From Aggregatilineales bacterium (GTDB lineage Bacteria > Chloroflexota > Anaerolineae > Aggregatilineales > Phototrophicaceae), in the NCBI GenBank assembly GCA_963668265.1, contig OY764157.1, positions 2,568,528 through 2,632,527 on the forward strand: DNA of 64,000 nt, read 5' to 3'. The position numbers and the translations under genes are program-made. The notes beneath the pieces were generated by a model. It worked only from the letters and a program-made list of their open reading frames with translations, did no database searches and was not told the DNA's origin. Positions within the stretch are counted from its first letter, which is position 1. The number at the start of each line of letters is the position of its first letter. This document shows, one piece after another, positions 1 through 64,000 of this stretch.

Positions 1-220
1 TTACGCCGGCGGCGCTCAATTCAGCCTGGCGCGCTATCTGGAAGTATTGGAGCGGACTCGAGTACAAATTCTCTCCAATTGAGCGCCAGACTTTTTACAT
101 TTTGTTTATAGTTTTCGTCTGGATTTTTTCCGCGCGAAATTTATCATTTTGCGCAGCGTCGCCGTCCGGCCGTCGACAAGCGGCAGCGGGGATGAAGGCA
201 GCGATGAAAGGGGGCCGCTC

Positions 221-1135
221 GTGATCGAAGCGCGCGACATCGCCAAGAGCTACGGCAGCATCCAGGCACTGCGCGGCTTGAGCTTCAAGATCCAGCCCGG
301 CGAAATCGTCGGCTTGCTTGGTCCCAATGGCGCGGGCAAGTCAACCGCGATCAAGATCGTCACCGGATTCCTCCAGCCAGACGCGGGTTCGGTCGAGATC
401 GACGGCCGCGATGTCCAGGCGGATCTGCGCGCGGCACAGGCGAAGATTGGCTACTTGTCGGAAAACACCCCCTTGTACCCGGAGCTTTCCGTGCAAGGCT
501 ACCTGTCCATGATCGCCGAATTGCGCGACCTGCCGGCGGCGCGGCGGATTCCCATGCTCGCCGACGCCCTGTACAGCGCGGGCCTGCGCGAGTATCTCAC
601 GCGCCCCGTCTCCAGCTTGAGCAAGGGCTTGCGGCAGCGCGTCGGCCTGGCGGGAGCGATCTTGCACAAGCCGCCTTTCCTTATCCTCGACGAGCCGACC
701 GTCGGCCTGGATCCGACCCAGATCGTCGAGATCCGCGCCATGATCAAGTCCCTGGCCGGGCGCAGCACGATCCTCTTCTCGTCGCACATTCTGTCCGAGG
801 TGGAGGCGATCTGCGACCGCGTCATCATCATCATCAATGGCGAGGTAAAAGCCGACCAAAGCCTGGCGGAGCTCAGCCGCAGCGACCAAGCCACTCTGGT
901 CCTGCAAGAGGAACGGGACGATGTAACGGGCGCGCTGGCAGCCATGCCCGAGATCAGCCAGGCCCAGCCGACCCGTTCAGACGACGGCTACCCGGCCTGG
1001 CGCATCGTCAGCGAAGCCGATGTCACGCCGAAAATCTATGCCCTCGCCCGCGAGCGCGACTGGTCCTTGCGGGAGCTGCGGCGCGATACCGTGTCACTGG
1101 AAAACTTCTTCAATCAATTGGCGACGACGGCTTAG
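221..1135 (+). CDS. ABC transporter ATP-binding protein (GldA-like partner of the downstream ABC-2/GldG permease)
   Basis: Walker A GPNGAGKST, signature LSKGLRQRV, Walker B FLILDEPTVGLD, H-loop SSHIL. The longest ORF starts at TTG 149, but GTG 221 follows AAGGGGG (207-213) and gives the usual short N-terminus (VIEARDIAKSYGS). Confidence 0.85.
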   Translation: MIEARDIAKSYGSIQALRGLSFKIQPGEIVGLLGPNGAGKSTAIKIVTGFLQPDAGSVEIDGRDVQADLRAAQAKIGYLSENTPLYPELSVQGYLSMIAELRDLPAARRIPMLADALYSAGLREYLTRPVSSLSKGLRQRVGLAGAILHKPPFLILDEPTVGLDPTQIVEIRAMIKSLAGRSTILFSSHILSEVEAICDRVIIIINGEVKADQSLAELSRSDQATLVLQEERDDVTGALAAMPEISQAQPTRSDDGYPAWRIVSEADVTPKIYALARERDWSLRELRRDTVSLENFFNQLATTA

Positions 1136-1144
1136 GAGGCGCGC

Positions 1145-4075
1145 ATGAATAAAGCCCTCGCAATCGCCGGCAAAGAGCTCAAGCTCTATTTCGGTTCACC
1201 GATGGCGCTCATTTTCGTCGGCGTTTTTCTGGCGCTGACGCTTTTCGTCTTCTTTTGGGTGGACTCGTTTTTCGCCCGCGGCGTCGCCGATGCGCGGGCT
1301 CTATTCCAGTGGATGCCCCTGCTGATGATCTTGCTGGTGGCGGCCCTGACCATGCACCAATGGAGCCGCGAAGAAGAAAGCGGCAACTTGCAAGTCCTGC
1401 TGACGATGCCGCTGCGCCTGTCGCATTTGGTGGCGGGCAAGTTCCTTTCCGCTCTGACATTGGTGGCGCTGGCGCTCGGTTTGACGCTCTTCCTGCCCTT
1501 GACGGCGCATTCCCTGGGCAACCTCGATTGGGGACCCGTCATCGGCGGCTACCTGGCGGCGCTGCTGCTGGCCTCGAGTTATATCGCCATCGGCCTCTGC
1601 GTCTCGTCGCGGACGGACAACCAGCTGGTCGCGCTCATTGGCACGGCGGTCGTCTGCGGCGCTTTCCAGGCGATTGGCTCGCCCGTGATCACCGACCTCG
1701 TCGGCTCGGCGGCGGGCGAAATTCTGCGTCAATTCGGCAGCGGCAGCCGCTTCGAGAGCATCGAGCGCGGCGTCGTCGACCTGCGCGACCTGGTCTATTA
1801 TGCCTCGCTCACGCTGTTCTTTTTGCGGCTGAACATCTTGTCCGTGGATGGCAAGCGCTGGGGCAAAGGCGCGCATCTGCGTCCGCAGCGCATGAACGGC
1901 GCCCTCGGCGCGGCATTGGTCGGCCTGAACCTGCTGGCATTCAACCTGCTGCTCGCCCCCCTTGGCGGCGCCCGGCTGGACTTGACCCAACACCGCGAAT
2001 ACAGCCTGTCAGCCGTCACCAAGAATTTGCTGGCGAGCCTGCAAGAGCCGCTGCTGATACGCGGTTACTTCAGCGAAAACAGCCATCCCCTGCTGGCGCC
2101 CCTCGTGCCGCGCATCCGCGATACCCTGCGCGAATACGAGCTGGCCGCCAATGGCAAGATCGACCTGGAATTCGTCGACCCGCTGCGCCACCCGGAGCTG
2201 GAACGCGAGGCGAACCAGATTCACGGCATCCGCCCGACTCCGCTGCAAGTCAATGACCGCGGCGGCCTGTCGCTGGTGAATGTCTACTTTGATGTGCTCA
2301 TCGCGTATGGCGACCAGACGGCGGCGCTCAACTTCTCCGAGGTCATCGAGGTGGTGGACACGCCCCTCGGCATCGAAGCGCGGCTCCGCAACCTGGAATA
2401 CGACCTGACCAGCGGCATCCAGCGCGTCGTCTATGGCTTCCAGAGCCTCGACGCCGTGCTCGCTTCCCTGGACGCGCCGGCCCGGCTGACGCTCTATGTC
2501 TCGTCCGCGACGACGCCCTCGACGATGACGGAAGTCGCCGCGACTATGCAGGAGGTTATTGACGAGATCGCCGCCGCCAACCCGGCCAAGGTCGAGTTCG
2601 CGCTGGTCGACATGTCCGCGCCGGCGCCCCAAATCAGCGAAGCGGAGCTCTTTGAGCGCTATCAGATCCAGCCGGTCGCCACCAGTTTCTTCGCTGCCGA
2701 GACTTTCTACCTGCACCTGGCAATCGAGGCGGGCGACGAGATCCAGGTGATCTACCCGACAGGAGACTTGAGCCGGGCGGAGCTGCGCGGCGCCATCGAA
2801 TCGTCCCTTAAGCGCTCCTCGGCCGGTTTCCTCAAAGTGATTGGCTATTGGGCGCCGCCCGCGCAAACGGTCGATCAATTCGGGCAGCGCGTCCCCAGCT
2901 TGCAGCAATACCTGATCCTGGAAGACATGCTGCGCGAAAGCTACGAGCTGCGTCGCCTGAGCCTGGACGAGGGCCCCATCCCGCCCGATGTCGACGCCCT
3001 GCTGCTACTGGCGCCGCACGGATTGAGCGAGAAACAGCTCTACGCCATCGACCAGTACATCATGCGCGGCGGTTCCACTTTGGCGCTGGCCGGGCAATAT
3101 CGCCTCGGCGTCGACCCTTATCTTGGCGCGCTTTTGCTGGACCCGAACGAAGACGGCATCGCCGGGCTGCTCGAGAGCTACGGAATACGCATCGGCGATA
3201 CGGTAATCATGGACTACCAGAACGCGCCCTTCCCGATGCAAGTGCAGCGCGACCTGGGCGACATGGTCGTCACCGAGATTCAGGCGCTGGATTATCCATT
3301 TTTCATCGATGTCCGCCCCGATGGCCTCGATCTGGAGAGCCCCGTAGTCAACAGCCTGCCCTTGATGACGATGACCTGGTCCTCGCCGGTGACCGTCGAC
3401 GAGGCATTGCTGGAAGAGGCCCGCGTAACCACCTTGATTCGCTCGAGCGCCGCTTCCTGGGAAACGGACCGCGCCAACCCGCAGCCGGACCTGGAGCTGT
3501 ATCCCGAGCTCGGCTTCCCGCTGCCGCAGAGCCTGGCTTCGTTCCCGCTGGCAGTGTCTGTCGAGGGCGCCTTCAACAGCCACTTTATCGACAAGCCGTC
3601 GCCATTTGAAGCGGACGCGGCCGCCGACGAGACGGGCGAACTGGCGCAACCGATCGGCTTGATCGAGCGCTCGCCCGATCACACCCGCCTTATTGTCCTG
3701 GGCAGCTCCGAATTCGTGAACGACACCGTGTATCAGATATCGGCGAGTTTCAGCGGCGACCGCTTCCTCAGCAATTTGCAGCTGGTGGCGAACGCGATCG
3801 ACTGGTTCACCGAAGACGTCTCGCTGGCCTCCATCCGCAGCCGCGGCAGCGTCGCCCGCATCTTGCCGCCGGTCAGCGACGAGGCGCAAAACACGTGGAT
3901 CGCGCTCAACTACGCGGTGGCGCTGCTGGGCCTGGTCTTGATTGCGGTCCTCTGGCAGATCCAGCGCCGCTCGGAAAAGCCGCTGGAATTGCCGCTTCCG
4001 CAAGAATTGGAGGCTGGGAATGGCGAGCTGAACGCGGAGTCGAACAAAGAGCGGGCGGAAGGGGGCGCCGCATGA
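1145..4075 (+). CDS. fused ABC-2 type permease (GldF-like N-terminal ~230 aa) and GldG-like auxiliary domain, 976 aa
   Basis: AGGAGG at 1133-1138, then ATG. N-terminal cluster of hydrophobic helices typical of ABC-2 permeases, then a long soluble region and a C-terminal anchor WIALNYAVALLGLVLIAVLW. 9-nt gap after the ATPase gene. Confidence 0.7.
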   Translation: MNKALAIAGKELKLYFGSPMALIFVGVFLALTLFVFFWVDSFFARGVADARALFQWMPLLMILLVAALTMHQWSREEESGNLQVLLTMPLRLSHLVAGKFLSALTLVALALGLTLFLPLTAHSLGNLDWGPVIGGYLAALLLASSYIAIGLCVSSRTDNQLVALIGTAVVCGAFQAIGSPVITDLVGSAAGEILRQFGSGSRFESIERGVVDLRDLVYYASLTLFFLRLNILSVDGKRWGKGAHLRPQRMNGALGAALVGLNLLAFNLLLAPLGGARLDLTQHREYSLSAVTKNLLASLQEPLLIRGYFSENSHPLLAPLVPRIRDTLREYELAANGKIDLEFVDPLRHPELEREANQIHGIRPTPLQVNDRGGLSLVNVYFDVLIAYGDQTAALNFSEVIEVVDTPLGIEARLRNLEYDLTSGIQRVVYGFQSLDAVLASLDAPARLTLYVSSATTPSTMTEVAATMQEVIDEIAAANPAKVEFALVDMSAPAPQISEAELFERYQIQPVATSFFAAETFYLHLAIEAGDEIQVIYPTGDLSRAELRGAIESSLKRSSAGFLKVIGYWAPPAQTVDQFGQRVPSLQQYLILEDMLRESYELRRLSLDEGPIPPDVDALLLLAPHGLSEKQLYAIDQYIMRGGSTLALAGQYRLGVDPYLGALLLDPNEDGIAGLLESYGIRIGDTVIMDYQNAPFPMQVQRDLGDMVVTEIQALDYPFFIDVRPDGLDLESPVVNSLPLMTMTWSSPVTVDEALLEEARVTTLIRSSAASWETDRANPQPDLELYPELGFPLPQSLASFPLAVSVEGAFNSHFIDKPSPFEADAAADETGELAQPIGLIERSPDHTRLIVLGSSEFVNDTVYQISASFSGDRFLSNLQLVANAIDWFTEDVSLASIRSRGSVARILPPVSDEAQNTWIALNYAVALLGLVLIAVLWQIQRRSEKPLELPLPQELEAGNGELNAESNKERAEGGAA

Positions 4076-5124
4076 TGAACCGCGTGAACTTGGCCTTGAC
4101 GATCCTGCTGGCGGCGCAGGCGGCGCTGATTGCAGTCTCCGTGTTGGGCTCGGCGAATACGACGACGCGGGCGATCGAGCCTTTGCTGGCGGGCCTTTCG
4201 GCTGCGGATATCGACCGTCTAGTCATCGCCGACGAACTGGACAATACGGTCGCTTTTGGGCGCGGCGACGCCGGCTGGGTCTTGCCCGGGGCCGACGCCT
4301 TCCCGGTAACGGGCGAGAAAGTAGACGAGATTCTCAGCAAGCTGCTCGGCCTCGACACGCGCCGGCTGATCGCTTCCAATCCCGCCAATTTCTCCCGGCT
4401 CGAGGTGAAAGACGATGACTTTCGGCGACGGGCGACTGTCGGCGCGGGCGAGCTAGAAATCGTCCTCTACCTGGGTGGCAGTGGCGGCGCGGACACGGTC
4501 TACGCGCGGCGGGCTGGCGAAGACAGCGTCTACCTCGGCGTCGGGCTCAACAGCTGGGAGCTGGCGACCCAGACTTCCACCTGGGTGGATGCGAATTATG
4601 TGAATGTGCCGCAGGAAGATGTGCTGGAGATCAGGGCGCGCAACGCCATGGGCGAGTTCCGCTTCACCCGCGATGGCGATGCCTGGCTTTACGCCGGCTT
4701 GGAAGAGGGGGAAGTCTTCGAGGACACGCGCATGCCCGGCATCTTGCGCAACGCCGCATCCATCCGGCTGATGGAACCGCTGGGCCTGGAGGCGCTGGAA
4801 GCTTATGGCTTGGCTGAACCGCAAGTCACGGTCGAGGTGCGCTACCGCGTCCTTGTTGAGCCGGAGGCGCCAGTGGACGACGCGGAAGCGGCCAGCGAAG
4901 AAAACGATGAAGCGGCCGCGGATGAGCCAGAGATTGAATATCGCGAAGCCAGCTATCGCCTGGAATTCGGCGCGGAAATCGAGGACGGGCAGGTCGCGCT
5001 GAAGTCTTCCGACGCCGACTATTATGTCAGCGCGCGCGACACGACCGTGAATGTCTTCCGCGAGCTGCGCCACGACGCCTTGGTCAAAGCGCCCGAATCC
5101 AGCGACCCGGCGGCCAGCGAATGA
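4072..5124 (+). CDS. DUF4340-like membrane-anchored protein
   Basis: ATG 4072 overlaps the upstream stop (ATGA). N-terminal anchor LALTILLAAQAALIAVSVLG. Internal strings such as LEAYGLAEPQVTVEV fit the DUF4340 pattern usually found next to GldG-type genes. The ORF-track start at 3895 lies inside the previous gene. Confidence 0.6.
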   Translation: MMNRVNLALTILLAAQAALIAVSVLGSANTTTRAIEPLLAGLSAADIDRLVIADELDNTVAFGRGDAGWVLPGADAFPVTGEKVDEILSKLLGLDTRRLIASNPANFSRLEVKDDDFRRRATVGAGELEIVLYLGGSGGADTVYARRAGEDSVYLGVGLNSWELATQTSTWVDANYVNVPQEDVLEIRARNAMGEFRFTRDGDAWLYAGLEEGEVFEDTRMPGILRNAASIRLMEPLGLEALEAYGLAEPQVTVEVRYRVLVEPEAPVDDAEAASEENDEAAADEPEIEYREASYRLEFGAEIEDGQVALKSSDADYYVSARDTTVNVFRELRHDALVKAPESSDPAASE

Positions 5125-5160
5125 GCGCGCCTCGCCCTCGTTGCGCCCTGGTTTCGCGCG

Positions 5161-5166
5161 TATAAT
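5161..5166 (+). promoter_or_regulatory. possible -10 box (TATAAT) upstream of glyQS
   Basis: Perfect TATAAT 42 nt before the glyQS ATG in a GC-rich context. No convincing -35 element. Confidence 0.3.
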
Positions 5167-5207
5167 TCGGCTTCTATTCAACGCAGCAGCAACGGTCGGG
5201 GAGCGCG

Positions 5208-8207
5208 ATGGCAGAGCCGCTGAGTTTCCAGCAAGTGATATTGAAACTGCACGAGTTCTGGGCGGCGCAGGGCTGCCTGATCTGGGCGCCATACAATGTC
5301 CAGCTGGGCGCGGGCACCGGCAACCCGGCCACCGCCTTGCGCGTGCTGGGGCCGGAGCCTTGGCGCGTCGCCTATGTCGAGCCGTCGGTGCGCCCCGACG
5401 ATGGCCGCTTCGGCGAAAACCCCAACCGCATGCAAAAATATTTTCAATACCAGGTCATCCTCAAGCCTGATCCCGGCAACCCGCAGGAGCTCTATCTGGA
5501 ATCGCTGGAGGCCCTGGGCATCCGTCAGCGGGAGCACGACATCCGCTTCGTCGAGGACAACTGGGAATCGCCGGCTCTGGGGGCTTGGGGCCTGGGCTGG
5601 GAAGTCTGGCTGGACGGGCAGGAGATCACCCAGTTCACTTACTTCCAGCAGGCGGGGGGGCTAAGCCTCGACCCGGTCAGCGTGGAAATCACCTACGGCG
5701 TCGAGCGCATCGTGCTGGCTCTGCAGGGGGTGGATTCGGCCTGGGAGATCGACTGGATGGATGGCCTGCAATACGGCGATGTCATGTTCAGCGACGAGGT
5801 CGAGCATTGCCGCTACTATTTTGAACTGGCCGATGTCAGCGCTCTGAAAGCCGTTTTCGAGACTTACGAGCGCGAATACGCCGGCGCTTTGGAGGGCGAC
5901 GCCCTGATCGCCGCTTACGATTATGTGCTGAAGTGCAGCCACCTCTTTAATGTGCTGGACACGCGCGGCGCGATCGGCGTCACCGAACGGGCAAATTATT
6001 TTCGGCGCATGCGGACAATGACCCGAACAATCGCCCGACAGTACATCGCCCAGCGCGAGCAGCTCGGGCATCCACTGCTGAAGATGGCGGACAAGTGGGG
6101 CGGGCCGGAAGCGCAGAGGCCGGCTGCCATGCCCGAAACGCCGAGCGAGCCGGCCGATGTCTTGATCGAGATTGGCCTCGAGGAGATGCCGGCCGACGAT
6201 GTCGCCGCCGCGCTCTCTCAGGCGAAGGTGGCCGCTCCCGCTTTATTTGATGGCTTGCGCCTGAGCTACGCAGAAACGGATGCGCATGCTACGCCTCGTC
6301 GAATTGTGATCGTCGCGCGGAATGTGTCGCCGCGACAAGCGGACGAAGAATTCATCGCCAAGGGACCGCCAGCCGACCGCGCCTTCGACGCCGACGGACA
6401 GCCAACCCGCGCCGCTATCGGTTTCGCCCGGGGCAAGGGCGTCGATGTGGCGGATCTGCAGGTCGCGGAAGTGGACGGCGGGCGCTATGTCACGGCGACT
6501 GTGCGCGAAGCCGGCCGACCCGCCGTCGAAGCCCTGGCGGAAGCCCTGCCCGCTTTCCTCGCCGATTTGCGCTTCGCCAAGTCAATGCGCTGGAACGCCA
6601 GCGGAACCGCCTTCTCGCGGCCCCTGCGCTGGATCGCCGCCCTTTTCGGCGACGCCGCGATTCCATTTGAGTTCGCCGGCGTTGCCAGCGGAACTACGAC
6701 CCGCGGCTTGCGCCCCCTTGGCTCGCCGGAGATTGAGCTCAAGTCCGCCGCCGAGCATCAGGCGGCATTGCGGCTGCAAGGCGTTGTTCTGGATTTTGAA
6801 GAGAGACGCGCGCTTATCGAGAAGCAGGTCGCTGAACTGGCGGCGAAGGCGGGCGGAGGCGTGGCTGAGGACGCGGCGCTGCTCGACGAAGTGACGAATC
6901 TTGTCGAGGCGCCAACCGCTTTTCTGGGCGGCTTTGACGCGGCCTTTCTGGATCTGCCCCGCGATGTGCTGGTCACCGTCATGCGCAAACACCAGCGATA
7001 CTTCGCAGTGGAGGCTGCCGACGGCAGTCTGCGCAATCAGTTTATCGGCCTGCGCAACGGCGACCGCGAGCATCTGGACAAGGTGATACATGGCAACGAG
7101 CAGGTGCTGCTGGCGCGATTTTCGGACGCGCGCTTTTTCTATGAAGCCGATGTCAAAAAGCCGCTGGCCGAGCATCTGGAGCGTCTGGACACGCTGACAT
7201 TCCAGGCTGAGCTCGGCTCCATGCGCCAGAAAAACGACCGCGTTACGGCCACCATCGAAGACTTGGGTCAATTGCTCGGCTTCGACGCGGCTGATATTGC
7301 TGTCGCGCGGGAAGCGGCGCGGCTCGCCAAAGCCGATTTGGCCACCAGCATGGTCGTCGAGATGACCTCGCTGCAAGGGATCATGGGAAGGGCGTATGCC
7401 CTGCGCGAAGGCGTCGAGCCGGCCGTGGCGACAGCGATCCGCGAACACTGGCTGCCGGCCGGGGCGGATGACGCCCTTCCAGCGACCGCGCCGGGGCGTC
7501 TGCTCGCTTTGGCGGACAAATTGGACAGCCTGGTCGGGTTAATCGCCGTCGGTCTGCTGCCCAAGTCGACATCCGATCCATTCGGTCTGCGGCGCTCGGC
7601 TCTTGGCCTCATTCGAATCTTGGCGGGAGCTGGAATGCGAGTCGACTTGCGGAGCGCGATTCGGCGGGTCGCGGCCAGCCAGCCAGTCGCGGTCGACGCT
7701 TCGCAAGAGCGGCAAGCCCTGGATTTCGTCGAGGCGCGGCTTGAGATCTGGCTGCTGGACAGCGCTTCCGCCCCGCGCGATGTCGTCAAGGCGGTGCTGG
7801 CGGAGCAAAGCCAGGACCCGGCCGGCGCGGCGATCGGCGCGGTCGAACTGGCGGACTGGACGCGGCGCGGACATTGGGAAGCCACGCTGGACAGCTTCGC
7901 CCGCTGCGCCCGAATAACGCGGAATGAGTCGGTTTGCGAGCTGAACGCGGACTTGCTGCTATTGCCGCAAGAGCGGAGCCTGCATGCCACGCTTCATTCA
8001 GCCGAGAGGCGGCTGAACGATGCCTCGAATGTCGGCGGATTCCTCAGCGCATTCGAAAGCATGGCGGCGGCGGTCAACGATTTCTTCGATCATGTCTTGG
8101 TCCACGCAGACGAGCCCGCTCTGCGCCAGAATCGCATCGCTCTGCTGCAAAGGGTCGCCGCGCTGCAAAATGGCAGAGCCGATCTCAGCCAGCTGGAGAA
8201 CTTCTAG
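5208..8207 (+). CDS. glyQS: glycine--tRNA ligase, fused alpha and beta subunits
   Basis: N-terminus [17 protein letters not shown]...[17 protein letters not shown] is GlyQ-like. After a Pro/Ala-rich linker, [15 protein letters not shown] and the rest are GlyS-like. 999 aa with no internal stop. Confidence 0.9.
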
Positions 8208-8290
8208 CCAGGCCGCGCCAGGGTCCCTTTTTGCGCGCGACCCAGGCTGCCTGTAAAATTGACGAATAGTCGCAATGGAGAGTCCGCCGC

Positions 8291-10363
8291 ATGTCCGTGA
8301 CCGATGAGGTCAAGTCGCGACTCGATATCGTCGCCTATGTGCAGAAGCATGTGCCGGCGCTGAAAAAAGCGGGCCGCAACTACAAGGCGCCTTGCCCGTT
8401 TCACGCCGAGAAAACGCCCTCCTTCATCGTCAACCCCGAACGCGGCTCCTGGCATTGCTTTGGCGCCTGCGCCGAGGGCGGCGACATCTTCACCTTCGCC
8501 CAGAAATTCCATGGCTGGGACTTTCGCGAGGCGCTGCGTGAACTGGCAAACGAAGCCGGCGTCCCCTTGCGGCGGCAGACCGAAGAGCAGAAAACCGCCA
8601 GCGACCGGCGCGACCGGCAGCGGGGCATGCTGGCCAGCGCCGCCGAATTTTATCAGCGCGAGCTCAAGCGGGAGCGCGGCGCCGCCGCCATGCGTTATCT
8701 GCGGCAAGAGCGCGGCTTGCAGCCAGAGACCATCGAGACTTTTCAGCTGGGTTTCGCCCCGGCCGGCTGGGACTTCATGCTGGGCAGCCTGCGCGCCCTG
8801 GATTACGCCGACGACGAGATCGTTGAGGCGGGCCTGGCGCTGCGCAACGACGCGGGCAGGATCTACGACCGCTTTCGCAACCGGCTGATTTTTCCTATTC
8901 GCGATGAGCGCGGGCGGGTCGTCGGTTTTGGCGGGCGCGCCCTGGACCCGGCCGACAGCGCCAAGTACATCAACTCGCCAAGTTCGCCTCTATTCGAAAA
9001 GAATCGCCTGCTCTACGGCTTTGACATGGGCCGGCGCGACATTCGGGACAGCGGCAGCGCGGTGATCGTCGAAGGCTACATGGATGTGATCCAGGCGCAT
9101 CAGGCCGGCTACCGCAATGTGGTCGCCCAGATGGGCACAGCCATGACCGAGCGGCAAATGCGGCTGATCGCGCCGCGGCACGCCAAACGCGTCGTCCTGG
9201 CTCTGGACGCCGATGAAGCGGGCCAGAACGCCACCCGCCGCAGCCTCGAGGTCGCGCGCCAAACCCTGGCTCAAGATTACGCCGGCAAACTCTCCGTGGA
9301 TATCGCCGTGCTGCAAATCCCGGCGGGCAAGGATCCGGACGACTTCCTGCGCGCCACGCCGGCAGCCTGGCCCGGTCTGGTGGAACGCGCCCAGTCAGTG
9401 GCGGATTTTGTCATCGAGCTCGAAACGCGGTCTCTCTCCGCAAGCGCCAGCCTGGGGGAGCGGGAAGAAATCGCGCGGCAGACCCTGCCCATTTTGACAG
9501 CTTCCGAAAACCGCCTTTACCGCCAAGAGAATTTGCAGAAACTGGCGCGCCGGCTGCGCATGAGCGAGCGCGACTTGCTGGCCTGGGCCGGGAACAGCCT
9601 GCCTGCGCCCGCCGCTCCGGCAACTCCGCCAGCGGCCCCGGCAGATCTGCCGCCGGAATACTGGGAAAACGAGTATGACGCGCCGCCACCCGACGACCTG
9701 GTCGGCGAGGAAAGCGGCGACGCGACAAGCGCGACTCGCTCCGGTCCCCGAGCGCGGCTGGCGATCGAGCCGTATTGCCTGAGCCTGCTGCTGGGCAACC
9801 CGAACTTGCTCGCCGATGTCAATCGCAAGCTGAGCGAGCTGGCGGAAGGCGACGCCGACCTGCTGCGCGGCCCGTTATGCGAGTTTGGCAGCGCCGATTT
9901 CTCGCAGACCGCGTACCGCGTCTTGATGGCGCGCTTTGTGGAGTCCCTCGCCCAACACGAGAGGCCGCCGCTGGAATACCTCAGCCAGGCGGTCGATGAG
10001 GCGCTGCGGCGGGAATACGACGCGCTCTTCGTGGAAACGCAGGAGGCTCTGGCGCAATCGGTGAATCGCAACTTTGAAGTCGATTTGAACGATATAGTCA
10101 AGAGAAAACGCTATGCCAGCAAGCCCGGTCTCAGCCCCCAGGACGAGCTGATCGGCCGGGCGCTGCAATTGCGTTTGGCGCGCCTGGAGAAGGAGCGGCT
10201 GGAGATGCAATACTTGCAGGAAGAAGCGCAAACGGGCGCGGCGGAGGCGCTGGATCGCGGCGAGCTCCAGGCTCGAATCCTGCTTTCCATGCGGGCGAAA
10301 GCGCGCATCAACGCCGCCGTTGGCCGCGAAACGCGCTTCTTTGCGGCCGCGCCGGCTGGCTGA
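8291..10363 (+). CDS. dnaG: DNA primase
   Basis: CHC2 zinc finger [25 protein letters not shown]. TOPRIM region VIVEGYMDV...[10 protein letters not shown]. Confidence 0.9.
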   Translation: [690 protein letters not shown]

Positions 10364-10388
10364 CTTGCGGGCCATGGGAGCCTGACAG

Positions 10389-11939
10389 ATGACGACGACC
10401 GAAAGCGAAACCGGAATCCGCGAATACCTCGGCTATGACGAGCGCGGAAGCGGCGAAAAGCGCGCTCGCAAAGCCTATGACACCACCGATTATCACCCGA
10501 CGGGCGCGGACGACACCGGCGAGACCGAGCGCGACAGCCTCGGCCCCACCGACGATCCAGTGCGGATGTACCTGAAAGAAATCGGGCAGGTCCCGCTGCT
10601 GGACAGCAATCGGGAGATGTGGCTGAGCGCGCAGATCGCCGCCGAGCGCCACCTGGAGAGCCTGCGCGACGAACTGATGAGCCTGGACACGAGCGCTGCC
10701 AAACCCCGCGAGCCGGATTACCTTGATGTGGAGCGCTTCGCCTACAAGCGGCTGCGCGAAAACTGGGAAGCCTTGCAGCGCGCCGCCGAACGCAGAAATG
10801 TGGCGGCCCCCGATTTCTTCAAGACCGTGGCGGAAACGCAAGAGATCGTCAACGAATGGGACCGCGACGCCGAGTCCTATGTGCGCCAGTACCTCGGCCA
10901 GGGCAACTGGGGGCGCGACGAAGACTGGACCAAGCTGGCGCAGATCTTCTTTGAAGTCGTGCACGCGCTCTTCTTGTTCCCCTTTGAGTATCAGATGCAG
11001 ATGCAGCGTTACTTCCGGCGCGCGCGGGAGCTGCCGTCCCTGGCCGAATTCGACGGCTGGATCGAAGACACCATCGACCCCATCAGCCTGGCGAAACAGC
11101 AGCAGGAGCAGGTGGAGCAGCACGCCGCCAACGCCACCGAAGACTTGACCCGCGCCAACCTGCGCTTGGTGGTGAGCGTCGCCAAGCGCTACATGGGCCG
11201 GGGCATCAGCTTTCTCGATCTCATCCAGGAAGGCAATATCGGCCTGCTGCGGGCGGTCAACAAGTTCGACCATGTCAAGGGCTACAAGTTCAGCACTTAC
11301 GCCACTTGGTGGATCCGTCAAGCCATCAGCCGCGCCATCGCCGACCAAGCGCGCACCATCCGCATTCCCGTGCACATGGTGGAGACCATCAACCGCATGC
11401 TGCGGGTCCAGCGTGAATTGATCCAGCAGCTGGGCGCGGAGCCAATCACCGAACAGATCGCGCTGGAAATGGACATCCTCAGCGACAGCGACCGCGACAA
11501 GATCAAAGCCTTGAAATCGGCCGGCAAGAGCCTGGACCCCGCCTTGCAGCGAAACTTGCGCAAAGCGACGCAAAAGGTGCGCAAGATCATGCGCGTCAGC
11601 CAGGAGCCCATGAGCCTGGACATGCCTGTCGGGCAAGAAGAGACGGGCCAGCTGGGCGACTTCATCCCCGACGAGAATATGATCGCGCCGATCGACGCGG
11701 CCGGCAAGCAGCTGCTCAAAGAGCAGATTCGCTCGGCCTTGGGCGTGCTGAGCGAACGCGAGCGTCAAGTGCTGGAGTTGCGCTTTGGCTTGCTTGACGG
11801 CTGCGAGAGCACCCTGGAAGAAGTCGGCGCCTACTTTGGAGTCACCCGCGAGCGCATCCGCCAGATCGAAGCCAAGGCTTTGCGCAAATTGCGGCATCCG
11901 ACCCGCTCGCGTGAATTGCGCGAATACCTCGAAATGTAA
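10389..11939 (+). CDS. rpoD: primary RNA polymerase sigma-70 factor
   Basis: Region 2 [33 protein letters not shown]. Region 4 [15 protein letters not shown]...[30 protein letters not shown]. Confidence 0.92.
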
Positions 11940-11967
11940 CTCCTGCCAGCCGCCGGGCGATGCGCCG

Positions 11968-12648
11968 ATGACAGCCAGCCTCCTGCACTCGTGGGATCTC
12001 AGCCCCAAAGCGGCGGCCGACCTGCAGCGAGAGCTGGCCGCGCGCCTGGTCAGCGATTCTCCGCTGGCGCTGGACGAAATCGAGACGGTGGCCGGCGTCG
12101 ATGTCAGCGTGAATCGAGGCTGGTCGCGGGCGGCGGTGGTCGTCATGCGGCTGCCGCAATTGGAGATCGTCGAGACTGCGCTGGCGGCTGAAGCGACGCG
12201 CTTCCCTTATGTGCCGGGTCTGCTGGCTTTCCGCGAGGGGCCCGTGGCCCTGGCTGCCATAGCCAAGCTGCGCAGGCGGCCCGACGTCTTCTTGTTTGAC
12301 GGCATGGGGCAGATTCACCCGCGCAAGCTGGGCATCGCCGCGCACCTCGGTCTGTGGCTGGGGCGGCCGACCGTCGGCTGCGGCAAGCGGCATTACATCG
12401 GCGAATATGCGGAACCGGGGCTGGCCAGAGGCGGGCGCAGCGACCTGCGGTATCGCGGCGAACGGCTGGGCGTCGTGCTGCGGACGCGGACCCGCGTCAA
12501 GCCGGTTTATGTCTCGGTCGGGCATTTGGCGGAGCTTGAGAGCGCCGTCGCGCTGGTCCTGGCTTGCGCGCCCAAGTATCGCCTGCCCGCGCCAATCCGC
12601 GCCGCCCATCAAGCCGCCAAGCTGGAATTCGACGCCGGACCAGCCTGA
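11968..12648 (+). CDS. nfi: endonuclease V
   Basis: GVDVS, FPYVPGLLAFREGP and DGMGQIHPRKLGIAAHLG motifs. ATG 11968 is the first start after the rpoD stop. The ORF-track start at 11785 lies inside rpoD. Confidence 0.85.
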   Translation: MTASLLHSWDLSPKAAADLQRELAARLVSDSPLALDEIETVAGVDVSVNRGWSRAAVVVMRLPQLEIVETALAAEATRFPYVPGLLAFREGPVALAAIAKLRRRPDVFLFDGMGQIHPRKLGIAAHLGLWLGRPTVGCGKRHYIGEYAEPGLARGGRSDLRYRGERLGVVLRTRTRVKPVYVSVGHLAELESAVALVLACAPKYRLPAPIRAAHQAAKLEFDAGPA

Positions 12649-12658
12649 GGGCTTGCGC

Positions 12659-13798
12659 TCAGCGCTCCAGCATCTCGCGATACAAAGCCAGCGTTTCGCT
12701 CACGACCCGCTCCAGGCTGAATTCCTCGACCGCAATGGCGCGTCCCCTGGCGCCCATGGCCCGCCGGAGCTCGGGATTCTCGATCAATCTGCGCAGGGCG
12801 TGGCACAAGGCGTCGACATCTCCCGGCGGCGCCAGCAAGCCATTGAGGCCGTGCCGGACGATTTCACGGCAGCCGGGGCTGTCGCTGGCGACGCAGGCGC
12901 GGGCGCAGGCAGCCGCTTCGATCAGGGTCTTGGGCAGGCCTTCGCCATAACTCGATGGCAGGCAGACGATGTGGCTGTCGGCGTAGACCCGGGGCATGTC
13001 GTCGCGCTTGCCCAGCCATTCAATCGCGCCCTCGGCTTGCCAGGCCAGGAGCTGCTCGCCCGGGACATTGAGCGGGCTGGTGGCTTCTTCGTAGCCAACG
13101 ACGCGGAAACGCGCCATCCCGCGCAATCGCCTGGCCGCCGCGACAAAATCGCCGATTCCCTTTTGCCACAGCAGCCGCCCCGCGAAGAGGACGACCGGGA
13201 GCGCATCGCTGTCTTCTGGCTCGGGATGGAAGACGGCCGCGTCGACGCCGGAGCCGCGAATCAAGACGGTCTTGCCCGCTTCCACCAAGCCATTTTCTAC
13301 AAAGTAGCGCTGGTCGTCGGGGTTCTGGAAAAGGACTCGCGTTCGCGCTCCAGCCAAGGCCAGCCGCAGGGCCGGTCGGCTCAATCTGGCGAGCAGCCGC
13401 GCCTTGCGCTCGTCGCTGACGAAGAGGTAGCCCCGTCCGCTCACCGCCTGGACGACGGGCTGCCGATGCCACAAGCGCGCCGCGATGCCGCCGTAGACGA
13501 CCGGCTTGAGGCTGACATGGTGCAGGATATCGGGCCTCAGAGAGCGGTAGAGCCGGCCCAGGGCGACCAGGGTCCGCAGCTCCGCCAGCGGGTTGAGGCC
13601 GTGCTGGCTGAGGGGCAGGGCATGGAAAGGAAAGCCCTCACGCTTGATCTGGCGAATGGACGCCGGGTCAATATCGGCCGTCGCCACATGCGCCTCGTAA
13701 CCAGCGTCGCGCGCCGCCAGCGCCAGCGGCAGCCGATGCGAGACGAAGAAACGCGGAATGTTCACCACATAGAGCAGGCGAGGCTTGGCGTGGCGCAA
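12659..13798 (-). CDS. glycosyltransferase family 4 (GT-B fold)
   Basis: N-terminal RLLYVVNIPRFFVSHRL and C-terminal GEGLPKTLIEAAACARACVAS...GLNGLL (E-x7-E region). Confidence 0.8.
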   Translation of the reverse strand: MRHAKPRLLYVVNIPRFFVSHRLPLALAARDAGYEAHVATADIDPASIRQIKREGFPFHALPLSQHGLNPLAELRTLVALGRLYRSLRPDILHHVSLKPVVYGGIAARLWHRQPVVQAVSGRGYLFVSDERKARLLARLSRPALRLALAGARTRVLFQNPDDQRYFVENGLVEAGKTVLIRGSGVDAAVFHPEPEDSDALPVVLFAGRLLWQKGIGDFVAAARRLRGMARFRVVGYEEATSPLNVPGEQLLAWQAEGAIEWLGKRDDMPRVYADSHIVCLPSSYGEGLPKTLIEAAACARACVASDSPGCREIVRHGLNGLLAPPGDVDALCHALRRLIENPELRRAMGARGRAIAVEEFSLERVVSETLALYREMLER

Positions 13799-13857
13799 GA
13801 GCGGTCCCTTTTGACAGCCGCGAGCCGGGTCAGGTCAATCGCGCGGGCGAGCGCCGC

Positions 13858-14373
13858 TCAGGGCAAGTCCCGCAGGTCCGACAGCAGGATTTCGCCGGTG
13901 TCGTCCACGCCGGCGATGCTCTCGCTGAGGGCTTCGACGGGCGCCAGCCGCGCAATCCGCAGGCCCGCCAGCACATACACCAAGACGCCCAGTGACGACA
14001 GCGCGAAGCTCGCCAGAATGCCAATCATCTGCAGCCGCCCAAAAAAGAGCAGGCCCTGCTCATCGCGGATATGCGTGCCGAAACCCAGGATATCGGCCAT
14101 GCCAGCCAAGCCGGCGAAGAGCATCCCGGTCAGGGCAAGGCGGGTGCCGATCTGCTGTGGCAGGGTCGCAGGCACATTGAGAAAGAATGTGAATTTCAGG
14201 TATGTCAAGGCGCCGAGGATGAGCAGGGCGTAACCGAGGAGCACCATGGCCACCTGCACCAGGCCGATGCCGGCGGTCGGCTCCGCGCCGGTTACGCCGG
14301 GGAACAGCCCCATGAAACAGATCATCGCGCCCAATGCGCCCAAGGCGATGCCCACTTGCGCGAATCGCCACAT
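13858..14373 (-). CDS. hypothetical integral membrane protein (about 4-5 TM)
   Basis: 171-aa ORF made almost entirely of hydrophobic helices. 6-nt gap from the upstream dipeptidase-like gene. No family recognised. Confidence 0.5.
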   Translation of the reverse strand: MWRFAQVGIALGALGAMICFMGLFPGVTGAEPTAGIGLVQVAMVLLGYALLILGALTYLKFTFFLNVPATLPQQIGTRLALTGMLFAGLAGMADILGFGTHIRDEQGLLFFGRLQMIGILASFALSSLGVLVYVLAGLRIARLAPVEALSESIAGVDDTGEILLSDLRDLP

Positions 14374-14379
14374 CGTTCT

Positions 14380-15447
14380 TCAGTCCTCCGGCAGAGTCTG
14401 CCGCAATTTGCGGAGGAAATTGCCAGCCAGGATCGCCGCCGCGTCGGCCTCGGCGAAACCCTGCTCCAGCAGGGCCTTGCGCAGCCGCCACAAATCGCAG
14501 GATGCGTCGATTTCAACGGGCAGCGCCCGATACGGGTAGCCGCCGTCGATATTGCTGCCCAAGCCGACATGCGCCGCCGAGCCGGTCAGCTGGCAGACAT
14601 AATCGACCGCTTCCGCCCAATGCCCGACCGTGACGCGCCGCTTGGGGTCTCCCGGATGCCAGTCCGGCCGCAAGCAGGCATTATACACCATCAAGCCCAG
14701 CGTTCCGTCTCTTTCGGCGAGCCGCCGGACAAGCGAGTCGGAGAGGCCACGCGCGCCCGCGGAAAAGCGGCTCAGGCAGGCGTGGCTGGCCAAGACTTCG
14801 CCTTCATAACGCTCGAGAGCGCTTTCCGCTGCCCGCGCTGGCATGCCCGCGATATCCAGCAGCAAGCCATGGTCCGCCATTGCCTCCAGCAACTCGTAGC
14901 CGAGGGCGGTCAAATCGCCATCGTCGGGGGCGGCGGCGCAGTAACGCGTACCGCCCCAGGCCGGCGCCACGACGCGTAGGCCCAGCTCCACCCATTCTTC
15001 CAGTTCTTTCGGCTCGCGGACGGGCTCGGCGCCCTTGAGCGCGATGACGATGCCTTGCAGGCGCCCGCCGATATCGTCCGGATCTTCCCAGCTTTGGAGC
15101 ACTGCCTCCAGATCGCCTTGATTCAGGACGAGCCGCGCCCGTTCCTGCTCGTCGGCCAGCCGCCTGTAATAATCCAGCTGCCACATCGCCAGCTGCCGCG
15201 CGTCCGCTTGCGTACGATAACTGTAGCGCTGCCAGCTCTGGAGCGCCGGCGACGACTCGGCGATGACGGCGACGCCGCCAAAGACCAGCCCGACGCGCCC
15301 CAGCAGATTGTCATACAGGCTGGCGGCGGCGGGCGGCAAGCGCGGGTCGGCTTCGTCGGCGCGTTGATGCCAGGCCCAGCGCGTGTAATCGCGGTTCAGC
15401 TGCTGCGCGTTAAAGGCGATGTTCTGCTGTGCGTCGACGATGAGCAT
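14380..15447 (-). CDS. M19 (renal/membrane dipeptidase) family protein with substituted metal ligands
   Basis: C-terminal HVGLGSNIDGGYPY...ILAGNFLRKL and central LASHACL...GLMVYN align by eye to the M19 family. The N-terminal motif reads IVDAQQNI instead of DGHND. Confidence 0.65.
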   Translation of the reverse strand: MLIVDAQQNIAFNAQQLNRDYTRWAWHQRADEADPRLPPAAASLYDNLLGRVGLVFGGVAVIAESSPALQSWQRYSYRTQADARQLAMWQLDYYRRLADEQERARLVLNQGDLEAVLQSWEDPDDIGGRLQGIVIALKGAEPVREPKELEEWVELGLRVVAPAWGGTRYCAAAPDDGDLTALGYELLEAMADHGLLLDIAGMPARAAESALERYEGEVLASHACLSRFSAGARGLSDSLVRRLAERDGTLGLMVYNACLRPDWHPGDPKRRVTVGHWAEAVDYVCQLTGSAAHVGLGSNIDGGYPYRALPVEIDASCDLWRLRKALLEQGFAEADAAAILAGNFLRKLRQTLPED

Positions 15448-15553
15448 GGCTGGCTGCCATTCACGAGTTTGCGCGCTTCTCTTTTACGCAATCATACACG
15501 AAGTTCGCCCTTCGGTGGCGCCGGCTGCCCAGCCATGCCCGGCCGCGCTGCCC

Positions 15554-15564
15554 TGTGCTATCCT
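15554..15564 (+). promoter_or_regulatory. extended -10-like element TGTGCTATCCT upstream of the ABC-F gene
   Basis: TGn-TATCCT 34 nt before ATG 15598. The same TGTGCTA heptamer recurs upstream of nuoA and nuoJ. Confidence 0.3.
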
Positions 15565-15597
15565 CGGCTGCAATTTCGGTTCGGAGACAAGCCCGCG

Positions 15598-17250
15598 ATG
15601 CAAGTCCTGCGCGTCGACAAGATCAGCGTCAGTTTCGCCGGCCTTCAGGTCTTTGGCCAGCTGTCTTGGTCGATCAACGCTGGTGATCGGATCGCCTTGA
15701 TCGGACCGAACGGCGCGGGCAAATCGACCTTGCTCTTGACGATGCTGGGCGAAATCGAGCCAGACAGCGGCAAGGTTTTCACCGCGAAGGGGGCGCGTGT
15801 CGGGCATTTGCCGCAGGACATCTCCCTGCCGCCGGATGCGACCCTGCTGCGAACGGCTCTGGTCAAGTCGCGCGAATTGGCGGCGGCGGAAAACCGGCTG
15901 AACGAGATTGAGGCGCGCTTGGCCGACCCGGCCGTATACGGCGACGCGGACGAATTGGCGCGGGCGCTCGCCGACCACGAGGCGCAGCTTGCCCGGTATC
16001 GCAGCATGAACGGCCACCGCTACGAGAGTCGCGCGCGCGAGCTGCTTTCCATGCTCGGTTTCAGCGCGGCTGATCACGGCAGGCGCAACGCCACGCTCTC
16101 GGGCGGCGAGAAGAAGCTGGTGGCCTTGGCGCGTCTGGCGGCGGCGGCGCCGGATCTTCTCTTGCTGGACGAGCCGGACAACCATCTAGATTTGGCGGGC
16201 AAGCGGCGTTTGGAGCGCTTCATCCGCGGCTACCGAGGCGCCGTCGTCATCATCTCCCACGACCGCTATCTGCTCGACAGGGCAGCCAGCCGGACGGCCG
16301 AGCTTGAGGGCGGGCGGCTCACGATTTATCACGGCAATTATTCGCATTACGTCAACGAGCGCGCTCTGCGGCGGCTGCGACAGCGGCAGCAATTTGTGAC
16401 ACAGCAAAAGGAAATCGCCCGCATTGAAGCGATGATCGAGCGATTCGAGCGCTGGGCGAAGCAAGTCTTGAGCCGCAAATACATGCTGGCGGCACGGCAA
16501 AGACGGCGCATGCTGGACAAAATGGAAGAGCGCGGCGAAATCATCGAGCGGGTCGCCGATCAGCGGGTGATGGACTTTAAAGTGGCGGGCTGGCGCGGCA
16601 GCAAGAAACTGCTGGAGCTGAAAAATGTGTCGCTGGCATTTGACGACGAGCCGCTCTTTCTCGATATCAGCCTGCTGCTGCGGCACGGCGAGCGCGTCGG
16701 CTTGATTGGCCCCAACGGCGCCGGCAAGACAGCCCTGCTGCGGCTGATTATGGGCGAGCTGGCGCCCCTGGATGGCGAAATCATCGTGGGTCCAAGCGCG
16801 CGGATTGGCTTCTATTCGCAAGAGCACCAGACCCTGGAAGCCTGGCTCGACTGGACGCCGCTGGAGCTCATCGGCCGGGAGCGCAACAGCAGCGAAGCCG
16901 ACGCGGTGAGTTTCCTCCTGCGCATGGCTTTCAGCTACGACGCGGCGCGGCAGAAGATCCGCACTCTTTCGGGCGGCGAGCGCAGCCGGCTGCAATTGGC
17001 GCTGGTGATGCTGCGCCAGCCCAACCTGCTCATCCTGGACGAGCCGACCAACAACCTGGACATCGCCTCGGTCGAAGCGCTAGAGAAGGCTCTGGACGAC
17101 TTTGACGGCGCCGCCCTCATCGTGTCGCATGACCGCTATTTTCTTGATCAAAGCGTCGACCGCCTGGCGGAGCTGCGCGATGGCGAACTGCGCGAGAGTC
17201 ACGGCGGTTACACGGCCTGGCTGCAGGCGACGGGCGCGCTCGAGGGTTAG
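15598..17250 (+). CDS. ABC-F family ATPase (two NBDs, no TM domain)
   Basis: NBD1 GPNGAGKSTLL / LSGGEKKLVAL / LLLLDEPDNHLD. NBD2 GPNGAGKTALL / LSGGERSRLQLA / LLILDEPTNNLD. The ORF-track extension back to 15055 is antisense to the dipeptidase-like gene. Confidence 0.85.
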   Translation: MQVLRVDKISVSFAGLQVFGQLSWSINAGDRIALIGPNGAGKSTLLLTMLGEIEPDSGKVFTAKGARVGHLPQDISLPPDATLLRTALVKSRELAAAENRLNEIEARLADPAVYGDADELARALADHEAQLARYRSMNGHRYESRARELLSMLGFSAADHGRRNATLSGGEKKLVALARLAAAAPDLLLLDEPDNHLDLAGKRRLERFIRGYRGAVVIISHDRYLLDRAASRTAELEGGRLTIYHGNYSHYVNERALRRLRQRQQFVTQQKEIARIEAMIERFERWAKQVLSRKYMLAARQRRRMLDKMEERGEIIERVADQRVMDFKVAGWRGSKKLLELKNVSLAFDDEPLFLDISLLLRHGERVGLIGPNGAGKTALLRLIMGELAPLDGEIIVGPSARIGFYSQEHQTLEAWLDWTPLELIGRERNSSEADAVSFLLRMAFSYDAARQKIRTLSGGERSRLQLALVMLRQPNLLILDEPTNNLDIASVEALEKALDDFDGAALIVSHDRYFLDQSVDRLAELRDGELRESHGGYTAWLQATGALEG

Positions 17251-18053
17251 CGGCTGGCGCGGATTACGCCGCCAGGAATGACGAAACTAAAGTCGTCGTC
17301 CAGGATCGCCTCCGGCAATTGAAAAGCCCGCTTGAGATCTGCCGGCGCGCCCCGAAACAGGTCCTTGAGCATGCCTTGATTCCGTTGTGGCGTCGCCATC
17401 CGCCGCGTCCAGGCAGCGAAATGCAGGCGCAGCTTGAAACGCAGCAGCACCTCGCAGTTGAAGCCGGCCGCGGCCAGCATGCGCCGCCACTCCGACATGC
17501 GGAAATCGCGCACATGAGAGGGATCGCGCAGCAGCTCCAGAGTCTGCAAGAATGTGTCCTGGGCGTAATTTTCGCTGGCCATGATGTCGCTGAGGAGCAG
17601 GCTGCCGCCGGGTTTGAGCAAGCGCGCGAACTCCGCCAGGGCGCGCTCCGGCTGGCTCCAGTGGTGGGCGCTGTACCGCGTCGTGACGAGGTCGAAGCGG
17701 GCGGGCGCGAAGGGCAAGCGCTCCACATCGGCGAGCTGCGGCGCGACATTTGCGACGCCCCGTTCGCGGACCAGGACCGTCGTCTGATCCAGCATCGCTG
17801 TTGAAAAGTCGCAGGCGATGACCAGCCTGGCCTGCGGCGCGAATGCCAGCGCGGCGTGGCCCGCGCCACAGCCGGCGTCCAGGACGAGCGCGTCGGCCGG
17901 CAGCGCGTCCGCCTCCAGCATCCGCTCGAGGTCGGGTCCCGCGGCGTGCACGCGGCTGCTGCGATAATTCGCGGCGACATCGGCGAAACGCCTTTGCACA
18001 TGATCTTTCACATCTCGCGGAGTCGCCTCGCGCATAGTTGACCTTTCCGCCAT
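17247..18053 (-). CDS. class I SAM-dependent methyltransferase
   Basis: Motif I VLDAGCGAGHAALAFA, post-I VIACDFS, and LKPGGSLLLSD. Confidence 0.8.
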   Translation of the reverse strand: MAERSTMREATPRDVKDHVQRRFADVAANYRSSRVHAAGPDLERMLEADALPADALVLDAGCGAGHAALAFAPQARLVIACDFSTAMLDQTTVLVRERGVANVAPQLADVERLPFAPARFDLVTTRYSAHHWSQPERALAEFARLLKPGGSLLLSDIMASENYAQDTFLQTLELLRDPSHVRDFRMSEWRRMLAAAGFNCEVLLRFKLRLHFAAWTRRMATPQRNQGMLKDLFRGAPADLKRAFQLPEAILDDDFSFVIPGGVIRASR

Positions 18054-18071
18054 GTAAGACGAATCGCGCCC

Positions 18072-18099
18072 TTGTCAGGGGCTCCGGTTAGGTTATACT
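18072..18099 (+). promoter_or_regulatory. candidate sigma-70 promoter for rpoB (TTGTCA-N16-TATACT)
   Basis: Both hexamers match the consensus at 5 of 6 positions. Sits about 255 nt upstream of the rpoB TTG start. Confidence 0.3.
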
Positions 18100-18354
18100 G
18101 AAACTGTGCATCTTCAAATAACATTCCCGCCAGAGGTTTGTCTTGACAAGACCCTTGTGAGCGCTGTACGCTTGCCGTTTGCAGTTCTCGCGCCGTCACA
18201 ATGTATCGGATGCAGGAAAGCCGGTCAAAGGCCGCTTTTTCCAGGTTTGCGCGTCGCCAGCGGCGGGCAGCCCGGCAAAGGCTTCGTTGCGCCGCTTGCT
18301 TGTTGACGCCTTGTATATTCAGCCGAGTCCTCAAATCAGCCAAGGAGCCTCGCC

Positions 18355-21300
18355 TTGAAACGCTATTTCAATGTAAAGAATTACGCGCGCACGCCGGAGA
18401 TTCAGGAGCTGCCCTCGCTGATTGACATCCAGAAGCGGTCTTTTGAAGACTTCTTCTACGGTGGGCGGCTCAAAGAGCTCTTCGACGAGATCAACCCAAT
18501 CGAGAGCTTCAACGGCAATCTATCGCTGTACTTCCCGGGCAACAATCCGGAGGCGGAAGAATTCGACTTTCGCGAGCCGCCGGCCGAGCATCACCCCTAC
18601 CGGCTGCTCAGCAAGAGCGCCCGGCCCAAAAAGGGCTTGCAGATTTACATGCAGATGCCCAAGTACGACGAGGACGAGTGCATTGAGCGCGACATGTCGT
18701 ATTCCGCGCCGCTGTATGTCCAGGTGGCCATGGTCAACCACGAGCAGGGCGACGAGATCATCCGCCAGAATATCTTCCTGGGCGAGTTCCCGCTGATGAC
18801 CCAGCAGGGCACCTTCATCATCAACGGCACGGAGCGAGTCGTCGTCAGCCAGTTGATTCGCTCGCCCGGCGTGTATTTCGACGCGGAAGAAGAGCGCGCC
18901 ACCGGCCGCACTCTCAGCAACGCCAAGCTCATCCCCGATCGCGGCGCCTGGATGGAATTCGAGACTCGCAAGACGGATTACATCACCATCAAGTTCAACC
19001 GCAAGCGCACCATCCCGGTGACGGTGCTGCTGCGCGCGCTGGCGGCTGTCGAAGATGGCTTGCCCAAGACCAAATCGCCCATCAAGAGCGGCGAGGACGA
19101 CGAGATCCGCAAGCTCTTCGCCGATGTGGACAACAACGAGGCGCACCGTTACATCGAAAGCTGCATCAAGAACGAGCCGAACTGGGAGCCGAAGAAGAAA
19201 CAGACGATCGCGGAAACGGCTCTGATCGAGTTTTACAAGCGCATGCGCCCGGGCGACCCGCCCACCCTGGATAACGCCCGCGAATATCTCGAGAGTCAGC
19301 TCTTCGACCAGCGGCGCTATGACCTGGAGCGGGTGGGGCGCTACAAGCTGAACCAGCGGCTGGGCTTGCAGGATGTCGTCGATCTCTCGCATCGCACGAT
19401 CGCCAAAGCCGACATCGTCAAGCTGGTCGAGCAGATGATCCTCATCAACAACGGCAAGCGCGCCAAAGACGACATTGACCACCTGGGCAACCGCCGCGTC
19501 AAGACCGTCGGCGAGCTCATCGGCAACAAGCTGCGCATCGGCTTGCGGCGCATGGAGCGGGTCGTCAAAGAGCGCATGTCCATCCGCGAAGCCGAGCAGC
19601 TGACGCCGGTCTCGCTGGTCAACATCCGCCCGATCGTGGCCGCTGTGCGCGAATTCTTCGGCTCGTCCCAGCTTTCGCAATTCATGGAGCAGACGAACCC
19701 GCTTTCGGAGCTGCGGCACAAGCGCACCTTGTCCGCTCTCGGTCCCGGCGGCTTGCGGCGCGAGCGGGCCGGCTTTGATGTGCGCGATGTGCACCACAGC
19801 CATTATGGTCGCATCTGCCCTATCGAGACGCCGGAGGGCCCAAACATCGGGCTCATCGGCCGGCTGGCCAGCTACGCCCGGGTCAACGACCTGGGTTTCA
19901 TCGAGACGCCCTACCGCAAAGTGGCGTCGGCTCTGGAGCTGGAAGATCCGCGCTTGCCCGGGCGGCTGCTGGGCGACGATGTGGAAGTGGAGCTGATTCT
20001 GGAGAGCGGCACCGAGATTGACGCGCCAGTCCTGGAACGGCTGCGTCTCTTCGGCGACGCCGTCGGCGATGTGCCCGTCCTGGCGAAGAACGACGCCGTG
20101 TACGCCGCCTACGCGCGCATCGCTGAATTGAGCGGCGACGAGAGCCTGGCGGAGACTCAGCGCGACTTTGAAGAATTCGCCCGCAGAGCCAATGGCGAAT
20201 ACGCCCGGCTGGATAGCGCTGTCTTCGAAATGCGCTTGAAGGGCAATGCCTTTGACTGGGACGAAGCCGGGCGCTGGCAGGAGCTCTTCCGTCGGCGGCT
20301 GGGCGAGATCGCCGATGTCTACGACGCCTATGGCGCGGCGCGGCGTGAACTGGAAGTGGCTGTGGCGCGCTTGCGCCGCGTCGTCGAATTGCCCGCCGAG
20401 CAAGAAGCGGCCGCCGATCGCATCCTGGCGGTGATGGCTGGCTACGGCGACGAACGCCCGGCCCTGGAACAGGCGCTGCGCAACTTCAACAATGCTCTCG
20501 TCGAGATCGCCGCGCTGGAGAGCGACGACATACCCAAGAACCTGCGCGATCGGCTCGGGCGCTGGGGCAAGCGGCTGGTCAATTTCCCGCCGCAATTGAA
20601 GGCGGTCTTGTCCAACCAAGCGATCGCCCGGGAATCGCTGGCGACTCTCGCCAAAGCCGACGCCCTCAGCGAAGAGGTCATCGTCTTCCGGCCTGTCGGC
20701 GACGACTTGCTGGGCGAACAGCTCGGCAAGAGCCTCAGCTGCGAAGCCATCATCCTGGACGAGGGCGACGCCATCGACGAGGCCGCGCTGGATGTGGCGC
20801 GACGCCACGGCCTGCTGGAGCTGCCGGTCGCGCCTTTCGCCACCCGCGAGATCGCCTACCTTTCGGCGGACGACGAAGACCGCTTCATCATCGCCCAAGC
20901 CAACGCCCGCCTGGACGAGCGCGACCAATTCATCTCCAATCGCGTCTCGGCTCGTCACGAGCAAGGCTTCTTGACGACGGCGCCGCGGAGCATCGATTAC
21001 ATGGATATCGCGCCGCGACAAATCGTCGGCATCAGCGCCGCCTTGATCCCCTTCCTGTCGCACGACGCCGCCAACCGCGCCTTGATGGGCTCGAACATGC
21101 AGACCCAGGCCGTGCCCCTGCTGCAGCCGGATGTCTCCGTCGTCAGCACCGGCATGGAGAGCCAGGCGGCTTACAACAGCGGGCAAGTGCTCGTCTCCGA
21201 GGTCGAGGCGGAAATCCTCAGCGTGCAGGGCCACCGCGTCATCGCGCGCAAAAAAGACGGCGAAGAAATCGCTTTCCTGCTGCGCAAATACGAGCGCTCC

Positions 21301-23118
21301 AATCAGTCGACCTGCATCGACCAGCGGCCCGCCGTGCGCAAGGGCGACTGGATCAAGCCGGGCGATGTCATCGCCGACAGCTCGTCGACCTACAACGGGC
21401 ATCTGGCGCTGGGCCACGATGTGCTGACCTGCTTCCTGTCCTGGGACGGCGGCAATTATGAAGACGCCCTGCTGGTCAGCGAAGACATGCTGCGCAACGA
21501 CAAGTTCACCAGCATTCACATCGAGAAGCACGAGATTGAAGCCCGCGACACCAAGCTGGGTCCCGAAGAGATCACTTACGACATCCCCAATGTCGGCGAA
21601 GAAGCGCTCAAAGACCTGGACGAGCACGGCATCGTGCGCATCGGCGCCGAGGTGGGACCAAACGACATCCTCGTCGGCAAGATCACGCCCAAGGGCGAAA
21701 AAGAGCTGTCGCCGGAAGAGAAACTGCTGCGGGCGATCTTTGGCGAGCAGGCCCGCGAAGTGAAAGATTCGTCGCTGCGGCTGCCGCATGGCGATCGCGG
21801 CAAGGTGATTGACGTCAAAGTTTTCACCCGCGACGAGCACCCGGACCTGCCGGCCGGCGTCGAGAAGATGGTCCGCGTCAGCGTGGCGCAGCGCCGCAAG
21901 CTCACCGTCGGCGACAAAATGGCGGGGCGGCACGGCAACAAGGGCGTCATCTCGAAGATCGTTTCCGTGGCTGATATGCCTTATGTCGATGGCGGCTTGC
22001 CAGTCGAGATCATCCTGAACCCCCTGGGTGTGCCCAGCCGCATGAACATCGGGCAGATCCTTGAGCTGCATCTGGGCTGGGCGGCCGACCGTCTGGGCTT
22101 CCGCGCCGTCACCCCCGTGTTCGACGGCGTCCAGGAACAAGAGATCCAGGCTGAACTGGGCCGAGCCTGGCTTATCGACTGGGCCTGGCAGCGGACCACC
22201 GAGCGCGCCTGGGAAGATCACGAGCGTCTGGCGGGCAGGGCGGGCATCACCCGCGAAGAATTCGACGACGACATGCATGTCATCTGCGCCTACCTGGTGG
22301 ACCGGGTCGGCGACTCCGGCCGCTATGACAACGAAGCCATCATCCTCGAGCGCGACGAGATTTTCGTGCGGCGCGTCGCCGTGGCGGAGATGCTGCGCGA
22401 ACAAGGCTACGACCCGGACGAGGTCATGGTCTACGACAACAGCGAAGTCTCCATTGAAGAGCGCGACAAGCGAGACAAGAACGCGGTCGAAGCGTCGATT
22501 CGCCTCTGGATCGCCGAGCACCGCGCGAGCGAGCTGAAGCTGGCGGATTCGCTGTCGACGCGCGAGCTCTTCAATATCGCCGACCGCATCATGTTCGAGA
22601 CGGGGCAGCCCGTGCCGCATTACGGCAAGATGACCTTGTACGACGGCCGCACGGGAGAGCCCTTTGACCGGCCGGTCGCCGTCGGGTATGTGCACATGCT
22701 GAAACTGGCGCACCTGGTGGAGGACAAAGCCCACGCCCGCTCTACGGGTCCCTACAGTCTGGTAACGCAGCAGCCTCTGGGCGGCAAGGCGCAGTTCGGC
22801 GGGCAGCGTTTCGGCGAGATGGAAGTCTGGGCGCTGGAGGCTTATGGCGCGGCGCATATCTTGCAAGAGATGCTCACCGTCAAATCGGACGATGTGCAGG
22901 GCCGCGTCAAGACTTACGAGAGCATCGTCAAAGGCGAGCCGATCGAAGAACCGGGCATCCCGACGAGTTTCCGCGTGCTGGTCAAAGAGCTGCAGAGCCT
23001 GGGCTTGTCGGTGGAAGCCATCACCGGCGCCGGCGATGTCATTCACTTCGGCAAGTACGACGAGCAGACTCGCCGCCCGCAGCCAGAAACCGGCTTGCTG
23101 GGCCTCCGCTCTGGCTAA
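18355..23118 (+). CDS. rpoB: DNA-directed RNA polymerase subunit beta, unusually long (1587 aa)
   Basis: TTG start 7 nt after AAGGAG (18342-18347). Rif region [34 protein letters not shown], then [34 protein letters not shown] and [10 protein letters not shown]. Confidence 0.95.
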
Positions 23119-23146
23119 GGGGCGCCGCGGCTAAGCTGTACGGCGG

Positions 23147-23179
23147 GGCGCGGGCACAGTCTCGCGCCTCTTTTCTTTT
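23147..23179 (+). terminator. intrinsic terminator after rpoB
   Basis: Stem GGCGCGGG/CTCGCGCC (8 bp including one G-U), loop CACAGT, followed by TCTTTTCTTTT. Confidence 0.55.
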
Positions 23180-23226
23180 GGCGTCGAACAAGTCTCGGCG
23201 GAAATCTGGATGGGGAGGGGCGGTCA

Positions 23227-24360
23227 GTGCGCGCCAAGCTGCTCACAGCGCTCGCGGCGGTCCTCCTCACTGTAGTCGCCCTGGAGCTAGGCCTGCGCTA
23301 TTACCTCGGCCACCATGGCGATGAGCGGCAGAAAGTCTTCTATCTGTATTCGCGCGAAGAGATTCAGCAGCGGGCGTCGCTCCTGCAGGGCTTGGCGTTC
23401 CTGAATTATGGCTTGACGCCGGACCGTGGCGATGTCAACAGCCTGGGCTATCGCGGCGAGGAAATCGCGCAGCCGAAACCAAGCGGCGTCTACCGCATCG
23501 TCGCCCTTGGCGGATCGACGACATACGGCTTGTTCCTCGACGAATGGTGGCTGACTTACCCGGGCCAGCTCCAGAGTATGCTCCGCAGCGACTACGGCTA
23601 CGAACATGTGGAAGTGATCAACGCGGGCGTGCCCCAGTACTCCACTTGGGAATCGGCGGTGAATCTGCTGCTGCGCGTGCCGGATCTGGCGCCGGACATG
23701 GTCATCGTCTACCACGCCATCAACGATGTCGGCGTGCGGCTGAGCGACCCGGAGTTTTACGACGGGCTGGACACGAGCAACGGTTACTGGCGCGAAGCGG
23801 ATTATCCGCTGCCGCCCAGCGTGCTGCTGCGCTATGGCTTGCGCAAGCTGGGCAACGACCTCGACATCGCCTATTCCTTGAACACGGTCTTTCGCGGTCC
23901 GGCGGGCGCGCGCAGCTGCGAGCCGGATCACAGCGGGCCGGAAACGGTCTGCCGCGGCTTTGGCATGACAGCCCGCGAGACCCTGGCAGCCAATCCGCCA
24001 GTCTACTTCGAGCGCAACCTGCGCAACATGATTTTGCTGGCGCGGGGCATGGGCGCAAGGCCGCTGCTGCTCACCTGGTCCTACTCGCCGCTGGATTTCC
24101 CCATCGAGGGCGGCGGCGGCATGGTCCACGCGCACCTGCGCGAAGGAGCGGACGAACACAACGCCATCATTCGCCGGGTCGCCGAAGACGAAGCGACTCT
24201 GTTCTATGATTTGGCGGCGTCGATGCCGACTGAGGAAGCGTACTGGGTCAACGGCATTCACATGAAAGCGACCGGCACGGGGGAGATGGCGCGGCAGCTG
24301 GCGGCTTACCTCGATTCTACGGGGATACTGGCGCCTGGGGCTGGGGCGGGCGCGGATTAG
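23227..24360 (+). CDS. membrane-anchored SGNH/GDSL-like hydrolase
   Basis: GTG start after GGGGAGGGG. N-terminal TM LLTALAAVLLTVVAL. Block I-like IVALGGSTTYG, block III-like YHAINDVG, block V-like NGIHM. Confidence 0.6.
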   Translation: MRAKLLTALAAVLLTVVALELGLRYYLGHHGDERQKVFYLYSREEIQQRASLLQGLAFLNYGLTPDRGDVNSLGYRGEEIAQPKPSGVYRIVALGGSTTYGLFLDEWWLTYPGQLQSMLRSDYGYEHVEVINAGVPQYSTWESAVNLLLRVPDLAPDMVIVYHAINDVGVRLSDPEFYDGLDTSNGYWREADYPLPPSVLLRYGLRKLGNDLDIAYSLNTVFRGPAGARSCEPDHSGPETVCRGFGMTARETLAANPPVYFERNLRNMILLARGMGARPLLLTWSYSPLDFPIEGGGGMVHAHLREGADEHNAIIRRVAEDEATLFYDLAASMPTEEAYWVNGIHMKATGTGEMARQLAAYLDSTGILAPGAGAGAD

Positions 24361-25142
24361 CTGAAGCGCTGTTCGCGCGCGCGATCCAGCACGGCGCGGA
24401 CGATCTCGCGAAGCTCCGCCTCGGGATAATGCTGTGGCAGCAGCGCCGAGCCGGGACCCGTGGCCGGGAAGCGCTTTTGCAAGGTCTTCGGAATCAGCTC
24501 AAATCCAGGTTTGCCGCGTCCAGATTTGGCAAGCGCTTCTCGGACCTCGGGCGACTGTCGCCTAAGCCATCTCAAGACAGCGCGCCGCAGCTGAATGGAA
24601 CGCAGCGCAGAGCGACGGTACAGTTGGTTGGCGTTATTGAAATTCCAGCCGAAGACTTCGCCCGCGTCGTGCAGTTGCTGGTGTCGCAGCCAATAGCCAA
24701 TTTCGAGGAAGTCGTAAAGGCGGTCAAGTCGCTTTGAGTTGCGATTCGTTCGCCATTGCTTTTTTCGGCTGGGAATCAGCGCCCGCCAGCGCGGCTCTCG
24801 CTCGAGGTCGTGGCAGACGCCATGCCAGGCTTTGGCGGTCAGGGCCTGCCAGAGCAGGAAGCGCTCTTCGCCCTGCATCGCCTCGTGCCGCAGGATGCCG
24901 CTGATGTGAACCGCGCGCCCCAGAACCCAGACCTGCTCGAAGGAATTGAAGCGCGGCTTGTCGTCCTTACGCGCGGTGATGAGAGTGAGCGCGTGCCAAG
25001 CCATGTCGAGCAAGTCGTCCAGACGTTGGTCGAGGGCTTCGGCCGCGTCGCGGTGTTCCTCGGCGCTGATGAAGTAGGGGCGCCCCGTGCGGACGACGCT
25101 GCCGAGGACGCCGTCGCTGTCGCTCCAGATGAGGGCGGGCAT
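24357..25142 (-). CDS. hypothetical protein C of the orphan operon (261 aa, Arg/Trp-rich, apparently helical)
   Basis: Uninterrupted ORF. Its ATG shares one base with the stop of the upstream gene (TAATG at 25140-25144). No family recognised. Contains RHQQLH (an R-x4-H string). Confidence 0.6.
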   Translation of the reverse strand: MPALIWSDSDGVLGSVVRTGRPYFISAEEHRDAAEALDQRLDDLLDMAWHALTLITARKDDKPRFNSFEQVWVLGRAVHISGILRHEAMQGEERFLLWQALTAKAWHGVCHDLEREPRWRALIPSRKKQWRTNRNSKRLDRLYDFLEIGYWLRHQQLHDAGEVFGWNFNNANQLYRRSALRSIQLRRAVLRWLRRQSPEVREALAKSGRGKPGFELIPKTLQKRFPATGPGSALLPQHYPEAELREIVRAVLDRAREQRFS

Positions 25143-26746
25143 TAGGATGCCTCCAGGTTGAAGATCTCGAGCATGATCGCGACCGTTTCGCGGCGAGTCT
25201 GTCCGAATTCGGTGGCCGATTCCTTTAGTTCGCGGCTCAATTGTTCCAGCTTTCGGACATAGCGTTCTCTGAGCGGGTCTGTCTCATCGCCGCTTTCGTC
25301 AAGCAGCTGCTGGAAGTTGCCTTCATCATTATTGCCTTCCAGCGGCCGCATCGCCCACTCAAGCAGGCCGTGCGCGCTGACTTCGGCGATGAAGGCGTTT
25401 TTGCCTTGCAAGGGTCGGCGCTGGCGCTGCACATCGCGTAACTCTTGGCGCAGCGGGTAGTCAGCGGCGTATATCAGCTCTGTCAGATCGGCGTTCATCT
25501 TCCACATTTCAATCTGCTTTCCACTGTGGTCAGGCTTGATTTCGAAGGGCAGATCATTCTGCTTCCTGCTTGGATCCTGCTGAAAGTAGAATATATCGCT
25601 GCTGTAAGCGACGCGTTCACCATCTTCGGCAAAGAGTTTAGCCTTCAACTGGTATTTCCCAACTGACTCGGGCATCCGCAGCTGTCGGATTCCGTCCAAA
25701 GGCAGAGGCGCGTTCTTATTCGGATCCAAGAGCTGGAGTCTCTCCAAAAGCAGTGTCTGCGGTCGTGGCGCGTCGCCGGCGGGCGTCGCATCCAGTTCGA
25801 TCGGCGACTTTCGCTCCAGGGTCTCATCTTCCAGAAACGCGTTGAACAGAAACTTGCCTGCCTCGACCGCGCGATTGCGGGCGAAGACATGGATGAGCAG
25901 GGTCTCGCCATGGTCGACCCGTTTCTTTTCGCCGTCGCTATTGTTGACCGCTTTCGCAGACAAGGTTACTGGCCTTTTCGCTGGTGGGGGCGGCGGCTCA
26001 GTCTGCACATACAGCGACCGGGAAGCGGATTTGAGGCGGGTCTCGCCGCGCGCGACTGTCGCACGCAGCTTGTATTCGCCCGGTTCGGAACACGCGATCT
26101 GCTGACTGTGACTCGCTTTGCCGCGAATGATCTGCCAAGCGCCGAGGTCAACTTGCTGTCGAGCGCGTCCATTGTGCCATTCGGGCTTGATCGCGCCCTG
26201 TTTGCGCGCCAGGACCTCGCTGTTGCCGTCGGAGTCGACACATTCCAGAAGCAGGTCGGCGGCGGCGGTCAGCTCATTGGCTGGCTCAAACTCAATTTCG
26301 GCGCACACATTTCGCACCGACTGACCCCAATCGACGCGCGCGCTGGCTGGAGCGGGATATTCGAGATTAAGCTGAGCCTCCCAGATGATGCCTGGGTTGT
26401 CCGCGCCCGGCTGTGACCCATTGCGTCTCTGCTTCCGCCCATTCGGATTCAAGAATGTCTCCAGGAATCGCGTATGCGTCCGTCGTTCGCGCTCGCTGAC
26501 CGGCTCAACGGAGATCGGTCGGGCGGCTTCCCAGCCCATTGCCGCGCTGAACTCTCGAACCTTGTCATCCAAAGCGCCGTCAATCTGGCGGACGATACCC
26601 TTTTCTTGCCATGATTTAGTTCCCTTCCGCCAATATGGCCAACTCTCGCTTCCGCCGCGAGCCGACATTCCGCGAATCGGGAAAATCCGTCCGCAGCGCA
26701 TAGAATCCCTTGCTGGCGGGGCGGACGAAGCGCTTTTCCGCTTCAT
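25142..26746 (-). CDS. hypothetical protein B of the orphan operon (up to 534 aa; start uncertain)
   Basis: Long ORF with lower GC. In-frame ATGs at 26746, 26701 and 26668 overlap gene A; the ATG at 26539 does not. Contains two similar beta-strand-rich modules, a PPPPP linker and a helical acidic C-terminus. Confidence 0.6.
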   Translation of the reverse strand: MKRKSASSAPPARDSMRCGRIFPIRGMSARGGSESWPYWRKGTKSWQEKGIVRQIDGALDDKVREFSAAMGWEAARPISVEPVSERERRTHTRFLETFLNPNGRKQRRNGSQPGADNPGIIWEAQLNLEYPAPASARVDWGQSVRNVCAEIEFEPANELTAAADLLLECVDSDGNSEVLARKQGAIKPEWHNGRARQQVDLGAWQIIRGKASHSQQIACSEPGEYKLRATVARGETRLKSASRSLYVQTEPPPPPAKRPVTLSAKAVNNSDGEKKRVDHGETLLIHVFARNRAVEAGKFLFNAFLEDETLERKSPIELDATPAGDAPRPQTLLLERLQLLDPNKNAPLPLDGIRQLRMPESVGKYQLKAKLFAEDGERVAYSSDIFYFQQDPSRKQNDLPFEIKPDHSGKQIEMWKMNADLTELIYAADYPLRQELRDVQRQRRPLQGKNAFIAEVSAHGLLEWAMRPLEGNNDEGNFQQLLDESGDETDPLRERYVRKLEQLSRELKESATEFGQTRRETVAIMLEIFNLEAS

Positions 26747-27155
26747 CCCGCCGATTGTCGTCCTGGATCATCCGCGCCACCAGCGAAGCGGCCGCGTCCT
26801 TACCACGGATGACCGCGCCACGCCGCTGCAGCTCCTCCGCCAGGTCGCGGTAGTGCATCGGCTCTGCCTGGCGCTCTCGCAGCACCGTCTCCGCCATGTC
26901 CAGCAGCTCGGCCGTGGGCGTCGCCCCGGGCTTGCCCCGCGCTCGCCGCCGTGCCGGTTCGCCATCCGATGGCGCCTCGAGCGACAGCAAAGCCTCGACA
27001 TGCCCCAGCCGCGCTTCCATTATCCGTCGCTCCCGCTCCTTGACCTCAATCTCCTTGTCAAGACCATCGATCGCTTCTCGCAGGCGTTCACGCTCGCGCT
27101 GCAACGACATGTCAAAGTCTCGACGTTGATCCGGGCCATTTTGTGTTGCTGTCAT
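26616..27155 (-). CDS. coiled-coil plus HARE-HTH (winged helix) DNA-binding protein A of the orphan operon
   Basis: AGGAG 6 nt before the ATG. Charged heptad-like N-terminus (LQRERERLREAIDGLDKEIEVKERERRIMEARL). C-terminal LDMAETVLRERQAEPMHYRDLAEEL...GKDAAASLVARMIQD...RFVRPASKGFYALR fits the HARE-HTH pattern. Confidence 0.6.
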   Translation of the reverse strand: MTATQNGPDQRRDFDMSLQRERERLREAIDGLDKEIEVKERERRIMEARLGHVEALLSLEAPSDGEPARRRARGKPGATPTAELLDMAETVLRERQAEPMHYRDLAEELQRRGAVIRGKDAAASLVARMIQDDNRRDEAEKRFVRPASKGFYALRTDFPDSRNVGSRRKRELAILAEGN

Positions 27156-27188
27156 TGTCTGCTCCTGTTATCTATCTGCGTTCGTATG

Positions 27189-27217
27189 ATAATATATTAT
27201 GACGAAGCAGGAGTCAA
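27189..27217 (-). promoter_or_regulatory. candidate sigma-70 promoter of the orphan operon (TTGACT-N17-TATTAT)
   Basis: Read on the minus strand: -35 at 27217-27212 and -10 at 27194-27189, about 35 nt upstream of the gene A ATG, inside an AT-rich spacer. Confidence 0.4.
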
Positions 27218-27264
27218 GTATTGTATTATGCGTACATTATGATTTCATCAACAAGACTGTTATG
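27196..27264. repeat. four copies of (A/G)TTATG in the AT-rich spacer
   Basis: ATTATG at 27196-27201, 27225-27230 and 27236-27241, and GTTATG at 27259-27264. The second and third copies are 11 bp apart. Confidence 0.6.
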
Positions 27265-27392
27265 AGTATTGTCTAGCTCGCGTGGGGCGGAGGCGAGGCT
27301 CTGGCGGCGCGGGAATTCGAGGGATCGTCCGAGTCATTCTGGCGGCTCGCCGCCGGTCGCGAATCGGCCGACCAAATCAACTTCAGTCTTGC

Positions 27393-27421
27393 TTGATTTT
27401 GCGGCAGTTGTGTGCTAACCT
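27393..27421 (+). promoter_or_regulatory. candidate nuo operon promoter (TTGATT-N17-TAACCT with TGn extended -10)
   Basis: TTGATT at 27393-27398 and TGcTAACCT at 27413-27421, 47 nt before the nuoA ATG. Confidence 0.4.
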
Positions 27422-27467
27422 CACTGCAACTTGGATTGTTCCAAAAAGCACAAATGGCTGAACGCTG

Positions 27468-27830
27468 ATGTCGACCGTCCTAGAATTCGGGCCCGTGACC
27501 GCCCTGCTGGTCATTTCCGTGGTCTTGGCGCTGATCATCGCCAACATCTCCCGCGTGATGGGTCCGCGCCGGCCGAGCTACCGCAAGTCCGTGCCCTACG
27601 AGAGCGGCATGAAGCCGATCGGGCCCGCCACCCGCCGCCTGCCGGTCAAGTTCTACCTGGTCGCCGTCCTCTTCATCATCTTTGACATTGAAGTAATCTT
27701 CTTCTTGCCCTGGGCGGTCTCCATGCGCGATTTGGGCGTCTACGGGCTGGCGGTGATGGCGGTCTTCACCCTCATTCTTGTCGTCGGCTTCGTCTATGAA
27801 TGGAAGAAAGGCGGTCTGGAATGGGAGTAA
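27468..27830 (+). CDS. nuoA: NADH-quinone oxidoreductase subunit A
   Basis: YESGMKPIG...[22 protein letters not shown]. First gene of the nuo cluster. Confidence 0.9.
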
Positions 27831-28303
27831 GCTCAAAGCTGGGCAACCTTGGCGTTGTGACCACCACCCTGGAGCAAGCCGTCAACTGGGGGCGCACGGG
27901 CGCGATGTGGCCCCTGCTCTTTGGCTTGGCATGCTGCGCCATTGAATACATGAGCTCGCAAGCCTCAAGCTACGATTTGTCGCGCTTTGGCATGGAGCTG
28001 AACCGGGCGACGCCGCGCCAGGCGGATCTGCTCATCGTCTCGGGCCGCCTGACCCGCAAGATGGCGCCGGTCGTGCGTCAGCTCTACGACCAAATGGCGG
28101 AACCGAAGTGGGTCATTTCCATGGGCGACTGCGCTTCTTGCGGCGGCGTCTACAACAATTACGCTATCGTCCAGGGCGTGGACGAGATCATCCCGGTCGA
28201 TGTCTATATCGCCGGCTGCCCGCCGCGCCCCGAACAGCTGCTGCATGGCATCTTGACGCTTCATGAAAAAGTCCGGGCAGAGCGCATCCCAGATTGGGCC
28301 TAG
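27821..28303 (+). CDS. nuoB: NADH-quinone oxidoreductase subunit B
   Basis: [21 protein letters not shown] and GCPPRPE (N2 cluster ligands). ATG 27821 overlaps the nuoA stop. An alternative ATG lies at 27800. Confidence 0.9.
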
Positions 28304-28335
28304 GCCTCTCTGGCGCGCGAGACAAGGGCGAGGCA

Positions 28336-28905
28336 ATGGAAATCCCTTTGGCGGTCGACCCCGTAAACGCAGCCCGCGAGGCATTTGGCGGCGATATCCT
28401 GCATGCCAAGAGCTTTCGCGGCGAAACCACAATTGTCGCGGCGGCGGACCGCTGCCCCGAAGTGCTGGATTTTCTGCGGGTCAGCCCCGGCCTCGTCTAC
28501 AACATGCTCTCCGATGTCAGCGCGGTTGATTATTACCCCGACGATTATGGCGAGCGCTTTGATGGCGGCGCGCGCGATTACCGTCCGGAGCGCTTTGGCG
28601 TCTCGTACCATGTCTTGTCCATGCTCTACAACCGGCGTTTGCGCGTCAAAGCCTTCGCGTCAGAGGCCGACCCGCGGCTGCCGACAGCGACCGTCGTCTG
28701 GCCCGCCGCCAACTGGCTGGAAAGGGAAATCGCCGATATGATGGGCATCGTCTTCGAGGGGCATCCTGACCAGCGGCGTCTGCTCATGCCGGATGACTGG
28801 CACGGGCACCCCCACCGGCGCGATTATCCGCTGGGCAAGGAGACCGTCGCCTTCTCCTTCAATGTGGACGAAATTCACCAGCACAAGCCCTTCGCCAGGG
28901 ATTAG
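28336..28905 (+). CDS. nuoC: NADH-quinone oxidoreductase subunit C
   Basis: 30-kDa subunit pattern ...VWPAANWLEREIADMMGIVFEGHPDQRRLLMPDDW. ATG 28336 is preferred over the overlapping ORF-track start at 28294. Confidence 0.88.
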   Translation: MEIPLAVDPVNAAREAFGGDILHAKSFRGETTIVAAADRCPEVLDFLRVSPGLVYNMLSDVSAVDYYPDDYGERFDGGARDYRPERFGVSYHVLSMLYNRRLRVKAFASEADPRLPTATVVWPAANWLEREIADMMGIVFEGHPDQRRLLMPDDWHGHPHRRDYPLGKETVAFSFNVDEIHQHKPFARD

Positions 28906-28919
28906 AAGCTGAGGTCCGT

Positions 28920-30188
28920 ATGGCAATCGCAGAGCCAAGGCAATCCATCGAAGAGCAGCGCCGCTGGGAAGGCAGCATTGATCAGCTCCGCGGCCTGGTC
29001 TCGGAGCGCGCCGTCACTGGCGAGACCATGCTGCTCAACATGGGACCGCATCACCCAAGCACCCATGGCGTCCTGCGCTTGCTGCTGGAGCTAGACGGCG
29101 AGCAGATCGTCAGCTGTCTGCCCGATATCGGCTTCCTGCATACTGGCATCGAAAAGTCGCTGGAAGACAAGAGCTACGAAAAAGCCCTGCCCCTGACCGA
29201 CCGCATGGATTATCTCTCGCCGATGTCCAACAACATGGCCTACGCGGCGGCGGTGGAAAAGCTCATCGACCTGGATGTGCCCGAGCGCGGGCAAATCATC
29301 CGCGTCATCTGCCTCGAGCTGGCTCGCTGCGCCAGCCACCTGGTTTGGCTCGGCACCCACGCCATCGACATGGGCGCAATGAGCGTCTTGCTCTACGCTT
29401 TCCGCGAGCGCGAGCGCATCCTCGGCATGTTCGAGATGCTCTCTGGCCAGCGCATGATGAGCAGCTACATCCGTCCCGGCGGAGTCTGGCGCGATGTGCC
29501 TTCCGACTTCCTGCCGACCGTCAAGCAATTCCTGAACGACTTCCCAGCCAAGGTCGACGACTACGAAGCGCTCTTGACCCGCAATCCCATCTGGCGCGAT
29601 CGAGCCCAGGGCGTCGGCGTCATCGAGCCGGACCTGGCCCTGGCCCACGGGATGACCGGTCCCGCCTTGCGCGGCAGCGGCGTCAATTGGGATCTGCGCA
29701 AAGCCCAGCCCTACAGCGGCTACGAGACTTACGATTTTAGTGTGCCCCTGGGCGAGCATGGCGATGTCTACGACCGCTACCTGATTCGCATTCAAGAATT
29801 CCGCGAGAGCATGAAAATCCTCAATCAGGCGGTGGCGCGGCTGGAGCGCGCCGGCGGACCCTATCGCTCGGAGAATCGCAAATACGCGCCGCCCTTGCGC
29901 AGCGAGCTGGGGCAGAGCATGGAAGCGGTGATTCACCATTTCAAGCTCTGGACCTACGGCTACGATGCGCCGGACGACGAAATCTACAGCGCCATCGAGA
30001 GCCCGCGGGGCGAGATCGGCTGTTACATTCACGGGACGGGCGCCAACAAACCGCGGCGGGTCCATTTCAAGACGCCGTCTTTCGTGCACATCAGCGCGCT
30101 GCCCGTCATGTCCAAGGGCTACCTGCTGGCGGACATGGTGGCGATTATCGGCAGCGTCGACATCGTGCTCGGCGATTGCGACCGCTGA
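28920..30188 (+). CDS. nuoD: NADH-quinone oxidoreductase subunit D
   Basis: MLLNMGPHHPSTHGVLRL, ESPRGEIGCYI, DIVLGDCDR. Confidence 0.93.
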   Translation: MAIAEPRQSIEEQRRWEGSIDQLRGLVSERAVTGETMLLNMGPHHPSTHGVLRLLLELDGEQIVSCLPDIGFLHTGIEKSLEDKSYEKALPLTDRMDYLSPMSNNMAYAAAVEKLIDLDVPERGQIIRVICLELARCASHLVWLGTHAIDMGAMSVLLYAFRERERILGMFEMLSGQRMMSSYIRPGGVWRDVPSDFLPTVKQFLNDFPAKVDDYEALLTRNPIWRDRAQGVGVIEPDLALAHGMTGPALRGSGVNWDLRKAQPYSGYETYDFSVPLGEHGDVYDRYLIRIQEFRESMKILNQAVARLERAGGPYRSENRKYAPPLRSELGQSMEAVIHHFKLWTYGYDAPDDEIYSAIESPRGEIGCYIHGTGANKPRRVHFKTPSFVHISALPVMSKGYLLADMVAIIGSVDIVLGDCDR

Positions 30189-30223
30189 GCCAACCGGGCT
30201 CGACTGACCAAGGAAACGCGCGC

Positions 30224-30730
30224 ATGGCGATCATTGGCAACCCGAAATACGAAGAGCGCATCCAGCAGCACCTGGCGAAATACGAGACCAAGCGCTCCGC
30301 CGTGATGCCGCTGCTGTACATCGCCCAGGAAGAATACGGCTGGGTCAATCCCGCCGGGATCGACGAAGTGGCGCGGATCCTCAACCTGGATCCCACCCAG
30401 GTCAAGTCCATCGCCGGCTTCTACACGATGTATTCGGAGAAGCCCAAAGGCAAGTATTGGCTGCAGGTCTGCACGGATCTGCCCTGCGCGTTGCAGGGGG
30501 CGGACGACTTCCACGCCTGGCTGAAAGAAGAACTGGGCGTCGCGGAAGGCGGCACGACTGACGACGGCATGTTCACCGTCGAGCATGTCATGTGCCTGGC
30601 GGCCTGCGACAAAGCGCCCATGCTGCAATGCAACTTTCGGTATGTGGAGAGTCTCGATCAAGACAAAATGCGGGCGCTGCTGGATCAATGGCGGAACGAG
30701 GCGGCGCGAGCCCAAAACGGCAGCGCGTAG
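30224..30730 (+). CDS. nuoE: NADH-quinone oxidoreductase subunit E
   Basis: 2Fe-2S ligand context VCTDLPCALQG ... MCLAACDKAPM. AAGGAAA lies before ATG 30224. Confidence 0.9.
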   Translation: MAIIGNPKYEERIQQHLAKYETKRSAVMPLLYIAQEEYGWVNPAGIDEVARILNLDPTQVKSIAGFYTMYSEKPKGKYWLQVCTDLPCALQGADDFHAWLKEELGVAEGGTTDDGMFTVEHVMCLAACDKAPMLQCNFRYVESLDQDKMRALLDQWRNEAARAQNGSA

Positions 30731-30763
30731 CCGCGGCCCCCGACGGACGAGGATACAAAGGCG

Positions 30764-32017
30764 ATGAAGCATATTCTGTTGCGCGGGCGCGACATCGACA
30801 ATATCAAAGAGCTTGAAGTCTACGAGCGGCACGGCGGCTTCGCCGGCTTGAAACGCTCGCTGTCGCAGAGCCCGACCGAGGTGATCGACGAGGTCAAAGC
30901 CAGCGGCCTGCGCGGGCGCGGCGGCGCGGGCTTCCCCACTGGCGTCAAGTGGAGCTTTATCCCGCAGCGGGAACCGGTGAAGTTCGTCACCGTCAACGCC
31001 GACGAGAGCGAAACCGGCACCTTCAAAGACCGCGAGATCATGGAAGAGAACCCGTATCAGCTGATCGAAGGCTCGCTTATCTGCGCCTACGCGATTCAAG
31101 CCAAGGCGGTATACATCTACCTCCGCGGCGAATTCTGGGACATTGGCGATCAGCTGGACGCCTGCATCGAGGCAATGCGCGCCAAGAACCTGGTCGGCGA
31201 GAACATTCTCGGCTCCGGCTACGACTGCGAGGTCTACACCCACCTCGGCGCCGGCGCCTACATTTGTGGCGAAGAGAGCGCCCTGCTCAACAGCCTCGAG
31301 GGCTACCTGGGGCAGCCCCGCGTGCGACCGCCATTTCCAGCGCAGAAGGGCGGCGGCTTGTACAAAGAAGCGACCGTCGTCAACAATGTGGAGACCCTGG
31401 CGAATGTGCCTTTCATCATGACAGAAGGCGCGGACGCGTTTAAGGCGATCGGCACGGAACAAAGCGCCGGCAACAAAGTGTACTGCGTCAGCGGGCATGT
31501 CAAGCAGCCCGGCAATTATGAGCTGCCGATGGGCACGACTTTCCGCGAGCTGCTCTATGAGCATGCCGGCGGTCCCCGGCACGACGGGCGCGCTTTCAAG
31601 GCGATGCTGCCTTCGGGCGGCTCTGGTCCCATCGTGCCGCTCAGCGACGAGGTGCTGGACACACGGATGAGTTACGAGGACTGCGCCAACATCGGCACGA
31701 TTATCGGCTCCGCTTCCATCATCGTGATGGACGAGACGGTGGACATGACCTGGGTCGCCAGCAAAGTGACCAAGTTTTTCGCTCACGAGAGCTGCGGCAA
31801 GTGCACGCCCTGCCGCGAAGGGACTTACTGGCTGGACAAGGTAATCGACCGCATCCTGGATGGCCGCGGCTCGCCGGACGATGTCAAGCGCATCGCCGAT
31901 GTGGCGGAAAACATGGCGGGCACGACGCTCTGCGCCCTGGGCGATTTCGCCGCCAACCCGATCATCCATACCATTCGCCATTTCCCGGACGATTTCGCCC
32001 AGCATGTGGGCGCGTAG
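30764..32017 (+). CDS. nuoF: NADH-quinone oxidoreductase subunit F
   Basis: GRGGAGFPTGVKW, GAGAYICGEESALLNSLEG, ESCGKCTPCREG. Confidence 0.93.
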   Translation: MKHILLRGRDIDNIKELEVYERHGGFAGLKRSLSQSPTEVIDEVKASGLRGRGGAGFPTGVKWSFIPQREPVKFVTVNADESETGTFKDREIMEENPYQLIEGSLICAYAIQAKAVYIYLRGEFWDIGDQLDACIEAMRAKNLVGENILGSGYDCEVYTHLGAGAYICGEESALLNSLEGYLGQPRVRPPFPAQKGGGLYKEATVVNNVETLANVPFIMTEGADAFKAIGTEQSAGNKVYCVSGHVKQPGNYELPMGTTFRELLYEHAGGPRHDGRAFKAMLPSGGSGPIVPLSDEVLDTRMSYEDCANIGTIIGSASIIVMDETVDMTWVASKVTKFFAHESCGKCTPCREGTYWLDKVIDRILDGRGSPDDVKRIADVAENMAGTTLCALGDFAANPIIHTIRHFPDDFAQHVGA

Positions 32018-32038
32018 CTGCGGGCGAAAGGGCGAGCG

Positions 32039-32362
32039 GTGGCTGCGTGGCCGGGACGGAATGCAATCGCGGCGGGCCTGCGGCGGATCTTGCAATCGCC
32101 GCTGGAGCGCGAGCGCGCCTTCTACCGGCGTTACCGCGAGCTGAGCGAGACGATTGAAGCGGCGCCCGACGACATGATCGCCTTGGTGCTGCGCGGCGAA
32201 CTCAGCCTGGAGCGAGGCGAAGGAAAACGGGCGGAAAAAGATTTCGAGCGCGCCCTCGCCTTGCTGGAAGGCATGGACGAGAACGAGGGCTGGGCGCTGG
32301 TGGAGCAAGTCATGCGCGACCGCGCGCTCTATGGTTTGCGGCTCGCAAAAGCGGGCGCTTAG
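32039..32362 (+). CDS. small TPR-like protein encoded between nuoF and nuoG
   Basis: GTG start after AAGGG. 107 aa with high third-position GC. ALVLRGELSLERGEGKRAEKDFERALALL resembles a TPR unit. It fills an otherwise unexplained 385-nt gap in a tight operon. Confidence 0.5.
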   Translation: MAAWPGRNAIAAGLRRILQSPLERERAFYRRYRELSETIEAAPDDMIALVLRGELSLERGEGKRAEKDFERALALLEGMDENEGWALVEQVMRDRALYGLRLAKAGA

Positions 32363-32402
32363 GGACAGGATGCCAGGGCGAAAGCCAATCTTGGAGGACC
32401 GA

Positions 32403-34931
32403 ATGTCCGACAGCGTGACAATCAATGTCGATGGAAAAGAATACGCGGTTCAGGCCGGGTCCAACCTGGTAGACGCCGCCAAGTGGCATGCCGGCAACGA
32501 CATCCCGGTATTCTGCTACCACCCCAAGATGGAGCCGGTCGGCATGTGCCGAATGTGCCTGGTGGAGCTGGGCACGCCCGCCCGCGACCGCGCCACCGGC
32601 GAAGTCCTGCTCAACGACGACGGCAGCCCCCAGATCCGCTACTTCCCCAAACTGCAGACCGCCTGCACCACGACCGTCAGCGACGGCATGCACATCAAGA
32701 CCAACACGCAGGAGGTCATCGACGCCCGCAACGATGTGCTGGAGTTCCTGCTCAGCAGCCACCCGCTGGATTGCCCGATTTGCGACAAAGGCGGCGAGTG
32801 CCCGCTGCAGAACTTGACGATGCGTCACGGCCCGCAGTCGTCGCGCATGTATTTTGAAGACAAGCAATTGCTGGAAAAACATTACCCCCTGGGCGACTTG
32901 ATCTTTCTCGATCGCGAGCGCTGCATCCAGTGCGCCCGCTGCGTCCGCTTCCAGGACGAGATCGTCGGCGACGATGTGCTGGCTTTTCACGAGCGCGGCA
33001 GACGCCTGCAGATCATCACCAACTCCGAGCCCGGCTTCGATACGTATTTCAGCGGCAACACGACCGACATTTGCCCGGTGGGCGCCTTGACCACGGCCGA
33101 TTTTCGCTTTGGCGCGCGCCCCTGGGAACTGAACGAAGTGGCGAGCGTCTCGCCCTGGGACGCGGCTGGCGAGAACATCAGCCTGAGCATGCGGCTGGAT
33201 CGCGATTTTGGCGGCAAGGCTGTCATCAAGCGGGTGATGCCGCGCCAGAACGAGCGCGTCAATGAAATCTGGATCAGCGACAAGACCCGCTTCGCCCACC
33301 ATTTCACCCGCAGCGAAGACCGCTTGCTCGCGCCCATGTCACGCAGCGGCATCCTCCGCGAATCGAACTGGGCGGCGATCATGCCGGCCCTGGCGGAGGT
33401 CTTGAAGCGGGCCGATGGCGACATTGCCGCGATCGCCGGCAGCTCAACGCCCAATGAAGATCTATGGGAGCTGCGGCAGCTGGTTTTCGGGCTGGGCGGG
33501 ACCCGGCTCGGCGCCTGGATGCCCACTCATGGCGGCGCGGACCTGGTGGCACAGGCCGGCGTCGGCCTCGGCACGAATCTCGGCCAGCTGGGACGGGGCG
33601 ACGCAATCTTGGTCATCGCTTGCGACCTGGAAGAAGAAGTGCCGCTGTGGCGCTTGCGGCTGAAGACCGCCCAGGACCGCGGCGCCTATCTGGTCGTGGC
33701 CAACGCCCGCGGCACGCGTATGGAAGATTTCGCCCTGCATGGCGCGCGCAACGACAAAGTGGTCGAGGGCGACGCCATTCGCTACGGCGCCGGCGAAGCC
33801 GTTTCGGTCATGCGCAGTTTGCGGCGCGATCACCCCGAGATCGCCGAGCGTTTGGCGGGCGCGGAGAACCTGGTCATTGTCGCGGGCGCGGAGGGTTTGA
33901 GCCTGGACGGCAGCCGGGCGCTGTCACAGGCGGCGGCGAATTTCTTGATCGAAAGCAAACATGTCGGGCGGCGCAACAATGGCTTGCTCTGTCCTCTGCC
34001 CGGCGCCAATGGCATGGGCTTGCATTATCTGGGCTATACGCCGGAAGCCAGCCTGGACATCATGGCGAAGCCGCCCAAGGTCTTGATTGTCGCCGGGGCC
34101 GAGCTGCTGGACGAAGACCCGGGGGCCCGCGATTGGCTCAGCCAGGTGGAGACCGTGATCTACGCCAACTTGTTCGACGACGGCGTCTCCGATTTCGCCG
34201 ATTTCGTCTTGCCGCTGCAGTCCTTCGCCGAGCGCGACGGCAGCTTCGTCAATGGCGAGCGGCGCGTCCAGCGCTTCTACACCGCCCAGGGACCCATGGG
34301 ACAGGCGCTGCCGGGCTGGCAGCTCTTCGGCGGCATCCGCGCGGAATTGGGCGCCGCTCCGCTCAAGCCGTCGGCGGCCTTCGTCATGCAAGAAATTGGC
34401 GCGCAAATCGAGGCTTTTGAAGGAATTACTTATCAAGCCCTGGCCCAGGTCAAACGCCAATTCCCCGATGTGGGCGGGCGCGACCTGTATTATGGCGGCA
34501 CGGCTTACAGCAACAGCGGCGGGCTGGGCCTACAGATCCCCGCCTCAGCCGACCAGCGCAAGCCGCGCATGAAAAAAGTCGACTTCGAGGCGTCGGAACC
34601 GCTCAACGAGGGCGAGTCGCTTGTCGCGCCGATCACCCGCCTCTACGATCGGGAGCGCTGCTTCAGGCCGACCCAGATGCTGGCGGCGCGCGTGCCCGAG
34701 CCAATGGCTCTGCTGAACGCGGAAGACGCGAGCGCCATGGGCATCGGGCAGGGCGACATGATCGAGATCCAAGCGGGCGAATCGCTGGTGCAAGTGAAGG
34801 CGCAGCTCCGCGACGATCTTGCTCGCGGCCTCGTGGCGCTGCCCAGGCGCCTCGGCGACGAAGCCGTCCCGCTTTCGGCGACCCGCGGCCGCGTCAGACC
34901 GGTGGCGGAAGCGCTCGCGATGAGCACCTAA
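32403..34931 (+). CDS. nuoG: NADH-quinone oxidoreductase subunit G
   Basis: GGAGGA (32393-32398), then ATG. CYHPKMEPVGMCRMCLVE, HPLDCPICDKGGECPLQ, CIQCARCVRF. Confidence 0.9.
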   Translation: MSDSVTINVDGKEYAVQAGSNLVDAAKWHAGNDIPVFCYHPKMEPVGMCRMCLVELGTPARDRATGEVLLNDDGSPQIRYFPKLQTACTTTVSDGMHIKTNTQEVIDARNDVLEFLLSSHPLDCPICDKGGECPLQNLTMRHGPQSSRMYFEDKQLLEKHYPLGDLIFLDRERCIQCARCVRFQDEIVGDDVLAFHERGRRLQIITNSEPGFDTYFSGNTTDICPVGALTTADFRFGARPWELNEVASVSPWDAAGENISLSMRLDRDFGGKAVIKRVMPRQNERVNEIWISDKTRFAHHFTRSEDRLLAPMSRSGILRESNWAAIMPALAEVLKRADGDIAAIAGSSTPNEDLWELRQLVFGLGGTRLGAWMPTHGGADLVAQAGVGLGTNLGQLGRGDAILVIACDLEEEVPLWRLRLKTAQDRGAYLVVANARGTRMEDFALHGARNDKVVEGDAIRYGAGEAVSVMRSLRRDHPEIAERLAGAENLVIVAGAEGLSLDGSRALSQAAANFLIESKHVGRRNNGLLCPLPGANGMGLHYLGYTPEASLDIMAKPPKVLIVAGAELLDEDPGARDWLSQVETVIYANLFDDGVSDFADFVLPLQSFAERDGSFVNGERRVQRFYTAQGPMGQALPGWQLFGGIRAELGAAPLKPSAAFVMQEIGAQIEAFEGITYQALAQVKRQFPDVGGRDLYYGGTAYSNSGGLGLQIPASADQRKPRMKKVDFEASEPLNEGESLVAPITRLYDRERCFRPTQMLAARVPEPMALLNAEDASAMGIGQGDMIEIQAGESLVQVKAQLRDDLARGLVALPRRLGDEAVPLSATRGRVRPVAEALAMST

Positions 34932-34947
34932 CGAAGGAACAGACGCT

Positions 34948-36519
34948 ATGAGCCGCAACCTGAAAATCGGCATCGCCTTCGTATTGTTGGCCGGATTGGT
35001 CGTCACCCTGCTCGTCGTGGCGCTGGTCGTTGCCAACCTGGGCGCGATCGCCAGCTGGATCGGCTTTGATGAAGCGGGCAACCTGAACGGGCGCGAGGGC
35101 ATGATCGGCATGCTGCTCCACCCGGAGGCCCGAGTCCAGAACCTCGTCCAATGCTCGGACGACGCCGGCTGTTCGGCGCTTTGGCCCATCATTTTCGCCG
35201 CCGGTTTCGCCTTCGTCATCGTCACTGGTTTCGCCTACACCACGCTCCTGGAACGGCGTTTGCTGGCTTTCCTGCAGCATCGCGTCGGTCCCAACCGCGT
35301 CGGTCCTATGGGTTTTATGCAGCCAGCCGCCGATGGCGTAAAGCTGGTATTTAAGGAAGACTTGATGCCGGCTGGCGCAGACAAGTGGGTTTTCCGCCTG
35401 GCGCCGATGATCAAGGTCGTCCCGATTTTGATGATCGCCGCGGTCATCCCCATGGGGCCCGACCTGGTCATCCCCTGGTTCGCGCCCTCCCTGGGCGATG
35501 TCTGGTTCCAGGCGCCCCAAGGCCTGGTCGACTCCAATGTCGGCATCCTCTGGGTCATCGCCATCACCAGCATCGCCACTTATGGCGTCGTGCTCGCGGG
35601 CTGGTCCAGCGACAACAAGTACGCCATGCTCGGCGCGCTGCGAGCCTCGGCCCAGATGATCAGCTACGAGCTCAGCTTCGCGCTGACCCTGGCCGTGCCG
35701 GTGATGATCGTCGGCAGCATGTCCATCGGCGACATCATCGACGCCCAGCGCAATATCTGGGATTGGCTCGTATTCCAAAATCCTCTGGCGGCCGCGGTGC
35801 TCATCCTGGCGCTGCTGGCGGAGACGAACCGCGCCCCCTTCGACCTGACCGAAGCCGAGCAAGAGCTGACCCAGGGCTACATGACAGAGTACAGCGGCAT
35901 GAAATTCGCTCTGTTCATGATGGCGGAATACCTGGGCATGATCGCCGTGAGCCTGGTGGCGGTGGCGGTCTTCTTCGGCGGCTATCACCTCTGGCCAATG
36001 GACGGCTTGCCGATCCTGGCGCCGGTCATCTTCATCCTCAAAGTCTTCCTCATGCTCTGCTTCATGATCTGGATTCGCGCCACCTTGCCGCGCATCCGCT
36101 ACGACCGGCTGATGCAATTCGGCTGGAAAGTGATGATCCCGCTGGGCTTGCTGGCAGTGGCCTGGACGGCGGTGGCGATTGTGATCGGCGATGCCCTGGG
36201 CGGCGCCGCTTATCCCTTCATTTCGGGCGCGGTCTTCATCGTCGTGCTTGCGATTGGCGCCTGGGCGCTGCGCCGCATGAGCCGCGAGCGCGACATTGAA
36301 GAAGCCATCCCGCTGGAGGACGACCCAGCCTACACCGGCGAACGCCGCGGCCTCGGCTGGGCGCTGGCGCACCTGGTCGGCATGCTGGTGGCCATCCCGC
36401 TGGTGCATGTCCGCTTCCAGGTCAAGGCTCTGGAGGGCATGGCGAGTTTCGGGCGCACGCCGGAAGAAGACAGGCTGATGGAAAGCGGCGAAACGGCGCT
36501 CAAGACGGCTGGCGACTAG
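34948..36519 (+). CDS. nuoH: NADH-quinone oxidoreductase subunit H with N- and C-terminal extensions (523 aa)
   Basis: LLERRLLAFLQHRVGPNRVGPMGFMQPAADGVKLVFKED and TEAEQELTQGYMTEYSG motifs. Confidence 0.9.
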   Translation: MSRNLKIGIAFVLLAGLVVTLLVVALVVANLGAIASWIGFDEAGNLNGREGMIGMLLHPEARVQNLVQCSDDAGCSALWPIIFAAGFAFVIVTGFAYTTLLERRLLAFLQHRVGPNRVGPMGFMQPAADGVKLVFKEDLMPAGADKWVFRLAPMIKVVPILMIAAVIPMGPDLVIPWFAPSLGDVWFQAPQGLVDSNVGILWVIAITSIATYGVVLAGWSSDNKYAMLGALRASAQMISYELSFALTLAVPVMIVGSMSIGDIIDAQRNIWDWLVFQNPLAAAVLILALLAETNRAPFDLTEAEQELTQGYMTEYSGMKFALFMMAEYLGMIAVSLVAVAVFFGGYHLWPMDGLPILAPVIFILKVFLMLCFMIWIRATLPRIRYDRLMQFGWKVMIPLGLLAVAWTAVAIVIGDALGGAAYPFISGAVFIVVLAIGAWALRRMSRERDIEEAIPLEDDPAYTGERRGLGWALAHLVGMLVAIPLVHVRFQVKALEGMASFGRTPEEDRLMESGETALKTAGD

Positions 36520-36567
36520 GGCCGCCGCGCAGTGCGACGACAAGAATTGTCTTAAAGGACAGCTGAC

Positions 36568-37062
36568 ATGAACCTGGTAAAAGGCTTTCAGACGACGCTC
36601 AAGCACCTGATGGACGACGCGGTGACGATCCAGTACCCGGAGCAGGTGCAGAAGTTCCAGGATCGCTACAAAGGACGGCATCATCTGCGGCGTTACGAAA
36701 ACGGCCTGGAAAAATGCATCGGCTGCTCGCTCTGCGCCGCCGCTTGCCCGGCCGACGCCATCTGGGTGGAAGCGGCTGAAAACAGCGACGAAGCCCGCTA
36801 CAGCCCCGGCGAACGCTACGCCAAGACCTACGAAATCAACATGCTGCGCTGCATCTTCTGTGGGTACTGCGAAGACGCCTGCCCGACCGAAGCCATCCAG
36901 CTAGGCCACGAGCACCAGATGTCTTTCACCGACCGCCGCGACGCCATCTACACCAAAGACATGCTGATCGACCCGCCGGAAGAAGGCGCGCCGGATACGC
37001 CCCAAGAAGTCGAGGCGGGCGCGTTTGACCGCTCGATCCCGGATATGCAAGACCCGGACTGA
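36568..37062 (+). CDS. nuoI: NADH-quinone oxidoreductase subunit I
   Basis: Two 4Fe-4S motifs: CIGCSLCAAACP and CIFCGYCEDACP. Confidence 0.92.
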   Translation: MNLVKGFQTTLKHLMDDAVTIQYPEQVQKFQDRYKGRHHLRRYENGLEKCIGCSLCAAACPADAIWVEAAENSDEARYSPGERYAKTYEINMLRCIFCGYCEDACPTEAIQLGHEHQMSFTDRRDAIYTKDMLIDPPEEGAPDTPQEVEAGAFDRSIPDMQDPD

Positions 37063-37084
37063 AGACGCGCGGCGCAACTGCAAA

Positions 37085-37113
37085 TTGGATGAGACGGGAC
37101 ATTGTGCTAAAAT
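37085..37113 (+). promoter_or_regulatory. candidate internal promoter (TTGGAT-N17-TAAAAT with TGn) overlapping an AT-rich hairpin
   Basis: TGcTAAAAT at 37105-37113, 34 nt before the nuoJ ATG. Hairpin TTGTGC/GCACAA at 37102-37119. Confidence 0.3.
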
Positions 37114-37146
37114 GCACAAAGTCATGCTGAGCGAGAACTAGAGCCT

Positions 37147-38535
37147 ATGGAATGGTTGTTTCTCATCGTGAGTTTCGTGGCGGTCCTGGCGGCCGTCATG
37201 ATGCTGACGCGACAAAACGCGGTGCACAGCGCCCTCTTCCTCATCGTCAATTTTGGCTGCGTCGCCTTTCTGTACTTGATGCTGGACGCGCCCTTCCTGG
37301 CGATGGTGCAGGTCACTGTGTACACCGGCGCCATCATGGTGCTCTTCCTTTTTGTCATCATGCTGCTCGGCGCGGAGACGACCACCGATACATCCGGGCG
37401 GATGCGCTGGCTGGGCTTGGCGGCGGCTGCCGTGGCGATTGCGCTGCTCGTCATCTTCGCTTTCCCGATCGCCTCCGATCTACTGGCGGATGACAAACCG
37501 GCGCCAGTCGACGCCCGCGCGCGCTTGCGGGTGATCAACGCGGTCCCTGGCGGCGATGGCGAAACCTTCACGATGGTGGAAATGGGGCGGTCCGTGCCGC
37601 TGGAAGGCGCGGTTGCCCTGAATGTGGCGCTGGACGCCCTGGACGAGGGGCAAAGCGATCGGCGGGTGGACGGAGTCGTCTACAACGACCCGCGGCCGAC
37701 CATACGCGGCTACAGTGAAATCGCCGCTGGCAGCTACACCGTGCTGGCGGGGGTCCGGGCGGGCGAGTATGTCTCCGCGCCCATCTTCACGCAGGAACTG
37801 GCGGCAGCGCCCGATTCGGCGCATACGGTCGCGCTCTACGAAAGCGCCGCAGGCATGATCGAGGCGGCCCTCCTGGAAGACGACATCAGCGCGCCGGCCG
37901 TGGGCAAGATGCGGCTCTCGCTCTTCAACGCGGTCACCGACAGGCTGGTCTCGCTGGTCGAGGTCGGGCAATATCGGGACCTGCGCAGTTTGTGCGACGA
38001 CTCCGCCTGCAACGCGCTCTTGCCGCATCGCGTTTTGATTGAGCGGCTGCCGGTCGGCGAGCAGGTCAGCATTGAGCTTGAGGAAGGTAGCTACAACTTG
38101 GCTTTGGTCGATGACGAGGCGACGGTGCTGCGGGCGCTGCCGGAATACGCGGCCGAGCGCGGCACAGTGGAGACGCGGGTGCTGGCGCGGGAGCCGGGCA
38201 TCCCCGGCAGCCTGCCGAGTTATCGCGCGTCGGTCTTCAACGCCATCGCGGCGCCGGCTTATGGCAGTCCCGAGTCTGTCGGGCAGGTCTTGTTCATTGA
38301 GTATGTGCTGCCGGTGATGCTGGTCGGCGTCTTGCTGCTGGTGGCGCTGATTGGCGTGATCGTGCTTGCGCGGCCAGACGCCTTGGCGCAGGCGGAGCGT
38401 CGGCGCGTCAATCGGCGGCGGCGGGTGAACCGTCCCCTGATTAGCGTCATCGCGCAGCAGACGGGCGGCGATGTGCTGGGCGGCGAATATGTGGCGAAGC
38501 TGCCGGGCGGCGATGACGAAGGCGGGAGCGACTAG
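37147..38535 (+). CDS. nuoJ: NADH-quinone oxidoreductase subunit J with a ~265-aa inserted soluble domain (462 aa)
   Basis: N-terminus AVHSALFLIVNFGCVAFLYLMLDAPFLAMVQVTVYTGAIMVLFLFVIMLL is canonical NuoJ. The last TM, VLFIEYVLPVMLVGVLLLVALIG, follows the insert. Confidence 0.8.
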   Translation: MEWLFLIVSFVAVLAAVMMLTRQNAVHSALFLIVNFGCVAFLYLMLDAPFLAMVQVTVYTGAIMVLFLFVIMLLGAETTTDTSGRMRWLGLAAAAVAIALLVIFAFPIASDLLADDKPAPVDARARLRVINAVPGGDGETFTMVEMGRSVPLEGAVALNVALDALDEGQSDRRVDGVVYNDPRPTIRGYSEIAAGSYTVLAGVRAGEYVSAPIFTQELAAAPDSAHTVALYESAAGMIEAALLEDDISAPAVGKMRLSLFNAVTDRLVSLVEVGQYRDLRSLCDDSACNALLPHRVLIERLPVGEQVSIELEEGSYNLALVDDEATVLRALPEYAAERGTVETRVLAREPGIPGSLPSYRASVFNAIAAPAYGSPESVGQVLFIEYVLPVMLVGVLLLVALIGVIVLARPDALAQAERRRVNRRRRVNRPLISVIAQQTGGDVLGGEYVAKLPGGDDEGGSD

Positions 38536-38538
38536 GCG

Positions 38539-38847
38539 ATGAACCCTATCGGCACGGAGCCCTATGTCATCTTGAGCATGGTGCTGTTCTTGCTGGGGGC
38601 GCTGGGCGTCCTCATGCGGCGCAACGCCATCTTGGTGTTCATGTCCGTCGAGCTGATGCTCAACGCAGCCAACCTGGCGCTGGTGGCTTTCGCCCGCGAA
38701 TGGGGGCAGGTCGACGGCCAGGTCTTCGTCTTCTTCGTGATGACCGTGGCGGCGGCGGAAGTGGCGGTGGGCTTGGCGCTAATCGTCAACATATTCCGCG
38801 AGCGCCGCAGCATCAATATCGACGACCTGCAGCAAATGCGCGGTTAA
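38539..38847 (+). CDS. nuoK: NADH-quinone oxidoreductase subunit K
   Basis: 102 aa with three TM segments. [16 protein letters not shown] ... [13 protein letters not shown]. Confidence 0.9.
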
Positions 38848-38877
38848 GACTCAGCTGGCGGAAGAGGCGCCTACGGT

Positions 38878-41358
38878 ATGGAAAATCTGCCACTCTTGGT
38901 CCCCCTGGTGATATTCGCGCCCGCCCTCGGCGCCGCGATCAACTTCTTCTTTGGCGCCCGGCTCGAAGAGAAGTGGTCTGGCTATGTCGGCTGTTTCGCG
39001 TCGCTCTTTTCTTTTGTCATTTCTTTGCTCTTGCTGACTTATGTGACGGGCGCGAACGGCGCCGCGGCCGTGGTCAATCCGCCATTCTTTGACGGCTGGC
39101 TGCGCATCGAATCGGTCGGGCTGGACATCTCCTGGCAGCAGCGCGTTGACTCCCTCAGCGTGACCATGATGCTGGTGGTCACGGGCGTCGGCTCGCTGAT
39201 CCACTTGTACGCCCGCGGCTACATGCACGGCGACAAAGCTTACCCGCGCTTCTTCGCCTACTTGAATATGTTCCTCGCCTTCATGCTCACCTTGGTGACG
39301 GCGAACAATTTCTTGATGCTCTTCGTCGGCTGGGAAGGCGTCGGGCTCTGCTCCTTCTTGCTCATCGGCTTCTGGTGGGACAAAAAAGCGCCCGAAGGCT
39401 GGAAGAACAGCAACGCCGCCCGCAAAGCCTTCGTCGTCAACCGCATCGGCGACTTCGGCCTGCTCATGGCGATGTTCCTCATCTTCTGGACTTTCGGCAC
39501 GCTGGATTTCTACAAAGCGGGCGAGCTGCCCAACACCGAAGCCAAGTACCTGGTCAAGTGGCGCGAGCACAACGGCTTGCTGGCGCACGTGGAAGACAAG
39601 GACGAAGAAGCCAAAGACAGCGGGCAGGCAAAAGAATACAAGTGCGCGCCCGCCACGGCCGAAGCGCATGACGATCATGCCGACGCCAAGAGCGACGCCA
39701 ATCCGCTGGCCAGCGACATCCGCGCGCTGCACTGCGATAACAGCCGCTTCGAAAACGACATGCTGGGCGTCTTCGGGCAGACGAGCGCGCGCTTCGGACA
39801 AGGGGAGACGGTCGATTTCGGCGGCTTCCAGATGGCTTTCGACGATGTGATCGTCTTGATCGCGCTCTTCATGCTGCTCGGGGTCACGGGCAAGTCGGCG
39901 CAGATCCCGCTCTTTGTCTGGCTGCCAGACGCGATGGCGGGCCCCACGCCGGTCAGCGCCTTGATTCATGCGGCGACGATGGTCACGGCGGGCGTCTTCA
40001 TTCTGGTGCGCTCGAATGTGATGCTGTGGGAGTTGAATCACGGCGGCTATGTCATCGGCCTGGTCATCACCCTGGTCGGCGCAGGCACGGCTTTGATGGC
40101 GGGCTACATTGCGCTCGGGCAATGGGATATCAAGCGCGTCCTCGCCTATTCGACCATTTCGCAGCTCGGCTTCATGGTGGCTGCCGTCGGGATTGGCGCC
40201 TATGTCGCGGCCATGTTCCATCTGGTCACGCACGCCGTCTTCAAAGCGCTGCTGTTCCTGGGCAGCGGCTCCGTCATCCATGGCGTGGAGCACGGGCATC
40301 ATCACGCGCGCGAGCACGATCGTCATGGCCACGGCGACGACCATGCTGAGCACCATGACGATGAGGAATTCGACCCGCAAGACATGCGCAACATGGGTGG
40401 TTTGCGGCGGCGCATGCCCATCACCTACTTGACATATCTGGTCGGCACACTGGCGCTGGCGGGCATCTTTCCCTTCGCCGGCTTCTGGTCAAAGGACGAG
40501 ATTCTCGCCGACGCCTGGCACGAGGGCTTCGAGCTCAACGAACTCAGCGGTTTCATCGCCTTTGGCGTGCTGCTGGCAGCGGCCGCCTTCACCGCTTTCT
40601 ACATGTGGCGGCAGATCGTGCTGGTCTTCTTCGACAAGCCACGCAGCGAGGCGGCGCGGCAGGCGCCCGAAAGCAACGGCGCGATGCTGATTCCGCTGCT
40701 GATTCTCGCCTTCTTCAGCCTTTTCATCGGCTTCATCAATGTGCCCAAGGCGACGCCACTGTTTGACGGCATTTACCACGCCTATGAATTCAAGTACTTC
40801 CTGGAGCACAGCCTGGTCAGCGTCTCCCGCGGGCACTCGCTGGACTTCAATATACTGATCGCCGGCGTCGCCCTCGCTTTGGGCATCGTCTCGATCATGG
40901 CGGCGCATCGCGTTTACAAAGGCAAGGGCTTGGCCAGCGACAACCGCGACCAGCTCGAGGCCGGCGGCGCCTCCGCCCCCTTGTTCCGGCTGGCAAATGC
41001 CCGCTTGTACTGGGACGAGATCTATTCCGCCCTCATCGAGCAGCCCTTCAATCGCCTGTCGCGCTTCCTGGCCGACCGCGTCGATTGGGATTTCCTGCAC
41101 GACTATTTTCACGACAGCCTCATCAAGCGCGGCTTTGACACCATCGGCGAATTGCTGAGCCGGCCCTTCGACCTGGGCATCGTGGACGGGGCGGTCAACG
41201 GTCTGGGCATCGTCGTGGCCCGCGCGGCCGAGTGGATGCGGCGCTCCCAGACTGGCTATGTCCGCTTTTACGCGGTGGCGCTCTTCATCGGCGTCGTCGC
41301 CGTCATTCTGCTGATGATCATGCCCTTTATCCAGATCATGCTACAAAGTGGCGCTTAA
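38878..41358 (+). CDS. nuoL: NADH-quinone oxidoreductase subunit L, long form (826 aa)
   Basis: WEGVGLCSFLLIGFW, GKSAQIPLFVWLPDAMAGPTPVSALIHAATMVTAG, FWSKDEIL. Confidence 0.9.
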   Translation: MENLPLLVPLVIFAPALGAAINFFFGARLEEKWSGYVGCFASLFSFVISLLLLTYVTGANGAAAVVNPPFFDGWLRIESVGLDISWQQRVDSLSVTMMLVVTGVGSLIHLYARGYMHGDKAYPRFFAYLNMFLAFMLTLVTANNFLMLFVGWEGVGLCSFLLIGFWWDKKAPEGWKNSNAARKAFVVNRIGDFGLLMAMFLIFWTFGTLDFYKAGELPNTEAKYLVKWREHNGLLAHVEDKDEEAKDSGQAKEYKCAPATAEAHDDHADAKSDANPLASDIRALHCDNSRFENDMLGVFGQTSARFGQGETVDFGGFQMAFDDVIVLIALFMLLGVTGKSAQIPLFVWLPDAMAGPTPVSALIHAATMVTAGVFILVRSNVMLWELNHGGYVIGLVITLVGAGTALMAGYIALGQWDIKRVLAYSTISQLGFMVAAVGIGAYVAAMFHLVTHAVFKALLFLGSGSVIHGVEHGHHHAREHDRHGHGDDHAEHHDDEEFDPQDMRNMGGLRRRMPITYLTYLVGTLALAGIFPFAGFWSKDEILADAWHEGFELNELSGFIAFGVLLAAAAFTAFYMWRQIVLVFFDKPRSEAARQAPESNGAMLIPLLILAFFSLFIGFINVPKATPLFDGIYHAYEFKYFLEHSLVSVSRGHSLDFNILIAGVALALGIVSIMAAHRVYKGKGLASDNRDQLEAGGASAPLFRLANARLYWDEIYSALIEQPFNRLSRFLADRVDWDFLHDYFHDSLIKRGFDTIGELLSRPFDLGIVDGAVNGLGIVVARAAEWMRRSQTGYVRFYAVALFIGVVAVILLMIMPFIQIMLQSGA

Positions 41359-41373
41359 GGAGAACGCAGTCCT

Positions 41374-42981
41374 ATGGATGTAACTGGACTCTCGCTCACC
41401 ACCATCACCTTGTTCCTGCCCCTGGTCGGCTTGTTCATTCTCTTGCTGATGAACGGCGAGACCCAGAAGGCGAACCTGAAGTGGGTGGCTTTCGCGACCA
41501 GCATCGTCACTTTCGCGTCCTCGGTCTTGATGTGGATCAACTTCGACCCCGGCACAGCCGAGCTGCAGATGGCGCAGCGCAACACCTGGGCGGAGGTCTC
41601 GCTGGGCGATACCAGCATCAACATCAGTTACTTCGTCGGCGTCGACGGCATCTCCATGCTGCTCGTGCTACTGACGACTTTCATCATGCCCATCGCCATC
41701 CTCGGCTCTTTCGGCAGCCACATCTTTGAAGAGCGCGGGCGCGAGAAACTGTATTACATCTTCTTGATGCTGCTGGAATGGGCGATGCTCGGCGTCTTCG
41801 TGACCCACGACCTGATCATCTTCTATGTCTTCTGGGAAGTAACGCTGGTGCCGATGTACTTCCTCATCGGCATTTGGGGCGCGGAGGAGCGGATTTACGC
41901 CGCCGTCAAATTCTTCCTCTACACGATGGCGGGCTCAATTTTGATGCTCATCGCCATTCTCTATGTCGGCAACCGCGCCGGCACGTTCAGCACCTACAGC
42001 GCCGGCGGCGACGCGGGCGTCATCGAAATGGTGCAGACCTGGGAAGGCGACGGCACATACTGGGATGCGGTCGGTCCCGACTCCGACGGCGAGGAAGAAG
42101 GCTTCCTGCTCAACTCGGTCGAGAGCTGGCTCTTCCTCGGCTTCTTGGTGGCTTTCGCCATCAAAGTGCCGATCTTCCCCTTCCATAGCTGGCTGCCAGA
42201 CGCGCATGTGCAGGCGCCAACAGCCGGCTCCGTCATCCTGGCGGGGGTGCTGCTGAAGATGGGCACCTACGGCATCGTGCGGTTTAACTTGAGTTTGTTC
42301 CCGGAAGCGACCGTCGCCTGGGCGCCCACGATCGCCTTTCTCGGCGTCGTCGGCATCATCTATGGCGCCTGGGTCAGCTACGCCCAGGATAATGTCAAGA
42401 AACTGGTCGCCTATTCGTCGGTGAGTCATTTGGGCTTTGTCGTGCTGGGCATCTTCGCGCTGAACGCCCAGGGCTTGCAAGGCGCGACCCTGCAAATGGT
42501 CAATCACGGCATCAGCACCGGCGGGCTCTTCTTGATCGTCGGCATGCTGTACGAGCGCTGGCACACCAAGGAAATGGCGGATTACGGCGGCATCTGGAAA
42601 GCCATGCCCCTCTTCGGCGCGATCAGCCTGGTCATCTCGCTCAGCAGCATGGGTTTGCCGGGCCTCAACGGTTTCATCGGCGAGTTCACGATCCTGCTCG
42701 GCTCGCTGGGCAGCGACTATCTCGGTTTCGCCTTCACGCTCTTTGGCACGCTGGGCGTCATCCTGGCGGCGGTCTACCTGCTCAAGATGTACCAGCATGT
42801 CTTCATGGGCGAGCTGCGCAACCCCCTCAGCGACGAAGAAGGCTACAAACTGACCTGGTACGAGAAAGCCGCCTACATCCCCGTCATCATCATGGTCTTC
42901 TGGATTGGCTTGCAGCCCATCGTCTTCTTCAACATGCTGGATCTTTCCGTCGATAGCATCGCCGCTATCTTCGTTCGCTAG
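41374..42981 (+). CDS. nuoM: NADH-quinone oxidoreductase subunit M
   Basis: FPFHSWLPDAHVQAPTAGSVILAGVLLKMGTYG, VAYSSVSHLGFVVLG. Confidence 0.9.
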   Translation: MDVTGLSLTTITLFLPLVGLFILLLMNGETQKANLKWVAFATSIVTFASSVLMWINFDPGTAELQMAQRNTWAEVSLGDTSINISYFVGVDGISMLLVLLTTFIMPIAILGSFGSHIFEERGREKLYYIFLMLLEWAMLGVFVTHDLIIFYVFWEVTLVPMYFLIGIWGAEERIYAAVKFFLYTMAGSILMLIAILYVGNRAGTFSTYSAGGDAGVIEMVQTWEGDGTYWDAVGPDSDGEEEGFLLNSVESWLFLGFLVAFAIKVPIFPFHSWLPDAHVQAPTAGSVILAGVLLKMGTYGIVRFNLSLFPEATVAWAPTIAFLGVVGIIYGAWVSYAQDNVKKLVAYSSVSHLGFVVLGIFALNAQGLQGATLQMVNHGISTGGLFLIVGMLYERWHTKEMADYGGIWKAMPLFGAISLVISLSSMGLPGLNGFIGEFTILLGSLGSDYLGFAFTLFGTLGVILAAVYLLKMYQHVFMGELRNPLSDEEGYKLTWYEKAAYIPVIIMVFWIGLQPIVFFNMLDLSVDSIAAIFVR

Positions 42982-42989
42982 GAGCGCAC

Positions 42990-44528
42990 ATGTTCGAGTC
43001 GCCCACTATCGCGGAATTCGTGGCGCAATCCAACCTGGTCGCGACCCTGCCGGGCAGCCTGCTCATGGCCTGGACGCTCGTCGTCATCCTCGTCGATCTG
43101 TTCGCCGGCGAGGAGCGCAAACGCTGGACGCCGATCCTGGCCAGCGTCGGCCTGGGCCTCAGCTTGCTCGCCAACATGGCTGTCTACGCCCCTGCCGAAG
43201 GCGAGCAAACCGCGCTCTATGGCATGTTCATCGCCGACGCATTCACCGGGTTCCTGAACATCGTCATCTTGGTCGCCACTTTCATCGCCATTCTGATGAG
43301 CTGGGATTACCTCAATCGCAGCGACATTCACCGCGGCGAGTATTATATTCTGGCTCTGCTGTCGTCGGCGGGCGCGATGTTCATGGTGGGCGCGAACGAC
43401 TTGATCGTCGTTTTCGTCGCCCTGGAGCTGCTCAGCATTCCGCTCTACATTCTGGCGGCTTTCCGCTCCATCAAGAACGACGGCAGCGAACTCTCGCTGA
43501 AGTCCGAAGAGAGCGGGATGAAGTATTTCATTCTGGGCGCCTTCTCCAGCGCTTTCCTGGTCTTTGGCGCGGCATTGGTCTATGGCGCGACTGGCAGCAC
43601 CAACATCCCGACGATATTCGCGGCGGCTGGGGGCATCGTCGGCGCGGCGACCACGGCGACATTCTACCTGCTGGTCGGCGCGGCGCTGCTGATTGTCGGC
43701 CTGGGCTTCAAAGTGGCGGTCGTGCCTTTCCACATGTGGACGCCCGACGTCTATGAAGGCGCGCCCACTCCCGTAACCGCTTACATGAGCGTGACCGCCA
43801 AGGTAGGCGGGTTCGCCGCTCTGCTGCGCGTGCTCGTCAGCGGGCTTTCCGTGCTGGTCCTGGCGGAGGGCGAGCCGGCCGCCTGGCAGACGACCGCGAC
43901 CGTCATCGCCATCCTGACGCTGGCTTTGGGGAACTTCGTCGCCATTTCGCAGCGCAATCTCAAACGCATGCTCGCGTATTCCTCGATTGCCCACGCCGGC
44001 TACATCATGGTGGCGGTGGCGGCGACGGGCGCGGCGGGCGTGATCGACGCGGCGACTCAGGGCGCGCTCGTTTACATCATGGCTTACATGTTCACCAATC
44101 TTGGCGCCTTTGCGGTGGTCATGGCGATTGAGCGCGAAGACGGCGGCGGCGGCAATATCGACGACATCACGGGCTTGGCGCGCTCCCGCCCTTTGATGGC
44201 GATGGCGATGACCGTCTTTATGCTCAGTTTGACCGGCATCCCGCTGACGGCTGGCTTCGTCGGCAAAGTCATGGTCTTCGCCGCGGCGGTGCAGGCCGGG
44301 CTCTTTGGCTTGGCGATCATCGGCGTGCTCACCAGCGTCGTCAGCGCCTTCTATTACATGCGCGTAGTCGTCAACATGTATCTGCGCGATTCCTCTGGCG
44401 AGCTGCAGCCCGCGCTGGAGACCCCCGCCGTGCGCTGGGCGATCAATATCGCGCTGGCGGGCACGCTGATCTTCGGCATCTTTTATCCCTTGGCGACCAA
44501 CCTTGTCGGCATGGTCAGCCTCGCTTGA
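42990..44528 (+). CDS. nuoN: NADH-quinone oxidoreductase subunit N
   Basis: VPFHMWTPDVYEGAPTPVTAYMSV, LAYSSIAHAGYIMV. Confidence 0.9.
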   Translation: MFESPTIAEFVAQSNLVATLPGSLLMAWTLVVILVDLFAGEERKRWTPILASVGLGLSLLANMAVYAPAEGEQTALYGMFIADAFTGFLNIVILVATFIAILMSWDYLNRSDIHRGEYYILALLSSAGAMFMVGANDLIVVFVALELLSIPLYILAAFRSIKNDGSELSLKSEESGMKYFILGAFSSAFLVFGAALVYGATGSTNIPTIFAAAGGIVGAATTATFYLLVGAALLIVGLGFKVAVVPFHMWTPDVYEGAPTPVTAYMSVTAKVGGFAALLRVLVSGLSVLVLAEGEPAAWQTTATVIAILTLALGNFVAISQRNLKRMLAYSSIAHAGYIMVAVAATGAAGVIDAATQGALVYIMAYMFTNLGAFAVVMAIEREDGGGGNIDDITGLARSRPLMAMAMTVFMLSLTGIPLTAGFVGKVMVFAAAVQAGLFGLAIIGVLTSVVSAFYYMRVVVNMYLRDSSGELQPALETPAVRWAINIALAGTLIFGIFYPLATNLVGMVSLA

Positions 44529-44837
44529 GCCGGCCGCGGCCAGGGCATCCTTCGCTTGGCAAAACCGCCAGCCACGCGCCTTGCTGACGGGCGCGTCGAT
44601 TACGATGTCGCCCAAAGAGCGCGACGGCTTTTCCTGGGCTTTGCCGGCTGCCGCCAAAGGCGTCGGCCAGGCTCCGGTCCCCTGGGCACGGCGCGGACCG
44701 TCTTCGCCCTCAAGCGCGCTCCGCAGCCGATCCGCGCGGTATAATGGCTGGGCGCGGCGCGCATCGTCTTCAGCGTTTTCGTCTTGCGGCTGCGCCCGCG
44801 CTTAACGTCGCCCACGAGGCGGGATAGCGATTAGCCG

Positions 44838-45362
44838 ATGCCGACACAAGAATTGCCCGCCGAGCTTCGCCGCGACCTGGAGCGCAATCGGGAAGCGCGT
44901 CTGTCGTCGCGCCAGCGCATTGAGCTGATCACGGCGCCGCTCTCGACCTTGCTCCTGCTTTCCGTGCCGCTAATTTTGCTGGCGGGCAGATACGGTCCCG
45001 CCGGCCGCGTGATCGTGCTGGCGCTCATCGCCGGCTTCGTCATCACAATCGGTTTGCGCGCGTTTCGCTTCTGGCGCGTCAAACTGTGTTACCGCTTGCT
45101 CTTTGCCGAGGCGACCGGGGCAAGCCGCTTCTTCCGCCGCAAAACCACCTTGGCCAGCCAGTCGGGCGACACGGTCAAATTCGACGAGCGACTCTCGCGC
45201 AAGCAGAAAATCAAGCCGGACCAGTCGCTGCATGTCTACTTTGTGGAGACGGCCGGCCGGCGCATTTTGCTGAACATGACGCCCCGCGACCATGATCAGG
45301 CGCACCTGGCGGAACCGAGCGAGCGCTTCGAGCAATTGGGCGGGCGCTTCTACGCCGATTGA
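44838..45362 (+). CDS. hypothetical membrane protein (2 TM plus a soluble C-terminus)
   Basis: 174-aa ORF with hydrophobic segments LSTLLLLSVPLILLAG and VIVLALIAGFVITIGL. No family recognised. Confidence 0.45.
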   Translation: MPTQELPAELRRDLERNREARLSSRQRIELITAPLSTLLLLSVPLILLAGRYGPAGRVIVLALIAGFVITIGLRAFRFWRVKLCYRLLFAEATGASRFFRRKTTLASQSGDTVKFDERLSRKQKIKPDQSLHVYFVETAGRRILLNMTPRDHDQAHLAEPSERFEQLGGRFYAD

Positions 45363-45373
45363 CTTCCCGCGAC

Positions 45374-46186
45374 TCAGAAACTTCCGCTCATCTCCAGCGC
45401 GTCGACGCAGCCCGCTTCCACCCATACGCCGCATTCGCCGCCCTTGTCGCTGATGCCCAGCTCAACGACCGTGCCGTCAAAACGCAGGACCGGGTGGTGA
45501 TACGCCGAGACTTGCCGCGCATCGCCATCAATGTAATGCCCCACCAGCGAACGGCGGAAACGCGAGGCGGAGCGGTTGGGGTAGCTGCCGTGAATCACTT
45601 GGCCGTTGAAGAACAAGACATCGCCGGCGCGCATCCGCATGGGGATGGACTGCATGCCGGCTGAGAGCGGCACGGCGATATCGGTAAAGCTCTCTGCGGT
45701 GTCGGCCGGCTGCGGGCAGATCAGCGGCAGTCTGTGGCTGCCCGGGACGACTTGCAGGCAGCCGTTCTCTTCATCGCAGTCTTCCAGCGCCATCCAGGCG
45801 GCAATGCACGTGCCCGGCTGCACACGAAGATAATACTGGTCTTGATGCAGCGCTTGCCCGCGGGCGCCCGGCGGCTTGAAATACGCCATGGTCTGCACGG
45901 CATAGGGCGTTTTCCCCAGCAAGCGGCGGAAGACTTCGGCGAGCCGCGCGTCCAGCAGCCAATTCCGCGTCCGCTCGTCCCAGCGCTGCATGTGAATCAT
46001 CCGCGGGAAGCGCTGCCAGGGGTCGCCCTCGCTGCCATCGGCGACGCCGGCGAAATCATCCGGATAGCTGCCATTCGCGCGCAAGTCCATATAATGCCGC
46101 AGGTAGCCCGCCACTTCCGCTTGCGCGAAGAGTCCGCGAACCAGCGCGTAGCCATTTTCTTCAAAGCCGTCGACATCCACTCTCAT
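45374..46186 (-). CDS. phytanoyl-CoA dioxygenase (PhyH) family Fe(II)/2-oxoglutarate oxygenase
   Basis: FEENGYALVRGLF N-terminus, ALHQDQYY (H-x-D), HGSYPNRS...R. GAGGA lies before the ATG. Confidence 0.8.
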   Translation of the reverse strand: MRVDVDGFEENGYALVRGLFAQAEVAGYLRHYMDLRANGSYPDDFAGVADGSEGDPWQRFPRMIHMQRWDERTRNWLLDARLAEVFRRLLGKTPYAVQTMAYFKPPGARGQALHQDQYYLRVQPGTCIAAWMALEDCDEENGCLQVVPGSHRLPLICPQPADTAESFTDIAVPLSAGMQSIPMRMRAGDVLFFNGQVIHGSYPNRSASRFRRSLVGHYIDGDARQVSAYHHPVLRFDGTVVELGISDKGGECGVWVEAGCVDALEMSGSF

Positions 46187-46274
46187 AAATCTGCTTCCTC
46201 CGCTCGCGTCTGGGCGAGAGCCAGCGCCTGGATTAGAATCCTCAGCCTGGATTCTACAGCGGAGGCCCAGCGAT

Positions 46275-46760
46275 ATGCAAACAAGGGGCGCGACTCATGT
46301 GCAGGCGGCGCTCGACGCCCTGGACCTGGGCATCACGGTCATCAGATTCGACAGCCCAACGGCGACGGCAAGCCAGGCTTCCGCCAATGCCGGCTGCGAG
46401 CTTGGGCAAATCGTCAAGAGTCTCGGCTTCCTCATCAACCGCTCTATGCCGGCGCTCGCGCTGGCCAGCGGCGACCAATCCATCGACGAGCGCAAACTGG
46501 CGGCGATCTACGGGGTGGGGCGCAAGAAAGCGCGCTTGATGACGGCGGCGCAATGCCTGGAAGTCCTCGGCTACGCGCCCGGCAGCGTCCCGCCGATTGC
46601 GCTGCGCGAGGAAAATGTGCCCGTCCACCTGGACGAGTCGCTGCGGCGCTATGAAACAGTCTACGCCAGTGGCGGCGCCGCCAACGCGCTCTTCCCGATT
46701 TCGCTTGCCAAACTGGTGGAGCTGACGCGGGGAAAATTCGCCGATCTCGCCCGGACCTGA
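46275..46760 (+). CDS. YbaK/EbsC-type aminoacyl-tRNA deacylase domain protein
   Basis: GQIVKSLGFL, GYAPGSVPPIAL, and a YASGG tail. GGAGG lies 9 nt before the ATG. Confidence 0.8.
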   Translation: MQTRGATHVQAALDALDLGITVIRFDSPTATASQASANAGCELGQIVKSLGFLINRSMPALALASGDQSIDERKLAAIYGVGRKKARLMTAAQCLEVLGYAPGSVPPIALREENVPVHLDESLRRYETVYASGGAANALFPISLAKLVELTRGKFADLART

Positions 46761-46775
46761 GCCAGCGGTCTCGCT

Positions 46776-49700
46776 CTAGCGAAAGCCGCCGACGAGCCGC
46801 ACTTTCTCTTCCAGCTGCTCCAAAGTCTCCAGCAGCCGCCTCTGCCAGCCGTCGTCCGCCGCCAGGATGCGCAATTCGGTGCGCGTGACCTCGACATCGT
46901 CGCCCAGGGTGATCGCCAGCAGTTCGCGCTTGACCGTGGCGAGGTAGGGCAGCTTCACGACGACGCGGTCGCGCGGCAGCTGCACATGGGTGGCGCGGGC
47001 AGCCAGAGCCAGGACTTTCACGCGAATCTGGTAGAGCAGGCCCCGCACGGCGGCCGGCAGCGGACCGAAACGGTCAATCAGTTCGTCGCGCATCGCGTCG
47101 ACCTCGTCGAGGCGCTTGATGTTGCCGATGCGTCGGTAAATCTGCAAACGCAGCGCCATTTCCGGGATCCAGTCGGTCGGCAGGTAAGCGGCCAGGGGCA
47201 GGTCGATGATGATGCGCTCGCGGGCGGAAGCCGGCGCCAAGCCATCGTCCCCGCCGGGCGCGCCGCCTTTCCGCTCGTTGACCGCCTGCTGCAGCAGCTC
47301 CGTATACAAGTGCAAGCCGACGCTGGCGATGTGCCCCGACTGTCGGGTGCTGAGGATGTCGCCGCTGCCGCGTATTTCCAGGTCGCGTATGGCAATTTGG
47401 AAGCCCGCGCCGAGCTGGGTGTTTTCCGCCAGGGTCTCGAGCCGGCTCCGCGATTCTTCGCTCAGGGCGCCGGGGCTGTGAAAGAAGTAGGCGTAGGCTT
47501 GCTGGGCGGAACGGCCGACGCGGCCCCGCAATTGATACAGCTGCGCCACGCCGAAGTAATCCGCCCGGTCGACGATGAGCGTGTTGACCCGCGGCATGTC
47601 GATGCCATTTTCGATGATGGCGGTGGAGATCAAGATGTCGTGTTCGCCGCGCGTGAACTCCGACATCACTTTTTCCAGCGCGCGCGGCGCCATCTGGCCA
47701 TGCGCGATGGCGAGCGACGCTTCTGGCGCGATCTGGGCGATGCGGTTGCGGATGATGTGAATCGACTTGACGCGGTTGTGCACGACGAAGACCTGACCGC
47801 CGCGTTCCAGCTCGCGCATGATGGCGTGGCGACAGAGCTTGTCGTCCCAGGCGCCAACCTGCGTGTTCACCGGCAGGCGCTCTTCCGGCGGCGACTGAAT
47901 CATGCTGATGTCGCGGATTCCGCTCAAACTGAGGTAGAGCGTGCGCGGGATGGGCGTCGCCGTCAGCGTGAGGATGTCGATGCGCGCCCGCAGCTTCTTG
48001 AAATGCTCCTTGTGCTTGACGCCGAAACGCTGCTCCTCGTCGATGATCATCAAGCCCAGGCGCTTGAACCGAATGTCGCCGGAGAGCAGCCGGTGCGTGC
48101 CGACGATGATATCCACCTCGCCGCTGGCCAAGCGCGCGTTGATCTGCTTCTGCTGCGCCTTGGTGCGGAAGCGCGAAAGCATCTCGATCTTGACCGGGAA
48201 GGCGGACAGCCTGGCGACAAAATTGTCAAAATGCTGCTGCGCCAGCACCGTCGTCGGCGCCAGCACCGCCACCTGCAAGCCATCTTGCGCCGCCACGAAA
48301 GCCGCCCGCAGCGCCACCTCGGTCTTGCCAAAGCCGACATCGCCGCAGATCAACCGGTCCATCGGCTTGGGGCTGCGCATATCGGCTTTGACTTCCTGGA
48401 TCACGCGCAGCTGGTCTTCGGTCTCGACGAAGGGGAACGCGGCTTCCATCTCGTGCTGCCAGGCGCTGTCCGGGCTGAAAGCGTAGCCGGCCGCCTGGGC
48501 GCGCTGGCTGTAGATCTGCAGCAGCTCCTTGGCTTCCGCCTCGGCATCGCGCCGCGCCTTGTCCCGGGCTTTGAGCCATTGGTCCGGCTTGCCCAGGCGA
48601 TTGAGCTTGGGCGGCGTCTCGCTGGCGCCGACATAACGCGAAAGCCGGTCGGCTTGGTGAATTGGCACATAGATGGTGTCTGCGCCATGATATTCGACCA
48701 GCAAGTATTCGCGCGGGCTGTTGCGCGTTTTGCGGTGGCTCATGCCGATGTATTTGCCGATGCCATAATCGACATGCACGACATGCGCGCCCGGCGCCCA
48801 GTCCGTGTAGCTGCTGTCGACTGGCTGCCCGCGACGAGCCCGCGAGGCCACAGCGCGACGCCGGGGCTCGGGCCGCGACCAGCCAAAGATCTCCGCGTCG
48901 GTGACGAAGCGCAGATCGCCCGAGTCGCTGGTCAGCGTCCAGCCCTCGGCGGCGGACCCGCGGACAAAACGCAGCGACGCGGGCGGCGGCTTCTCCGCGA
49001 TTGCGTCGACGGTCGGGATGAAGGCGGCGGCGTCTTGCTCGTACCACAAGTTCTCCAGCCGTTCCACTTGCTCGGTGAGCACGACCGCGCGTTCGCCCTG
49101 GCTGCGTCCCCGCCGCAACCGCGTGAGCATCGCGCGCAGTTGCCCGCCGAAGCGCTCGCCCGGCTCGAAGGGGCGGCTTGAACCCAGGCTGGACAAGGGC
49201 AGGCTAGCGCGCTTTTCCAGCTCGGCTTGCAGATCCGCCCAGCTCAAACAGGGCGCGGGATGGTCGGCGGCGATTTGACGCGCGGCGATGGAGTCGGCGC
49301 GGTTGCTGGCGGCGTCGGCGGCGATCTCTTCCGCCGTTTTCCGCAAGAAGTCGGGTTCCTCCACCAAGATCAGGCAGTTCGCCGGCGCGTAATCCAGCAG
49401 GCTGGCCGACGCTTCGTAAAAATACGGCAGATAATGCTCGAGGCAGGCGAAGGCGCTGCCTTGCTTTAACGCGTCGGCGTCCGCGCGGGGACCGCTGAGA
49501 TCAGCCTCGTCGTCGCCTATCGCGGCCAGCCAGGCCTGCGTTGCTTCGGCGGCTCGCTGCGCCAGGCCGGGCATAGCCTCTCTGGCCGGCACGACGCGGG
49601 CCTCGCCCACTCTGTCGACGCTGCGCTGGCTCTTGGGGTCGAAGCGCCGCAAGCTGTCGATCTCGTCATCGAAGAACTCGATTCGCAGCGGCAGTTGACT

Positions 49701-50282
49701 GGCCAGCGGGAAAATATCGAGGATGCCGCCACGTCGGCTGAAAGCGCCCGGTTCCATGACGATGGGCGCCGGCTCGTAGCCCATGCCAATCCAGCGCAGA
49801 ATCAACCTTTCCATCTGACGCCGCTGTCCCACGCGCAGCTCCAGGGTCGCATCGCGGAAGCGCTCGCTGGGCAGGGTGGCTTGCAGCAGCGCCCGCGCCG
49901 ACGCCACGACGATTGGATGCTTCTCCGCTCGCCCCGCGCTAAGGGCGGCCAGGGTCGCGATACGGTTCTGAATGACGCTGCTGTCCCAGGGGGCGCGGTC
50001 GTAGAAGAGGGCGGAGGGCTCCGCGAAGCGATACAGACGCCCCTCGTCCGGCAGCCAAATCGGCAGCTGCTCGCTGACATTGTAGGCGCGGCGGACATGC
50101 GAAGTCAGGTAGATAAGCGGACCGTCCCAGTCGCCAGCCAGGGCCGCCAGCAGAAACGGGCGCGCGGAACGCACGATGTTACCGGCTGGGCGGCTCTCGG
50201 GCCGAGCGAAATCGGCAAGCAGCTCTTGATAACTCGACGACTCGCGCAGGACATCGAGCAAACCCGACAGATTCAGCGCCAT
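46776..50282 (-). CDS. mfd: transcription-repair coupling factor
   Basis: CarD-like VVHVDYGIGKYIG. Helicase motifs LICGDVGFGKTEVA, IIDEEQRFGV, TATPIPRTL, LRGRVGRS. ATG 50282 (MALNLSG...) is preferred over TTG 50342. Confidence 0.93.
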   Translation of the reverse strand: MALNLSGLLDVLRESSSYQELLADFARPESRPAGNIVRSARPFLLAALAGDWDGPLIYLTSHVRRAYNVSEQLPIWLPDEGRLYRFAEPSALFYDRAPWDSSVIQNRIATLAALSAGRAEKHPIVVASARALLQATLPSERFRDATLELRVGQRRQMERLILRWIGMGYEPAPIVMEPGAFSRRGGILDIFPLASQLPLRIEFFDDEIDSLRRFDPKSQRSVDRVGEARVVPAREAMPGLAQRAAEATQAWLAAIGDDEADLSGPRADADALKQGSAFACLEHYLPYFYEASASLLDYAPANCLILVEEPDFLRKTAEEIAADAASNRADSIAARQIAADHPAPCLSWADLQAELEKRASLPLSSLGSSRPFEPGERFGGQLRAMLTRLRRGRSQGERAVVLTEQVERLENLWYEQDAAAFIPTVDAIAEKPPPASLRFVRGSAAEGWTLTSDSGDLRFVTDAEIFGWSRPEPRRRAVASRARRGQPVDSSYTDWAPGAHVVHVDYGIGKYIGMSHRKTRNSPREYLLVEYHGADTIYVPIHQADRLSRYVGASETPPKLNRLGKPDQWLKARDKARRDAEAEAKELLQIYSQRAQAAGYAFSPDSAWQHEMEAAFPFVETEDQLRVIQEVKADMRSPKPMDRLICGDVGFGKTEVALRAAFVAAQDGLQVAVLAPTTVLAQQHFDNFVARLSAFPVKIEMLSRFRTKAQQKQINARLASGEVDIIVGTHRLLSGDIRFKRLGLMIIDEEQRFGVKHKEHFKKLRARIDILTLTATPIPRTLYLSLSGIRDISMIQSPPEERLPVNTQVGAWDDKLCRHAIMRELERGGQVFVVHNRVKSIHIIRNRIAQIAPEASLAIAHGQMAPRALEKVMSEFTRGEHDILISTAIIENGIDMPRVNTLIVDRADYFGVAQLYQLRGRVGRSAQQAYAYFFHSPGALSEESRSRLETLAENTQLGAGFQIAIRDLEIRGSGDILSTRQSGHIASVGLHLYTELLQQAVNERKGGAPGGDDGLAPASARERIIIDLPLAAYLPTDWIPEMALRLQIYRRIGNIKRLDEVDAMRDELIDRFGPLPAAVRGLLYQIRVKVLALAARATHVQLPRDRVVVKLPYLATVKRELLAITLGDDVEVTRTELRILAADDGWQRRLLETLEQLEEKVRLVGGFR

Positions 50283-50357
50283 CGTGGACCTTGGCTGGAG
50301 GTTCTCCGGGACGCGCCAGTATACCAGAGCGCCCGTGCGCAAGCCAGGCGCGCGCCT

Positions 50358-51590
50358 CTAGTCGACCAGGGCCTGGTAGACGAGAGCGCGAAAATCGTGC
50401 TGGAAAGGCAGCATGTTGTCCATCAGCTGCGTCATGATAATGCCGACCAGCCGCTCGCTCCGATCGACCCAGAAGTTGGTCGCCGCCGCGCCGCTCCAGC
50501 CAAAATTGCCATCGGAGTTGAGGACGCCGGTCTGGGCTGCGTCGAGGACGACATCAAAACCGAGCCCAAAACCCCGTCCCGGCATCTTGCCCAGGCCGAT
50601 TCCCAAGGGCATGAGTTCGCTGCGGATGTGATTGCGGGTCATAAACTCCAGGGTCTTGCGCCCGATTATGCGCGCGCCCTCAGCCTCGCCGCCATTCAGC
50701 AGCATCCGGGCGAAACGCCAATAATCCGCCGTCGTCGACGTCAGGCCGCCGCCACCCGATGGCGCGCTGGCCGGCACGGTGTAATCGTGGGAAGGGATAT
50801 GCGGCGATCCAGCGAAAGCCTTGAAGGCGCCCGTCTGCGGGTCGTGCTGATAGAGCTTGGCGAAGCGCTCTGTCTTTTCGGGCGCAACATGAAAGGCGGT
50901 CTCGTTCATGCCAAGCGGAGCGAAAATCTTCTCTTGCAAATAGTCTTCAAAAGGCATGTCCGCCAGCACTTGGACCAGGTAGCCGCAGACGTCGGTGGCG
51001 ATGCTGTAATTCCAGGCGCTGCCCGGCTGCGAGCGCAAGGGAATCTCCGCCATGCCGGTGATTTTTTCTTCAAGCGAGGCGATGGGGCTGCGGAAGATGG
51101 AATTGCGATACATCTCGTCAATCGGCGTGTCGTAATAGAAGCCGTAACTCAAGCCCGCCGTGTGCGTCAGCAGATGATGGATGCTCATCGGCGGGTCTTG
51201 CGGGACGAGCCGCTGCCCCATATAGCCGAATCCATCCAGCACCTTGGTCGCGCCAAAGGCGGGGATATAGCGGCTCACTGGCTCGTAGAGCTGAAATTTG
51301 CCGCGCTCGAACAGCATCATCAGGGCGACGGAAGTGATCGGCTTGGTCATGCTGTAGATGCGGAAGATCGTGTCGCGCTCCATCGGCAGCCGCGCCTCGG
51401 CATCGCGGTATCCGCAAGCTTCGAAGTGCAGCGCATCCCCGTCCCGCGCCGTCAGCGTGACGAAGCCAGCCGCTTGCCCGGCGTCGACATAGTTTTGCAG
51501 ACGCGCGCTCACATTTTGCAGGCGCTCCGAGCACATTCCCCGGGTTTCTGGCGCGACCAGTTCCATTGTCAATGCTCCTGACTGCCTCAT
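50358..51590 (-). CDS. serine hydrolase, beta-lactamase/esterase (class C-like) family
   Basis: S-x-x-K nucleophile motif IYSMTKPITS. The ATG overlaps the pth stop (ATGA at 51587-51590). Confidence 0.85.
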   Translation of the reverse strand: MRQSGALTMELVAPETRGMCSERLQNVSARLQNYVDAGQAAGFVTLTARDGDALHFEACGYRDAEARLPMERDTIFRIYSMTKPITSVALMMLFERGKFQLYEPVSRYIPAFGATKVLDGFGYMGQRLVPQDPPMSIHHLLTHTAGLSYGFYYDTPIDEMYRNSIFRSPIASLEEKITGMAEIPLRSQPGSAWNYSIATDVCGYLVQVLADMPFEDYLQEKIFAPLGMNETAFHVAPEKTERFAKLYQHDPQTGAFKAFAGSPHIPSHDYTVPASAPSGGGGLTSTTADYWRFARMLLNGGEAEGARIIGRKTLEFMTRNHIRSELMPLGIGLGKMPGRGFGLGFDVVLDAAQTGVLNSDGNFGWSGAAATNFWVDRSERLVGIIMTQLMDNMLPFQHDFRALVYQALVD

Positions 51591-52633
51591 TCGGATTCGG
51601 TCTTGGCGACGCCGCCCGCCAGCAGAGCCGCTTTCAGGGCGCGGGCTTTGGGATGCTGCGGATTGATCGCCAGGGCCCGCTCCACTTCCGCCATGGCTGC
51701 GCCGATGTCATGCCGCCGCAGTTGCTCCGCCAGCAAGAGATAACGCGCCACCCCTTTTTTGGGGTTGCCCTGCGCCAAATGCCACTCGGCGATCGCGCGC
51801 TGCACATCGACCAGATCCGGCCGAATGCTGACGGCTTTTGAGCGCTGCGCCGTGGCCAGGTCGCCATCGCCCAAGCTGTCGTACAAGCGCGCCAACTCGA
51901 GATGGCTGGCCACTGCCTCGTCCATGCGGCCCAGTTTCTTCTGCACGGCGATGATCTTGGCGAGGGGCTTGGGATCGGCCGGCGCAAGCTGCCGCGCCCG
52001 CAGCGCGATCGCCAGCCGCGCTTCCAGATCCGGCGTCGGCGCCGCTTGTTTCTGTGTGACGGCGGCGCCATTGTAACGCGACATGGCGGCTTCAACGCCT
52101 TCGACGAGCCAGCTCTCGACCGCGTCGGCCGCTCGCTCGGTCAATTCGCGCGCGCGAATCGCGTCGTCGCCATGGAAGCGCCGCAGCACAAAATCGACCG
52201 GCTGTATCTTGCCCGGTGGCCGCCCAATGCCAAAGCGCAAGCGAGCGAAGCCGCCGCCGCCCAGATGCTGGATGATGCTGCGGATGCCGTTTTGGCCGCC
52301 GTGCCCGCCAGACTTGCGCAATCGCAGCGAGCCGAAGGGCGTGTCCAGGTCGTCATGGATCACCAGCAGGCGGTCCAAGGCGATGTCGTAATAGTCGACG
52401 AGCGCGCCAACGCTTTCGCCGCTGCGATTCATGTAGGTGAGCGGCTTCGCCAGTTTGACGCGCCGCCCGGCAATGGTCCCGTCCCAGGCGAGGGCGCGCT
52501 TTTCGCTGCGTCCGCCACCCGTTCCATGCCGCCGCGCCAGCTCGTCAATCACGCGCCAGCCAACATTGTGTCGCGTCCGCTCGTATTTTGCGCCGGGGTT
52601 GCCCAGCCCGACGATCAGGCTCATTGAGGGCAT
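51587..52633 (-). CDS. pth: peptidyl-tRNA hydrolase fused to a C-terminal TPR-like domain (348 aa)
   Basis: LIVGLGNPGAKYERTRHNVGW, VIHDDLD, GGHGGQNG, then about 155 extra residues with TPR-like helices. Confidence 0.88.
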   Translation of the reverse strand: MPSMSLIVGLGNPGAKYERTRHNVGWRVIDELARRHGTGGGRSEKRALAWDGTIAGRRVKLAKPLTYMNRSGESVGALVDYYDIALDRLLVIHDDLDTPFGSLRLRKSGGHGGQNGIRSIIQHLGGGGFARLRFGIGRPPGKIQPVDFVLRRFHGDDAIRARELTERAADAVESWLVEGVEAAMSRYNGAAVTQKQAAPTPDLEARLAIALRARQLAPADPKPLAKIIAVQKKLGRMDEAVASHLELARLYDSLGDGDLATAQRSKAVSIRPDLVDVQRAIAEWHLAQGNPKKGVARYLLLAEQLRRHDIGAAMAEVERALAINPQHPKARALKAALLAGGVAKTESE

Positions 52634-52704
52634 GACGGTTTCGCTTTGCGTTTGCGCCAGCCTATCGTAACAGAGCGCCCCCGATTGTCCAGCGCGGTCG
52701 CGGC

Positions 52705-53484
52705 TCAGACGGGGCTGTCATCGACATAGCGCGGATAGGTGGACTTGGCGGCGTCGGCCTGCGCCAGGTCCAGCTCCAGGGTGGCGAATGGCTGCCGCGT
52801 CGTTGTGGTGGCGAGGACGACTCCCTCCGGATCGCAAATCCAGCCCTGCCCGCCCAGGCGCGTCTCGCCCGCTTGCCCGGCGTGATTGGATGACAGGCAG
52901 AAGGCGCCCGAGACAACTGCCGCTGTCCGCCCGCCCGCCAGCCACTTGTCATTCGTGTGCCGCGGCGTGCTGCGTGGATTGAGAAGCAGCTGCGCGCCGG
53001 CCGCCGCGTAATCCCGCGCGTGTTGCAGAAACCATATCTCGGTGCAGATCATCAATCCAAGCGATAGCGCGCCCAGCCGAACCGGCGGAAAGTCGATCGG
53101 GCCGCGGTGATACCAGCTCGCCTCCCAATAACCGTCATCGTCCGGCAGGTAAGTTTTGCGATGAATCCAGCGGACGCCCGAGCTCGCCGTCCAGACGAAG
53201 GCGACATTGTAGCGCCGGTTTCTCACGGTCCGCGGCGCCGTCCCGACCACGATTTCCGCGCCCAGTTCCGGCAGACGCCGCAGCCAGGCGTCGTGCGCGG
53301 CCACAGCCGCTTCCCAGCGAGCCGCGTCGAATACCCGCGCTCCACAGAACCAGGGGCAGAAGCACATTTCCGGCAGCAGCACGAGCTGCGCGCCTTCCGC
53401 CGCGACATGAGGCCGCAAGTTTCGCCATTCCGCTTCGAGCCGATTCGCGTCCAGCTGGGTGACGGTCGCGCGGATGACTGTCAT
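52705..53484 (-). CDS. carbon-nitrogen hydrolase (nitrilase superfamily)
   Basis: E-K-C triad contexts LVLLPEMCF, HRKTYLP, LMICTEIWF. The ATG overlaps the ABC exporter stop (4 nt). Confidence 0.85.
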   Translation of the reverse strand: MTVIRATVTQLDANRLEAEWRNLRPHVAAEGAQLVLLPEMCFCPWFCGARVFDAARWEAAVAAHDAWLRRLPELGAEIVVGTAPRTVRNRRYNVAFVWTASSGVRWIHRKTYLPDDDGYWEASWYHRGPIDFPPVRLGALSLGLMICTEIWFLQHARDYAAAGAQLLLNPRSTPRHTNDKWLAGGRTAAVVSGAFCLSSNHAGQAGETRLGGQGWICDPEGVVLATTTTRQPFATLELDLAQADAAKSTYPRYVDDSPV

Positions 53485-55421
53485 GCTGGCTGGAGCTGCT
53501 GGCTGAATTGCGTCCGGTAGAGCCGGGCGTACAAGCCATCCAGCCGCAGCAAGTCGTCGTGGTCGCCCGCTTCGACGATCGCGCCGCGATCAAGCACGAG
53601 GATCTTGTCCGCGGCCAGGATCGTGCTCAATCGGTGGGCGATGACGATGCTGGCGCGGCCGCGCATGATCTGGCTCAGTGCCTCTTGGATCAGCGCTTCG
53701 GACTGGCTGTCGAGGTGGCTGGTCGCTTCGTCGAGAACGAGGATGCGCGGATCTTTCAAGATGACCCGGGCGATAGCGATTCGCTGTTTCTCGCCGCCGC
53801 TCAGACGATAGCCGCGCTCGCCCACAATCGAGTCGTAGCCGTCGCGCAAGCCCATGATGAAATCGTGAATGCGCGCCGCTTTCGCCGCCGCCTCGAGCTC
53901 CGCCTGGCTCGCCTCCGGCTTGGCGTACAGCAGGTTGGTGCGGATGCTGTCGTGAAACAGATAAGTCTCCTGGGTGACCATGCCGATGTTCTCCGCCAAT
54001 GCGCTCAGCTTCAATTCGCGCAGGTCATGACCGTCCAGGGTGATGCGCCCGGTCGACGGATCGTAGAGCCGCGGGATGAGATACGTCAGCGTGGTCTTGC
54101 CAGCGCCGCTGGGGCCGACCAGCGCCACCAACTCGCCCGATTCGAGGCGAAACGAGACCCGGTCCAAAGCCAGCTCCCGCGCTTGATGCGCTGGCTGCGC
54201 CGCCCGCCCCCCGTTGCCGGATCGTTCGACCGCGCCCGAACGCGTCGCCGCCACGCTGTCCATCCGGCCGACGCGCTCCACATCGCTGAGCAGCTGCCCC
54301 TTGTCGATTCCGTAGCGGAAGCTCACCGCGTCGAATACCAGCTCGCCGCGGACCTCGTCCAGTTGAATCGCGTCGGGGATCTCGGTGATTTCCAGCGGCA
54401 AGTCGATGATCTCGAAGACGCGCTCAAAGCTGACGATGGACTGGGCGAAATCGACTGGCGCGTTGGTCAGGGCTTGCAGCGGCGTGTACAGCTGGGTCAG
54501 GTAAATGCCAAAGGCGACGATTGCGCCGATGGTGAAAGCGTCGTTGATGACCAGGATGCCGCCCACCCAGTAAACCAGGGCGGCGCCAACCACGCTGACC
54601 AGGCTGATCATGACGAAGAACTGGCTGCCTAGCACGGCGCGCTTGACGCCGGTGTCGCGCACTTCGGCGGCGCGCTCCTCAAAATGCGCCACTTCCGCGT
54701 CGACGCGCCCGAAGAGCTTGACCAGCAACGCCCCGCTGATATTCAGAGTTTCATTCATCATCGCGTTCATGCGTGCGTTTTGCGTCATCTGCTCGCGGGC
54801 GATCGCCTGCAAGCGGATTCCCAGCCGCCGCGCGATCAAGATGAACAGCGGCAGAACCAGCACGCCCATGATCGTCAGCCGCCATTCCAGGTAGAGCATC
54901 ATCGCCAGGGTCGCCAGCACGGTGACCAGATTGGTGATGATGGCGACGATGGTGTTGCTGATGGCGTTCTGCGCGCCGACCACATCGTGGTTCAGCCGGC
55001 TCATCAGCTCGCCAGTCTTGGTATTGGTGAAAAAGCTCAGCGACATCAACTGCAGGTGACGGTAGAGCGCGACCCGCAAATCGTAGATCACGCCTTCGCC
55101 GATCGCCACATTCAGCTTGCGCTGGACGATGCGCACGCCGCCGCTGAAGAGCGGGATCAGCACCAGGCCCAAGGCCAGTACATTGAGCTTGGCCATGTCT
55201 TTCTCGGGCAATGCGACATCAATGATCTGGCGGAAGATGAGCGGGTTGAGCAAACCCAGGCCCGTCGTCAGAAAGATCGTGAGCAGCATGCCCGCGATTT
55301 GCGGTCGGTAAGGCCGGGCGTAGGCGAGCACGCGCAACAGCAGGCGCCGCGTCACATTTGGCTTCGCCTGGGCGTCGTAAGCGCGCATGTAGCGGAACCA
55401 GCCGCCGCCCTTCATCATCAT
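53481..55421 (-). CDS. ABC exporter, fused permease/ATPase (MsbA-like)
   Basis: Six N-terminal TM helices. GPSGAGKTT, LSGGEKQRIAIAR, ILVLDEATSHLD. Confidence 0.88.
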   Translation of the reverse strand: MMMKGGGWFRYMRAYDAQAKPNVTRRLLLRVLAYARPYRPQIAGMLLTIFLTTGLGLLNPLIFRQIIDVALPEKDMAKLNVLALGLVLIPLFSGGVRIVQRKLNVAIGEGVIYDLRVALYRHLQLMSLSFFTNTKTGELMSRLNHDVVGAQNAISNTIVAIITNLVTVLATLAMMLYLEWRLTIMGVLVLPLFILIARRLGIRLQAIAREQMTQNARMNAMMNETLNISGALLVKLFGRVDAEVAHFEERAAEVRDTGVKRAVLGSQFFVMISLVSVVGAALVYWVGGILVINDAFTIGAIVAFGIYLTQLYTPLQALTNAPVDFAQSIVSFERVFEIIDLPLEITEIPDAIQLDEVRGELVFDAVSFRYGIDKGQLLSDVERVGRMDSVAATRSGAVERSGNGGRAAQPAHQARELALDRVSFRLESGELVALVGPSGAGKTTLTYLIPRLYDPSTGRITLDGHDLRELKLSALAENIGMVTQETYLFHDSIRTNLLYAKPEASQAELEAAAKAARIHDFIMGLRDGYDSIVGERGYRLSGGEKQRIAIARVILKDPRILVLDEATSHLDSQSEALIQEALSQIMRGRASIVIAHRLSTILAADKILVLDRGAIVEAGDHDDLLRLDGLYARLYRTQFSQQLQPA

Positions 55422-55542
55422 GCGCCGCGCTTCCTGTCCATGCTCCGACTATAGCACAAGCCATGCCCAATGAGCCGCCTGCCCAAAATGGCGGGCGTCC
55501 CTGTCTCTATGGACGGGCGCAAGCTAAGGGAGAGGCGATGCT

Positions 55543-55935
55543 TCAGCGGTCCAGCGCCAGGCCGCGGAGGATCGCGCGGGCGTCGGCCATGGTGTCGGCG
55601 AAGAGGACTTCGCGCCCGGTGACGGCGCTGTTGAAAGTCTTGTGAATCGTCTGATAAATCGTCTTGATTGTGCCATTCGCCCCGACGACGACGCGCGCGC
55701 CTTCGTTGGGCCGGGCTTCGCCGGTCGCCAGCAGATTCTTGGCCACCGTCAATACATCGCGGGGGATCGACGCGCCTTCCAGGTCAATGAGCAAATCCAC
55801 GAAATGCTCGACCCCGCCAATGAGCCGATCGGCTTTGTGCACCGCTTCTTCCAAGTCTTGCCAGCTCCACTCGGACTCGAATTCGAGCAAGATAACGGTC
55901 TTCTTCTTGTTGTCCCAACGGGTGACGATTGCCAT
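55543..55935 (-). CDS. hypothetical protein (130 aa)
   Basis: Clean ORF with host-like codon bias. Alternating beta/alpha-looking sequence. No family recognised. Confidence 0.5.
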   Translation of the reverse strand: MAIVTRWDNKKKTVILLEFESEWSWQDLEEAVHKADRLIGGVEHFVDLLIDLEGASIPRDVLTVAKNLLATGEARPNEGARVVVGANGTIKTIYQTIHKTFNSAVTGREVLFADTMADARAILRGLALDR

Positions 55936-56045
55936 CGCGTCCGCCCCCTGTGATGCCCTGCGCCACGCAGTTTAGTACGCTGCATTGTGCCATAAGTTGC
56001 CGCGAATTGCAGTGGAGTCTTGGGCGATTGCCGGCCGCCAGCGCT

Positions 56046-56834
56046 TCATTCCGCCACGATCTGAAAGTCCACCGCCGGGCCAAGCGCGACGCCCTCAACT
56101 TCAATCGCCACGCTCCAGCCGTCAACGAGAAACGGACTGTCCGTCTGGTCGATGAAGAACCAGATGCAGCTGTCATGGATGCGGTACTCGGGCTGGAAGC
56201 TGAAGGCGGCCACTTCGACGCCAGCCCGCCGCCAAGTCGACGAGATTCGCGCCCCGGCCGGGATTTCGAAGGCCCGCGCCACCACATAGATCGCGGTCGA
56301 CGCGGGCGTGAAGCGGGGATTGCGGTCGATGGCGCAGTCGCTGGCGTCGACGCCGCTGGCCATCACGACCTCTTCCAGGCGCGCGCTCGTCTCTTGTCGC
56401 TCGGCGGCCCGGCCGCGGACGGGCGGAGTCACGATTACCGACGGGGCCTTTTCTGGCTGGGGGGCTTGCGGGTCGGCCTTGGCCGGCTGGGTGGCGCCGG
56501 GCCCCGGCGCGACGCCTGCAGCGGGAAGGCGGATCAACTCGAGCTCGCGGGCGATGAACGCGCTGTCCGTGCCCAGGTTGCTCAGGTTGTGGCGCAGGAA
56601 TTCATCGGCTGCTTTGGCGCCGGCGACGCGGTCTTCAGCATAATCCAGGGTCGTCTGGATTCGCGCCCGCTCGACGGTGGCCGTCGCGATGAGGCTCTCC
56701 AGCTCGGTTTGGGCTTGCTGGAAAGCGGCGGTGGCTGTCTGCAGGGGGGGCGTCGCGCCGCAAGCGACGAGCAGGCTGCCAGCCAGCGCCAGCGCCAAGA
56801 GGCTCCATATCGCGTTCGCCCCTTCAGTGCTCAT
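56046..56834 (-). CDS. putative lipoprotein
   Basis: ATG 56834 gives a signal peptide AIWSLLALALAGSLLVAC with a lipobox cysteine. The ORF-track TTG at 56864 would run into the ssrA terminator. Confidence 0.55.
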   Translation of the reverse strand: MSTEGANAIWSLLALALAGSLLVACGATPPLQTATAAFQQAQTELESLIATATVERARIQTTLDYAEDRVAGAKAADEFLRHNLSNLGTDSAFIARELELIRLPAAGVAPGPGATQPAKADPQAPQPEKAPSVIVTPPVRGRAAERQETSARLEEVVMASGVDASDCAIDRNPRFTPASTAIYVVARAFEIPAGARISSTWRRAGVEVAAFSFQPEYRIHDSCIWFFIDQTDSPFLVDGWSVAIEVEGVALGPAVDFQIVAE

Positions 56835-56862
56835 GAGGCCGGGATTATACCATTGGGAAAGC

Positions 56863-56889
56863 AAAACCGCCCTGCGCGGGGCAAGGCGG
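56863..56889 (-). terminator. intrinsic terminator downstream of ssrA
   Basis: Minus-strand stem CCGCCTTG/CAGGGCGG (8 bp including one G-U), loop CCCCGCG, then TTTTGCTTT. Confidence 0.5.
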
Positions 56890-56900
56890 CAATTGGGGAG

Positions 56901-57288
56901 TGGAAGCGCCGGGGACCTGCCCCCCGGGTCCGCTGGTTTCGAATCTCGCGCCTCTACAAGCTTAGCCCTCTGGAAAGTTTCGCGCAGAGCAACCCCAGCG
57001 GGCGCGGCTCGCCTTGCGCTAGCCGATAGGTCTTAACGCCGCGGCATCGGCGTCAGCGGCGGGCGCCCTGGCTTTTTATGACGCTCGTTGCGGCTCGCGC
57101 AGGGAAACGAGGTCGCAGGAACGGCAGAGGGTCTTAGGCCTCTGCTCCCTCACTCAGGTGGACTAAGCCACCATCGCGAGGGGTTGGAATTTGGGTTTTG
57201 CACCTATGTGCGTTGCCAGTTTAGCGTGTCGTGGCGCCACGGCTTGCAGCGCGGCTTCAGCCACCAACGTCGAATCTAGTTCGCCCCC
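56901..57288 (-). ncRNA. ssrA: tmRNA (transfer-messenger RNA)
   Basis: Minus-strand 5' end GGGGGCGAACTAGATTCGACG resembles the E. coli GGGGCUGAUUCUGGAUUCGACG. The 3' part ...CTAAGCTTGTAG...GGAC CCGGGG GGCAGGT CCCCGG CGCTTCC A pairs with the 5' end and gives G3-U70. The internal frame GCA AAA CCC AAA TTC CAA CCC CTC GCG ATG GTG GCT TAG is preceded by AUAGGU. Confidence 0.85.
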
Positions 57289-57486
57289 ATGATGACTGAC
57301 GCAATGAACCGACCCAAAACGGCTCATTCCTTCGCTTGTCAACAGTGTATCATCTTTGCCCTGTCATGTAAAGCGTTTTCCTGGAATCGGCTGTCGCCCG
57401 GCCCCCTGCGCGAGTCGTCCTAACATATCCGCTGGAATGCGATATGATTAACGCATAGCGTGGAAGCGGCGGGAGAGGCTTGTTCG

Positions 57487-58479
57487 GTGGATGTACTGAT
57501 CGTTGGCGCTGGCATGTCCGGCTTGATGGCGGCGCGGGTTCTGCGTGAACGCGGCCTGAACGCGCGCTTGATCGACCGCGGGCGCAGCGTCGGCGGCAGG
57601 CTGGCCACCCGAAGAGTCGGCGACGGCGGCATGGCCGATCATGGCGCGCAATTCTTCACCGTGCGCAGCTCCACTTTGCGCGATTATGTCGGGCGCTGGC
57701 TGGCGGACGAGCGAATCGCCATTTGGGGCATGGGCTGGTCCGACGGCAGCACCAAGCGCACCGCCGGCGACGGCCACCCGCGTTACATCACTCGCGGCGG
57801 CATGAACCAGCTGGCGAAGCGCTTGGCGCGCGACCTCGACATCGTCGTCGACCGTCTGATCGTCTCGGTTCAGCAGACGGACCAGGGCTGGGCGCTGCAA
57901 GACAGCGACGGCGCCGCCTACTCGGCCAGGGGATTGATTATGACCCCGCCCATGCCAGAGACCCTCGAGCTGCTGACCCGAAGCCGCGTCTACCTCGAGG
58001 ACAGCGATTTCGCCCAGCTGCGGCGGATCCGCTTCGGACCCTGCCTCTGCGGCATTCACGAAATCGAGGGCGAAACCGATCTGCCGGCGCCGGGCGCGCT
58101 GCAGGATTTCCAGAGCGATGTGTACTGGGTGGCGGACAACCGCGCCAAGGGCATCTCGCGAACCACCGTCGTCACCAGCCACGCCAACGCCAAGTTCAGC
58201 CGGCAGAATTGGGACGCCTCCGAAGCAGATATCGTGCGCGAGCTGGAATCGGCCGTGAAGCCGCATTTGCGCGCTGGCGCGATCATCCGGCGCACCCAGC
58301 TCAAGAAGTGGCGCTACTCGGTGCCCTTGACGACGCACCCGCAAGAATTTCTGCTGGCGGCTGGCTTGCAGCCGCTGGTCTTCGCCGGCGACGCCTTTGG
58401 CGGGCGGGGTCGCGTTGAAGGCGCGTTCCTGTCCGGGCTGGCGGCGGGCGCGGCCATGGCGGACGCGCTCGAGCGATGA
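57487..58479 (+). CDS. NAD(P)/FAD-dependent oxidoreductase (amine-oxidase/renalase-like)
   Basis: Dinucleotide fold VDVLIVGAGMSGLMAARVL...DRGRSVGGR. GTG 57487 follows GGGAGAGG. The longest ORF starts at GTG 57460. Confidence 0.8.
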   Translation: MDVLIVGAGMSGLMAARVLRERGLNARLIDRGRSVGGRLATRRVGDGGMADHGAQFFTVRSSTLRDYVGRWLADERIAIWGMGWSDGSTKRTAGDGHPRYITRGGMNQLAKRLARDLDIVVDRLIVSVQQTDQGWALQDSDGAAYSARGLIMTPPMPETLELLTRSRVYLEDSDFAQLRRIRFGPCLCGIHEIEGETDLPAPGALQDFQSDVYWVADNRAKGISRTTVVTSHANAKFSRQNWDASEADIVRELESAVKPHLRAGAIIRRTQLKKWRYSVPLTTHPQEFLLAAGLQPLVFAGDAFGGRGRVEGAFLSGLAAGAAMADALER

Positions 58480-59234
58480 GGCTGACGCGGCGCAAGCGAC
58501 TCCTGCTCGTCCGGCTCATCGCGCTGGCGCTGGCGATTGTCTTGGGCCTCCTGCTGTATTTTGGCCAGCCGGTCGGCGAACTGCTGCCAGAGGCTCGCGC
58601 CGCGCTGGAATCGGATGCCCGCGTTCAGGTCGAGCGAGGACCGTCGCTTGTCTTCAGGCCGGTCCAGGCCGAGCCAGCAACGGGACTGATCTTCTACCCG
58701 GGTGGCCGCGTTTCGCCTGAAGCCTATGCGCCACTAGGCCGGGCGGTCGCCGAAGCGAGCCATCTCGCCGTGATACCGGCCATGCCGCTGAATCTCGCCG
58801 TGCTGAATCCGAACGCGGCCGGCGGCCTCATGGAGGCGCATCCGCAAGTCAAGACCTGGGTGATCGGCGGGCACTCCCTCGGCGGAGTCGCGGCGGCGCG
58901 TTACGCCCATGACAATCCCGAGCGGGTCGACGGGCTGCTGCTGATAGCGGCTTACCCCGAAGCGGGCGTCGATCTGAGCGGGCGTGGGCTGCCAGTCGCG
59001 ATCATCTACGCCGAACTGGACGGCCTGTCGACCGTGGCCGAAGTGGAAGCGTCCTTCGCCAGCTTGCCGGCCGACTCTGCCAAACGCAAAATCGCCGGTG
59101 GCAACCACGCGCAGTTTGGCTGGTACGGTCCCCAGTCCGGCGACAACCCGGCGCGGATCGGCCGCGATGAACAGGCCCGGCAAACCCTGGACGCGGTTTT
59201 GGAGCTGCTGCTTGAGGCTGGAAACGGAATCTAA
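58476..59234 (+). CDS. alpha/beta hydrolase
   Basis: N-terminal TM, nucleophile elbow GGHSLGG, C-terminal GGNHAQF. ATGA overlap with the upstream gene. Confidence 0.75.
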   Translation: MRLTRRKRLLLVRLIALALAIVLGLLLYFGQPVGELLPEARAALESDARVQVERGPSLVFRPVQAEPATGLIFYPGGRVSPEAYAPLGRAVAEASHLAVIPAMPLNLAVLNPNAAGGLMEAHPQVKTWVIGGHSLGGVAAARYAHDNPERVDGLLLIAAYPEAGVDLSGRGLPVAIIYAELDGLSTVAEVEASFASLPADSAKRKIAGGNHAQFGWYGPQSGDNPARIGRDEQARQTLDAVLELLLEAGNGI

Positions 59235-59295
59235 TCCGTGTTAGATTGTTGACGCGCAACCGCTATTTCTGGCGCTGGCGAGGGAGAAACGGCTG

Positions 59296-60459
59296 ATGGA
59301 CGCGATGGCTGGTCCTCAATTCAATCTGAGCGAAGAACAAGAGATGCTCGTGCGGATGAGCCGCGATTTTGTCGCTGACAACATCATCCCCGTCGCGGCC
59401 GAATACGACGAGAACGCGACATTCCCGCGAGAAATCTTCCACAAGGCGCGCGAGCTGGGCATCGTGAACATGCTCGTCCCGGAAGAATATGGCGGGGTCG
59501 GCGCGACCGCCTTTGAGGAGTGCCTGGTCTCGGAGGAGCTCGGCTATGGCTGCACCGGCATCGGCTCCAGCCTGGGCGTCAATTCCCTGGCGATGCTGCC
59601 TATCCTGGTGGCGGGCAGCGAGGCGCAGAAAGCGCATTGGCTGGGCGAGCGCGGGATCGACCAAGGGCAGTTTTGCGCCTATGGGGTTACGGAAGCCAAC
59701 GCCGGCTCCAATGTGGCCGGCATCGAGACCCGGGCTGAGAAACGCGGCGGCGCCTACATCATCAACGGTAGCAAGACCTTCATCACCAACGCCAGCCACG
59801 CGCACTTTTACGCCATCTTCGCCAAGACCGACCCCGGCGCGGGCCATCGCGGCATGACCTGCTTCCTCGTCGATCGCGAATCGCCCGGCTTGAGCGTCGG
59901 CAAGAAATTCGACAAGCTGGGGCAGCGCGCCTCCGACACCGCCGAGATCGTCTTCGAGAATGTGGAAGTGCCGGCGGAAAATATGGTGGGCGCAGAGGGT
60001 CAGGGTTTCTATATCGCGATGCAGGTCTTCGACAAGAGTCGGCCCGGCGTGGCCGCTTCGGCTTGCGGCTTGCAGCGGCGCGCCCTGGATGAAAGCGTCA
60101 AGTACGCCGGCGAGCGTGAAGCCTTCGGCCTGCCGATCTACCAGCACCAGGCGGTGGGGCACAAGATCGCCGATATGGCCATCAATTATGAGGCGTCGCG
60201 CTTGTTGACCTGGCAGGCGGCCTGGCAGGTGGACGCCGGCCGCGTCAACCCGAGCGCGCCAGCCTGCGCCAAAGCCTTCGCGGCCGACATGGCGACCAAG
60301 GCGGCCGTCGACGCGGTGCAGGTCTTCGGCGGGTACGGCTATATGAAAGAGTACCCGGTCGAAAAGCTGCTGCGCGATGTGAAGATCTTCCAGATCTACG
60401 AGGGCACCAGCGAAATCCAGCGCAACATCATCGTCCGTGAGCTCTTCCGCGGGCGCTAA
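59296..60459 (+). CDS. acyl-CoA dehydrogenase
   Basis: GVTEANAGSN, FITNA, QVFGGYGYMKEYPVEKLLRDVKIFQIYEGTSEIQR. Confidence 0.92.
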   Translation: MDAMAGPQFNLSEEQEMLVRMSRDFVADNIIPVAAEYDENATFPREIFHKARELGIVNMLVPEEYGGVGATAFEECLVSEELGYGCTGIGSSLGVNSLAMLPILVAGSEAQKAHWLGERGIDQGQFCAYGVTEANAGSNVAGIETRAEKRGGAYIINGSKTFITNASHAHFYAIFAKTDPGAGHRGMTCFLVDRESPGLSVGKKFDKLGQRASDTAEIVFENVEVPAENMVGAEGQGFYIAMQVFDKSRPGVAASACGLQRRALDESVKYAGEREAFGLPIYQHQAVGHKIADMAINYEASRLLTWQAAWQVDAGRVNPSAPACAKAFAADMATKAAVDAVQVFGGYGYMKEYPVEKLLRDVKIFQIYEGTSEIQRNIIVRELFRGR

Positions 60460-60492
60460 CGGGCAATCGACTTTTCCCTTTCAAGTTTCGTC

Positions 60493-60521
60493 TTGACAGG
60501 GCGCGAACCAGCCTCTACCAT
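60493..60521 (+). promoter_or_regulatory. candidate str-operon promoter (TTGACA-N17-TACCAT)
   Basis: Perfect -35 hexamer with 17-nt spacing to TACCAT. About 185 nt upstream of rpsL. Confidence 0.5.
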
Positions 60522-60572
60522 GCGCCCTTGCACTCGCAGTCAGCAACCTCCATGCCCGGAGGCGCTGCGGGC

Positions 60573-60638
60573 TGAATTGAAGGGATATGGCGAAAGTGCA
60601 GCGCTGCCGCGAGGCGTCTCGCCATGAGTGAATTGAAG
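60573..60638 (+). repeat. direct 10-nt repeat TGAATTGAAG (x2) in the rpsL leader
   Basis: Identical 10-mers at 60573-60582 and 60629-60638. The second is followed by the hairpin GGCGTA-CGAG-TACGCC. Confidence 0.6.
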
Positions 60639-60708
60639 ACGGGCGTACGAGTACGCCTCTTTGCGTGTCCAAAAGAAGGCCGCGCATGCGAGAAAAACGG
60701 AGTCTCTT

Positions 60709-61125
60709 ATGCCGACGATTAATCAACTGGTGCGCAAAGGGCGCAAGAGCAAAGGCAAGAAGAACAAAGCGCCCGCCCTGCAATATACCTTTAACGCCTT
60801 GAAACAGCGGCGCGCGCGGCAGTTCAAAGGCGCGCCACAAAAACGCGGCGTCTGCACTCAGGTGCGGACGATGACGCCAAAGAAGCCCAATTCCGCCCTG
60901 CGCAAAGTCGCCCGCGTCCGCCTGACCAACGGCATTGAAGTGACAGCCTACATCGGCGGCGAAGGACACAACTTGCAGGAGCACAGCGTCGTGCTCGTCC
61001 GCGGCGGGCGCGTCAAAGATTTGCCCGGCGTCCGCTACCATATCGTGCGCGGCACCCTGGACACGACGGGCGTCGACGGCCGCGAGCAGGGACGCAGCAA
61101 ATACGGGACGAAGCGTCGCAAATAG
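60709..61125 (+). CDS. rpsL: 30S ribosomal protein S12
   Basis: [12 protein letters not shown]..., [34 protein letters not shown] 60709 lies within the longer ORF-track frame. Confidence 0.95.
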
Positions 61126-61140
61126 TTGAGGAGCCTGAGC

Positions 61141-61608
61141 ATGCCGAGAAGAAACCGACCGCCCCGGCGCGTCCCCCCGCCAGATGTGAAGTATGGCAAC
61201 CTGCATGTGGCGATGTTCATCAACCGCATGATGCATGGCGGCAAGAAAAGCGTCGCCACCCGGATCATGTACGAAGCCCTGGAGAGCATGGGCGAGCGCG
61301 CCCGCAAGGACCCGGTCGAGGTCTTCGAAATGGCGATCCGCAATGTCGCGCCGGCGGTCGAGGTCAAGCCCAAGCGCGTCGGCGGCTCCACTTACCAGGT
61401 GCCAATTGATGTCTCGCATGAGCGCGGCATCACCCTGGCGATGCGCTGGCTGATCCAGTTCGCCCGTGACCGCAATGGCCGCAGCATGGCGGAAAAACTG
61501 ACCAACGAGCTGCTCGACGCCTACAACGGACAGGGCAGCGCCATCCGCCGCAAAGACGAAACGCATCGCATGGCGGAGGCCAACCGCGCCTTCGCCCACT
61601 TCCGCTAG
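61141..61608 (+). CDS. rpsG: 30S ribosomal protein S7
   Basis: MPRRNRPPRR..., MHGGKKSVATRI, VEVKPKRVGGSTYQVP. Confidence 0.95.
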   Translation: MPRRNRPPRRVPPPDVKYGNLHVAMFINRMMHGGKKSVATRIMYEALESMGERARKDPVEVFEMAIRNVAPAVEVKPKRVGGSTYQVPIDVSHERGITLAMRWLIQFARDRNGRSMAEKLTNELLDAYNGQGSAIRRKDETHRMAEANRAFAHFR

Positions 61609-61660
61609 ACGATAGAGCGCTCGCCCGCATGACGGGCCTGGGAGCGAACGGGAAACGACC

Positions 61661-63754
61661 GTGCTGAATACTGGACTCGACCTGAACAAAGTGCGCAACA
61701 TCGGCATCATTGCGCACATCGACGCCGGCAAGACGACCGTCACCGAGCGCGTCCTGTATTACACCGGCATGGTCCATCGCATCGGCGAGACGCACGAAGG
61801 CTCCGCCACCACCGATTATATGGCGCAAGAGCGCGAGCGCGGCATCACCATCACTTCAGCGGCGGTGACCGCCAGCTGGAATGATTGCCAGATCAACATC
61901 ATCGATACGCCCGGCCATGTCGACTTCACCGCCGAGGTGCAGCGCAGCCTGCGCGTGCTTGACGGCGGAATCACCGTCTTTGACAGCGTCGCCGGGGTAG
62001 AGCCGCAATCGGAAACGGTCTGGCGGCAGGCCTCGGAATACAATGTGCCGCGCATGTGCTTCGTCAACAAGATGGACCGCACCGGCGCGGACTTTGACCG
62101 CTGCGTCGAGATGATGGTCGACCGCCTCAAAGCCAACCCGGTCGTCATTCAGGCCCCCTACGGCAGTGGCGAGCGCTTTGAAGGCATCATCGACCTGCTC
62201 AAGATGGAGCTCATCACCTACGGCAACGACGAAGGCACGGACATCAATTATCACGCCATTCCGGAGAGTCACCGCGAAATGGCGGAGACGCGCCGCGAAG
62301 AGATGATCGAGAAGATCGTCGAGCAAGACGAATACTTGACAATGAAGTTCCTGGAAGAAGAAGAGATCAGCGACGCGGAAATCCTGGCAGCCTTGCGCGC
62401 GGGCACGATCGCCGGCGTCCTCCACCCGGTCTTGTGCGGCGCCGCGCTGCGAAACATGGGCGTCCAGGCTCTGCTGAACATGGTGGTGGAGCTGCTGCCG
62501 TCGCCGCTGGATATCCCGCCGGTCAAGGGCGAGCACCCCAAAGACGGCCGGGAGCTGCTGCGCAAAGCGGACGACGACGAGCCGCTGTCAGCCTTGGTCT
62601 TCAAGATCGTGTCCGATCAGTACGGCCGCCTGGCTTTCACCCGCGTGTACTCCGGCGTCTTGAAAGCGGGCACGATGGTCGTCAATTCCGTGAATGGCAA
62701 GCGCGAGCGCGTCGGGCGCATCGTGCGCATGTTCGCCGACCGGCGCGAAGATGTCAAAGAAGTGCAGGCCGGCGATATCGCCGCCGTCATCGGCATGAAA
62801 GAGACTTTCACCGGCGATACGCTCAGCGCGCCCAACAGCCCGATCCTGCTGGAAAACATCAGCTTCCCGGCCCCCGTCGTCGAGGTGGCCATCGAGCCCA
62901 ACACCAAAGCCGATCAAGACAAAATGGGCTTGGGCTTGCGGCGGCTGGCGGAAGAAGACCCGACCTTCCAGATCGAAGTCGACGACCAGCTCGGGCAGAC
63001 CAAGATCAAAGGCATGGGCGAGCTGCACCTGGAAGTGCTGGTCGACCGGCTCATGCGCGAATACGGCGTGGACGCCCGAGTCGGCCGGCCCCGCGTCGCC
63101 TACCGCGAGACGATCACGCGCATGGTGGAAATCGACACCACATTCAAGCGGCAGACCGGCGGCGCGGGTCAATATGCCCGCTGCACGCTGCGCTTCGAGC
63201 CCCTGCCCAAAGCCGAGAAAGACGAGGCCGACGGCGAGCTGCTCTTCGACAACGCGATACGCGGCGGCTCCATCCCCAGAGAATTTGTCCCGGCCGTCCG
63301 CAAAGGCGTCGCCCAGGCGATGCAAGGCGGCGTCATCGCCGGCTACCCCGTCGTGGGCATCAAGGCGAGCCTGATCGACGGCGCTTATCACGAGGTCGAT
63401 TCCAGCGAGATCGCGTTCACCATCGCCGGCTCGATGTGCCTGAAAGAGGGCATCCAGAAGGGCGGACCAGTGATTTTGGAGCCCTCCATGAGCGTGGAAG
63501 TCGTTGTCGCGGACGCCTACACCGGCGCGGTGGTCGGCGACATTTCGTCCAGGCGCGGCGTCATCCAGGGCATGGAGCGGCACAGCGAGGGCATCTCCGT
63601 AATCAAGGCGCGGGTGCCGCTGGGCGAGATGTTTGGCTATGCCAACGACCTGCGCAACAACACCCAGGGGCGCGGCAACTTCAGCATGGAGTTCGACCAA
63701 TACACAGTGGCGCCAGAAGAGATCGCCGAGGCGGTGAAGTCCGGCGCTCGTTAA
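61661..63754 (+). CDS. fusA: elongation factor G
   Basis: GTG start. [28 protein letters not shown]. Confidence 0.95.
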
Positions 63755-63833
63755 GCGCGCCAGAGATTCTGATTTTTGCGATTCGTTCGTTCAATCGTAT
63801 TCAAATCGTGGAGTTCACAAGAGGGATTTACAG

Positions 63834-64000
63834 ATGTCAAAAGGGAAATTCGAGCGCAGCAAACCGCATGTAAATATCGGGACCATCGGTCATGTCGACC
63901 ATGGGAAGACGACCTTGACGGCGGCGATTACCAAAGTGCTGGCGCTCAAGGGGCAAGCGCAGGAACGCGAATATGGCGACATTGACAACGCGCCGGAAGA
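63834..64000 (+). CDS. tuf: elongation factor Tu, 5' fragment truncated by the window edge
   Basis: Not in the ORF track because it has no stop in the window. GAGGGA 7 nt before the ATG. Own translation: [56 protein letters not shown]. Confidence 0.9.

What the first reader, a model, noticed from the sequence alone, without database searches (positions are those of the whole stretch)
24357..27217. Orphan three-gene operon wedged between rpoB and nuo (HARE-HTH protein, 465-534-aa beta-rich protein, 261-aa helical protein): best candidate for an undescribed system
There are three minus-strand ORFs, and I can place only one domain. Protein A (27155-26616) has a charged coiled-coil-like N-terminus and a C-terminal HARE-HTH-like winged helix. 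That module is known from RNAP delta N-termini and from many restriction or DNA-modification-linked proteins. B and C are unrecognisable to me. B and C are translationally coupled (TAATG at 25140-25144). Gene A has its own AGGAG and a TTGACT-N17-TATTAT promoter in a strikingly AT-rich spacer. Gene C ends tail-to-tail on the SGNH gene stop (24357-24360). I see no NTPase, nuclease, methylase, integrase or transposase motif. My hand counts of 25141-25260 and 25441-25560 give about 51-53% G+C, below the neighbouring core genes. Everything else for about 20 kb on either side is housekeeping.
Basis: partly seen in the sequence, partly recalled or inferred. Interest (0 to 1): 0.7.

Follow-up and report, generated by a model that had tools for sequence, protein, structure and literature searches.

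The report
Truncated GHKL-ATPase conflict module remnant
The three genes are real and belong to an undescribed, fast-evolving three-gene module of Chloroflexota, probably a DNA-directed immunity system, but this genome has lost the gyrase-like (GHKL) ATPase half of the central protein, so the window holds a crippled copy.

Summary
The reading as an orphan, NTPase-less system needs correction.

- **Gene B is a remnant.** About 50 homologues are 850-900 aa long. They carry an N-terminal GHKL plus S5/transducer ATPase (Topo VI-B/GyrB-like fold) ahead of the Ig-like and helical part that survives here. In the window, homology starts 10 nt after the stop codon of A, and the ATPase half is absent from all 64 kb.
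- **The trio travels together.** A (HARE-HTH), B and C co-occur, in that order, in 47 of 56 species-level Chloroflexota genomes. Twenty-one sit at this nuoA/rpoB locus. Twenty-seven sit in other contexts, including between IS copies and next to a Type ISP restriction enzyme.
- **B is a swapped cassette.** Genomes about 96% identical in their flanks drop to 45-75% identity exactly over B, and sometimes C.
- **B and C have a wider family.** At least 504 metagenomic loci hold a related pair, and 29 of 77 have a C5 DNA methylase within 5 kb.
- **C has no match.** It gives a confident model with no known fold.

No curated library (Pfam, NCBIfam, PADLOC, PHROGs) recognises B or C. Verdict: a decayed member of an uncharacterised paraMORC-like, probably restriction-like, conflict module. 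Function is inferred, not shown.

The parts
27189..27217 (-). Promoter-like site TTGACT-N17-TATTAT upstream of gene A, in the A-proximal, AT-rich half of the nuoA/A divergent spacer.
   Evidence: 10 of 12 matches; 5 sites found against 0.9 expected from shuffles. (spacer 49.4% G+C). TTGAC / TAtaAT-like pairs recur at this position in relatives, although the sequence itself is not conserved.
27162..27166 (-). AGGAG ribosome-binding site of gene A.
   Evidence: Read from the sequence.
26616..27155 (-). Gene A, 179 aa: N-terminal charged heptad-like helix, C-terminal HARE-HTH winged helix (residues 85-147, nt about 26715-26903) and a basic tail. Intact compared with homologues.
   Evidence: alignment A3, with invariant L92 P99 M100 Y102 ... 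R145 P146 G150 Y152. (79 homologues, all in Chloroflexota-type contigs that also carry B and C).
26606..26615 (.). Deletion junction. This is the 10 nt between the stop of A and the first residue of B that is homologous to full-length family members. Relatives carry a roughly 65-nt spacer plus about 1.16 kb encoding the GHKL-S5 ATPase here.
   Evidence: tblastn: P0005 residues 387-410 match 26605-26534; P0006 residues 396-872 match 26596-25151; nothing for residues 1-386 anywhere in the window. (gene layout in L001).
25142..26605 (-). Gene B remnant. It corresponds to residues about 387-874 of the roughly 870-aa family protein: linker helices, Ig-like beta-sandwich domains (about 25580-26390) and the C-terminal helical bundle (about 25145-25415). 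The open frame runs up to 26746, overlapping A. The first ATG within the homologous part is at 26539 (465 aa).
   Evidence: There is no frameshift or stop. Window-branch changes are 8 nonsynonymous to 25 synonymous.
25140..25144 (-). TAATG: the B stop overlaps the C start (translational coupling).
   Evidence: The same tight junction is seen in relatives and in the wider B'-C' family, where most gaps are -4 to +14 nt.
24357..25142 (-). Gene C, 261 aa: an N-terminal beta-hairpin followed by an all-helical domain, an acidic first helix (S26 E28 E29 R31 E35 D38 D42 invariant) and an invariant F225-P226..G229..G231-S232..L235-P236-Q237 stretch (consensus RFPAxGPGSALLPQHY). The fold is unmatched.
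   Evidence: 108 homologues. (alignment A2). (pLDDT 88.5, pTM 0.85). (no PDB or BFVD match). (hhalign to the C' family, probability 95.3%, E=2.2e-8).
24357..24360 (.). 4-nt overlap of the convergent stop codons of C and the SGNH/GDSL hydrolase gene (23227-24360, + strand).
   Evidence: The SGNH gene is present in only 9 of 21 syntenic relatives, so it is not part of the module.

Best explanation
The locus is an N-terminally truncated copy of a conserved three-gene module, A-B-C, found in Chloroflexota.

**The intact module in relatives**
- A is a coiled-coil HARE-HTH DNA-binding protein.
- B is a roughly 870-aa protein. It has a GHKL ATP-binding domain plus an S5/transducer domain, the same ATP-gated dimerising module as Topo VI-B, GyrB, MutL and MORC. 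Linker helices, Ig-like beta-sandwich domains and a C-terminal helical bundle follow.
- C is a translationally coupled helical partner of about 260 aa with a new fold.

**Inferred mechanism**
- A targets the complex to DNA, possibly reading its modification state.
- B acts as an ATP-gated clamp or switch. Its variable Ig-like and linker region, together with C, forms the specificity or effector platform.
- The module works as a restriction-like conflict system of the paraMORC kind.
- B, and sometimes C, is exchanged between strains as a cassette by recombination in the conserved flanks.

**In this window**
- A deletion of about 1.2 kb removed the spacer and the whole ATPase module.
- What remains is A, an ATPase-less B (Ig-like plus helical part) and C, still behind A's promoter.
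- This copy most likely cannot run the ATP-dependent step.

**Shown:** gene structure, homology, domain folds, the deletion, co-occurrence, the cassette pattern and the methylase linkage of the wider family.

**Inferred:** the defence function, the roles of A, B and C, and the loss of function here.

**Confidence by layer:** that this is a truncated member of the A-B-C family, about 0.9; that the family is a conflict/defence system, about 0.55. The single figure given is for the whole statement.
For: **Family architecture and the deletion**
- Forty-eight of the 60 homologues of B found are over 700 aa, mostly 850-900 aa, and the query covers only their C-terminal half.
- The N-terminal half carries conserved GHKL motifs: E35..N39..D42, D75xG77xxG80 and G121xR123G124Q125G126K127, all at 90% conservation or more.
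- The AlphaFold model of P0006 has pLDDT 82.9.
- Its N-terminal half matches Topo VI-B (1mx0, 2zbk), GyrB (3zkd, 5l3j) and ParE (4url) at E about 1e-7 to 1e-6. The middle matches FnIII/MG-type beta-sandwiches.
- tblastn finds no trace of residues 1-386 in the window, and homology starts at 26605.
- A is intact.

**Co-occurrence**
- A, Bn (the N-terminal ATPase half of B), Bc (its C-terminal half) and C all occur in 47 of 56 species-level genome loci. All are Chloroflexota, from records labelled Anaerolineae, Aggregatilineales, Phototrophicaceae or Dehalococcoidia.
- Twenty-one loci are at the nuoA/rpoB position and 27 are elsewhere, across many unrelated contexts.

**Conflict-like signatures**
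- Cassette replacement. L001 and L144 are 95-98% identical over 22 kb, except for 58-76% over B-C. L012 and L042 are about 96% identical, except for 45-55% over B.
- Pairs with nuoD at 99% or more have Bc at only 32-54%.
- Two B lineages only about 33% identical occupy the same locus.
- dN/dS is 0.15-0.3 for A, B and C, against 0.03 for nuoB.
- Decay is repeated and independent: L054, L022, L055, L041, L051, an IS21 insertion in L047, and nonsense splits in L015 and L004.
- In L025 the trio lies between inverted 1.7-kb IS copies.
- A Type ISP R-M enzyme is adjacent in L050 and L037. An SNF2 helicase replaces C in L033. DUF2130 follows C in L004, L019 and L026.

**Wider family**
- Proteins of about 670 aa (B') match B at hhalign probability 100%, E=1.4e-69.
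- In 69 of 77 loci B' is followed directly by C'. C' is homologous to C (probability 95.3%, E=2.2e-8).
- Within 5 kb, 29 of 77 loci have a C5 DNA methylase (PF00145, DrmMII/MTase_II-like) and 24 of 77 have an HhH-GPD enzyme.

**Literature**
- GHKL-S5 (MORC/paraMORC) ATPases are predicted R-M components linked to cytosine methylases and Vsr (PMC2292703).
- A paraMORC3-type protein, VcSduA, is an experimentally shown anti-phage system (PMC12137116).
- HARE-HTH derives from R-M contexts (PMC3417536).
Against: - No nuclease or other effector domain is recognisable in A, B or C.
- No methylase, HhH-GPD or DUF2130 homologue of the B'-linked types lies in the window or within 10 kb of the Chloroflexota loci by tblastn.
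- In 21 species the trio sits at a fixed position between core genes, not in a defence island. This fits long vertical inheritance.
- Composition is only mildly atypical.
- The family was not found on plasmids or phages and has no PHROG match.
- The PADLOC match is weak and partial. It covers only the GHKL motifs of the candidate PDC-M33A.
- The methylase plus glycosylase linkage of the B'-C' family could equally point to a MutL-like repair role.
- The truncated B still shows a purifying-selection pattern (8 nonsynonymous to 25 synonymous on the window branch, against 12 to 31 on the sister branch). The remnant may therefore still be useful, or the deletion may be recent.
- The deletion rests on a single assembly.
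Confidence: 0.55

Rival explanations
1. Lineage-specific housekeeping module. A MORC/MutL-like ATPase with a HARE-HTH partner organises the nucleoid or assists transcription in these Chloroflexota, which would explain the fixed position beside rpoB and nuo. The window copy would then be a variant that has dispensed with the ATPase.
For: - The position between nuoA and rpoB is fixed in 21 species-level genomes.
- Four Dehalococcoidia loci again have nuoB/nuoD 1-2.5 kb downstream of C.
- HARE-HTH is also the N-terminal domain of RNA polymerase delta (weak TIGR04567 match).
- A, B and C are under purifying selection.
- No effector domain was found.
Against: - Near-identical genomes carry B alleles only 32-54% identical, with sharp recombination boundaries. 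Housekeeping machinery does not behave this way.
- The module has been lost or broken independently many times.
- Twenty-seven complete trios lie in unrelated contexts, some with IS elements or restriction enzymes.
- A scores 15.4 against a cut-off of 42 for RNAP delta. It also has the opposite domain order and a basic rather than acidic tail.
Confidence: 0.15
2. DNA-repair accessory. B and C are a MutL-like matchmaker pair working with cytosine methylation damage, as in very-short-patch-type repair of T:G mismatches. This would explain the link of the wider family to a C5 methylase plus an HhH-GPD glycosylase. HARE-HTH would replace that link in Chloroflexota.
For: - B'-C' lies within 5 kb of a C5 methylase in 29 of 77 loci and of an HhH-GPD enzyme in 24 of 77.
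- MutL is a GHKL-S5 protein that works with Vsr in very-short-patch repair (discussed in PMC2292703).
- No nuclease is present in B or C.
Against: - Methylase plus mismatch-nicking pairs are standard accessories of restriction systems, and something must fill the restriction slot.
- Some B' loci carry Hjc-like or DUF2130 nuclease-type genes.
- The hypervariable cassette pattern and frequent decay in Chloroflexota do not fit a repair factor.
- The Chloroflexota loci have no adjacent methylase or glycosylase.
Confidence: 0.12
3. The window copy is still a working system. Either the ATPase half is encoded elsewhere in the genome as a separate polypeptide, as in split relatives, or A, truncated B and C act without ATP.
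For: - Natural split forms exist with the break in the same linker. L015 has an in-frame stop at MG*Q, and its C-terminal half, P0046, is seen on 11 contigs. L004 has an in-frame stop. L045 is also split there, by a frame change.
- The remnant ORF is intact, with 8 nonsynonymous to 25 synonymous changes on its branch.
- A, the promoter, the RBS and the B-C coupling are all intact.
Against: - In all split relatives the ATPase half is still encoded immediately upstream. Here nothing resembling it lies in 64 kb.
- The conserved GHKL motifs imply that ATP turnover is central to the family.
- The purifying signal may simply predate a recent deletion.
Confidence: 0.15
4. Assembly or gene-calling artefact. 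The 1.2-kb gap in B is a collapse in a single metagenome assembly, and the real genome has a full-length B.
For: - The window's proteins each occur on one contig only.
- Several related long assemblies show obvious frameshift noise (L061).
Against: - The junction is clean. A's C-terminus and stop are intact, and B homology resumes in frame at a domain boundary.
- Other genomes show comparable real deletions at different points (L022, L054, L055).
Confidence: 0.05

Closest known systems
MORC / paraMORC GHKL-S5 ATPases of restriction-modification-like operons (Iyer, Abhiman and Aravind 2008, PMC2292703)
   Same: - An N-terminal GHKL domain with all ATP-binding motifs, followed by an S5/transducer domain.
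- The wider B'-C' branch sits beside cytosine-5 methylases and a mismatch-nicking enzyme.
- Occasional SNF2 helicase, Hjc-like or DUF2130 partners.
- Sporadic distribution and frequent loss.
   Different: - Not detected by any Pfam HATPase model.
- The MORC-specific S5 motif GhXhhpXXRhl is not matched as written. The consensus is GIQxLRGSQWI, with Q where R is expected.
- B carries Ig-like beta-sandwiches and a helical bundle instead of a nuclease, TIR or coiled coil.
- It has an obligate new-fold partner, C, and a HARE-HTH partner, A.
- The window copy lacks the GHKL-S5 part altogether.
VcSduA / Shedu type I-D (paraMORC3: GHKL ATPase fused to a DUF4263 PD-(D/E)xK nuclease), an experimentally shown anti-phage system (PMC12137116)
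   Same: A GHKL ATPase proposed to gate an effector, with a predicted dimeric clamp-like middle domain, in a conflict context.
   Different: - No DUF4263 or any other nuclease domain is present in B or C.
- It is multi-gene rather than single-gene.
- No PADLOC Shedu hit.
Topoisomerase VI-B / GyrB / ParE / MutL ATPase modules
   Same: These are the best structural matches for residues 1 to about 390 of full-length B (1mx0, 2zbk, 3zkd, 4url, 5l3j; E 7e-8 to 2e-6). They share the ATP-gated dimerisation architecture.
   Different: - No Toprim, Spo11-like or MutL C-terminal nuclease partner.
- No sequence-level match to any PDB chain.
- C is not Topo VI-A-like.
PADLOC candidate system PDC-M33 (component A)
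   Same: The only defence-library model that touches the family. P0321 scores E=6e-14. Full-length B scores E=6e-6.
   Different: The match covers only 40-85 residues around the GHKL motifs of a 627-position model. C and C' have no PADLOC hit at E<=0.001; one C' (L063) touches PDC-S02 only at E=0.005. The window's B does not match it at all.
HARE-HTH proteins: RNA polymerase delta subunit and restriction-enzyme-fused HARE-HTH (Aravind and Iyer 2012, as cited in PMC3417536)
   Same: A has a bona fide HARE-HTH domain. The domain is typical of R-M-linked proteins and is proposed to read DNA modification.
   Different: - A is not RNAP delta. TIGR04567 scores 15.4 against a cut-off of 42.
- The HARE-HTH is C-terminal, preceded by a coiled coil and followed by a basic tail.
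- It is not fused to a nuclease.

Membership tests
GHKL (Bergerat-fold) ATPase superfamily | Motif I (ExxxNxxD), motif II (DxGxG) and motif III (GxxGxG) in the protein encoded in this window | tested here: not met
   Window B starts at the equivalent of residue about 387. tblastn with residues 1-410 of P0005 and P0006 finds no N-terminal domain anywhere in the 64 kb.
GHKL (Bergerat-fold) ATPase superfamily | The same motifs, and the fold, in full-length homologues of B | tested here: met
   E35, N39, D42, D75, G77, G80, G121, R123-K127 are at least 90% conserved in alignment A1. Foldseek matches Topo VI-B, GyrB and ParE at E about 1e-7 to 2e-6.
MORC / paraMORC (GHKL + S5 in R-M-like operons) | S5/transducer domain directly after the GHKL domain | tested here: met
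   This holds for full-length homologues only. The model's alpha/beta domain at 246-392 aligns with the transducer of Topo VI-B and GyrB 43K fragments. It is absent in the window copy.
MORC / paraMORC (GHKL + S5 in R-M-like operons) | MORC-specific S5 motif GhXhhpXXRhl (PMC2292703) | tested here: not met
   The A1 consensus GIQxLRGSQWI (residues 331-341) has Q, not R, at the ninth position. The B' consensus is GIAxxRxGMKV. Both were read by eye.
MORC / paraMORC (GHKL + S5 in R-M-like operons) | Detection by the Pfam HATPase_c / HATPase_c_3 models | tested here: not met
   No HATPase family appears at E<=1 for P0005, P0006 or P0057, or at E<=0.01 for eight B' proteins.
MORC / paraMORC (GHKL + S5 in R-M-like operons) | Conserved neighbourhood with DNA methylase, Vsr-type enzyme, SF2 helicase or nuclease | tested here: inconclusive
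   Met for the distant B'-C' branch: C5 methylase in 29 of 77 loci and HhH-GPD in 24 of 77. Only sporadic for the Chloroflexota trio: SNF2 in L033, Type ISP in L050 and L037, DUF2130 in three loci. Not met in the window.
PADLOC PDC-M33 | Match over most of the PDC-M33A profile and presence of its partner genes | tested here: not met
   Only 40-85 residues of a 627-position profile are matched. Window A and C have no PADLOC hit and window B only two faint PDC-S26 matches (E 0.011 and 0.027, about 25 residues). C' proteins have no hit at E<=0.001; one (L063) touches PDC-S02 at E=0.005.
HARE-HTH (PF05066) | Score above Pfam's gathering threshold | tested here: met
   A scores 41.7 bits against 25.9, at residues 85-147. 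Seventy-seven of the 79 homologues carry the precomputed PF05066 hit.
RNA polymerase delta subunit (RpoE, TIGR04567) | Score above the NCBIfam cut-off; N-terminal HARE-HTH plus an acidic C-terminal tail | tested here: not met
   A scores 15.4 bits against a cut-off of 42. The HARE-HTH is C-terminal and is followed by a basic RRRR-type tail.
Classical restriction-modification system | A cognate DNA methyltransferase and a recognisable endonuclease in the locus | tested here: not met
   No family hit for a nuclease or methylase in A, B or C. No homologue of the B'-linked methylase or glycosylase in the window. That test used only those query families.
Mobile genomic island | Integrase, transposase or repeat boundaries, atypical composition and variable insertion sites | tested here: inconclusive
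   Window: no mobility gene was examined beyond the trio; B has GC3 0.685 against 0.77-0.86 for its neighbours. Relatives: fixed site in 21 species, but 27 trios elsewhere. One lies between inverted IS copies (L025) and one is IS21-disrupted (L047).

The most novel reading that the evidence does not exclude
A-B-C would be a previously unrecognised family of prokaryotic immune systems.
- A HARE-HTH DNA reader would work with a GHKL-S5 ATP-gated clamp that carries Ig-like arms.
- A partner protein of a new fold, C, would supply the effector or specificity function.
- The B (and sometimes C) cassette would be swapped between strains at a fixed chromosomal site.
- Its distant B'-C' relatives next to C5 methylases would then be a new kind of restriction module that lacks any canonical nuclease.
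- The ATPase-less copy in this window could even be a naturally selected decoy or regulator rather than debris.
Probability: 0.4. Interest if true: 0.75.

Novelty: new variant of a known kind. Interest (0 to 1): 0.55.

Why it matters
If the inference holds, the module adds an uncharacterised branch to the GHKL/MORC-type conflict systems, the prokaryotic relatives of eukaryotic MORC chromatin ATPases.
- It has a partner protein, C, whose confident model matches no solved or viral predicted structure.
- It has a HARE-HTH component that may read DNA modification.
- The wider B'-C' pair is common in environmental metagenomes (at least 504 loci in one scan) and is tied to cytosine methylases. No curated library names it, so current defence-finding pipelines would miss it.
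- The sharp allele-replacement troughs over B, in genomes otherwise about 96% identical, give a natural system for studying cassette exchange in uncultured Chloroflexota. Many of the MAG names suggest sponge or coral hosts, but that reading rests on my own knowledge of those bin names.

For this particular window the practical message is more modest. The copy is truncated, and intact relatives such as L001 or L144 are the ones to test.

Tried and rejected
- **Curated family libraries.** Pfam, NCBIfam, PADLOC and PHROGs scans of A, B, C, full-length B, B' and C' gave only HARE-HTH for A, plus partial hits to PDC-M33A (weak for B, stronger for one B').
- **PDB by sequence.** Profile searches with the B, C and B' alignments gave nothing.
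- **Fold of C.** Foldseek of the C model against PDB and BFVD gave a best E of 2 and 0.8.
- **RNA families.** Rfam on 23000-28000 gave no match.
- **Plasmids and phages.** tblastn of B and B' proteins against the plasmid collection, and of one B' protein against the phage collection, gave nothing.
- **Upstream partners of B'.** I tested whether the small or HTH proteins upstream of B' (clusters 4, 5, 8, 9, 12) are divergent A homologues. hhalign probability was at most 1.4%, so this was rejected.
- **Methylase near the Chloroflexota trios.** I looked for a methylase, glycosylase or DUF2130 of the B'-linked types in the window and near the trios and found none.
- **Secreted adhesin reading of B.** Rejected. 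Relatives carry a cytoplasmic ATPase on the same polypeptide. I also see no N-terminal hydrophobic signal-like segment in the sequence.
- **A as RNAP delta.** Rejected.
- **C as a HEPN-type RNase.** I looked by eye for a conserved Rx4-6H motif in alignment A2 and found none.
- **The 911-aa upstream neighbour in the archaeal locus L063.** It has no PDB relative.
- **Literature.** Searches for a described HARE-HTH plus GHKL system, and for PDC-M33, found only general reviews.

Full report
**1. Observation**

A is 26616-27155 (179 aa). B is 25142-26746 as the longest ORF (534 aa), or 465 aa from the ATG at 26539. C is 24357-25142 (261 aa).

A carries a Pfam HARE-HTH domain at residues 85-147, E=1.5e-10 and above the gathering score. 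B and C hit nothing significant in Pfam, NCBIfam or PADLOC.

The sequence features were all verified:
- TTGACT-N17-TATTAT lies at 27217-27189.
- AGGAG lies at 27166-27162, the TAATG stop/start overlap at 25144-25140, and the 4-nt convergent stop overlap with the SGNH gene at 24357-24360.
- The two G+C hand counts are right: 53.3% and 50.8%.

B is 58.7% G+C with GC3 0.685, against GC3 0.77-0.86 in the neighbouring core genes. A and C are nearer host values. The same offset is seen in relatives.

**2. Gene B is the C-terminal half of a much larger protein**

A search of 5.8 billion proteins with B found 60 relatives. Forty-eight are over 700 aa, mostly 850-900 aa, and the window protein aligns only to their C-terminal part.

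The extra N-terminal stretch of about 390 residues carries the GHKL ATPase motifs: EPVQNALDA, DTGTTGL and GSRGQGKSAF. These are at least 90% conserved across 31 full-length members.

An AlphaFold model of a full-length member (P0006, pLDDT 82.9) shows these parts:
- a GHKL domain at residues 1 to about 245;
- an alpha/beta transducer (S5) domain at about 246-392;
- linker helices;
- Ig-like beta-sandwich domains at about 466-735;
- a C-terminal helical bundle at about 790-873.

Foldseek matches the N-terminal half to Topo VI-B (1mx0, 2zbk), GyrB (3zkd, 5l3j) and ParE (4url). It matches the middle to FnIII, macroglobulin and transglutaminase-type sandwiches. No PDB chain is detectable by sequence.

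In the window, homology to full-length proteins begins at residue about 387-396, which is nt 26605-26596. That is 10 nt after A's stop at 26616. No trace of residues 1-386 exists anywhere in the 64 kb. A itself is full-length and conserved to its C-terminus.

The closest B (81% identity, L061) and all other syntenic relatives still have the full gene.

**3. The trio is a conserved unit**

A scan of one genome per GTDB species found 56 loci. All are in Chloroflexota MAGs, labelled Anaerolineae, Aggregatilineales, Phototrophicaceae or Dehalococcoidia. Many bin names (APA, CAR, COS, RHO, SB066x, Plut) are ones I recognise as sponge or coral metagenome bins. That is my own knowledge and was not tested.

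tblastn with the window proteins gave these counts:
- 47 of 56 loci have A, Bn (the N-terminal ATPase half of B), Bc (its C-terminal half) and C, in that order.
- 21 loci have the same nuoA | A-B-C | (SGNH) | rpoB arrangement as the window.
- 27 complete trios lie elsewhere.

ORF clustering shows that the non-syntenic flanks are mostly unique to each locus. Notable neighbours:
- a Type ISP restriction-modification enzyme directly upstream (L050, L037);
- DUF2130 directly after C (L004, L019, L026);
- an SNF2 helicase in place of C (L033);
- an IS21 insertion inside B (L047);
- inverted 1.7-kb IS copies bracketing the trio (L025).

The genes do co-occur in varied contexts. In this lineage, though, they also occupy a fixed site between core genes.

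**4. B behaves as an exchangeable, fast-evolving cassette**

Among syntenic genomes, NuoD and NuoB are 91-100% identical. A is typically 55-75%, C 65-70% and Bc about 50-60%. Pairs with nearly identical backgrounds are the telling cases:

| Pair | NuoD | A | Bn | Bc | C |
|---|---|---|---|---|---|
| L001 vs L144 | 100% | 99% | 68% | 54% | 70% |
| L012 vs L042 | 99% | 91% | 40% | 32% | 92% |

Sliding-window DNA identity makes this explicit. The flanks are 95-98% identical. Sharp troughs fall exactly over B-C (58-76%) in the first pair, and over B alone (45-55%) in the second.

Two B lineages only about 33% identical occupy the same locus. The minority lineage (L042, L048, L060) is closest to the B of a trio located elsewhere (L026, 43%).

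The window shows the converse mosaic with L061: Bc 81% (dS 0.54) but A 51% (dS 2.1) and C 68%.

dN/dS is 0.15-0.3 for A, B and C, against 0.03 for nuoB.

Decay is frequent and independent:
- L054 keeps only the last 140 or so residues of B, plus C.
- L022 lacks Bc residues 140-485.
- L055 lacks Bn residues 175-249.
- L041 and L051 are truncated.
- L015 and L004 have in-frame stops in the same S5-to-helix linker where the window deletion ends. L045 is also split there, but by a frame change.

**5. A wider family gives the functional lead**

A profile of full-length B scored against 1.84 billion representatives found 366 proteins. They include a second tier of proteins of about 660-700 aa (B'), which match the GHKL, S5, linker and first Ig domain (hhalign probability 100%, E=1.4e-69).

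A metagenome scan found at least 504 such loci, of which 80 were fetched. ORF clustering of these, plus L062 and L063, gave these results for the 77 loci that contain B':
- In 69 of 77, B' is followed directly by a protein of about 225-240 aa (C'). The junction is mostly -4 to +14 nt.
- The C' alignment matches the C alignment at hhalign probability 95.3%, E=2.2e-8, over 191 columns. The B-C pair of the window is therefore a divergent branch of a widespread two-gene module.
- Within 5 kb, 29 of 77 have a C5 cytosine methylase (PF00145; best PADLOC hits DrmMII and Type II MTase).
- Within 5 kb, 24 of 77 have an HhH-GPD enzyme (PADLOC 'Type II nicking endonuclease'), and 21 have both.
- Less frequent partners are a small protein of 72-93 aa upstream (23 loci), DUF2130, an Hjc-like nuclease and HTH_17 proteins.
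- One instance lies in a complete archaeal chromosome, next to two C5 methylases and an HhH-GPD gene (L063). Another lies among bacterial housekeeping genes (L062).
- None of the upstream partners is homologous to A. The HARE-HTH gene is specific to the Chloroflexota branch.

**6. Comparison with what is known**

The theme matches the MORC/paraMORC radiation of GHKL-S5 ATPases. Iyer, Abhiman and Aravind inferred that these act in restriction-modification operons together with cytosine methylases, Vsr-type enzymes, SF2 helicases and nucleases (PMC2292703, PMC3417536). One such protein, the paraMORC3-type VcSduA, has since been shown to protect against phage (PMC12137116). HARE-HTH is likewise described as derived from R-M systems (PMC3417536).

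Membership in a named family is not established:
- No Pfam HATPase model detects B or B'.
- The MORC-specific S5 motif is not matched as written (consensus read).
- The only defence-library hit is a partial match to the candidate PDC-M33A, confined to the GHKL motifs.
- NCBIfam and PHROGs give nothing.
- C has a confident model (pLDDT 88.5, pTM 0.85) with no structural neighbour in PDB or BFVD, and no PDB sequence relative.
- A is not RNA polymerase delta: 15.4 bits against a cut-off of 42, the opposite domain order, and a basic tail.

**7. Most likely mechanism and its status**

Shown:
- the architecture of the three proteins;
- the ATP-motif conservation;
- the tight B-C coupling;
- co-inheritance with A;
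- the cassette exchange;
- the methylase linkage of the wider family;
- the deletion in this window.

Inferred:
- A binds DNA and may read its modification state.
- B is an ATP-gated dimeric clamp or switch. Its variable linker and Ig-like region, with C, provides specificity or the effector.
- The module acts as a restriction-like conflict system.
- The window copy, lacking the ATP gate, cannot perform the ATP-dependent step.

Two points weigh against calling the remnant dead. Its ORF is intact, and changes on its branch are 8 nonsynonymous to 25 synonymous, similar to the sister branch at 12 to 31. Natural split forms also show that Bc can exist as a separate polypeptide. Either the deletion is recent, or the remnant retains a role, or a separate ATPase half lies outside the window.

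Against the defence reading overall:
- There is no recognisable effector.
- There is no adjacent methylase in Chloroflexota.
- The site is fixed between core genes in 21 species.
- The family is absent from the plasmids and phages searched.

A MutL-like repair role and a nucleoid or transcription role remain possible. Both fit the allele-replacement and decay patterns poorly.

**8. Verdict**

What is present is a decayed member of an uncharacterised three-gene module built around a paraMORC-like GHKL-S5 ATPase. The module belongs to a large, unannotated B'-C' family linked to cytosine methylases. I rate it a new variant of a known kind (GHKL-ATPase conflict systems). It has a new-fold partner and an unusual cassette-exchange pattern. 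Interest is moderate for this window and higher for the family.

Noticed in passing
window about 19990-20750 (within rpoB, 18355-23118); L001, L144: rpoB carries a helical insertion of about 250 aa (residues about 545-800). The insertion is absent from L144 rpoB (1315 aa). L144 is otherwise 97% identical (1279/1315) to L001 rpoB, which has a 313-aa insert at the same site. The window and L001 inserts are only about 25-29% identical. This makes a second hypervariable, present-or-absent segment about 4.5 kb from the trio. The window also has a private 23-aa insert near residue 72.
   Followed up: partly
window 27390-27457 (nuoA upstream region): The nuoA-proximal half of the divergent spacer is almost invariant across 15 syntenic genomes. 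Conserved blocks are CCATTTGTGCTTTTTGGAACAA at 27436-27457 (11-32 nt before the nuoA ATG), GAGATTAGCA and CAAAATCAAGCAAG. This is probably the nuo promoter or leader. The A-proximal half is AT-rich but not conserved in sequence. There is no Rfam match.
   Followed up: partly
window 23227-24360 (SGNH/GDSL hydrolase gene): The SGNH gene between C and rpoB is present in only 9 of 21 syntenic species-level relatives, so it is itself a variable insert at this locus.
   Followed up: partly
L025:4649-6367 and 15689-17407: In one Dehalococcoidia MAG the A-B-C trio (9520-13269) lies between inverted 1719-nt copies (96% identical) of a DDE-transposase IS element, in a composite-transposon-like arrangement. 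In L047, B is interrupted by an IS21-type element about 4 kb long.
   Followed up: partly
L033:10001-15685; L050:5542-8670; L037:4260-7613: L033 has a full-length B with no A and no C, followed directly by an SNF2 helicase (SNF2-rel_dom + DUF3670). This echoes the MORC-SNF2 operons in the literature. L050 and L037 have a Type ISP restriction-modification enzyme immediately upstream of the trio.
   Followed up: partly
L015:11150-11420; L004:9850-10120; window 26539-26615: Independent breaks of B fall in the same S5-to-helix linker. L015 has an in-frame stop (MG*Q) exactly at the MGW that begins the window's 465-aa ORF, and its downstream half, P0046, is seen on 11 contigs. L004 has an in-frame stop about 20 codons upstream. 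The window's deletion ends there too. This suggests that a split at this domain boundary is tolerated.
   Followed up: partly
L062-L143 (metagenome and genome loci): A widespread, unannotated two-gene module was found in at least 504 metagenomic stretches. It pairs a GHKL-S5-Ig protein of about 670 aa with a partner of about 230 aa. It is frequently flanked by a C5 DNA methylase and an HhH-GPD 'nicking' enzyme, and often preceded by a conserved protein of 72-93 aa with no family match.
   Followed up: partly
L031, L032, L038, L044: In four Dehalococcoidia-type loci the trio is again near a nuo operon: nuoB/nuoD lie 1-2.5 kb downstream of C on the same strand. In L031, L032 and L038 a translin-like gene lies between them, and in L032 and L044 an H+-pyrophosphatase lies upstream. 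Whether this second nuo linkage is ancestral synteny or coincidence is unresolved.
   Followed up: no
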